Source: an uncultured Planctomycetaceae bacterium
GTDB lineage: Bacteria; Planctomycetota; Planctomycetia; Pirellulales; Pirellulaceae
Assembly (NCBI GenBank): GCA_963698545.1
Contig: CAVORG010000036.1
Location: forward strand, 78,931-102,930
Direction of reading: 5' to 3'
Length of the DNA: 24,000 nt
Positions within the stretch are counted from its first letter, which is position 1. Each line of letters begins with the position of its first letter. A program made the translations under genes and the position numbers. Positions 1 to 24,000 of the stretch are shown here, in pieces. Under the pieces are notes generated by a model. It ran no database searches. It worked only from the letters and a program-made list of their open reading frames with translations, and was not told the DNA's origin.

Positions 1-2593
1 GGTTCGACTCGAATCTGGGTCTGTTGCGACAACGGGTTGGCGTTGCGACTGCTGGTGACTTCCGCTCGCACACGATAGTCGCCCGGCGCCAAGGCCGTGA
101 CATTGATGCGGTACGGGAAAGTCCGTAACGACTCGTTGGCGCGCAGCGTGCGGATCGCGTCGAAGTCCACCACGGCGCCTTGCGGGTTGTTTCGCAGAGC
201 CGTAGGACCGCGAGCGCCGTCGAACCGCAAGCCTGGCGGCAGGAACACTCGCAGACGAACATCACTGTCGGGTTGATCGGTCTGATTCGCCAGTTCGACC
301 AAGAGCGTGAAGGACTGTCCGGCTCGCGCCGGATTCGCGTCGGAGACAATCGAGATCTGAATGGGCGCGGCGTTGTTCGCCGGCGGGGCATTGGGCGGCA
401 GGGCGGGCGGAGCGACCGGGGCCGCAGCGCCCCGGCGCCGGCGCGAAACACTTCGGTCGTTACCTGGGACTCCCCTTGAACGCCCTGATCGCAGGTGACG
501 GCGACACGATTGACGGCGACGACGCGATCACGATCCCGTGGGAAATCATTGGGGGCGGGCTCCCGCGCCACGCAACGCACCTGCATCAGCGCGCGTTTGC
601 CGGGCTCGATCCGCTGGATCAACCAACGCACTTCGCCGACCACCACCGTGAAGACTCCGCTGGCTTCTCGCGGCAGGACATAGGGATGGTATCGATCCAC
701 GACGGTGACGTTGGTCAGCGGCGCGGCGCCGGTGTTTTCGACTTCAATGAAGTAATCCTGGGTCTCCCCCAATTCCATCCGCGCGGGTCCGGTCTTTCTG
801 ACGCGAAGGGTCGCGTTGCCGGCGGGTGGAAGCACGGGGGGCGTTGCGGGCGGCGCAACGGCGGCCGCCACGTCCACGCACGCTTGCTGAGCCGCCACCT
901 GCCCGCCAGCAGCGGAGACTTGCACGTCGAAGCATTGGCGCCCGGGCCGCACCGCGATGAACGTCAAGGGCAGGCGGCGCGTTTCACCGGGCGCGAGATC
1001 CTGCAAGCGATCGTTCTCTAGCGGGCTGGTGTAGCCGTCGCGGTGTCGCAGGCCTTCGCCAAAGGTCGCCACCAGCTTCACGCCCGTGAGCGGTTGCTGC
1101 GTCAGGTTGGTCACGAGCAACTCGGCGGGAACGAGTTCGTTGACAACGCCGGTGGCGGGCGTTCGAATGCGCAACTGCAAAGCGGATGTTTCGACGCGAG
1201 TCGTGCTGGCGTCTTCGGCCTTGAGTCCGTCCGCGCTTTCGGCGTCAACCTGCAGCCGAATGTCGCCGCCGCGAACCACTTCCGTGTTCAGGGTGATGCG
1301 CCGCCTGGCTTGACCCTCGAGCGTACCTAGTTCCCAGGTGAGGCGATTGCCCAACAGGCGTCCAGGAGGCGCGCTGCTGACCACGCGAAGATTGGGCGGG
1401 ATGACCGCCGCGACTCGAACGTCGCGAGCGGGTTGGTCGCCGGGGTTGGCGGCCTCGATGTCGAACACAGCCGGCCCGCCGGCCACGGCGGTCTCGGGTC
1501 CTTGGACTCGCAGGCTCAACCCCGCGGCGCTCCAGAGGATGCTGGTCATGCCCTGGCTGATCGGAAAGCGCGGGGAGTTGCCCATCGGCGGCCTGACAAT
1601 CAGCACACGAATCCGAGCGGCGCCGGGGTCCTGGCTGGTCGGCACCACGGTCGCGCTGGCGGCGCCGACGCCGTTGGTCTTGACCTCCACGGTTTGTTGT
1701 CCGTTGCTGAACTGCGAAGGCGGACCGTCCAGGATCTCATAGACAACGATCCAGCCTTCAACCGGCGTGCCATTGCTCGCTCGTCGGATGACGGTGGTGA
1801 ATTCGTGAACCTGTCCGGCGGCGACGGAGGCCGGCGCGGGAAACTCGGGAGTCGCGTCAACCCATTGGACCTCCACGGTCTGGCGGCGATGATCCCAAGC
1901 TTCGGCGTCGGGGGCCAGGGCCGTGACATAGCTGGCGCCTTCGACGGGCGAAGTCAACGACACCCAACCCTCCCCCTTGCGAAGCAGCACGTCGTCGCGG
2001 GCATTGCTGTTGCCGCGAGTTAGGACCTCCCAGTTCCTGGAGGTGTTGGTTTTGGCGTAGTTGCTGCTGAGCTTGATCGAATGATCCTGGATCACGCGGC
2101 CCAGAACATACCGGCCGTCGCCGCCCACATCGACCAGGTTGCCGACGCTGTCTTGCGACAACGTCCATTCCACGGGTTGTTGCGTCAAGAAATAGCCGTC
2201 GGGTCCGCAAAGACCCGTTCGCACGATCACTTCGGAACCCACGGGAGCGACCACCCGTCCGGGAGACACGATCAGCCGTCCGGGATCGCCCAGGCGCATC
2301 AGCGGATTGGCCGCTCGACCCGGGCGTCGGGAGAGCAAGCCGTCGGAGCACGCCTTTCGAGGCGGCGGCGCGACCTGGTCGCCGCACGGCGCCGGTTGGC
2401 CAACCCTGGGGAACAAGGGCTGCAGATCGCGGAGCCGCGCCCGCGGCTGGCCAATGGTCGTGTAGTTGGGGGCGGGCAGGAAGATGCCTTGCCCAGTGGG
2501 GTCAATGGCGGGCAAGCGCAGAATGCCGCAGCCCGGCAGCGCGATCAGCACTGTCAGCAGCGGAAGCATCCAAGTGGCGCGAACTCGCAACAT
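1..2593 (-). CDS. DUF11-like repeat-domain lipoprotein; 3' end lies outside the window; one apparent frame break near 425-445
   Basis: Absent from the ORF track because it runs off the left edge. My minus-strand translation from ATG 2593 gives MLRVRATWMLPLLTVLIALPGCG, a signal peptide plus LPGC lipobox. About 850 aa follow with recurring modules typical of DUF11 'conserved repeat domain' proteins: AGGPAVFDIEAANPGDQPARDVRVAAVIPPNL, LVPAELLVTNLTQQPLTGVKLVATFGEGL, ELGETQDYFIEVENTGAAPLTNVTVVD, ARAGQSFTLLVELANQTDQPDSDVRLRVFLPPGL. The last module is only in frame after a -1 shift near 425-445. Confidence 0.7.
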   Translation of the reverse strand, partial: MLRVRATWMLPLLTVLIALPGCGILRLPAIDPTGQGIFLPAPNYTTIGQPRARLRDLQPLFPRVGQPAPCGDQVAPPPRKACSDGLLSRRPGRAANPLMRLGDPGRLIVSPGRVVAPVGSEVIVRTGLCGPDGYFLTQQPVEWTLSQDSVGNLVDVGGDGRYVLGRVIQDHSIKLSSNYAKTNTSRNWEVLTRGNSNARDDVLLRKGEGWVSLTSPVEGASYVTALAPDAEAWDHRRQTVEVQWVDATPEFPAPASVAAGQVHEFTTVIRRASNGTPVEGWIVVYEILDGPPSQFSNGQQTVEVKTNGVGAASATVVPTSQDPGAARIRVLIVRPPMGNSPRFPISQGMTSILWSAAGLSLRVQGPETAVAGGPAVFDIEAANPGDQPARDVRVAAVIPPNLRVVSSAPPGRLLGNRLTWELGTLEGQARRRITLNTEVVRGGDIRLQVDAESADGLKAEDASTTRVETSALQLRIRTPATGVVNELVPAELLVTNLTQQPLTGVKLVATFGEGLRHRDGYTSPLENDRLQDLAPGETRRLPLTFIAVRPGRQCFDVQVSAAGGQVAAQQACVDVAAAVAPPATPPVLPPAGNATLRVRKTGPARMELGETQDYFIEVENTGAAPLTNVTVVDRYHPYVLPREASGVFTVVVGEVRWLIQRIEPGKRALMQVRCVAREPAPNDFPRDRDRVVAVNRVAVTCDQGVQGESQVTTEVFRAGAGALRPRSLRPPCRPMPRRRTTPRPFRSRLSPTRIRREPDSPSRSWSNWRIRPINPTVMFVCECSCRQACGSTALAVLRLCETTRKAPWWTSTRSARCAPTSRYGLSRTASMSRPWRRATIVCERKSPAVATPTRCRNRPRFESN

Positions 2594-2783
2594 GGCACAC
2601 CGGGCCCGGCCGCGTCCTACGCCTCCGCGAGAATCGACAGCTGTTCTTCACCGCAGCGCCGCCTCCAATGCGGGCCAACACGCACAACGGTAGAGCCGCG
2701 CAATCTTGGCGGCCATGGTAAGACTAGCATGCGTTTTGGCAACTTGTTGCGATTAAGCAACCCGTAATGTTGCGGAAAGGCGA

Positions 2784-2802
2784 CGCCGTCATGAAGACGG
2801 CG
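2784..2802 (-). terminator. Stem-loop overlapping the frame-corrected stop codon of the hydrolase gene
   Basis: cgccgtc-atgaa-gacggcg forms a perfect 7-bp stem. On the minus strand it is followed by TCGCCTTTCC, only a weak U tract. Confidence 0.3.
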
Positions 2803-3558
2803 CGGCCTGTGACGATTCCGCCGGCCCCGCCGCCAACTCGTGGGCGACATAACGCTCCACAAACAACCGATGCGTGCAGCCTTGGTGTCCGCCCAACCAC
2901 ATGGAACGGATCATCTCGGAGGAAAAACGCCGTTGCCGCAGACGGTCGTCATACAGCGATCGCCGACTTTCATCGAGACCCTGGGCGCGCGAAAGCCGAC
3001 AGCGCCCGCCGAAATCGTCCGCCGGCGATCCATCGACCCCAGCAACAGGGTGCCGACTCCGCAGAAGAACAAATCCAGTGGCGAATAGAAGTTGATCAAG
3101 CGGCGACAGCGAGACAGCGTCGGCGCGAGATCAAAGGTGGGCGAGAGGGCGGAGGCCAACAGACACACCGTATCGACCGAAACGTCCTGGGGAAGCATGG
3201 CCACGGCGAACGCGGTGATGCCGGTTCCGCCGGAATGCCCGATCAAATGCACGGGCGCCGATGGATGCTCCTGTCGATACCGCACGATGGATTCCGCCAA
3301 GGCGCCGGCCTGCTCTCGATGCCGTTGGATATCGGAGAGCTGGCCGAGCGTGCTGAACAGTCGTCGGGAAGTCCAGTCCACGACGCACAGGCTATGCGGC
3401 AAGCCGGCGTCGAGCAGGCCATTGACGACATTGCCGTTCAGCGGACTGCGTCCTTCAATGCCTGGCAGGATGTAGATCCGTCCAGCTGGATCTCGTTGGG
3501 GGCAGCAATATCGATCCAGCGGGCCGCACAAAAAGCGCCGGAAGGGCAGACCAAGCAT
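2789..3558 (-). CDS. Alpha/beta-fold hydrolase (GHSGG nucleophile elbow); frame break near 2980-2990; start uncertain
   Basis: ORF 2911..3708 contains HLIGHSGGTGITAFAV, a GxSxG nucleophile elbow. Its first 50 codons overlap frr, so Met51 (ATG 3558) is the more plausible start. After GFRAP the minus-strand frame shifted by one missing base reads QGLDESRRSLYDDRLRQRRFSSEMIRSMWLGGHQGCTHRLFVERYVAHELAAGPAESSQAAPSS and stops at 2789-2791. This restores a C-terminal GGH candidate catalytic His that the ORF-track frame lacks. Confidence 0.65.
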
Positions 3559-3646
3559 GGCGAGCGAGCCTTGCAAACCGCGGCGCCATGCCGAGTTGGA
3601 CCGCCGTGGCTCGACGCCCACCGGCGTCGGGCCGGCGACCGCCGGC

Positions 3647-4210
3647 TCAGACGTCTTCCATGACATCGTGTTCACGGTTCTTGGCCATTTCGTTGACTTC
3701 CGACTCATATTTCTTGGTCAGCTCTTGGATCTCTTCCTTGACCGCGTCGCGCGCATCCTCGCTCAGTTCCTTGCTTTTCTCGGCTTGGTCGGCGGCCTTG
3801 TTGCCGTCGCGTCGCACGTTGCGAATCGAGATTCGAGCTTCTTCGGCCAGGTCCTTGATCCGACTCACCAGATTGCGTCGAACGTCGGCCGAAAGCGGCG
3901 GGATGTTGATGCGGATCAAACGACCATCGTTCTGCGGATTGAACCCTAGGTCGCTGGCGACGATCGCCTTTTCAATGTCCTTGATCGTGCTGGGATCGTA
4001 GGGGCGAATGACCAGCTGCGTCGCCTCGGGGGCGCTGACCGAGGCCAGTTGCTTGAGGGGTTGCAGCGAGCCATAGGCTTCAACGCGCACCGATTCGACA
4101 AGCCCCGGATTGGCGCGCCCCGTGCGAATGCCCGCCAAGCCATTCTTGAGGTGCGACACGGCCTTCTGCATGCGTTCTTCGGAGTCCAGCAGGATATCAT
4201 CCGACGACAT
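3647..4210 (-). CDS. frr: Ribosome recycling factor
   Basis: The 187-aa ORF reads as a full-length RRF (GIRTGRANPGLVESVRVEAYGSLQPLKQLASVSAPEATQLVIRPYDPS...ISIRNVRRDGNK). AAGGAGA lies 6 nt upstream of the ATG. The gene sits last in the conserved rpsB-tsf-pyrH-frr order. Confidence 0.95.
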   Translation of the reverse strand: MSSDDILLDSEERMQKAVSHLKNGLAGIRTGRANPGLVESVRVEAYGSLQPLKQLASVSAPEATQLVIRPYDPSTIKDIEKAIVASDLGFNPQNDGRLIRINIPPLSADVRRNLVSRIKDLAEEARISIRNVRRDGNKAADQAEKSKELSEDARDAVKEEIQELTKKYESEVNEMAKNREHDVMEDV

Positions 4211-4234
4211 GAGTCTTCTCCTTGGGGCAGAGGT

Positions 4235-4999
4235 CTAGGCTTCGTCAGGGACCGGTTTGGCTGAGATCAGCGTACCGACCCGCTCGCCCATCACGGCTTT
4301 GCGAATGTTGCCTTCACGCTTGAAGTTGAACACCAGAATCGGCATTTCATGCTCCATGCAATGGGTGATCGCCGTGGAGTCCATGAACTTCAAGTCGCGT
4401 TGACGAACGTCGTTATAACTCAATTCGCGATACATCACGGCATGCGGATTCTTTTCGGGATCATCGCTGAACACGCCGTCCACGCGAGTCGCCTTCAGCA
4501 CGGCGTCGGCCTCTAGTTCCAGCGCGCGAAGCGCCGCGGCGGTGTCGGTCGTGACGAAGGGTCCGCCGGTGCCCGCCGCCAGGATCACGATGCGGCCCTT
4601 CTGCAGATGGCGTCGAGCTCGGCGACGAATGTACGGTTCGGCGACGCCGTCCATCTTGATGGCGGTCATCAGCCGCGTGTCGCAACCCAGCGACTCCAGA
4701 GCGTCCTGCAACGCCAGACCGTTGATCACGGTTGCCAACATGCCCATGTAATGGGCGGTGGCCTCCTGGATCGCGGCGTTGCTGTACTTGAATTGGGCGC
4801 CGCGCAAGATATTGCCGCCGCCAATCACCACCGCAACCTGGCAGCCAAGCTCTTGGGTCTGCGAGACTTGTCGCGCAATGGCTTCCACCTCCGGCATACT
4901 GATGCCGCGTTCGCCCGCCGTGGAAAAGCTCTCGCCGGACAGCTTCAAGATGATGCGGCAATAGCGAGGTTGCTTGGGCTTATCGGCTTGGTCGGCCAT
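4235..4999 (-). CDS. pyrH: UMP kinase
   Basis: The 254-aa ORF carries UMP-kinase/amino-acid-kinase hallmarks: [63 protein letters not shown] lies upstream of the ATG. The gene lies between tsf and frr. Confidence 0.95.
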
Positions 5000-5052
5000 G
5001 GAGGTCTCCGTAGGTGGTGCGGCTCAGCGCGGGCGAACACGTCCCAACAGAC

Positions 5053-5086
5053 AAAGCCCGCCGCGCTGGAAGGCGCGGCGGGCTTT
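5053..5086 (-). terminator. Perfect 14-bp GC-rich hairpin between tsf and pyrH (intrinsic terminator or attenuator candidate)
   Basis: aaagcccgccgcgc-tggaag-gcgcggcgggcttt. On the transcribed minus strand the stem ends in TTT and is followed by GTCTGTTGGG. It begins about 20 nt after the tsf stop codon. Confidence 0.55.
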
Positions 5087-5104
5087 GGGTTGGATCCGAT
5101 TGAG

Positions 5105-5930
5105 CTAGGCGCCCAGTTCCCAATGAATGAACTTGACCAGCTTCAGACCGCTTTGGTCGGCGTACTTGCCCACGGTCAGTTTGTCATCCTTCACAAACGG
5201 CTGTTCGGTCAACACCCGCTCGGCGAAGTAGCTTCGCAGGCGGCCTTCGACCATCTTGTCGACGATGCTCTCGGGCTTGCCTTCCTTGAGGGCGGCCTCG
5301 CGCAGGATGGTCCGCTCCTGATCCACTTGGGCGGCGTCCAGATCATCGGTCGTCAAAGCGGCGGGCCGCATGGCGGCGATGTGCATGCAAATGTCGCGAG
5401 CGGCGTCGTCATTGCTTCCCTGCACTTGCAGCAAGACCCCGGAAACCGTGCCGGCGTTGTGCGAATAGCCTCCGCAAACGCCGTCGACGCGAGCGATGCG
5501 GCCGACGTTGAACACCTCGCGAATGCGATTGAACAACTCGTCCTTTTGCTCGCCAAGGGTCATGGTGGGCTTGCTGGGCGACGGTTGTGCGAGCAGCTCT
5601 TCGGCATTGGCGGCGCCAGGGCCGGTCGCGAGCTGTTGAGCCAGATCGTTGGCCAACGCGATGAACTCCTCATTCTGAGTCACCGGAGCGCTCTTCGCAT
5701 TGAAGCTCGACGATGGCGCCAGTGGACTTATCCGACCCGCAATAGATCCCGAAGCGGCCGAAACCGGTTTCGCGATCGGAACGGTCCTTGATCAGTTTGG
5801 CGCCGCGCTCACGCAGCCATTGGATGGCCTTCTCCTGGTCGCCGTCAGCAGCGGTCAGCGCCTTCTTGCAATCCATGAGCGGCAAGCCCGTCTGGGATCG
5901 CAGGGCTTTGACGTCAGCGGCGGAAATCAT
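5105..5930 (-). CDS. tsf: Elongation factor Ts, split into two ORFs by one frame break near 5685-5697
   Basis: ORF 5670..5930 holds the EF-Ts N-terminal UBA-like domain (MISAADVKALRSQTGLPLMDCKKALTAADGDQEKAIQWLRERG...AIVELQCE). ORF 5105..5683 holds the rest (VTQNEEFIALANDLA...GVLLQVQG...ICMHIAAMRPAALT...VEGRLRSYFAERVLTEQPFVKD). The two frames abut at tgcgaagagcgctccggtgact, where a +1 or -2 change gives a continuous protein of about 275 aa. GAGGAG lies upstream of the ATG at 5930. Confidence 0.9.
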
Positions 5931-6106
5931 GATCGTGCTCCTCGGTCGTATTCGGTACGAATGGGCGTGTCTTCGAAACTGTCTACAGGGACGGGATGTT
6001 CAGTTATTGGGTTCACTTGGACCAATGGCAACCGCCTTGAAGCCTCAGGGCCCAAGCCGCCAAACGTCCACCGACCCGCGGTGAAGCAAATGCATGCGGA
6101 CAACCG

Positions 6107-6848
6107 TTAGGCGTTGGCCGGCTGCCCCTCGGGCGCGGCGTCCGCGTCCTTCGCCTGCACCGACGCCTCCTGGCGACCGGCGATCACCGCATCAGCGAGG
6201 ATCTTGGCGACCAACTCGATGGAGCGAATGCCGTCGTCATTGCCGGGAATCGGCAAATCCACCGAATCCGGATCGCAATCGGTATCGATCAAAGCGACCG
6301 TGGCGATGCCCAGCTTGTGCGCCTCGCGGACGGCGTTACGCTCCTTGTTGGGATCGATCACCACCAAGCATTCGGGCAGCCGGTTCATCGACCGCAAACC
6401 GTTCAGGTTGCGGTACATCTTGCGGTATTCGCGGTTCAGGGACGACTGCATCTTTTTGCTGTAAGCCTGCAGCTCCTCGCCGCCCCGGATCTTTTCCAAT
6501 TCCTCCAAGCGGGTCAAGCGACTGCGAACCGTGCGGAAATTGGTCAGGGCGCCGCCGAGCCAGCGCTCGCTGACAAACGGCATATTGCAGCGCGAGGCTT
6601 CGCGTTCGATCGCGGCGCCCGCTTGCCGTTTCGTGCCGACAAACAAAATCAAGCTGCCGCCCGAAGCCACCTGCGCAAGATACTTCTGCGTGCGCGCAAC
6701 AACCCGCGCACGGTCTCGCGAACGTCGATCAAGTGGATCAGGTTCTGCGAGCGTAAATGTAGGGGGCCATTTTCGGGTTCCAGCGACTCGCGCGGTGACC
6801 GAAATGAACTCCCGCCTCAACCAACTGTTCGACGAGCGTTTCCGCCAT
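6107..6848 (-). CDS. rpsB: 30S ribosomal protein S2, interrupted by two frame breaks (about 6741-6746 and 6688-6700)
   Basis: The true N-terminus [35 protein letters not shown] starts at ATG 6848, preceded by AGGAG, and hits TGA after agaacctga. The next frame reads [18 protein letters not shown]. The third frame, which is the ORF-track frame, continues [51 protein letters not shown]...[43 protein letters not shown]. Together these make a normal S2 of about 247 aa. Confidence 0.9.
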
Positions 6849-7067
6849 GTGAGCGAACTCCTAGACCGTCCAGGCGATGCTTGGCCAACGTCGCCGACAA
6901 GGCGAGCGAAAGCGTCAAACACAGGGGCGCCCTTTGCCTGTGGACAGCAAAAGCGTGCATTAGCCATTTCCAGCCCGGACGCACGCGTGACCCAGGACTG
7001 GTCCAAGGAGTCGATGCCCGCTCCTTGCAAACCAAATCGCATAAATTACCAGCGCCGCGGCCGATGG

Positions 7068-7533
7068 TCAATTGTAGTCGGCCCGCTCGTCGTCGCCGGT
7101 CTCCCAACCTGATGGGCGATCCGAGACGAGAACCTCATCGTCCGGCGCCTGGCGGCATCCTCCTGTCGTGGACGCCGCTGCACCGGACGGCCCCCCCGCA
7201 CACTGAGGCAAGTCGGACAATTCGGCGCGTTTTCGCTGCAGCATGGATCGGCATCCGCCGCAGTGCTCCAAATGGCCCGCGACCTGCGACTGCAACGTCG
7301 GGACCCAAGCCGCCTTGGATGTAGCGAGCCAGTCGGGGACGAACATCCGAGCAGGTGTAGTAGTAGGGCCCGACCGGGGAAGCATCCCAAGCGGCAATGC
7401 ACCACGCCGCGATGATCGCGGACGCCAGACCGGCGCCGGCGACAATCCACCGCGGCCACCGCGGACTTGGCCGCCGAGTCCGTTGCGCCAGACGCACCAG
7501 CTCCCCTCGCTGGCAACGTTCCCAACTTGACAT
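7068..7533 (-). CDS. Small membrane protein with a zf-HC2 (anti-sigma-like) zinc-finger motif; frame break near 7285-7300; start uncertain
   Basis: Frame of ORF 7135..7557: MSSWERCQRGELVRLAQRTRRPSPRWPRWIVAGAGLASAIIAAWCIAAW (a TM helix), then YYYTCSDVRPRLARYIQGGLGPDV. Frame of ORF 7068..7445 continues QSQVAGHLEHCGGCRSMLQRKRAELSDL. Joined, they give the C-x(n)-H-x3-C-x2-C pattern of zf-HC2 domains. Confidence 0.4.
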
Positions 7534-7675
7534 GGATGACTTTTTCTTCGAGATCAAGGAACCGGGGACTTTCGCGCCCGCTCCAGAAGATCATGACGAT
7601 AAAAACCGACGGCGTCTGTGAACCTCGTCACAACTGAATCCGACGCTCGGAAATTTCCCGCGACTCTCCAACCGT

Positions 7676-8431
7676 CTAAGGCACCGGCTGCCGGCCGGCC
7701 GCGGCCACTGGGGCTGCCTGCGGCGTGGTCGCCGCCGCAATCGGCGGTTGAATAATCTCCCGCATCGCCCCGATCCTCAGCAGTTGAATTCTCCGCCGAC
7801 CTATCCGCAACAAGCCTTCCGCTTGCATTTCACCCAGCACGACCGTCACCGTCTCTCTCGTGCTGCCAATCACATTGGCCAGATCTTGATGCGACAGGCC
7901 GATGCCCAGGCGAATCCCTTCTTGTTCCGGCTGCCCGTACCGATCCGCGAGTTCCAGCAACAGATGCGTCAGCCGCTCTCGATTAGAGAGAAACAGCACG
8001 TTCTTCAGCCGCGTTTCGATCCTTCGTCGGCGGAGGCCGATCATCTTGGTGACGCCCATCGAGAGGTCCGGGTTGTAACGCATCATCTCCCGCAAAATGG
8101 CCTTGGGCACCATGACGACGGTGGAGGCCTCAATCGCCTCGGCGTATTCCTCGCGGACGCCTTCGTCGTCCAGGAGGGCCAATTCGCCGAACATGTCGCC
8201 CGGGTCGATCAACGCCAGAATCGACTGTTTGCCGTCGGGAGTCAGGTGACAGATCTTGGCTCGTCCGGACGCCAGAATCAGCACCGCGTCCGCTTGATCG
8301 GCCGGAAGGTAAATCGGCGATCGACGGGCGAAGCGGCAGGCGCGGCTTCGATCTTCGATCATTCGCAGCTGGTCGTCCGGCAACCGTTGCAGCAAATCGC
8401 ACTTTTTCAGAAACCATAAGCGCTCTGACAT
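7676..8431 (-). CDS. Crp/Fnr-family transcriptional regulator (cNMP-binding domain plus C-terminal HTH)
   Basis: ORF 7676..8548 is trimmed to Met40 (ATG 8431), which has GGGAGA 5 nt upstream. The cNMP-binding fold is seen in FLKKCDLLQRLPDDQLRMIEDRS...GDMFGELALLD. The Crp-type HTH is seen in LSHQDLANVIGSTRETVTVVLGEMQAEGLL. Confidence 0.85.
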   Translation of the reverse strand: MSERLWFLKKCDLLQRLPDDQLRMIEDRSRACRFARRSPIYLPADQADAVLILASGRAKICHLTPDGKQSILALIDPGDMFGELALLDDEGVREEYAEAIEASTVVMVPKAILREMMRYNPDLSMGVTKMIGLRRRRIETRLKNVLFLSNRERLTHLLLELADRYGQPEQEGIRLGIGLSHQDLANVIGSTRETVTVVLGEMQAEGLLRIGRRRIQLLRIGAMREIIQPPIAAATTPQAAPVAAAGRQPVP

Positions 8432-8549
8432 CAGATTCTCCCTAAATCGAAGCCGAGGGCATTGTTGCTCGAAACGTGCAAAACGTCCAGTGAACACCGA
8501 GCTTTCGCGACCGGTGGCCGCGAGCCCCCGCACCCTGGCCGCGAGCAAT

Positions 8550-8558
8550 TGCTATATT
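8550..8558 (+). promoter_or_regulatory. Extended -10-like element TGCTATATT upstream of the three-gene operon, adjacent to the palindrome GCAATTGC (8545-8552)
   Basis: It matches TGnTATAAT with one mismatch. It lies 47 nt upstream of ATG 8605, in the 173-nt divergent intergenic region shared with the Crp/Fnr gene. There is no convincing -35. Planctomycete promoters are poorly defined, so this is tentative. Confidence 0.25.
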
Positions 8559-8604
8559 GAGGGGGTCGCTCGGCCAGCTTCTTCGGCTCCAGCCCGTGAT
8601 TCCC

Positions 8605-9636
8605 ATGCACGACATCGACGATCTGCGGCCCGGCGCGGCGGCCTGCCTGTTTACCGATGACATGGCCGCGGCCCGGTATTGGCTGGAGGAGCAAGCCTCT
8701 CGCAGCGACGATCTGCGGCTTGTCCAATGGAGCTGCACACGTCTCCCGCCGCTGAGTCGCCTAAGCGACGCCTTCCTGGCGACCATGGCGGAAGCCGCCT
8801 GGATGCTCTGGCCCGACTGGCCCGACGACTCGCCGCCCGCCGAGGACTCGTCGCCGAATAAGACGCCGGATCGGCAACGGGAAGTTCACGCCGCCTGGAG
8901 GCGAGCCGCCGCAAGTCGGTGTGAGCGAGGGTTGTCGCCGATCCTGAACAAACACTCTTCCGCAATGCAAATTCGTCAGCTCGCACGCATCCTGGCCGCG
9001 CGCCGGCTGGTGTTTGTGGTGATTGTTGAGGATCCGAGTCCGGAGACGGCCAGCCTCTTGGCGCTGGCCCGCGGCTTGGAATGGCTGGCGCGAGAGTCCC
9101 AAGCGGGCGTGCTGGCCGTGTTGCCGACATCGTTCAAGGAGCACGACGCCCTGGACAGCATCAGCTTCGCCGAGCTGTCGTCGAGCCCGGCAGGGGCTGC
9201 GAGCGAGTCGCCAGCGGCAGACATCCAGGATCGCTCGGAAGAACGCAAGCATGTGCTTTGTCCGGTGATCGGCCGCCCCCATCCGGGCAGTCCGGGAGAG
9301 CAACTGCTGGCCGGGCAACTCTCGGTCGATGAGGAACTCGCCGGACAATTCGAATTCAATCAGCGAGTCGTTACGCGATCCGACAGCCGCTATCTGGTGG
9401 ACCTGCTTTGCCGAGCGGGGCGCCTGGTGGTGGAGGTCGATGGATACGGTCATCATGCGTCTCGGTCGGCGTTCAACTCCGATCGCCAACGCGACTACGA
9501 GCTGCTCATCAGCGGCTACCAGGTGCTGCGATTGCCGCATGACTTCGTTGTGCAGGACGTGGTGCTGGCGGTCGCTCGCATTCGCGAAGTATTCCGTTTC
9601 CGCCTACGCTCCCTTGGGCAAGAGGTATGGTCATGA
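8605..9636 (+). CDS. Protein with an unknown roughly 240-aa N-terminal region and a C-terminal DUF559 / Vsr-like endonuclease-fold domain (operon gene 1)
   Basis: ORF 8557..9636. The first ATG is at 8605; TTG 8557 and GTG 8596 are alternatives. The C-terminus is PHPGSPGEQLLAGQLSVDEELAGQFEFNQRVVTRSDSRYLVDLLCRAGRLVVEVDGYGHHASRSAFNSDRQRDYELLISGYQVLRLPHDFVVQDVVLAVARIREVF. It follows the DUF559 pattern (SxxE..L, F..Q, Y.vD, l.vE.DG..H, DR.RD..L...G..VLR). The stop TGA 9634-9636 overlaps ATG 9633 of the next gene. Confidence 0.75.
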   Translation: MHDIDDLRPGAAACLFTDDMAAARYWLEEQASRSDDLRLVQWSCTRLPPLSRLSDAFLATMAEAAWMLWPDWPDDSPPAEDSSPNKTPDRQREVHAAWRRAAASRCERGLSPILNKHSSAMQIRQLARILAARRLVFVVIVEDPSPETASLLALARGLEWLARESQAGVLAVLPTSFKEHDALDSISFAELSSSPAGAASESPAADIQDRSEERKHVLCPVIGRPHPGSPGEQLLAGQLSVDEELAGQFEFNQRVVTRSDSRYLVDLLCRAGRLVVEVDGYGHHASRSAFNSDRQRDYELLISGYQVLRLPHDFVVQDVVLAVARIREVFRFRLRSLGQEVWS

Positions 9637-10455
9637 GTTTCGAGCCGGACAGTTTTCAACGCTTGTTGCTATTGCGATTGGCCTTCACCGATGAAGGCGG
9701 CGAATTCCTCAAGGACCTGGACATCAAGTCCATGGTGGCGCCGCGGCGCAAGGCGTTGCAGCGGGAGGGGCTGACCGAGGAAAGCAATCGGAAACCAGCC
9801 GACGGAAAACGCCCTGTGACTTTCATCAGTCTGACCGAGAAGGGATGGGCCTGGTGCAACGCGAATCTGCGCGACTTCTGCGGCGATGTGAAGCGGCCGG
9901 TCAAGATCATGCTGCCGTTGATGTCGGCCCTGACTCGCAGCATGGCGGACTATTTCCAGCGTCCCGAGGCGCCGGCCTCGCTAGGCGAGTTTGTTCAGCA
10001 GTCTCTGGAAGCCCGCGCCGTCGCGGAGCGGCGCCATCGGCGGCCGACTCATCGGCGGCCGACGCGGCGCCGGCCGACGCGGCGCCGCGGCCGACTCATC
10101 GGCGGCCGACGCGGCGATCGCCGAGACGGCGGCGTCTTCAGCGACCGAAGCCACGGGCGACGCCGAGGTCGAAACGGCGATCGATTTACCCCAAGCGATC
10201 CGCTCGGCTTGTCTGGACTTGACCGCGGGTCGCGTGAACGTGCGGGTGCGTCTCTCTGATCTGCGCCAACGCTTGTCCGGCGCCGCCAAGACCGACGTGG
10301 ACCAGACGTTGTTGGCCATGGAAACCAGGGGCGAGTTGTCGCTCTATCGCCTGGACAATCCGCAAGAGATCGGACCGGACGACCGAGACGCCGTGTTGAG
10401 CACGCCCACCGGCGCCGAACGACATATTCTGTACTTTGGCGGAGCCTCCACATGA
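9633..10455 (+). CDS. Hypothetical two-domain protein with an acidic Ala/Asp/Ser/Pro repeat linker (operon gene 2); two frame breaks in the linker (about 10027 and 10086)
   Basis: ATG 9633 overlaps the gene-1 stop as ATGA, with AAGAGG 7 nt upstream; ATG 9627 is in frame as an alternative. N-terminal half, from ORF 9627..10259: MSFEPDSFQRLLLLRLAFTDEGGEFLKDL...VTFISLTEKGWAWCNANLRDF...SLEARAVAE. Linker in the frame of ORF 9845..10222: AAPSAADSSAADAAPADAAP. C-terminal half in the frame of ORF 9991..10455: ADSSAADAAIAETAASSATEATGDAEVETAIDLPQAIRSACLDLTAGRVNVRVRLSDLRQRLSGAAKTDVDQTLLAMETRGELSLYRLDNPQEIGPDDRDAVLSTPTGAERHILYFGG. Both halves look winged-helix-like; this is my inference with no search behind it. 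Confidence 0.55.
10042..10116 (+). repeat. Direct repeat of a 28-nt unit inside the gene-2 linker, with a 13-nt partial copy between
   Basis: ggccgactcatcggcggccgacgcggcg occurs at 10042-10069 and again at 10089-10116. ggccgacgcggcg occurs at 10072-10084. The full copies are offset by 47 nt, which is one short of 48, so they fall in different frames. This is consistent with a 1-nt deletion between them. Confidence 0.8.
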
Positions 10456-13400
10456 ACGAGTCAGGGGCTTTAGCAGCATTGGCCGCGGCGCAGTTCGACT
10501 GGGCCATGCAACTGCAGGAAGTTTGGAACGATGCAACCGTCGACGTTCCTCGGATTCACGCGACGGCGCGGGGGAAGATCGCCGCGGAACTCAAGAGCTT
10601 GGCGTCGCAGCGGCCGACCACCTCGCCGTTGGGGCTGGTGTTGGTGGGACCGGGCGGTTGCGGCAAGACGCATCTACTCGGCGCTGTGCGGCGCCTGGCG
10701 GCCGCTCAAGGCGCCTGCTTTGTCCTGGTCAACATGACCGATGTTCGCGACTTCTGGGACGTCGTGCTGCAGGGCTACATCGACGCGTTGCAAACGCCTT
10801 ATGTCAATGGGCGGTTCCAATACGAAGCGCTATTGAAGCGGTTCATCCAGGGCGTCTCGTCGGAGGAAAAGGCGGGCAAGGTCTTCGAGCGTCTGACGAC
10901 CAAAAAGTCTGTCGCGCTGGGCAAGGACATCAAGCAAGTCATCGAATTCCTGCGGCGCCGTCATCCGCGGGAAACGCTGAAGCATCAAGACGCGGTTCGC
11001 GCGCTGATCTGTTTGAACTCCACGGACATCGACACCGCCAGCGCGGGCTACTCCTGGCTGCAAGGTTCGGAGGTCGACGCGGATCTGGTGCGGCAACTGG
11101 GTTTTCAAAAACCTCAACAACAACAACGATCCATCATCGCCGCGCTCTCCTGGTTCATGAGTCTCAGCGGTCCGACCGTGATCGCCTTCGATCAGTTGGA
11201 TCCGATTGTGCATCAGGTCGGCCGCTATCGACTGGAAGGCGACGAAGCCGCCCAGGACGGCCTGGCGACGGCCCGCGCGATCCTGGAGCAAATCGCCGGC
11301 GGCCTATCCGGCATGCGCGACACGGCCACCAAGTCGTTGATCCTGGTCTCATGCCTGGAAAGCACTTGGAATCTGTTGGGCGAAATGGCTCTGCAGACAT
11401 TCCAGGATCGCTTCCATCCGCCGGTGCGTTTGCAGAGCAGCAAGGACGACCAGGCGGACGCATTCCGCGCGATGGTCGCCGGCAGGATGGCCCGCGGCAA
11501 TCAACGCGCGAAGTACGACCCGCCTTATCCCACGGCCCCGTTTCGCACCGAGGCGTTTGAAGCGCTGGCCAACTCGACGGCTCGCGAAGTGCTCAAGCTC
11601 TGTGAGGAGCATCGCCGCCGTTGTCTCGAGGCGGGGCAACTCAGCGAGTTGCTCACGTTCGAACAAGCCGCACCCTCTCCGCCCCCAACGCCTGAGGACC
11701 AAGACGAATGGACCTCGTTCGACCGTGAATTCGAACAACTGAAGGCGGCGGCGAACCCCGATCAGCTTGTGGATCCCGCGCATGAAGACGATCTGATGGC
11801 GCCGCTCTATCGCACCGCGATGCAGTGCTTTGTGCACGAGCATGAATTGCCTAGCGATGTCAACGCGTTGGTGGAAAGCGAATTCGCCGGCGGCAAGACG
11901 ACCGTCCCGCTTCATGCACGCCTAAGGTTTGTGTTCTTGCAGCAAGGAGGCAAAGAACAGCATTTCTGCGTGCGAGTGTTGCAACGCCGCCATCACGCGG
12001 CTTACGGCACCCGGCTGAAAGCCGCGATGACGCAATCGGGCATCGACAAGTCGCTGCCTTTCCGACGGCTGACTATTATCCGCACGGGCGAGACGCCCGG
12101 CGGCCCGAAGACCGAACAACTGACGGCAAGATTTCGAGCGGCGGGCGGCAGGTTCCATGAACCGGCCGAAGACGAGATCCGTTCGCTGGCCGCGCTGCAA
12201 GAGATGGCGCTGCGGAACGCGCCCCGATTCACGCTCTGGCTGCGACGCCGGCAGCCGGTGACGCGGTTGAGGCTCGGCGAAGCACTCGCGCCCGACTCGC
12301 CCTGGCAGGACTCGCCGCTGGCGGCGGACACGCTCGCTGGATCCAGCATCCCGCCAACCAGTACGACAACGCCGACCAGCACGACCACGCCAACCAGCAC
12401 GGCAACGGAAACGGAGGAAGCGGTCGCGAAAGCAAAAACAAAAGAACGGGCCGACGACGAACCGGCGGCGACGACGGAACCCACGGGCGGTGCAAGCAAC
12501 TCCGGCCCAGCAAGCGTTGAACCCGCCACGACGGCCTTTGCGCGGACCGGGCGGCTGCCGTTGGGCAGTCGGTTGTTCGGCCAAGGGCGGCTGGGAGAGG
12601 TGGAGTCACTGCCGCTGGCGACGCTCGCCAAACACGTCATGATTCTTGGCGGCGCCGGGTCGGGAAAATCCGTGACGGTGCGGCGACTGGTCGAGGAGGC
12701 GGCGTTGGAGGGCGTTCCCTCGATCGTGATCGACTGTGCTCAGGATATGGCGCTGTTCGACACGGACTGGGACCAGCCGCAGAGCACCTGGCGAGACGGC
12801 GACCCGCAGCGAGCTCGCCAGTTGCGGGAGACGATGGAACAGATCGTCTGGACGCCGGGATCGCTAAGCGGCGGCAATCCGTTGAGCCTGCGGCCGCTGC
12901 CCGATTTCACTCCGGTCAAGGACGACGACGAGGAACTGCAGGATGCGGTCATGATGGTGTGCGACGGGTTGGTGCATCTGGTGGCCAAAGGGTCCTCGCA
13001 GAAGTCCGAACTGAAGAAGGGGATCCTGGTCCACACGCTCAAGCAATTCGCGCGGCAATGCCCGGCGGGCGGCTTGCAGGGCTATATCGATTTCCTGAAA
13101 GAGCTTCCGGCCGACGCCGGACTGGGCATTAGCTCGGAGGCGAAGCTGGCGGCGGAAATGGCCGAGAGCATCATGGTGGAACAGACCCGGAACCCCTTGC
13201 TGGCGCAACAGGGCGCGCCGCTGGACCCGTTGGTGCTTTTTGGCGACGACAAACCCTCGCCGCGCGTTCGCGTCTCGGTGGTCAGCCTGGTGAAGCTGAA
13301 GGGCGAATCGGCGGCCCAGTCGTTTGTGAACCAGTTGGCGATGATGCTGTTCTCCTGGATCAAGGCCAACCCAACGCCGCCGGCGGGTCGCGCCTTACGG

Positions 13401-13823
13401 GGCTTGTTGGTGATTGACGAGGCCAGGGATTTCGCACCTTCGGGGCGAACCACCCAATGCAAGGAGAGCCTGATGCGGCTGGCGGCGCAGGCGCGAAAGT
13501 ATCGTCTGGGCCTGGTCTTCGCGACGCAGCATCCCAAGGATGTGGAGACGAAGATCGTTGGCAACTGCGCAACGCACTTTTATGGACTGAACAATTCGCC
13601 GGCGTCGCTGGCCACCCTGAAGGACTTGATGGCGCAGAAAGGCGGTGGAGGCGACGACATCGCTCGCTTGAAACCCGGCCAGTTCTATGTCCACAACGCG
13701 GAAGCCGGCCATCGAGCGCCGCTGAAGATCCAAGTGCCCCTGTCGCTGTCGTACTCTCCCAGCAACCCCTTGGATGAACAACAACTGATGGCCAAGGCCG
13801 CAGCTTCCCGTGAGCGGTTGTGA
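10452..13823 (+). CDS. 1123-aa tandem P-loop NTPase: N-terminal AAA-like module plus C-terminal HerA/FtsK-like (DUF87-type) module (operon gene 3)
   Basis: Intact ORF. ATG 10452 overlaps the gene-2 stop TGA 10453-10455, with GGAG 7 nt upstream. Module 1 has Walker A GPGGCGKT (10647-10670) and Walker-B-like VIAFDQLD (11178-11201). The linker is IPPTSTTTPTSTTTPTSTATETEEAVAKAKTKERADDEPAATTEP. Module 2 has Walker A GGAGSGKS within HVMILGGAGSGKSVTVRRLVEEAALEGVPSIVIDCAQD (12648-12671) and Walker B LLVIDEARDF (13404-13421). It then reads ARKYRLGLVFATQHPKDVETKIVGNCATHFYGL, the HerA/FtsK/VirB4-type pattern. Confidence 0.85.
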   Translation: MNESGALAALAAAQFDWAMQLQEVWNDATVDVPRIHATARGKIAAELKSLASQRPTTSPLGLVLVGPGGCGKTHLLGAVRRLAAAQGACFVLVNMTDVRDFWDVVLQGYIDALQTPYVNGRFQYEALLKRFIQGVSSEEKAGKVFERLTTKKSVALGKDIKQVIEFLRRRHPRETLKHQDAVRALICLNSTDIDTASAGYSWLQGSEVDADLVRQLGFQKPQQQQRSIIAALSWFMSLSGPTVIAFDQLDPIVHQVGRYRLEGDEAAQDGLATARAILEQIAGGLSGMRDTATKSLILVSCLESTWNLLGEMALQTFQDRFHPPVRLQSSKDDQADAFRAMVAGRMARGNQRAKYDPPYPTAPFRTEAFEALANSTAREVLKLCEEHRRRCLEAGQLSELLTFEQAAPSPPPTPEDQDEWTSFDREFEQLKAAANPDQLVDPAHEDDLMAPLYRTAMQCFVHEHELPSDVNALVESEFAGGKTTVPLHARLRFVFLQQGGKEQHFCVRVLQRRHHAAYGTRLKAAMTQSGIDKSLPFRRLTIIRTGETPGGPKTEQLTARFRAAGGRFHEPAEDEIRSLAALQEMALRNAPRFTLWLRRRQPVTRLRLGEALAPDSPWQDSPLAADTLAGSSIPPTSTTTPTSTTTPTSTATETEEAVAKAKTKERADDEPAATTEPTGGASNSGPASVEPATTAFARTGRLPLGSRLFGQGRLGEVESLPLATLAKHVMILGGAGSGKSVTVRRLVEEAALEGVPSIVIDCAQDMALFDTDWDQPQSTWRDGDPQRARQLRETMEQIVWTPGSLSGGNPLSLRPLPDFTPVKDDDEELQDAVMMVCDGLVHLVAKGSSQKSELKKGILVHTLKQFARQCPAGGLQGYIDFLKELPADAGLGISSEAKLAAEMAESIMVEQTRNPLLAQQGAPLDPLVLFGDDKPSPRVRVSVVSLVKLKGESAAQSFVNQLAMMLFSWIKANPTPPAGRALRGLLVIDEARDFAPSGRTTQCKESLMRLAAQARKYRLGLVFATQHPKDVETKIVGNCATHFYGLNNSPASLATLKDLMAQKGGGGDDIARLKPGQFYVHNAEAGHRAPLKIQVPLSLSYSPSNPLDEQQLMAKAAASRERL
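12354..12407 (+). repeat. Three tandem 18-nt units encoding (PTST[TA]T)x3 in the inter-ATPase linker
   Basis: ccaaccagtacgacaacg / ccgaccagcacgaccacg / ccaaccagcacggcaacg, in frame within the 1123-aa ORF. Confidence 0.85.
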
Positions 13824-13831
13824 AACGCCCT

Positions 13832-13861
13832 GCAAGCCGCTCAAGGATCTTGCCGGCTTGC
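13832..13861 (+). terminator. Imperfect hairpin immediately after the operon stop codon
   Basis: gcaagccg...cggcttgc forms an 8-bp outer stem with an inner caag/cttg pairing. It starts 9 nt after the TGA at 13821-13823. No T tract follows, so it may be a non-canonical or bidirectional terminator, or nothing. Confidence 0.3.
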
Positions 13862-14125
13862 CCCGTTGGGACGAGCCCGAATGGCGTGAACTTACGGCGA
13901 ACGAGGGGGCGTGAACTTGTGGCGCGCTGGCGGGGAGCAGCGCTCCGCTGGGACAGGCCGGACAGGCCCAGCGGTGGCGGGAATCTGCCGGTAAGTCGCG
14001 CTTTGCTTCATGCCAGTTTTAAAGGGCTCGCCTCCCGGTGACGGCTAGAATTATGTCGGCCCTCCCGGTCTCGGAGATCGCAGCGACGCCTGTTGGAAAA
14101 TCTGGAAGTTATTTTTCGGGCGCCA

Positions 14126-16819
14126 TTAAGGCTTGGCAATCAGCAACTTGGCCAACGTTGAGGCGAGGTCTTGCAGCGAATTCTCATTGGGCAGCGTGAA
14201 GCGGACGTTCAGTCGGCCTTGATCGTCGCGTTCGACGCATTGGTCCAATCCAGCCCGAACTTCGTTGACCATCTGAGAGTCCGGAGCCCCGCCCGTATCC
14301 AGCAGCTCGCCGACCAGCTTGAGCGCGGCGCCGAGCAACTCGCCGCCGGCGGCGGCCACCTTGTCCCTCCGCGCGGCGATGATCTGAGCTTCGGCGTGCA
14401 CGGCGCGCTGCTGGGAGGCGTCGATCGGCGCGGCCGTTGGCTGCCCTAACAACTGTTCCAAGCGCCGCTTCAATTCGTCAATCCCGCCGCGCATCTCCAC
14501 CTCGGACACATTGGAATCGACATCCAGCGCGGCCAACGCCAAATCATGCTTGGCCGACAGCGTCCCCAGCAGTCGCTCCTCGATCGTGTCTTCGGTGACC
14601 AACAGATAAACCTGAACGGGATTTTTCTGGCCCATGCGATGAGCGCGAGCGATGCGTTGTTCGAGAACCGCCGGGTTCCACGGCAGATCAACGTTGATGA
14701 TCGTATTGGCTGCCTGCAGGTTCAAACCGGTGCTGCCGGCGTTGCTCATGATGATCGCTTTGCAGTCTTTGTCGTTCTGAAAGCGATGCACCAACACCTG
14801 TCGCTTCTTTTGGGGCACCTTGCCGTCCAGGCGCACGAAATCGAAACCGTTCGTGGAAAGCACGGGCTCGATCAGGTTCAGCATCGTCGTCCACTCGCTG
14901 AACAACACCAGCTTGCGGTCTCCTTCGGCGGCGAGCTGCGCCAAGAGCTCATTCAGGTGCTCCAACTTGCTGCTGTAGGAAGGCTGCTGCTTGTCCACGA
15001 GAAACGTGCTGTTGCAGGCCATGCGGGCCATGAGCAGGAATTTCTGCAGTCGCAACAGGTCCATCTCGGTGAGAAACTTCTTGCGGGCGATCAACGCGGC
15101 GCGCTTGACGTACTCGTCGCTAAGAACATGCTGCTCCTCGGTGGGCCGGATGCGCAGGATCTCGGTCGTGCGTTCGGGCAGTTCCCGCATGACGCTCGCG
15201 CGTGCGGCGCAACAGGATGGGTTTTAACTTGTCGCGAAGTTGGTCCAGGTTGCGATAGCCTTCGACTTTTCCTCGTTCATCGACAACGCGGTGGCGATTC
15301 AGGAAGCGATAGGCCGGTCCCAGGCGTCGGTCATCGATGAAGCTGACGACCGTGTAGAGCTCCTCAAGTCGATTCTCCAGGGGCGTACCGGACAAGACGA
15401 GCGCAAAGGTCGACTTCAGCGTCTTGATCAACCTCGAGGTTTTGGATTCCCAATTCTTGATGCGTTGTCCTTCATCCAGAATGATCAAATCCCACTTCTG
15501 CATCTCGATGGCCGAGTGATCGCGGAGCACCTGCTCGTAGTTGCAGATCGTGAAGAACGCGGCGGATTCATATTGCGCCGCGCGCTCCTCGCCGTTGCCA
15601 AGCACGATTTGGCTCGTGCGGTCGCTGAAGCGACTGATCTCGCTGCGCCACTGGCTCTTCAAGGACGCGGGACAGACGATCAACACTCGCTCGATGCCGG
15701 CCAGGCGGGCCAGCAATTCGGCGACGCCGATCCCCTGAATGGTCTTTCCCAATCCCATGTCGTCCGCCAGGATCGCGCGGCCGGCTTGGGCGGCGAACGC
15801 GATTCCGTCCAATTGATAGGGCAGCAATTCGGCGTGCAGCAATTCCGTGCGCAGCGGATGCCTGGCTGGATCTCGCCGGATCTCTTCGGCGGCTTGTGCG
15901 ATTCGTTTCTGCAGCAATCGTTGCTCGATGAATTCCTCGGCGTCAGGATAAATGTGAACCGAATGGCCGGCTTGTTCGAGCTTTCTCATTCGCTTCAGCA
16001 GATCATCGACGTTGTCAAAGACGCCCTCGGCCAAGGGTCCGAGGATCTTGCGGACCTGATCGTCCAAGCGAGTGGGCAGGTTGAAGTGCAGCCCCAGTTC
16101 CCGGCCGTACTCCAGACGGAGCGAGAGGTTTTTTCGCCGATAGGGCTTCGCCAGCGTCTTGTTCGGAAATCGCTTCTTGATCTTCTCCTGGGCGTGCAGA
16201 ATATGTTTGCACGTGCCGAGATGATTGGTGCGAAAATCGGGACACGAGCAATAGGACATCCCCGGCTCCAGGCCTCGGAGCGAGACGCGGTAGGTTCGGC
16301 CCGACATGTGGCTGGTGACCGTGTAATCCGCCCAGGGAACGTCGGGATTCAAGGAGCGGAGCGTCATCTTTTCGGCGGCGGCGCGCTCCTGCCGGTCGGC
16401 CAGGCGCGGTGCATCAACTCGTCTTCGGTCAACAGCTCGATCGGCTCCGAGGGATCGGGAGGCGCGGCGAGGCCGAGCGTCAACTTTTCCTCCAGCACCA
16501 TTCCCAGGACCGCGGCGATGTGGTCGCAGCAGGCGTTGCAGACCTCGCAGTGCAAGTGCAAGCCCTTGGGCTTGGCGGCCATCTCGGTGACGATCACGTT
16601 GGCTCGCCCCTCCGGCGCGCCCGGGTCCGGCACGCTCACTCGCAGCGTGTCGCCGCCAAGATAAACGTCGCAGGACGGGTCGATGTCGTACAGCCCGCCG
16701 CGTCGCAGACGGGCCTCGCCGTCTTCGTCCCCCATCAAGCGACAGGCCGCGCGGTAGGTCAGCTGGCCCAGTCGCTCCCGAATGCCCTTCCGCCGCTTCT
16801 GACTTCGCGATCGCACCAT
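14126..16819 (-). CDS. SNF2-family helicase with a SWIM zinc finger (about 897 aa); two frame breaks (about 16399-16405 and 15196-15206)
   Basis: Stitched from ORFs 16364..16819, 15120..16946 (only its part from LADRQERAAAEKMTLRS onward is real) and 14126..15190. The junctions are ELMHRA|LADRQERAAAEK and KPILLRRTR|..VMRELPERT. SWIM motif: YCSCPDFRTNHLGTCKHILHA. SNF2 motifs: LADDMGLGKT, ILDEGQRIKN, LSGTPLEN. Helicase-C motifs: LVLFSEWTTMLNLIE, QRIARAHRMGQ. GAGAGGA lies upstream of ATG 16819. Confidence 0.85.
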
Positions 16820-17284
16820 TTCGAGTTCCTCTCGATGACTCCCTTGTCCTAGTCGCCGTCATTGTGGCACGGGCCTGGCCCCTTGAAAAGTCGCTCCAAG
16901 CATCATTACGACAACGCGCAACGTTAACGAATCGGGCCGCCGTCATTGTCCGGGTGGTGGCGATCTGCCCGCGAGGCCGTGTGGATCACCACGGAGAGCG
17001 CGGAGCAACACAGAGGACAGAATTGCAGCCACCTTTGTGGTTCTCCGTGTCCTCCATGGTCAATTCCATCCGGATTCTTCCTGACTTGATGCTCATGGGG
17101 TGAGCGAAGCGCAACCCTGGGAAGCGGCTTTTCGCCTTCGAACTGTGTGTGACGGCCATGGCCCTCGGCGTTTTGTGTAGACTGTGGGAATACGCTTTCG
17201 GCCGAGCCGGTTTGGCGGGCGTGCCGGTTGCTGACACTCTGTGTTGACCTGCCGGGTCGCGGTAAATTCGTTTCATGGCGTGAC

Positions 17285-19457
17285 ATGACAAATCTTTGCA
17301 TCGGCCTGTTGCTGCTGGCCCATGGCGGCGACGGTCCTGTGGACTTTGATGCGGACGTCGCACCGATCCTGACCAAAGCCGGTTGCAACGCCGGTGCTTG
17401 CCATGGTTCAGCGGCGGGCCGCGGCGACTTTCGCCTGTCGTTGTTCGGAGGCGACTTGGCGGCGGATTATGAACAGATCGTGTGGGCCCTGGAGGGGCGC
17501 CGCATCAACTTGAAGCAGCCGGACGCGAGCCTCTTGCTGACCAAGCCCACCGAATATCTCACGCACGGCGGCGGGCAGCGCTTGGAGTACGACGGCCCTT
17601 GGGCGAGAATCCTCCAACGGTGGATTGAGGAGGGCGCGGTGCGCTCCGAGCAGCCGTCCACGCTCGAGGCGATCACCGTGGACGTGCGCCCCTCGGAGAA
17701 CGCATCCGAGCGTTGGACGTTCGCCATCGACGTCCACGCTCGCTTTCGGTCAGCGCGGGGCGACTTCACGCGAGACGTCGCCGAGCTGTCGATTCTGACC
17801 CCCGATGATCCACAAGCGGTCCTTGTGAAGCCTGGCGGCGTGGTGCATGTCGCTCGGGCCGGCCGTCATACCTTGATCGTCCGTTACCTGAATCAAATCC
17901 AAGCCGTCTCGCTGACCCGCGGCTTGACGCCGGTCGCTGACGTCGCACGCGGCGAGGGCTTGAAGACGAGCGGGAACTGGATCGACGACGAACTGGACGG
18001 CTTGCTGCGCGCCTTGGGGGCGCCGGCTGCTGGACCGTGCGAAGACGGTCCGTGGCTGCGCCGCTTGACCTTGCGGCTAACTGGCCGCTTGCCGGAGGCG
18101 GCGGCCGTCAAGGAATTCCTGGAAGACGCGCGGCCGGACAAGGACGCCTGGGCGATCGAACGCCTGCTGAATTCGGATGAATTCGCGCAGTATTGGAGCT
18201 TTCGGCTGGGCCAGTTGCTGCGGCTGCGGGTTTCCCAACGAGACTCAGCCGGCGATCGTCTTCCGCCAATGGCTGACCGCACAGCTGCGGCAAGATCCAG
18301 CGGATTGGGCGTTGATGTCGCGAACCATGTTATTGGCCCAGGGAGATACGCATGAAGTAGGCCCGGCCAGCATTCACCGTTTGGCGGCGGGTCCGCGCGA
18401 GCAAGCTGAGTACTTCAGCGAAGCGTTCTTGGGGGTGCGTTTGCGATGCGCGAATTGCCACAACCATCCGCTGGATCGTTGGACGCAGGACGACTACCAC
18501 GGATTGGCCGCGATCTTCGCGGGCGTGCAACGAGGCCGAATTATCCGGCTCACCCAAAGCGGCGAAGTCGTTCATCCGCGCACCGGCGAGGCCGCCATGG
18601 CGAAAATCCCCGCGGGCCCGATTCTTAACGGCGCCCAGCGACGCTTCCGCCGACTCGCCTCGAAACTCAAGGGACGCGCCCGAGCGAATCGAACGACTCG
18701 CCGATTGGCTGACATCGAGGGAGAACCCCTGGTTCGCCAAGGCGATCGTGAATCGGCTGTGGCGCGAGCTCATGGGCGCGGCCTGGTCGAGCCGGTGGAC
18801 GATCTCCGCAACTCCAATCCGGGAGTCCATGCCAAGCTGCTCGAGCGTTTGGCGGAGGACTTTCGCCAGCATGATCACAACCTGCGGCGGACGCTAAAGC
18901 TGATCGCGCAGTCGGCGGCCTTTCGACGCTCGGCGATCAACCCGCATCCGCTTGCGGACGGCGGCTATTACGCTCGCTTTGCGACCTCGCCCATGCAAGC
19001 CGAGGTGTGGTTGGACGCCATCGCCGACGCTACCGGCGTCCCCGCAGTCTTCGGTAAGGAACAACAAGCGGCCCGCGCCGTCCTGCTGCAGGATCCATTG
19101 GCTGAGAACGACTCGCTGGATGTCATCGGCCGTTGCGATCGTCAAGACTCGTGCGATTCAGGCGGCGCAGGCGCCAGCGATTTGCGCGTCCGATTGCATC
19201 TGATCAACGGACCCTTGTTGAATGCGCGATTGAGCAGCCCGCAAGGCAAGCTCGCCGAATGGTTGAGCAACGACGCGAAAGACCCGAACGAGATTCTCAA
19301 GTCCCTGTATCTCGCAGCCTTGGCAAGATATCCTCGTGACGATGAGCTCTCATTTTGGCGAAAGGAAATCGAGAACCTGACTCGCGACGAGCAGCGATCG
19401 TTCTGGGAGGACGCGTTCTGGAGCGTGCTCTGCTCGGACGAATTCCTGCGGTATTGA
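17285..19457 (+). CDS. DUF1549/DUF1553 (PSD1-type) planctomycete family protein with an N-terminal Cys motif; three frame breaks (about 18228-18232, 18590-18640, 18774-18780)
   Basis: Stitched from ORFs 17228..18355 and 18177..19457, plus a third-frame segment. N-terminus: MTNLCIGLLLLAHGG...ILTKAGCNAGACHGSAAGRGDFRLSLFG. DUF1549-like: WIDDELDGLLRALG...RRLTLRLTGRLPEAAAVKEFLED...ERLLNSDEFAQYWSFRLGQLLRLR. DUF1553-like: VRLRCANCHNHPLDRWTQDDYHGLAAIF. The third-frame segment ERIERLADWLTSRENPWFAKAIVNRLWRELMG rejoins GRGLVEPVDDLRNSNPGVHAKLLERLAEDF. Confidence 0.8.
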
Positions 19458-19513
19458 ACTGCGGACCGACGCCTGCACCACAACAGCCGACGAGTCGCGA
19501 CGGGATTGGCATT

Positions 19514-20488
19514 ATGATCGAACTCGTCCTTTACGTGCTGGTGTTTATCGTCTTGTCGGGCCTGATGGCGGCGGTCGAAGCGGCCGTGTTAAATGTCTCT
19601 CACGGCGAGGTGGAGGAGCTTCGGGAGCAGGGGGCTTGGGGCGCCGAGGCATTGAAGACGATTACGGCCAGAATCACGCAACCGGTCGTTGTGATGGTGG
19701 TCTTCACCAATACCATCAACATCCTGGGTCCGATCATGGCGGGCCAAAAGGCGATCCAGCTCTTTGGAGGGATCGCCATCGGCGTGATCACGGCGGTGCT
19801 GACTTTGGGGACGATCGTCTTTTCCGAGATCTTACCCAAGTCGCTCGGAAGTCATTACGCACCGCTGATCAGCCGCTTGGCGGCTCCGGCGATTCGCGCC
19901 GGCATTGTCATGTTCTATCCCCTGGTCGTCGTCTTGGAACGGTTTTCCGATGCGCCGAAACGCGGCCAGCGTCGCATTGGAACGGAGGTGCAGATACGCT
20001 CGCTAACCCGAATCGGGCGCCGCGAGGGCTATATCGAAAGCGATGAGGGGCAGCTCGTCCAACGCGCCTTTCTGCTGAACGACAAGACCGCCGCCGACAT
20101 CATGACGCCGCTCGAAAACATCGTGGCCGTGGCGCAAGAGACAACGATCCGTGAGGCCGCTTCGCACGTTTTTCGGCACGCTTATTCGCGTTATCCCGTC
20201 TTCGGAGCTTCAGGAGACGACGTGAAGGGGCTGGTCATGAGCCGCGACATTCTCGAGGCCTTAACCGAAGGCAAGGACCAAGACCCGGTCGCCACCATCT
20301 GTCGCCCCGGTTTCACCGTACCGGCGAGCATGCGATCGGATCTGTTGCTGGCCCGCTTTCGCGACCTGCACATCCATCTAGCCTTGGTCCAGGACCAAGG
20401 CCGAACCGTCGGCCTGGTCACGCTGGAAGACGTCTTGGAAGAGCTGGTCGGAGATATCGAGGACGAAAAAGACGCGGCGCCGCTCTAG
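19514..20488 (+). CDS. CNNM/DUF21 transmembrane domain plus tandem CBS-domain protein (hemolysin/CorC-related family, no CorC_HlyC tail)
   Basis: ORF 19355..20488 is trimmed to Met54 (ATG 19514), because the upstream part overlaps the PSD1 gene end and is Arg/Pro-rich. MIELVLYVLVFIVLSGLMAAVEAAVLNVS...VFSEILPKSLG is the DUF21 membrane domain. AADIMTPLENIVAV...YSRYPVF...VKGLVMSRDIL...HLALVQDQGRTVGLVTLEDVLEELVGDIEDE is the CBS pair. Confidence 0.85.
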   Translation: MIELVLYVLVFIVLSGLMAAVEAAVLNVSHGEVEELREQGAWGAEALKTITARITQPVVVMVVFTNTINILGPIMAGQKAIQLFGGIAIGVITAVLTLGTIVFSEILPKSLGSHYAPLISRLAAPAIRAGIVMFYPLVVVLERFSDAPKRGQRRIGTEVQIRSLTRIGRREGYIESDEGQLVQRAFLLNDKTAADIMTPLENIVAVAQETTIREAASHVFRHAYSRYPVFGASGDDVKGLVMSRDILEALTEGKDQDPVATICRPGFTVPASMRSDLLLARFRDLHIHLALVQDQGRTVGLVTLEDVLEELVGDIEDEKDAAPL

Positions 20489-22209
20489 TTGCCGCCGAAG
20501 GGATTGTCGTTGCCGCCCATCCCGCCGCCGCCGAAGGGATTGTCATTGCCGGCGCCTCCTGCGCCTCCCCCGCCAAACGGGTTGCCGCCGCCCGCCCCGC
20601 CGCCGCCGAACGGATTATCGTTGCCGGCGCCTCCAGCGCCACCGCCGCCAAACGGATTACCGCCGCCCGCGCCACCGCCGCCGAAGGGATTGGCGCCGCC
20701 TGCACCGCCCGCACCGCCGAAGGGATTGTCGCCGCCGGCGCCGCCTCCTCCAAAGGGATTGCCGGCGCCAAACGGATTGGCGGCCGCCGGATCCTTGGCC
20801 GCCGGCTTCACCGGGGCTTGCGGTTGTTGCACTTCCACGGGCTTGTCAAACTCGGCCAATTCCACGTGGGCAATCGGTTCGCCTCCGCCAAGTGGGCGGA
20901 AGCACTGGATCAGGCCGGAATTATCCGCCAGGTAGATGCGATCGGTCAGGGTGTTGGTCAGCGGCGCCAGGCTGGGGTCGTTCAGCCGGGTTTCGCCGAT
21001 CGTTTCGCCGGTCTCTGCGTCCAGGGCGACGAGCCCGGTCATCCGCGAAGTCGCGACATAGACTCGTCCACCAGCGACTCCCAGCACTTGTTCGGTGACG
21101 CCATGCGTCCATTGGGTTTCGCCCGTCGAGGCCTTCAGGCACCACAGGGTTCCGTAGTCGCCGCGCACGAAGAGCTGATCGCCGACAATCAGCGGCTGGC
21201 GGCTGATCGGCTCGGCAAAAGCTCGCGACCACTGCAATTGGCCGAGCATTTCCTCGAGGCAGTAAACGTAGCCGTCCAGGGACGCCATGAAGAGCTGGCC
21301 CCCGGCGTAGGTCGGCTTCGCAATCGCCTTGCCGGTAGTCTCCAAGCGATAGTAGATGCCGTTCTTATTGGCGGGCGCGACGTAATAGAAGCCCCGATCG
21401 GTCGGCCAGACAACGGTGTCCGGCGTGACTACCGGTTGCACCAACGAACGTCCAATGGCCTGATAGCGTCCCGCCGGCTCTTGGGGGTCGGTCAGCGAAT
21501 AGGACTCCAACGCCCCGTCAATGGTGGGAATGAAGGCGAACTTGTTGGAAAGAGCGGGACCCGCCCCGGGCACTCCCTTCAGGCTGCGGCTCCAGAGCAA
21601 GTCGCCGGTGGAGTTCTCCAGCAGATACAACGTCAGCCCGTTGACGACCCCCACCAGCGTGTCGTTCACGCCGGCGGCGGTTGTCGGGTATTGGGGCGAA
21701 CCCACCTTGCGGCTCCACTTGCGGCGACCGGTCTCGCCATCGAAGACATCCACCGTCCCTTGTTCGGAGACGGACACCAGGAGGGAATTGGCTCGGTCCA
21801 ACCGTTCGAGCTTGCCGCGATCTTTCTCGGGGACTTCGACTTCCACACTGCTCCATAAGCCCTTGATAACGTTAATCGAAGCGAGTTTGGCTTCGGCGCG
21901 CTTTTTGGCTTCGAGCGGGCCGATCGGGGTGATCTGACCGGGGGCTACATCGAGTGAGGAGAATTCAAAGATCCGCCCCGCCGAATTGGTGACTCGGTAG
22001 ATGACATGCGGCCGCAGGTGCAGCGTCAGGTTGACCAGCCCGCCGCGCGAGGTGTTGACGCGAGCATTGGCGTACCATGCCTTTTCCAGTCCCAGACCGC
22101 GCACGCGTTGAGAATCGACCAACGAGGCCCTGCTGCCGAATTGAGCCCGCGCCATGCCGGGAAGCATGACGGTCAGCAAGAAGGCCGCGAGAAGCGAAAT
22201 CCGACGCAT
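20485..22209 (-). CDS. Secreted PQQ-like (BamB-type) beta-propeller repeat protein with an NPFG/Gly-rich C-terminal tail
   Basis: Intact 574-aa ORF. Signal peptide: MRRISLLAAFLLTVMLPGMARAQF. Repeated PQQ_2-type blades: VDVFDGETGRRKWS, LYLLENSTGDLLWS, GYVYCLEEMLGQLQWS, TLWCLKASTGETQWT, LVALDAETGETIGE. GAGGT lies upstream of the ATG. Its stop shares the palindrome CTAG (20485-20488) with the convergent CNNM gene. Confidence 0.85.
   Translation of the reverse strand: MRRISLLAAFLLTVMLPGMARAQFGSRASLVDSQRVRGLGLEKAWYANARVNTSRGGLVNLTLHLRPHVIYRVTNSAGRIFEFSSLDVAPGQITPIGPLEAKKRAEAKLASINVIKGLWSSVEVEVPEKDRGKLERLDRANSLLVSVSEQGTVDVFDGETGRRKWSRKVGSPQYPTTAAGVNDTLVGVVNGLTLYLLENSTGDLLWSRSLKGVPGAGPALSNKFAFIPTIDGALESYSLTDPQEPAGRYQAIGRSLVQPVVTPDTVVWPTDRGFYYVAPANKNGIYYRLETTGKAIAKPTYAGGQLFMASLDGYVYCLEEMLGQLQWSRAFAEPISRQPLIVGDQLFVRGDYGTLWCLKASTGETQWTHGVTEQVLGVAGGRVYVATSRMTGLVALDAETGETIGETRLNDPSLAPLTNTLTDRIYLADNSGLIQCFRPLGGGEPIAHVELAEFDKPVEVQQPQAPVKPAAKDPAAANPFGAGNPFGGGGAGGDNPFGGAGGAGGANPFGGGGAGGGNPFGGGGAGGAGNDNPFGGGGAGGGNPFGGGGAGGAGNDNPFGGGGMGGNDNPFGGN
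20488..20778 (-). repeat. Coding low-complexity tandem repeats: nine NPFG motifs in Gly/Ala spacers, including a 25-aa (75-nt) duplication
   Basis: The C-terminal 97 aa read NPFGAG NPFGGGGAGGD NPFGGAGGAGGA NPFGGGGAGGG NPFGGGGAGGAGND NPFGGGGAGGG NPFGGGGAGGAGND NPFGGGGMGGND NPFGGN. The unit NPFGGGGAGGG-NPFGGGGAGGAGND occurs twice in tandem. Confidence 0.9.
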
Positions 22210-22266
22210 GGCGAAACCTCATTCGATGGAAAATGGGTGTGCTGCCCCCTTTGGCGAAACACCTAC

Positions 22267-22284
22267 TTCATCATAATTGATGAA
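22267..22284. promoter_or_regulatory. 18-bp palindrome TTCATCA-TAAT-TGATGAA in an AT-rich patch of the divergent intergenic region (operator/promoter candidate)
   Basis: Perfect 7-bp arms with a 4-nt spacer. It sits between the divergently transcribed PQQ-propeller gene (start 22209) and the unknown gene (start 22488). It also contains CATAAT, a possible -10. It is locally much more AT-rich than the surroundings. Confidence 0.3.
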
Positions 22285-22487
22285 AACCTGGTCGGCATCA
22301 AGGAAATCCGTTCGCCGGCCCGCGAACTGGGGTCCATTTACGGTTCTGCGGGACCGCCCTAGGATGGTGGTTCGGCAGGGGCGATGGCGGGCGCCGCTTC
22401 CCCCGCGTTGCAGCGGGACGATCCGCATAACCCCAGTAATGCTCTTGTTCTTCAGGACGCCGCGGCCCGCGGCGATTCAAGACCGCC

Positions 22488-24000
22488 ATGCCCAACCCTC
22501 GCCCAACACGAGAGATTGACCAAGCCTTGGACGGGATTCTGGGGTACTTGAATTTCTCGTCGGGCGCCGAGGACGCCGCATTCCTGAAGCAGTTGGACGA
22601 GGTGTTTGACTGGTTGGAGCAGCGCAAAATCCGCTTTCCCTACACGACCGCGGGGGAAATGCTGCAAAAGCGATTGCAGCAACTGCGGAAAACCAATCTC
22701 GCCTTTTCCGACGCCCAACAAGCGGACCGGGCCGTGCGCCTGCTGCACGAAAAAGTCGTGCCGGGTTACCTGAAATTCCATGGCTTCACCTTGAGCCATA
22801 TTCACGCCTCGCATGTCATCAACGCCTTTTTCCTGGGCCGAGCCGCCGAGGCGACGCTCATCGCCATGCAGGACCATCCGGACGATTCGGCCGCCGCCAC
22901 GGCCGCCATCGGCCGCTTGAACGACTATGTGGGCCACCGCCCGGTCGCGACTCTGCAGAACAAGCCGCACGCCCCTTACCCCCACGAATGGATCCGCCCG
23001 GTTCCGCTGTACATTCGCGGCGTCGGCGTGCTGCGAGGCCCCTTCGAGGAGGTCGTCACGCGGGCCTTGGAGATGCTGCGGAACACGGAGGAGAGCCTGC
23101 TGCAGGCTTCCTATTTTCACCCCGAGCACCTCGCGGAATTGGCCTTCGACCCGCGGGCGTACGACTTCGAGCATCCGGTGAACAAGCGTCCCAATTACCA
23201 TTTCGGCCAATGGGACCCGCATTGCATCGATCAGCGCGGCTTTTATCAACGCTTTGTCGTGCAGAAGGTGACCCTGGACGCGTTGATGGCCAGGATCCCC
23301 AAGAAAACGGCCCGCTCCGGAAAGCGTCGGCAATTCCTGCTGGAGGAGGCCGCCGCGGTCTTGGCCGGCGTGATCCTGATGGCCTCGGCCGTTAGCGGCG
23401 AAGGTCCGGAATCGCATGACTCGTCGGTCACGCTTGGCAACCTCTTGCCGCGCATCGCGCGTTGCCGAGACGAGTTCTATATTCAGCTTTTGGATCAGAT
23501 GGCCCCCGACCACCGCGAGCAGTTGCTGGCCGAGGCCAAAAGCCGCAAGCAGCCCTTTGGCGGCGCCCGCCAGGACTTGAATGCCGAGTTATCGCGGCGC
23601 CGCGCGAATCAATTGACCTGCGTGCATCTGGCCAAGCTGTACTCGCGGATGGGATACGCCGAGGCGGCCAAGCATCAAATCCACAACGTCCGCACGCCGT
23701 CGGCCAAATTGCACTGCCGCATCGACCGCCAATTATGCGAATGCCAACGGGCCATCGACCGCAAGCAGCTGGACCAGGCGGCCTCGCTGGTGGCGGACAT
23801 CATCGACGAATTGCATCGCGGCATCGATTGCGGCGCCTTGGCCGACCCCTGGTCGATCCTTGGCTTTCAGGCGCAGTTCAGCCTGTTTCGCGCGATTGAG
23901 AACAGCATCTTCGATCACCGCATCGAAGAGCTCCTGGACCTGGTGCATCGCATCTTCAGCAGCATGGCCCGACTATGGAGTGAAGCGGCCGCCATCGAGC
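22488..24000 (+). CDS. Conserved hypothetical protein, function unknown; 3' end lies outside the window
   Basis: Absent from the ORF track because it runs off the right edge. My translation from ATG 22488 is open for all 504 codons and protein-like: MPNPRPTREIDQALDGILGYLNFSSGAEDAAFLKQLDEVFDWLEQRK...NDYVGHRPVATLQNKPHAPYPHEWIRPVPLYIRGVG...NKRPNYHFGQWDPHCIDQRGFYQRFVVQ...ADPWSILGFQAQFSLFRAIENSIFDHRIEELL. The 353-aa antisense ORF 22452..23513 is Arg/Gly/Val-rich and is rejected. Confidence 0.7.
   Translation, partial: MPNPRPTREIDQALDGILGYLNFSSGAEDAAFLKQLDEVFDWLEQRKIRFPYTTAGEMLQKRLQQLRKTNLAFSDAQQADRAVRLLHEKVVPGYLKFHGFTLSHIHASHVINAFFLGRAAEATLIAMQDHPDDSAAATAAIGRLNDYVGHRPVATLQNKPHAPYPHEWIRPVPLYIRGVGVLRGPFEEVVTRALEMLRNTEESLLQASYFHPEHLAELAFDPRAYDFEHPVNKRPNYHFGQWDPHCIDQRGFYQRFVVQKVTLDALMARIPKKTARSGKRRQFLLEEAAAVLAGVILMASAVSGEGPESHDSSVTLGNLLPRIARCRDEFYIQLLDQMAPDHREQLLAEAKSRKQPFGGARQDLNAELSRRRANQLTCVHLAKLYSRMGYAEAAKHQIHNVRTPSAKLHCRIDRQLCECQRAIDRKQLDQAASLVADIIDELHRGIDCGALADPWSILGFQAQFSLFRAIENSIFDHRIEELLDLVHRIFSSMARLWSEAAAIE

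Follow-up and report, generated by a model that had tools for sequence, protein, structure and literature searches.

A three-gene operon joining a DUF559 nuclease, a winged-helix-like protein and an AAA+/HerA-FtsK fusion, and its likeness to the predicted 'HerA/FtsK capture' systems

The closest described relatives of the operon analyzed here are the 'HerA/FtsK capture' systems, a set of predicted anti-invader systems delineated by a purely computational classification (PMC10853773, NAR 2024, section 22) and restated as a class elsewhere (PMC12839542). [quoted passage not shown] These genes were placed in 'mobile gene neighbourhoods', which combine traits of both mobile elements and defence (PMC10853773), and a mechanism for the class has been proposed (PMC10853773, sections 25-26; PMC12839542). 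A literature search found just two papers on the class, both of them computational, and no experimental data for any of its members. The class comes with no gene names and no PADLOC or NCBIfam models, and the likeness drawn here is one of described domain inventory.

The operon lies in a window of 24,000 nucleotides (the whole stretch of DNA that was analyzed) from an uncultured Planctomycetaceae bacterium. It comprises three genes on the + strand, encoding a DUF559 nuclease, a protein with two winged-helix-like halves, and a fusion of an AAA+ ATPase to a HerA/FtsK-type ATPase. It is best explained as a three-subunit, ATP-driven DNA-targeting machine of the Orc/Cdc6-AAA+-coupled 'HerA/FtsK capture' class, a reading to which a probability of roughly 0.55 can be attached. 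A sequence-only reading of this DNA had claimed that the genes are joined by ATGA start/stop overlaps and that each downstream ATG is preceded, 7 nt on its 5' side, by a Shine-Dalgarno-like element, and both features are present in the sequence: AAGAGG (9620-9625) precedes the ATGA at 9633-9636 in the gene 1/gene 2 junction (9620-9636), and GGAG (10441-10444) precedes the ATGA at 10452-10455 in the gene 2/gene 3 junction (10441-10455). Such tight junctions are not due to chance, since across related loci the median distance from the gene 1 stop to the gene 2 start is -1 nt (n=61) and that from the gene 2 stop to the gene 3 start is -4 nt (n=76).

Gene 1 (8605-9636, 343 aa) more likely starts at ATG 8605 than at position 8550 or at TTG 8557, the latter giving 359 aa. 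The open reading frame is also called in the source record itself, where P0138 has 343 aa and is 100% identical to the product read from ATG 8605. As the sequence-only reading had it, the gene ends in a DUF559/Vsr-like endonuclease: a DUF559 domain (Pfam PF04480, E=3e-10) spans 9346-9588 (aa 264-344 in 359-aa numbering), and a match to MTES_1575 (PF18741, E=6.5e-4) falls below the family cut-off. The nuclease residues E248, D283, E293-x-D295 and H300 are kept in at least 90% of 50 homologues, as is the motif D309-R310-x-R312-D313. Judged by these residues, gene 1 is a predicted DUF559/Vsr-like PD-(D/E)xK endonuclease whose catalytic-type residues are intact. Mean pairwise identity is 44% in the nuclease domain versus 23.5% in the N-terminal domain, which has no match in Pfam or among PDB sequences and, in HH comparisons, resembles none of the gene 3 domains. 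This very fast-evolving domain probably serves either to dock the nuclease to the motor or to sense the target.

Gene 3 encodes 1123 aa with two P-loops, and the two distinct Walker A/B modules that had been claimed for it were both found, with key residues under strict conservation. G66, G69, G71, K72, Q248 and D250 at the first site and G736, G738, K739, D989 and E990 at the second are invariant in 68 homologues, and T73, D247 and G734 are conserved in at least 90% of them. The N-terminal AAA+ ATPase (aa 1-410, 10452-11681) carries the first Walker A motif, GPGGCGKT (aa 66-73, 10647-10670, with K72), and the first Walker B motif, FDQLD (aa 246-250, with D247 and D250), together with a large insert of helices that separates strand 2 from the Walker B strand and, at the C-terminal end, a helical lid, in an AF2 model with pLDDT mostly 80-95. 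It matches Pfam AAA_16 and AAA_22 (E about 5e-11). Among the N-terminal domains of 59 homologues, AAA_16 is found in all 59, AAA_22 in 30 and BrxC_BrxD (PF10923; best E=5e-9) in 10, while IstB, DnaA and STAND families match some; in NCBIfam, the domain gives P-loop matches to Hda, IstB and DnaI.

The middle domain of gene 3 (aa 411-622, 11682-12317), whose secondary structure AF2 models at pLDDT of about 87-97, is an Arg-rich alpha/beta domain with the order helix, three strands, helix, strand, helices. H488, R490, E502 and H504 are conserved, the canonical D...(D/E)xK motif is absent, and searches of Pfam and PDB sequences returned no relative. The domain probably binds nucleic acids; its modeled secondary-structure order, set beside the published description, makes it a candidate for the 'inactive REase + wHTH' element of the class (PMC10853773). 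It is followed by a disordered linker of ~70 residues (aa 624-694, 12321-12533, pLDDT below 50), rich in Thr, Pro, Ser, Ala and Glu and falling in variable alignment columns.

The C-terminal ATPase (aa 700-1123 plus the stop codon, 12549-13823) begins with a short beta hairpin and carries the second Walker A motif, GGAGSGKS (aa 733-740, 12648-12671, with K739), four inserted helices (aa 826-913), the second Walker B motif, LLVIDE (aa 985-990, 13404-13421), and, beyond it, a conserved R1015/K1016 and an ATQ1026 motif. Its earlier assignment to the HerA/FtsK type is corroborated by Pfam (FtsK_SpoIIIE, DUF87), by PADLOC (mad8, E=2e-23, and several HerA models) and by Foldseek against the PDB, where it matches HerA-NurA (9x1m, E=1.5e-12) as well as HerA (4d2i), Sir2-HerA, DUF4297-HerA and TrwB, all with probability 1.00; these matches include HerA chains taken from defence complexes with a bound nuclease or NADase. 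It is also the most conserved region of the cassette. Gene 3 appears to be two motors in one chain, one of AAA_16/BrxC-BrxD (Orc/Cdc6-STAND) type and the other a HerA/FtsK-type ring translocase.

Gene 2 (9633-10455) had been described as two winged-helix-like globular halves; the domain call holds, but in the window the gene is not a single open reading frame. Its N-terminal half occupies frame 0 from 9633 to about 10031 (the frame-0 ORF stops at 10259) and its conserved C-terminal half occupies frame +1 at about 10090-10455 (ORF 9991-10455), with Jackhmmer matching the two halves in two frames (query 1-124, E=2e-23; query 107-215, E=3e-34). The frame is lost in the linker at an exact 30-bp direct repeat (10040-10116; copies 10040-10069 and 10087-10116) whose copies lie 47 bp apart, which is not a multiple of 3. 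This GC-rich linker would be Ala/Asp/Ser-rich and acidic if read in frame 2 and then in frame 1. Homologues of gene 2 are single ORFs of ~205-270 aa, and of the family's 1414 cluster representatives, those listed nearly always stand alone as proteins of about 200-270 aa. An AF2 model of the homologue P0128 (pLDDT 75) has two helix/beta-wing halves and Foldseek returns weak PadR/MarR/MukE-type matches (E of at least 0.02), which together hint at a wHTH assignment. The protein most likely supplies DNA recognition or adaptor contacts.

The frame break raises the possibility, a doubtful one, that the operon is decaying in this genome, with gene 2 a true pseudogene created by slippage at the linker repeat and the system non-functional here. 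The coincidence of the break with the repeat fits such decay, as does the deposited record, which gives a truncated 208-aa gene 2 product (P0121). However, two more genes within 10 kb, an SNF2 helicase (14126-16946) and a PSCyt2/PSD1 gene (17228-19457), are likewise frame-split, so the breaks point to assembly indel errors rather than to biology, and genes 1 and 3 are intact with all of their catalytic residues preserved. The copy in this window, with gene 2 disrupted, may be non-working.

The proposal that the genes form one conserved functional unit is strengthened by their distribution. Among 80 related loci, every gene 3 that has upstream DNA is immediately preceded by a homologue of gene 2, which in turn follows directly on a full-length gene 1 in 59 of 69. 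Because gene 1 is absent in 10 of the 69, the invariant core consists of genes 2 and 3 rather than all three; the fast-evolving gene 2 is the obligatory partner of gene 3. The cassette order is kept in at least seven phyla, including Planctomycetota, Cyanobacteria, Alphaproteobacteria, Myxococcota, Acidobacteriota and Actinomycetota among others, and pairwise identities are correlated between the genes (Spearman rho 0.53-0.83). Mean pairwise identity declines from 51% in the motor and 44% in the nuclease core to 30% in gene 2 and 23.5% in the gene 1 N-terminal domain, a rate asymmetry that is typical of conflict systems. At least 573 matching stretches were found among 185,579 species genomes, a sporadic occurrence of about 0.3%; the cassette is abundant in actinomycetes, and one MAG holds two divergent copies (L047, L055). 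It is present on 3 of 72,556 plasmid records, two of the three chromosome-sized, and was not found in phage records.

A check for defence islands was essentially negative. The flanks are mostly housekeeping or metabolic genes, differ between loci, and have generic housekeeping families as their recurrent members; rpsB/pyrH lie near the cassette in the window and rpsB again in locus L020. Two sets of flanking ORFs (147 and 123) gave few PADLOC matches: among the top-listed families of the first set, beyond which come another 40 families of no more than two members each, there are two members per family, consistent with the two SNF2 fragments of the window, and the second set gave a handful of methyltransferase, kinase and PDC-M02B matches. 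The neighboring SNF2 gene is not a conserved partner: it occurs in 3 of about 80 loci, and only in L008 does it stand next to the cassette and point the same way.

Such surroundings, the near absence from plasmids, the absence from phages and the presence of the repair complex HerA-NurA among the closest solved folds would suit a chromosomal DNA-repair or maintenance machine, engaged in NurA-HerA-like end processing or recombination in large-genome bacteria, in which the DUF559 nuclease would resect or nick DNA fed by the HerA ring. This is unlikely. A cassette that about 0.3% of species genomes carry, scattered across phyla, does not serve a core function, the flanking genes are not conserved between loci, two divergent copies can share one genome, and the putative recognition parts evolve very fast, which is unusual in housekeeping repair proteins. 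It is quite improbable that the cassette belongs to a cryptic mobile element and processes or transfers its DNA, with the motor pumping the element's own DNA like TraB/TrwB while the nuclease and the wHTH protein work at the element's ends or origin. TrwB coupling proteins among the top structural matches, weak TraD, VirB4 and TrwB matches in Pfam and NCBIfam, the mixed mobile/defence features of the published 'mobile gene neighbourhoods' (PMC10853773) and the abundance in actinomycetes speak for it, but no conserved fourth gene was found across loci, relaxase, integrase and replication genes are absent among the recurrent flank families (which were surveyed in place of a dedicated integrase screen), the borders show no enrichment of tRNA genes, and the plasmid records number only three.

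If the operon is indeed a DNA-targeting machine of the 'HerA/FtsK capture' class, its products would assemble into a physical complex in which gene 2 and the AAA+/alpha-beta module of gene 3 recognize some feature in the DNA of an element that invades or transfers. ATP binding would then bring about oligomerization, the HerA/FtsK ring would pump duplex DNA, and the gene 1 nuclease, as effector, would cut it, a scheme that parallels NurA-HerA, Sir2-HerA and DUF4297-HerA. An anti-invader role is moderately likely and no higher, as no experimental study was found. Also weighing against this explanation are flanks poor in defence genes, the missing tRNA enrichment and the lack of integrases among the recurrent flank families, the rarity on plasmids and absence from phage records, the weak Foldseek matches of gene 2, the loci that do without gene 1, and the broken gene 2 of this copy.

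Several named systems share part of this inventory. In Hhe, a DUF559/MTES_1575-type Vsr-like nuclease is reportedly the effector of an NTPase-driven defence protein, said to be a single polypeptide with an SF1 helicase and without HerA, an AAA+ domain or a wHTH subunit. The DUF559-type effector is common to both, whereas here three genes carry HerA, AAA+ and a wHTH-like subunit; the operon gave no PADLOC match to Hhe. MADS, a methylation-associated defence system, contributes mad8, the best PADLOC match of the gene 3 C-terminal domain (model positions 20-299 of 314), but is an eight-gene operon with a methyltransferase, as opposed to three genes without one, and none of its components matches gene 1, gene 2 or the N-terminal 700 residues of gene 3. 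DndH of DndFGH has a captured HerA/FtsK domain at its end and acts together with the multi-wHTH subunit DndG and an REase domain, and BrxC and BrxD of BREX, the proteins behind the PF10923 matches, are Orc/Cdc6-type AAA+ ATPases. In contrast to both systems, the operon is without a DndF kinase, inactive DAM, SWI2/SNF2 modules, PglX methyltransferase or PglZ, and the only relevant PADLOC match is a negligible one to BrxF (E=0.043).

The defence pairs Sir2-HerA and DUF4297-HerA and the repair complex NurA-HerA resemble this operon in combining an ATPase of HerA fold and hexameric type (Foldseek E between 1e-12 and 1e-9) with a nuclease-type effector that has its own gene in a translationally coupled operon. 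Here, however, HerA is fused behind an AAA+ ATPase and an extra domain, a tandem-wHTH subunit is obligatory, and the effector is DUF559 rather than Sir2, DUF4297/Cap4-like or NurA. Matches to PADLOC HerA models are confined to short stretches of gene 3 in the Walker regions (aa 724-763 or 975-1044; E 6e-11 to 5e-3), and NCBIfam anti-phage HerA scores fall far under their cut-offs (32 bits vs 850).

The sequence-only reading had recognized no named system in this architecture. That holds insofar as PADLOC-DB v2 and NCBIfam r20 contain no model naming or covering the three-gene system, but the same domain set had already been classed in PMC10853773. DUF559/Vsr is not named among the two active REase families of that class, the terms being absent from the text. 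Otherwise the inventories agree: an AAA+ ATPase of putatively Orc/Cdc6-type neighbourhood, whose core is followed, ahead of the helical region, by an alpha/beta domain; a HerA/FtsK ATPase without FtsK-alpha and with inserted helices; an active REase-superfamily nuclease alongside a separate, fast-evolving multi-wHTH protein; and a sporadic, 'mobile' distribution.

The cassette of a DUF559 nuclease protein (gene 1), a winged-helix-like protein (gene 2) and a fusion of AAA+ and HerA/FtsK ATPases (gene 3) most likely encodes an ATP-driven DNA-targeting complex. Judging from the conservation data, we consider it about 0.85 probable that the three proteins work together as a single machine acting on DNA. 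All three genes lie on the forward strand. Gene 1 ends at 9636 and more likely starts at ATG 8605 than at TTG 8557, and the product in the source record (P0138, 343 aa, start 8605) is 100% identical. The ATG of gene 2 (9633) overlaps the gene 1 stop as ATGA, that of gene 3 (10452-13823) overlaps the gene 2 stop in the same way, and AAGAGG and GGAG, respectively, lie 7 nt 5' of the two ATGs, so that the overlaps and Shine-Dalgarno-like elements described in the sequence-only reading are indeed present. A Crp/Fnr-type regulator (cNMP_binding plus HTH_Crp_2; 7676-8548, reverse strand) diverges from the operon across an intergenic region of ~175 bp with probable starts at ~8431 and 8605; it is not conserved beside the cassette in other loci.

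What did not hold was the treatment of gene 2 as a single open reading frame, as its two halves lie in different frames in the window. Frame 0 from 9633 ends at a stop at 10259, while the conserved C-terminal half occupies frame +1 (ORF 9991-10455), and a homologue profile matches the halves separately, its positions 1-124 and 107-215 falling in different frames. The deposited product is correspondingly truncated (P0121, 208 aa). The break falls within a GC-rich linker in which a 30-bp sequence is directly and exactly repeated (at 10040 and 10087, spacing 47 bp), and the Ala/Asp/Ser-rich linker can be read only by passing from frame 0 to frame 2 to frame 1. Two more genes in the window, whose GC content is ~0.57-0.67, are split by frame: a SNF2 helicase (15120-16946, SNF2-rel_dom, and 14126-15190, Helicase_C; reverse strand, frames -2 and -3, junction ~15031-15198) and the planctomycete hallmark gene PSCyt2 (DUF1549)/PSD1 (DUF1553), with overlapping ORFs at 17228-18355 and 18177-19457 on the forward strand. 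Because of these, assembly indels are favoured over real pseudogenisation of gene 2, and the PSCyt2/PSD1 gene, as the third frame-disrupted gene within 10 kb, itself suggests indel errors. Several gene 2 homologues of 263-283 aa (P0263, P0311, P0395, P0398, P0407) match the profile in two separate stretches and therefore have expanded linkers like that of the window, so variation in linker length is a family trait.

The expectation that gene 1 ends in a DUF559/Vsr-like nuclease was borne out by Pfam (E=3e-10), and E248, D283, E293, D295 and H300 (numbered from the TTG start) together with a DRxRD motif show conservation of 90% or more among 50 homologues. For its N-terminal domain of ~250 residues, neither Pfam nor the PDB sequences gave a relative, and HH comparison showed no similarity to the domains of gene 3. 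Gene 2 gave no match in Pfam, NCBIfam or PADLOC. As to the two winged-helix-like halves proposed for it, AlphaFold predicts for an intact homologue (pLDDT 75) two halves, each of helices plus a beta wing, that helices and a disordered linker connect, but Foldseek matches to winged-helix proteins are weak (PadR, MarR, MukE, RNA polymerase III subunits; E>=0.02, with probabilities reaching 0.98), which makes a tandem winged helix plausible but not proven. At E<=1e-3 the family numbers 1,414 representatives in a 1.84-billion-protein library clustered at 50% identity, and almost all of the matches listed are stand-alone proteins of ~200-270 aa.

Gene 3, for which the AlphaFold model is confident (pLDDT 87.6), does contain two distinct Walker A/B modules, the second of HerA/FtsK type, as was first read from its sequence; the key Walker residues do not vary at either site across 68 homologues. 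The N-terminal part (aa 1-410), whose model shows a large helical insertion following strand 2 and, C-terminally, a helical lid, is certainly an AAA+ P-loop ATPase. AAA_16 is matched by 59 of 59 homologues, AAA_22 by 30, BrxC_BrxD by 10 (best E=5e-9), IstB by 7 and DnaA by 2, along with some STAND families; NCBIfam matches are to Hda, IstB and DnaI, and a PDB profile search returned generic AAA+ proteins alone (E 0.004-0.07), with no ORC/Cdc6. An Arg-rich alpha/beta middle domain follows (aa 411-622; window 11682-12317), confidently modelled as a helix, three strands, a helix, a strand and further helices. Comparison with Pfam, with PDB sequences and by HH gave no match, and the canonical D...(D/E)xK motif is missing. 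The domain conserves E463, H488, R490, E502 and H504, which by the order of secondary structure would fall roughly where a PD-(D/E)xK fold carries its E, D and ExK, and it may thus hold a variant metal site rather than being a dead nuclease. Beyond a disordered linker (aa 624-694), the C-terminal ATPase (aa 700-1123; Pfam DUF87 and FtsK_SpoIIIE) resembles HerA, including HerA bound to NurA, Sir2 and DUF4297, as well as TrwB (Foldseek E 1.5e-12 to 1e-8, probability 1.0). Four helices are inserted between the HerA core strands at aa 826-913 and, judging from secondary structure only, probably form a bundle.

Full-length gene 3 homologues number in the hundreds, and at least 573 matching stretches, from many phyla, turned up in a scan of 185,579 species genomes (one for each species). 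Represented among the best 80 loci are Planctomycetota, Cyanobacteria, Alphaproteobacteria, Polyangiaceae, Acidobacteriota, Sumerlaeota and Hydrogenedentes, together with many actinomycetes. That genes 1 and 2 might be conserved neighbours of gene 3 across phyla proved correct: six-frame profile searches placed a homologue of gene 2, always present in cassette loci and fast-evolving, directly 5' of gene 3 in every locus with upstream DNA, and a full-length gene 1 homologue with both domains lies 5' of gene 2 in 59 of 69 loci, leaving 14% without it. Median junctions are tight (-4 nt between genes 2 and 3, -1 nt between genes 1 and 2). Across 50 complete loci, mean pairwise identity is 0.51 for HerA, 0.44 for DUF559, 0.35 for both the AAA+ and middle domains, 0.30 for gene 2 and 0.235 for the N-terminal domain of gene 1, and identities correlate between genes (rho 0.53-0.83), so the genes travel together. 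One alphaproteobacterial MAG (MFD04463.bin.1.108) has two complete, divergent cassettes on separate contigs (L047, L055), and two strains of Xanthobacter autotrophicus (L044, L065) have theirs in different contexts, both consistent with independent acquisitions.

Screens of the type run by Doron et al. reportedly take the enrichment of known defence genes among neighbours as their operational criterion. No such enrichment was seen here in 147 flanking ORFs from 45 loci and 123 from 33 further loci, scans of limited sensitivity because ORF picking is crude in high-GC DNA. The top PADLOC families in the first set had 2 members each, in keeping with the two SNF2 fragments of the window itself (which match ZorD, DpdE, DrmD and BrxHI, E down to 2e-41), and 40 further families had at most 2 each; the second set yielded two PDC-M02B, one methyltransferase, one PD-T4-6 kinase and one mad6 kinase. 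The suggested check for defence islands was thus negative. No conserved fourth gene emerged, the commonest neighbour families occurring in at most 12 loci, and the recurrent ones are of ubiquitous types (ABC ATPase, SDR, ROK, TetR, sigma-70, GidA). Seven of 60 loci have tRNA genes no more than 10 kb away, just one such gene being adjacent, and the window has none, as had been noted. Among 72,556 plasmid records, 3 carry the cassette; no phage record does. From the flank, tRNA, plasmid and phage results, the cassette is therefore sporadic, self-contained and outside recognisable defence islands.

Several neighbours deserve mention in their own right. The housekeeping cluster already remarked upon comprises rpsB (6107-7042), 1.5 kb 5' of the operon, and a pyrH-like UMP kinase gene (4235-4999), both on the reverse strand; in L020, a related locus without gene 1, rpsB (54-1037, 42% identical) lies ~1.6 kb 5' of the cassette, which may be a remnant of synteny or coincidence. 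Overlapping or abutting forward-strand ORFs at 180-479, 476-1021, 1043-1330, 1338-1742/1433-2023, 2081-2767 and 2767-3663, with no Pfam match at E<=0.001, may be another uncharacterised operon. The SNF2 gene is convergent with gene 3 in the window; it is adjacent and co-directional in one related locus alone (L008; 1149 aa, SNF2_assoc domain, 8 nt 3' of gene 3). No consistent substitute gene appears in loci without gene 1. In two cyanobacterial ones, an LRR-Roc-COR (ROCO-type GTPase) gene lies directly 3' of gene 3 on the same strand (L003, 11282-13930; L026, 13233-15995, split into three ORFs). In L035, from Polyangiaceae and likewise without gene 1, the gene 2-gene 3 pair is flanked by large same-strand genes for a 1293-aa SMC/Rad50-like ATPase on the 5' side (AAA_23, SMC_N; 5026-8904) and a 1256-aa WD40-repeat protein (13487-17254) starting 4 nt past gene 3.

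As to how such a machine might work, DNA would be sensed or selected by gene 2 and the AAA+/alpha-beta module, translocated by the tethered HerA/FtsK ring and cut by the DUF559 nuclease. Anti-invader defence of the 'capture' type is its somewhat favoured role. Repair or maintenance is an unlikely purpose that stays alive because the island test was negative and the cassette is rare on plasmids and absent from phages. Similarly doubtful is the idea that genes 2 and 3 constitute a new self-loading dual motor for chromosomal DNA transactions, in which the tandem-wHTH subunit would guide the ORC-like AAA+ module to recognise a DNA structure and to load its own covalently tethered HerA/FtsK ring. 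The nuclease would then be an optional, exchangeable output, since gene 1 is absent from 14% of loci, and the machine would serve large-genome, developmentally complex bacteria rather than classical phage defence, which would explain the housekeeping neighbourhoods and why the cassette is all but missing from plasmids and phages. A mobile-element function seems improbable, more so than repair or maintenance.

Whichever role applies, the cassette is widespread and strongly conserved as a unit, yet unnamed; three of its domains have no Pfam model, and one of its polypeptides unites two distinct classes of ring ATPase, with a nuclease encoded alongside. It would thus allow a direct test of the 'HerA/FtsK capture' hypothesis, whereby defence intercepts invader DNA during segregation, transfer or packaging. 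If defence is its true role, the system would be typical of Planctomycetota, Cyanobacteria, Rhizobiales, Myxococcota and actinomycetes, groups that to our knowledge are poorly covered by present defence catalogues; if not, it would be a new DNA-maintenance machine.

Among known systems, neither PADLOC v2 nor NCBIfam r20 holds a model for the cassette. The best matches are to mad8 and the HerA ATPase core, and curated HerA models score far under their cut-offs: gene 3 reaches 32 bits against the 850 of the NCBIfam anti-phage HerA model, and the PADLOC HerA models match short Walker-region stretches alone. Unlike Sir2-HerA and DUF4297-HerA, the partner here is DUF559, with no match to Sir2 or DUF4297. 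MADS is an eight-gene operon (mad1-mad8) that includes a methyltransferase, whereas the cassette has none in or beside it and only a mad8-like domain, genes 1 and 2 being without a mad match. The impression of an unrecognised architecture survives in that the system is unnamed and the literature searches yielded no experimental paper on capture-class systems like it, but it had already been catalogued computationally (PMC10853773). That study, restated by the equally computational PMC12839542, describes a class of 'HerA-FtsK capture' systems that couples HerA/FtsK to an Orc/Cdc6 AAA+ ATPase, with an active REase and wHTH as further core domains spread over one or several polypeptides, an inactive REase placed as an insert that separates the AAA+ core from a wHTH at the C-terminus, one HerA/FtsK version having a 4-helix insert and no FtsK-alpha, and, in a subset, a fast-evolving protein of 2-4 wHTHs. 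Its HTH domains are proposed to place the apparatus on invader DNA during segregation, transfer or packaging, and HerA/FtsK to pump DNA to the nuclease (PMC10853773). Here the C-terminal domain of gene 3 is a HerA/FtsK-clade ATPase, gene 1 is a predicted active REase-superfamily endonuclease (DUF559; conserved E, D, ExD), the class's 'two families' of active REases not being stated to include DUF559, and the middle domain, by its place and the order of its secondary structure, may correspond to the inactive REase. With a sporadic, 'mobile' phyletic distribution as well (at least 573 stretches, scattered phyla, flanks not conserved), the cassette is more likely than not a member of this computationally predicted class, as yet without a name of its own.

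What the first reader, a model, noticed from the sequence alone, without database searches (positions are those of the whole stretch)
10452..13823. 1123-aa fusion of two unrelated P-loop NTPase modules; the first has a DQ instead of a DE Walker B
Module 1 (residues about 60-250) has Walker A GPGGCGKT. Its best Walker B candidate is VIAFDQLD, which has Gln where a catalytic Glu is usual. If the alignment is right, this resembles engineered E-to-Q ATP-trap mutants and suggests a nucleotide-gated switch or sensor rather than a motor.

Module 2 (residues about 725-1100) is HerA/FtsK-like (GGAGSGKS, LLVIDEARDF, VFATQHPKDV), typical of ring translocases.

The modules are separated by about 450 aa of unassigned sequence and a Thr/Pro-rich acidic linker with a (PTSTxT)x3 tandem repeat. 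I do not know of a described family with this layout.

It is also the longest stretch in this error-prone window (3.4 kb) with no frame break.
Basis: partly seen in the sequence, partly recalled or inferred. Interest (0 to 1): 0.65.

Follow-up and report, generated by a model that had tools for sequence, protein, structure and literature searches.

The report
Orc/Cdc6–HerA fusion ATPase of a nuclease cassette
This 1123-residue protein is a real, widespread fusion of an ORC/Cdc6-like ATP-binding module (with an invariant Gln where the catalytic Glu should be) to a HerA/FtsK-type DNA pump; it is encoded with a small winged-helix protein and usually a nuclease, in a cassette type predicted in 2024 to capture invading DNA but never tested experimentally.

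Summary
ORF 10452..13823 (+) encodes 1123 aa carrying every quoted motif. The fusion is not an artefact: at least 561 full-length relatives occur in species-representative genomes from at least 8 phyla.

The DQ is real. A confident AlphaFold model ends a beta-strand at D247, and Q248 is invariant (80/80 loci), as are K72 and D250. No alternative DE exists.

The "unassigned" 450 aa resolve into an AAA+ lid, a restriction-endonuclease-like domain with non-canonical conserved residues, a probable winged helix and an unconserved Pro/Ala/Ser/Thr tether.

Module 2 has all the HerA/FtsK catalytic motifs.

The gene is the third of a conserved cassette:
- A: DUF559 endonuclease, 8557..9636.
- B: probable tandem winged-helix protein, 9627..10455, frameshifted in this window.
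- C: the finding.

B precedes C in 80/80 loci and A is present in 63. Nothing else recurs.

This layout matches the "Orc/Cdc6 + inactive REase + wHTH + HerA/FtsK + active REase" capture systems described computationally by Rakesh, Aravind & Krishnan (NAR 2024).

A defence role is inferred, not shown, and the flanks give no defence-island signal. The invariant Walker B Gln is not mentioned in the parts of that paper I read.

The parts
8557..9636 (+). Gene A: 359-aa protein with a C-terminal DUF559/Vsr-like (PD-(D/E)xK-type) endonuclease domain; predicted effector nuclease
   Evidence: Pfam DUF559 E=3e-10, above cut-off, at residues 264-344. It lies directly upstream of B in 63 of 80 loci. D229, E240, D242, H247, D256 and R259 are each conserved in 53/53 homologues and D260 in 52/53 (numbering of the trimmed alignment).
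9627..10455 (+). Gene B: small (about 210-240 aa in homologues), probable tandem winged-helix protein. In this window it is broken by one frameshift between about 10004 and 10135
   Evidence: Homologue residues 1-120 match one frame (9633-10004) and residues 124-226 match another (10135-10443). B lies immediately upstream of C in 80/80 loci that have upstream DNA. Only weak winged-helix hits were found: MarR-type ZitR/AdcR, ZBP1 Z-alpha, DUF6293_C, MCM WHD.
10452..13823 (+). Gene C: the finding; 1123-aa Orc/Cdc6-like AAA+ / REase-like / wHTH / tether / HerA-FtsK fusion. Its ATG overlaps the stop codon of gene B (ATGA)
10617..11441 (+). AAA+ alpha/beta base (residues 56-330), with a 145-aa helical insert (residues 101-237) between strands 2 and 3
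   Evidence: AF2 model, pLDDT 83.9: strands at 61-65, 89-94, 242-247 and 295-301. The top Foldseek hits (E about 1e-3 or weaker, none at or below 0.001) are nearly all AAA+ proteins: Cdc48/p97, Vps4, HslU, archaeal and eukaryotic ORC, TnsC. Pfam AAA_16/AAA_22.
10647..10670 (+). Walker A of module 1, GPGGCGKT (residues 66-73)
   Evidence: G66, G69, G71, K72, T73 and H74 are each 80/80.
11178..11201 (+). Walker B of module 1, VIAFDQLD (residues 243-250): D-Q-h-D instead of the Orc1/Cdc6-type D-E-h-D
   Evidence: Strand 242-247 ends at D247. D247 79/80, Q248 80/80, D250 80/80. Among the fetched representatives, 99 carry D-Q-h-D, including each of the HerA-less or truncated proteins checked that has a Walker A and a matched Walker B, except P0188.
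11442..11636 (+). AAA+ helical lid (residues 331-395), carrying candidate sensor-2 arginines R345 and R378. The candidate arginine finger R320 lies just upstream
   Evidence: Helices at 331-352, 366-370 and 377-394. R320 77/80, R345 79/80, R378 79/80. The roles of these residues are inferred from their positions.
11772..12089 (+). Restriction-endonuclease-like alpha-beta-beta-beta-alpha-beta domain (residues 441-546) with non-canonical conserved residues (E463, H488, E502-x-H504, R538): the 'iREase' of the published description
   Evidence: Separate AF2 model, pLDDT 89.4. There are only weak Foldseek matches, several of them to PD-(D/E)xK proteins: Cap4, FANCM/FAAP24, XPF, MUS81, FokI. No Pfam or PDB sequence match.
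12090..12287 (+). Probable C-terminal winged-helix-like region of the Orc/Cdc6 module (residues 547-612), with invariant W596
   Evidence: The secondary-structure order helix 552-563, strand 567-569, helix 573-588, helix 593-600 is consistent with a wHTH. W596 is 80/80. The assignment is inferred, not demonstrated.
12288..12551 (+). Unconserved Pro/Ala/Ser/Thr-rich tether (residues 613-700), including the PTSTxT x3 repeat (DNA tandem repeat 12352..12407)
   Evidence: Length is 31-151 aa across 80 homologues (median 68). Mean column identity is 0.18, against 0.5-0.6 in the domains. TRF period 18, 3.1 copies.
12552..13751 (+). HerA/FtsK-type ATPase module (residues 701-1100) with a complete catalytic set: Walker A GGAGSGKS (12648..12671), Walker B LLVIDE (13404..13421), RKY arginine-finger motif (13494..13502), ATQ
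   Evidence: PADLOC mad8 E=2e-23 over 280 of 314 profile positions, and HerA models at about 1e-10. PDB profile hits to HerA chains: 8xau 9e-12, 8wiv 4e-10. K739 79/80, D989 79/80, E990 80/80, R1015 80/80, Q1026 79/80.

Best explanation
Gene C is the central subunit of a self-contained three-gene cassette, A-B-C. The cassette is of the kind described computationally as 'Orc/Cdc6-coupled HerA/FtsK capture systems'.

Shown here:
- C is a conserved single polypeptide made of an ORC/Cdc6-like AAA+ module, a restriction-endonuclease-fold domain with non-canonical residues, a short helical (probably winged-helix) region, a variable flexible tether, and a HerA/FtsK-type ATPase with every catalytic motif intact.
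- The AAA+ module keeps its Walker A Lys, Walker B Asp and candidate arginine-finger and sensor arginines. Its catalytic Glu position is invariably Gln.
- C is always preceded by B, a small probable tandem winged-helix protein, and usually by A, a DUF559/Vsr-type endonuclease with a conserved active site.
- The cassette is patchily spread over many phyla, in unrelated chromosomal contexts.

Inferred:
- The HerA module assembles into a ring that pumps double-stranded DNA.
- The Orc/Cdc6 module, with its own wHTH, the REase-like domain and protein B, binds DNA in an ATP-dependent way. It acts as a slowly hydrolysing or non-hydrolysing nucleotide switch that positions or licenses the tethered pump, rather than acting as a second motor.
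- The pumped DNA is delivered to nuclease A for cleavage.
- The most likely biological role is restriction of invading DNA (phage, plasmid, conjugative element), as proposed for this class by Rakesh et al. 2024.
For: Fusion real and conserved:
- At least 120 listed full-length homologues.
- At least 561 loci in species-representative genomes from Planctomycetota, Cyanobacteria, Actinomycetota, Alphaproteobacteria, Myxococcota, Acidobacteriota, Sumerlaeota and others.
- The middle domain defines 536 representatives, mostly about 1050-1200 aa with the domain at about 405-620.

AAA+ fold and Walker B position:
- AF2 model, pLDDT 83.9 / pTM 0.81.
- Top Foldseek hits nearly all AAA+, including ORC/Cdc6 and TnsC.
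- AAA_16/AAA_22 above Pfam cut-offs.

Motif conservation:
- D-Q-h-D: D247 79/80, Q248 80/80, D250 80/80. K72, R320, R345 and R378 are conserved.
- HerA motifs intact.

Other domains:
- REase-like topology of residues 441-546 in a model of pLDDT 89.4, with weak PD-(D/E)xK matches.

Cassette:
- B upstream in 80/80 loci, A in 63, and no other gene shared by more than 6 loci.
- A has DUF559 and invariant catalytic-type residues.

Literature:
- The published description of this domain combination, with the proposed capture mechanism, is PMC10853773, sections 22 and 26. It is restated in PMC12839542.

Context hint:
- One relative (L086) sits between a helicase, an Mrr nuclease and a Type ISP/IIG R-M gene.
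Against: - No experiment exists for this class.
- The immediate flanks of 120 neighbour ORFs show no defence-island enrichment. No family recurs in more than 3 loci and most are housekeeping or metabolic genes. In this window the cassette lies beside rpsB-tsf-pyrH-frr.
- PADLOC has no model for A, B or the N-terminal half of C.
- The REase-like and wHTH assignments rest on topology and weak matches only.
- I could not verify that this exact family is in the authors' dataset, because the accession lists are not in the held supplement.
- Whether DUF559 is one of their 'two REase families' is unknown.
- Gln at the Walker B position does not prove loss of hydrolysis. D250 (80/80) or D97 (70/80) could substitute.
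- A is missing in about a fifth of loci, and some relatives lack HerA altogether, so the pump-to-nuclease coupling is not obligatory.
Confidence: 0.6

Rival explanations
1. The cassette is a housekeeping DNA-repair or chromosome-maintenance machine, analogous to HerA-NurA end resection. The HerA pump feeds DNA ends to nuclease A, and the Orc-like module recognises damaged or structured DNA.
For: - The cassette lies in ordinary chromosomal contexts, next to rpsB-tsf-pyrH-frr here and next to metabolic genes elsewhere.
- There is no defence-island enrichment.
- It is widely retained in planctomycetes at 40-55% identity.
- HerA-nuclease pairing is the classical repair arrangement (established knowledge of HerA-NurA).
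Against: - The distribution across unrelated phyla is patchy and the flanks are different in almost every genome. This is typical of horizontally moving accessory cassettes, not core repair genes.
- Integrase/excisionase or transposase genes lie nearby in some loci.
- There is an R-M/Mrr neighbourhood in L086.
- NCBIfam HerA repair equivalogs score 27-32 bits against cut-offs of 800-970.
- The domain set matches the published conflict-system class.
Confidence: 0.15
2. Module 1 is a fully active AAA+ motor in which another residue (D250, or D97 at the tip of strand 2) takes over the role of the Walker B glutamate. C would then be a two-motor machine, not a switch plus a motor.
For: - D250 is invariant (80/80) three residues after the Walker B Asp, and D97 is 70/80.
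- The Walker A Lys and the candidate arginine-finger and sensor-2 arginines are all conserved. That would be unnecessary for a purely structural nucleotide site.
Against: - From general knowledge, not tested here: D-x-h-D is simply the ancestral Orc1/Cdc6/RFC-type D-E-x-D box with E replaced by Q, and in those proteins the second Asp is not the catalytic base.
- Other candidate residues are not conserved: E303 33/80, T96 42/80.
- Engineered E-to-Q changes at this position abolish hydrolysis but keep ATP binding across AAA+ proteins (established knowledge).
Confidence: 0.25
3. The cassette serves a mobile element's own DNA transfer, segregation or packaging (a FtsK/TraB/VirB4-like pump with an initiator-like AAA+ and a nicking nuclease), rather than host defence.
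For: - HerA/FtsK relatives drive conjugative transfer and packaging. There are weak TraC/VirB4/TraD/TrwB hits.
- Orc/Cdc6-clade ATPases serve transposons such as Tn7 TnsC, which is a structural hit.
- An integrase and HTH_17 gene lie near L003.
- The authors themselves say these neighbourhoods show features of both mobile elements and defence.
Against: - No integrase, replication, relaxase or secretion genes recur with the cassette. Nothing beyond A, B and C is shared by more than 6 of 86 loci.
- The flanks are mostly ordinary chromosomal genes.
- There are no terminal repeats or element boundaries in evidence, although these were not searched systematically.
Confidence: 0.07
4. The long ORF is an artefactual fusion of two neighbouring genes, created by a sequencing error in an error-prone assembly.
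For: - The window does contain several frameshifted genes.
- One relative (L086) is called as two genes.
Against: - Full-length single ORFs occur in 80/80 independent genome loci and in at least 120 listed database proteins.
- The L086 split coincides with a poly-A run where a 1-nt shift restores the fusion.
Confidence: 0.01

Closest known systems
Orc/Cdc6-coupled 'HerA/FtsK capture systems' (Rakesh, Aravind & Krishnan, Nucleic Acids Res 2024, PMC10853773; restated in PMC12839542)
   Same: - The same set of domains: Orc/Cdc6 AAA+, a REase-fold domain without canonical catalytic residues placed between the AAA+ core and a C-terminal wHTH, HerA/FtsK, a separate active REase, and an extra multi-wHTH protein.
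- The description allows single or multiple polypeptides.
- Mobile, phyletically patchy neighbourhoods.
   Different: - I could not confirm that this particular family (a three-gene A-B-C cassette with a DUF559 nuclease) is among their examples.
- The sections I read call the Orc/Cdc6 domain an ATPase and do not mention the invariant Walker B Gln.
- The 'inactive' REase here keeps near-invariant E/H/E-x-H/R residues.
- About a fifth of loci lack A, and some relatives lack HerA.
HerA-effector defence complexes (SIR2-HerA, DUF4297-HerA; PDB 8xau, 8wiv, 8j4u/8su9, 9c1m) and archaeal HerA-NurA
   Same: - HerA-type Walker A, Walker B (DE), arginine-finger and C-terminal motifs. These are the best PDB sequence matches.
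- The logic of an ATPase ring coupled to a nuclease or NADase effector.
   Different: - Only the C-terminal core aligns.
- NCBIfam HerA equivalogs score 20-32 bits against cut-offs of 800-970.
- Here the region preceding the ATPase is a disordered tether and an Orc/Cdc6 module, where classical HerA has an N-terminal barrel domain. This was not checked structurally.
- The effector is a DUF559 nuclease, not NurA, SIR2 or DUF4297.
Mad8 of the MADS defence system (Maestri et al., bioRxiv 10.1101/2023.03.30.534895; PADLOC PDLC04140)
   Same: The best PADLOC match for module 2: E=2e-23, covering 280 of 314 profile positions. It is a small HerA/FtsK-like ATPase that is essential for an experimentally shown anti-phage system.
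   Different: - MADS is an 8-gene methylation-associated operon in which Mad6, Mad7 and Mad8 are mandatory.
- Genes A and B, the other ORFs scanned between 7676 and 20488, and the N-terminal half of C match no mad model.
- No methyltransferase was detected in the window ORFs scanned with Pfam.
ORC/Cdc6 initiators and relatives (archaeal Orc1/Cdc6, eukaryotic ORC subunits, DnaA, TnsC) and STAND/AAA_16 NTPases
   Same: - AAA+ base plus lid, followed by a C-terminal helical/wHTH region.
- A helical insert after strand 2, where the initiator-specific motif sits.
- A D-x-h-D Walker B box.
- Structural hits 1w5s, 5zr1, 5uj7, 7ufi.
- Several natural members of this clade use ATP binding as a switch (established knowledge).
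   Different: - No close structural relative (no Foldseek hit at E <= 0.001).
- A 145-aa insert.
- A REase-fold domain inserted before the wHTH.
- Invariant Gln at the catalytic Glu position.
- Covalent fusion to a HerA pump.
Tandem-ATPase machines with one degenerate nucleotide site (for example NSF D2, Pex1/Pex6 D1, EccC ATPase domains)
   Same: One polypeptide carries a catalytic P-loop module and a second module that appears to bind nucleotide without normal hydrolysis. This is a functional analogy, from general knowledge.
   Different: In those proteins the two modules are paralogues of one family, stacked as rings. Here they come from different superfamilies and are joined by a 31-151-aa disordered tether.

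Membership tests
Orc/Cdc6-coupled HerA/FtsK capture system (PMC10853773) | [quoted passage not shown] | tested here: met
   AAA_16 and AAA_22 score above Pfam cut-offs. AF2 model with the AAA+ strand order and a lid. Foldseek top hits are AAA+ proteins, including archaeal and eukaryotic ORC/Cdc6 and TnsC. Assignment to the clade rests on weak structural scores (E about 1e-3).
Orc/Cdc6-coupled HerA/FtsK capture system (PMC10853773) | An inactive REase-fold domain inserted between the AAA+ core and the C-terminal wHTH | tested here: inconclusive
   A confident model (pLDDT 89.4) has alpha-beta-beta-beta-alpha-beta order at residues 441-546, followed by a helix-strand-helix-helix region. Foldseek gives only weak matches (E > 0.01), several to PD-(D/E)xK proteins. 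The canonical D...(D/E)xK is absent and replaced by H488...E502-x-H504. Position and topology fit, but the fold is not proven.
Orc/Cdc6-coupled HerA/FtsK capture system (PMC10853773) | A HerA/FtsK ATPase domain, in the same or a neighbouring polypeptide | tested here: met
   Pfam FtsK_SpoIIIE and DUF87 above cut-offs. PADLOC mad8 and HerA models. PDB HerA profile hits. Catalytic motifs conserved in 79-80 of 80 sequences.
Orc/Cdc6-coupled HerA/FtsK capture system (PMC10853773) | An active REase-superfamily nuclease encoded in the neighbourhood (one of two families, according to the paper) | tested here: met
   Gene A has DUF559 (E=3e-10) and a weak REase_MTES_1575 hit. It is present in 63 of 80 loci and its catalytic-type residues are invariant. 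Whether DUF559 is one of the paper's two families could not be checked.
Orc/Cdc6-coupled HerA/FtsK capture system (PMC10853773) | wHTH domains, or an additional rapidly evolving 2-4 x wHTH protein | tested here: inconclusive
   Gene B is present in 80/80 loci but gives only weak winged-helix hits, with E between 0.004 and 0.2. At 35% mean column identity it is less conserved than C (45%). No structure prediction was run for B.
Orc/Cdc6-coupled HerA/FtsK capture system (PMC10853773) | Mobile, phyletically patchy gene neighbourhood | tested here: met
   At least 8 phyla. No conserved flanking gene beyond A, B and C. Flanks are heterogeneous.
Orc/Cdc6-coupled HerA/FtsK capture system (PMC10853773) | Listed among the authors' examples (Supplementary Data S1 / Figure 7 tree) | not testable with these tools
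   The only supplement held as text lacks accession lists. WP_076347216, WP_145089370, WP_068421074 and WP_145257243 were not found.
MADS (methylation-associated defence system) | Mad6, Mad7 and Mad8 all present (mandatory in the authors' model), with methyltransferase and specificity genes | tested here: not met
   Only mad8 matches, and only to the C-terminal module. None of the 10 ORFs scanned between 7676 and 20488, genes A and B included, matches any mad model. No methyltransferase was detected in the window ORFs scanned with Pfam.
Canonical HerA (repair HerA-NurA; anti-phage HerA equivalogs) | Full-length match to the curated HerA equivalog models | tested here: not met
   NF042944 32 bits against a cut-off of 850; NF040937 27 against 800; NF040819 19 against 970. 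Only the conserved ATPase motifs align.
STAND NTPases (AAA_16-type) | NTPase followed by C-terminal superstructure-forming repeats or sensor domains | tested here: not met
   No repeat domains were detected by Pfam. The region after the lid is a REase-like domain, a short helical region and a HerA module. The nSTAND Pfam hits fall on the Walker A of module 2 only.

The most novel reading that the evidence does not exclude
The Orc/Cdc6 module is a naturally 'E-to-Q trapped' AAA+ that never turns over ATP. It uses nucleotide binding purely to license and position, on target DNA, the very pump it is covalently tethered to. In effect this would be a bacterial loader-plus-motor in one chain, echoing ORC/Cdc6 loading of MCM. 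In addition, the so-called inactive REase domain, with its near-invariant Glu/His/Glu-x-His/Arg constellation, would be a functional metal- or ligand-binding sensor (for example of DNA modification or a nucleotide signal) that gates the switch.
Probability: 0.2. Interest if true: 0.7.

Novelty: new member of a known kind. Interest (0 to 1): 0.4.

Why it matters
- If the model holds, this is one of the more widespread HerA-based conflict systems that nobody has tested. It occurs in at least 561 species-level genomes across Planctomycetota, Cyanobacteria, Actinomycetota, Proteobacteria and others.
- It is absent from the PADLOC version 2.0.0 library used here.
- The family gives a clean natural experiment on AAA+ mechanism. 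Every nucleotide-site residue is kept except the catalytic Glu, which is always Gln. That makes a specific prediction: ATP-bound switch, no turnover, and Q248E restores hydrolysis. A handful of point mutants could test it.
- The family also suggests that the 'inactive' REase domain of this class deserves a second look.
- For genome annotation, these proteins are currently labelled only 'ATP-binding protein' or 'DUF87 domain-containing protein'.

Tried and rejected
1. Artefactual fusion. Rejected: full-length ORFs in 80/80 loci and in at least 120 listed database proteins.
2. A different, canonical Walker B elsewhere in module 1. Rejected: no conserved DE/DD on any core strand.
3. E303 or T96 as substitute catalytic residues. 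They looked conserved among close homologues but fall to 33/80 and 42/80 in the wide set.
4. MADS membership. Rejected: only mad8 hits, and only module 2.
5. Sequence-based annotation of the middle domain (Pfam on 23 members; PDB profile). Nothing found.
6. Foldseek on the middle domain. No significant hit; only a weak scatter of PD-(D/E)xK folds.
7. Pfam and PDB profile searches on gene B. Only weak winged-helix hits.
8. An alternative nuclease in the A position of loci that lack A. The upstream ORFs are unrelated (P450, ADH, glycosyltransferase, DUF2064) or have no Pfam hit.
9. A fourth conserved gene. None found.
10. Defence-island enrichment of the flanks. Not found.
11. Looking up homologue accessions in the supplement of PMC10853773. 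The accession lists are not held.
12. True split (two-gene) versions. L086 is probably a poly-A frameshift. L088/L089 genuinely lack HerA. L087 is too short to tell.
13. The MADS preprint main text gives no domain description of Mad8.

Full report
**1. The observation**

The window contains an ATG-initiated ORF at 10452..13823 on the + strand encoding 1123 residues. Third-position GC periodicity supports this frame throughout.

- GPGGCGKT, residues 66-73
- VIAFDQLD, residues 243-250
- GGAGSGKS, residues 733-740
- LLVIDEARDF, residues 985-994
- VFATQHPKDV, residues 1022-1031
- PTSTTT-PTSTTT-PTSTAT, which is also a DNA tandem repeat (12352..12407, period 18, 3.1 copies)

Pfam places AAA_16/AAA_22 (above cut-off) at residues 40-262 and FtsK_SpoIIIE/DUF87 (above cut-off) at 708-762.

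**2. Is the fusion real?**

A search of 5.8 billion proteins returned at least 120 proteins of 1060-1200 aa that align over 98-100% of the query at 39-55% identity. Most are from planctomycetes such as Paludisphaera, Tautonia, Rosistilla and Kolteria.

The best 80, nearly all covering about residues 1-1120 (a few are cut by contig ends), come from Planctomycetota, Cyanobacteria, Actinomycetota, Xanthobacter, Myxococcota, Acidobacteriota, Sumerlaeota, Hydrogenedentes and Thermodesulfobacteriota.

An exhaustive profile search with the family-specific middle domain found 536 representatives. Most are about 1050-1200 aa with the domain at about 405-620.

Of the shorter proteins I could inspect:
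- One apparent two-gene version (L086) breaks at a poly-A run where a single-base shift restores the fusion.
- One pair of contigs (L088/L089) truly lacks the HerA part.

The fusion is therefore the normal state and not a sequencing artefact, even though this window is indeed error-prone. Gene B, the SNF2 gene and the PSCyt2/PSD1 gene are all frame-broken.

**3. Anatomy of the protein**

An AlphaFold2 model of residues 1-622, built on 23 homologues, is confident (pLDDT 83.9, pTM 0.81). It shows:
- An alpha/beta base with strands at 61-65 (leading into the P-loop), 89-94, 242-247 and 295-301.
- A 145-residue helical insert between strands 2 and 3.
- A helical lid at 331-394.
- A separate alpha/beta domain.

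Foldseek against the PDB finds no close relative (no hit at E <= 0.001). The top hits are nearly all AAA+ proteins: Cdc48/p97, Vps4, HslU, Aeropyrum ORC2, yeast and human ORC subunits, and TnsC.

A second model of residues 412-622 is very confident (pLDDT 89.4). It has the order helix, three strands, helix, strand (residues 441-546), which is the restriction-endonuclease core topology. A helix-strand-helix-helix region follows (547-612), which is compatible with a winged helix.

Foldseek gives nothing significant for this second model. The weak hits include several PD-(D/E)xK proteins: Cap4, FANCM/FAAP24, XPF, MUS81-EME1, FokI and EcoO109I. Pfam and PDB sequence searches are empty.

Residues 613-700 form an unconserved Pro/Ala/Ser/Thr-rich tether. 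Its length ranges from 31 to 151 aa across the family and its mean column identity is 0.18. The PTSTxT repeat was not examined in other members; the tether it lies in is unconserved.

Residues 701-1100 are HerA/FtsK-like. PADLOC mad8 scores E=2e-23 over 280 of 314 positions, with HerA models at about 1e-10. Profile hits to solved HerA chains include 8xau at 9e-12 and 8wiv at 4e-10.

**4. The DQ Walker B**

In the model, strand 242-247 (TVIAFD) ends at D247, and Q248 occupies the position of the catalytic glutamate.

Conservation across 80 sequences from the wide phyletic set:

| Residue(s) | Conserved in |
|---|---|
| G66, G69, G71, K72, T73, H74 | 80/80 each |
| D247 | 79/80 |
| Q248 | 80/80 |
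| D250 | 80/80 |
| R320 | 77/80 |
| R345 | 79/80 |
| R378 | 79/80 |
| E303 | 33/80 |
| T96 | 42/80 |
| D97 | 70/80 |

E303 and T96 looked conserved among close homologues but do not hold up in the wide set. No other conserved DE or DD lies on a core strand. Among the representatives fetched in the exhaustive search, 99 carry D-Q-h-D, including HerA-less proteins.

From general knowledge, D-E-h-D is the Walker B box of Orc1/Cdc6/RFC-type AAA+ proteins. This family has that box with E replaced by Q.

Whether it abolishes hydrolysis cannot be decided in silico. D250 and D97 remain possible alternative acids. By position, R320 is a candidate arginine finger and R345/R378 are candidate sensor-2 residues (inference).

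By contrast, module 2 keeps K739, D989-E990, R1015-K-Y and Q1026 in 79-80 of 80 sequences. It is expected to be an active motor.

**5. Genomic context**

In Paludisphaera borealis, in a 7.8-Mb genome assembly (GCA_021651095.1) and in Rosistilla, the gene is preceded by a DUF559-domain protein of 353-380 aa and an unannotated protein of 217-239 aa, with overlapping or abutting reading frames.

I iterated HMMs for these two proteins over six-frame ORFs of 86 loci. B lies immediately upstream of C in all 80 loci that have upstream DNA, and A lies upstream of B in 63. All-against-all clustering of ORFs finds no other gene shared by more than 6 loci, apart from shadow ORFs overlapping C.

In the window:
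- A is 8557..9636.
- B is 9627..10455 and carries one frameshift between about 10004 and 10135.
- The stop codon of B overlaps the ATG of C.

A keeps an invariant DUF559/Vsr-type constellation: D229, E240-x-D242, H247, D256, R259 and D260. B gives only weak but consistently winged-helix hits in both halves. Where A is missing, the upstream ORFs are unrelated genes.

The window around the cassette is ordinary chromosome:
- rpsB-tsf-pyrH-frr and a Crp-family regulator upstream.
- A convergent, frameshifted SNF2 helicase downstream. It is not conserved with the cassette elsewhere.
- Planctomycete-specific PSCyt2/PSD1, CNNM/CBS and PQQ-propeller genes further on.

**6. Comparison with what is known**

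Rakesh, Aravind & Krishnan (NAR 2024, PMC10853773) describe mobile neighbourhoods in which HerA/FtsK domains are coupled to a specific Orc/Cdc6 AAA+ ATPase. [quoted passage not shown] They propose that the Orc/Cdc6 part localises the apparatus on DNA while HerA/FtsK intercepts and pumps invader DNA to the nuclease. A 2026 paper from the same group restates this theme.

The domain order I derived independently, plus genes A and B, matches this description feature by feature. I therefore file the finding as a member of that computationally defined class, with three caveats:
- The REase-fold and wHTH calls are only weakly supported here.
- I could not check the authors' accession lists.
- The class has no experimental validation in the library I could search.

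It is not MADS: only Mad8 matches, and no Mad6, Mad7 or methylase is present. It is not a canonical HerA equivalog either.

**7. Function**

The defence reading rests on four things:
- The domain logic.
- The patchy distribution over at least 8 phyla with unrelated flanks.
- The published proposal.
- One relative embedded among a helicase, an Mrr nuclease and a Type ISP/IIG R-M gene.

Against it, a bulk scan of 120 immediate neighbours shows no defence-island signal. No family recurs in more than 3 loci, and most neighbours are metabolic or housekeeping genes. There are a few TerD/AIM24, ROCO, kinase and HTH genes.

I therefore give the overall explanation a confidence of 0.6. The architecture and class membership are well supported. 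The capture-and-cleave mechanism and the switch role of the DQ module are inferred. I keep a DNA-repair reading (0.15), an active-motor reading of module 1 (0.25, as a sub-claim) and a mobile-element-function reading (0.07) as rivals.

**8. Verdict**

But the layout is a known, computationally described kind, and the 'unassigned' region is explicable.

What may be new is the strict invariance of Gln at the Walker B glutamate position of the Orc/Cdc6 module. It occurs alongside full conservation of the rest of the nucleotide site, and alongside conserved Glu/His/Glu-x-His/Arg residues in the supposedly inactive REase domain.

Novelty: new member of a known kind. Interest: 0.4.

Noticed in passing
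window 9627..10455 (break between about 10004 and 10135): Gene B of the cassette is split by a frameshift. Homologue residues 1-120 match one frame and residues 124-226 match another. Either this is a sequencing error or the cassette is inactivated in this organism.
   Followed up: partly
window 14126..16946 (-), overlap at 15120..15190: A roughly 960-aa SNF2-family helicase (DpdE/ZorD/DrmD-like in PADLOC) is split into two ORFs in different frames, with SNF2-rel_dom in one and Helicase_C in the other. It converges on gene C but is not conserved next to the cassette in other genomes. Its N-terminal 340 or so residues are unannotated.
   Followed up: partly
window 17228..19457 (+), break near 18177..18355: A planctomycete-type PSCyt2 (DUF1549) / PSD1 (DUF1553) gene is frame-broken inside the PSCyt2 domain. 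Its presence points to a planctomycete origin for the window.
   Followed up: partly
window 3647..7042 (-): A housekeeping cluster, rpsB - tsf - pyrH - frr. EF-Ts may also be frame-broken (ORFs 5105..5683 and 5670..5930 are in different frames). The second piece was not scanned.
   Followed up: no
window 10731..10733 (residue N94 of C) and gene A alignment position 232: The window's proteins deviate from otherwise strongly conserved positions. D94 is N here (53 of 54 close homologues have D). W232 of gene A is C here (51 of 53 have W). These may be sequencing errors or real substitutions.
   Followed up: no
L086 3252..8185 and flanks: In a JGI metagenome contig the cassette is annotated as four genes: A, B, Orc-iREase (651 aa) and HerA (414 aa). 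The last two overlap by 16 nt at a poly-A run, which is probably a frameshift. The locus is flanked by a DEAD/ResIII helicase, an Mrr_cat/NA-iREase1 nuclease, an HTH_17 gene and a Type ISP/IIG R-M gene, so it looks like a defence island.
   Followed up: partly
L088 4360..6860 and L089 3412..5912: Two contigs carry only B plus a 619-aa Orc-iREase protein (with D-Q-M-D). There is no HerA and no gene A, and the next gene is a PAS histidine kinase. The B + Orc-iREase pair may be the true core of the system.
   Followed up: partly
window 11772..12089 (residues 441-546 of C): The REase-like domain, called 'inactive' in the literature, keeps near-invariant E463, H488, E502, H504 and R538 at or near the canonical catalytic positions. 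This suggests a metal or ligand site rather than a dead relic.
   Followed up: partly
window 1..3663 and 22440..23999: Several long ORFs with good coding-type GC3 signal (for example 2081..2767, 2767..3663, and 22440..23999, which is open at the window end) have no Pfam match at E <= 0.001. The frame signal in 1..3600 switches often, possibly because of further frameshifts.
   Followed up: no
window 7676..8548 (-): A Crp/Fnr-family regulator (cNMP_binding + HTH_Crp_2) is divergently oriented, 8 bp upstream of gene A. It was not seen next to the cassette in the other loci, so it is probably unrelated.
   Followed up: no
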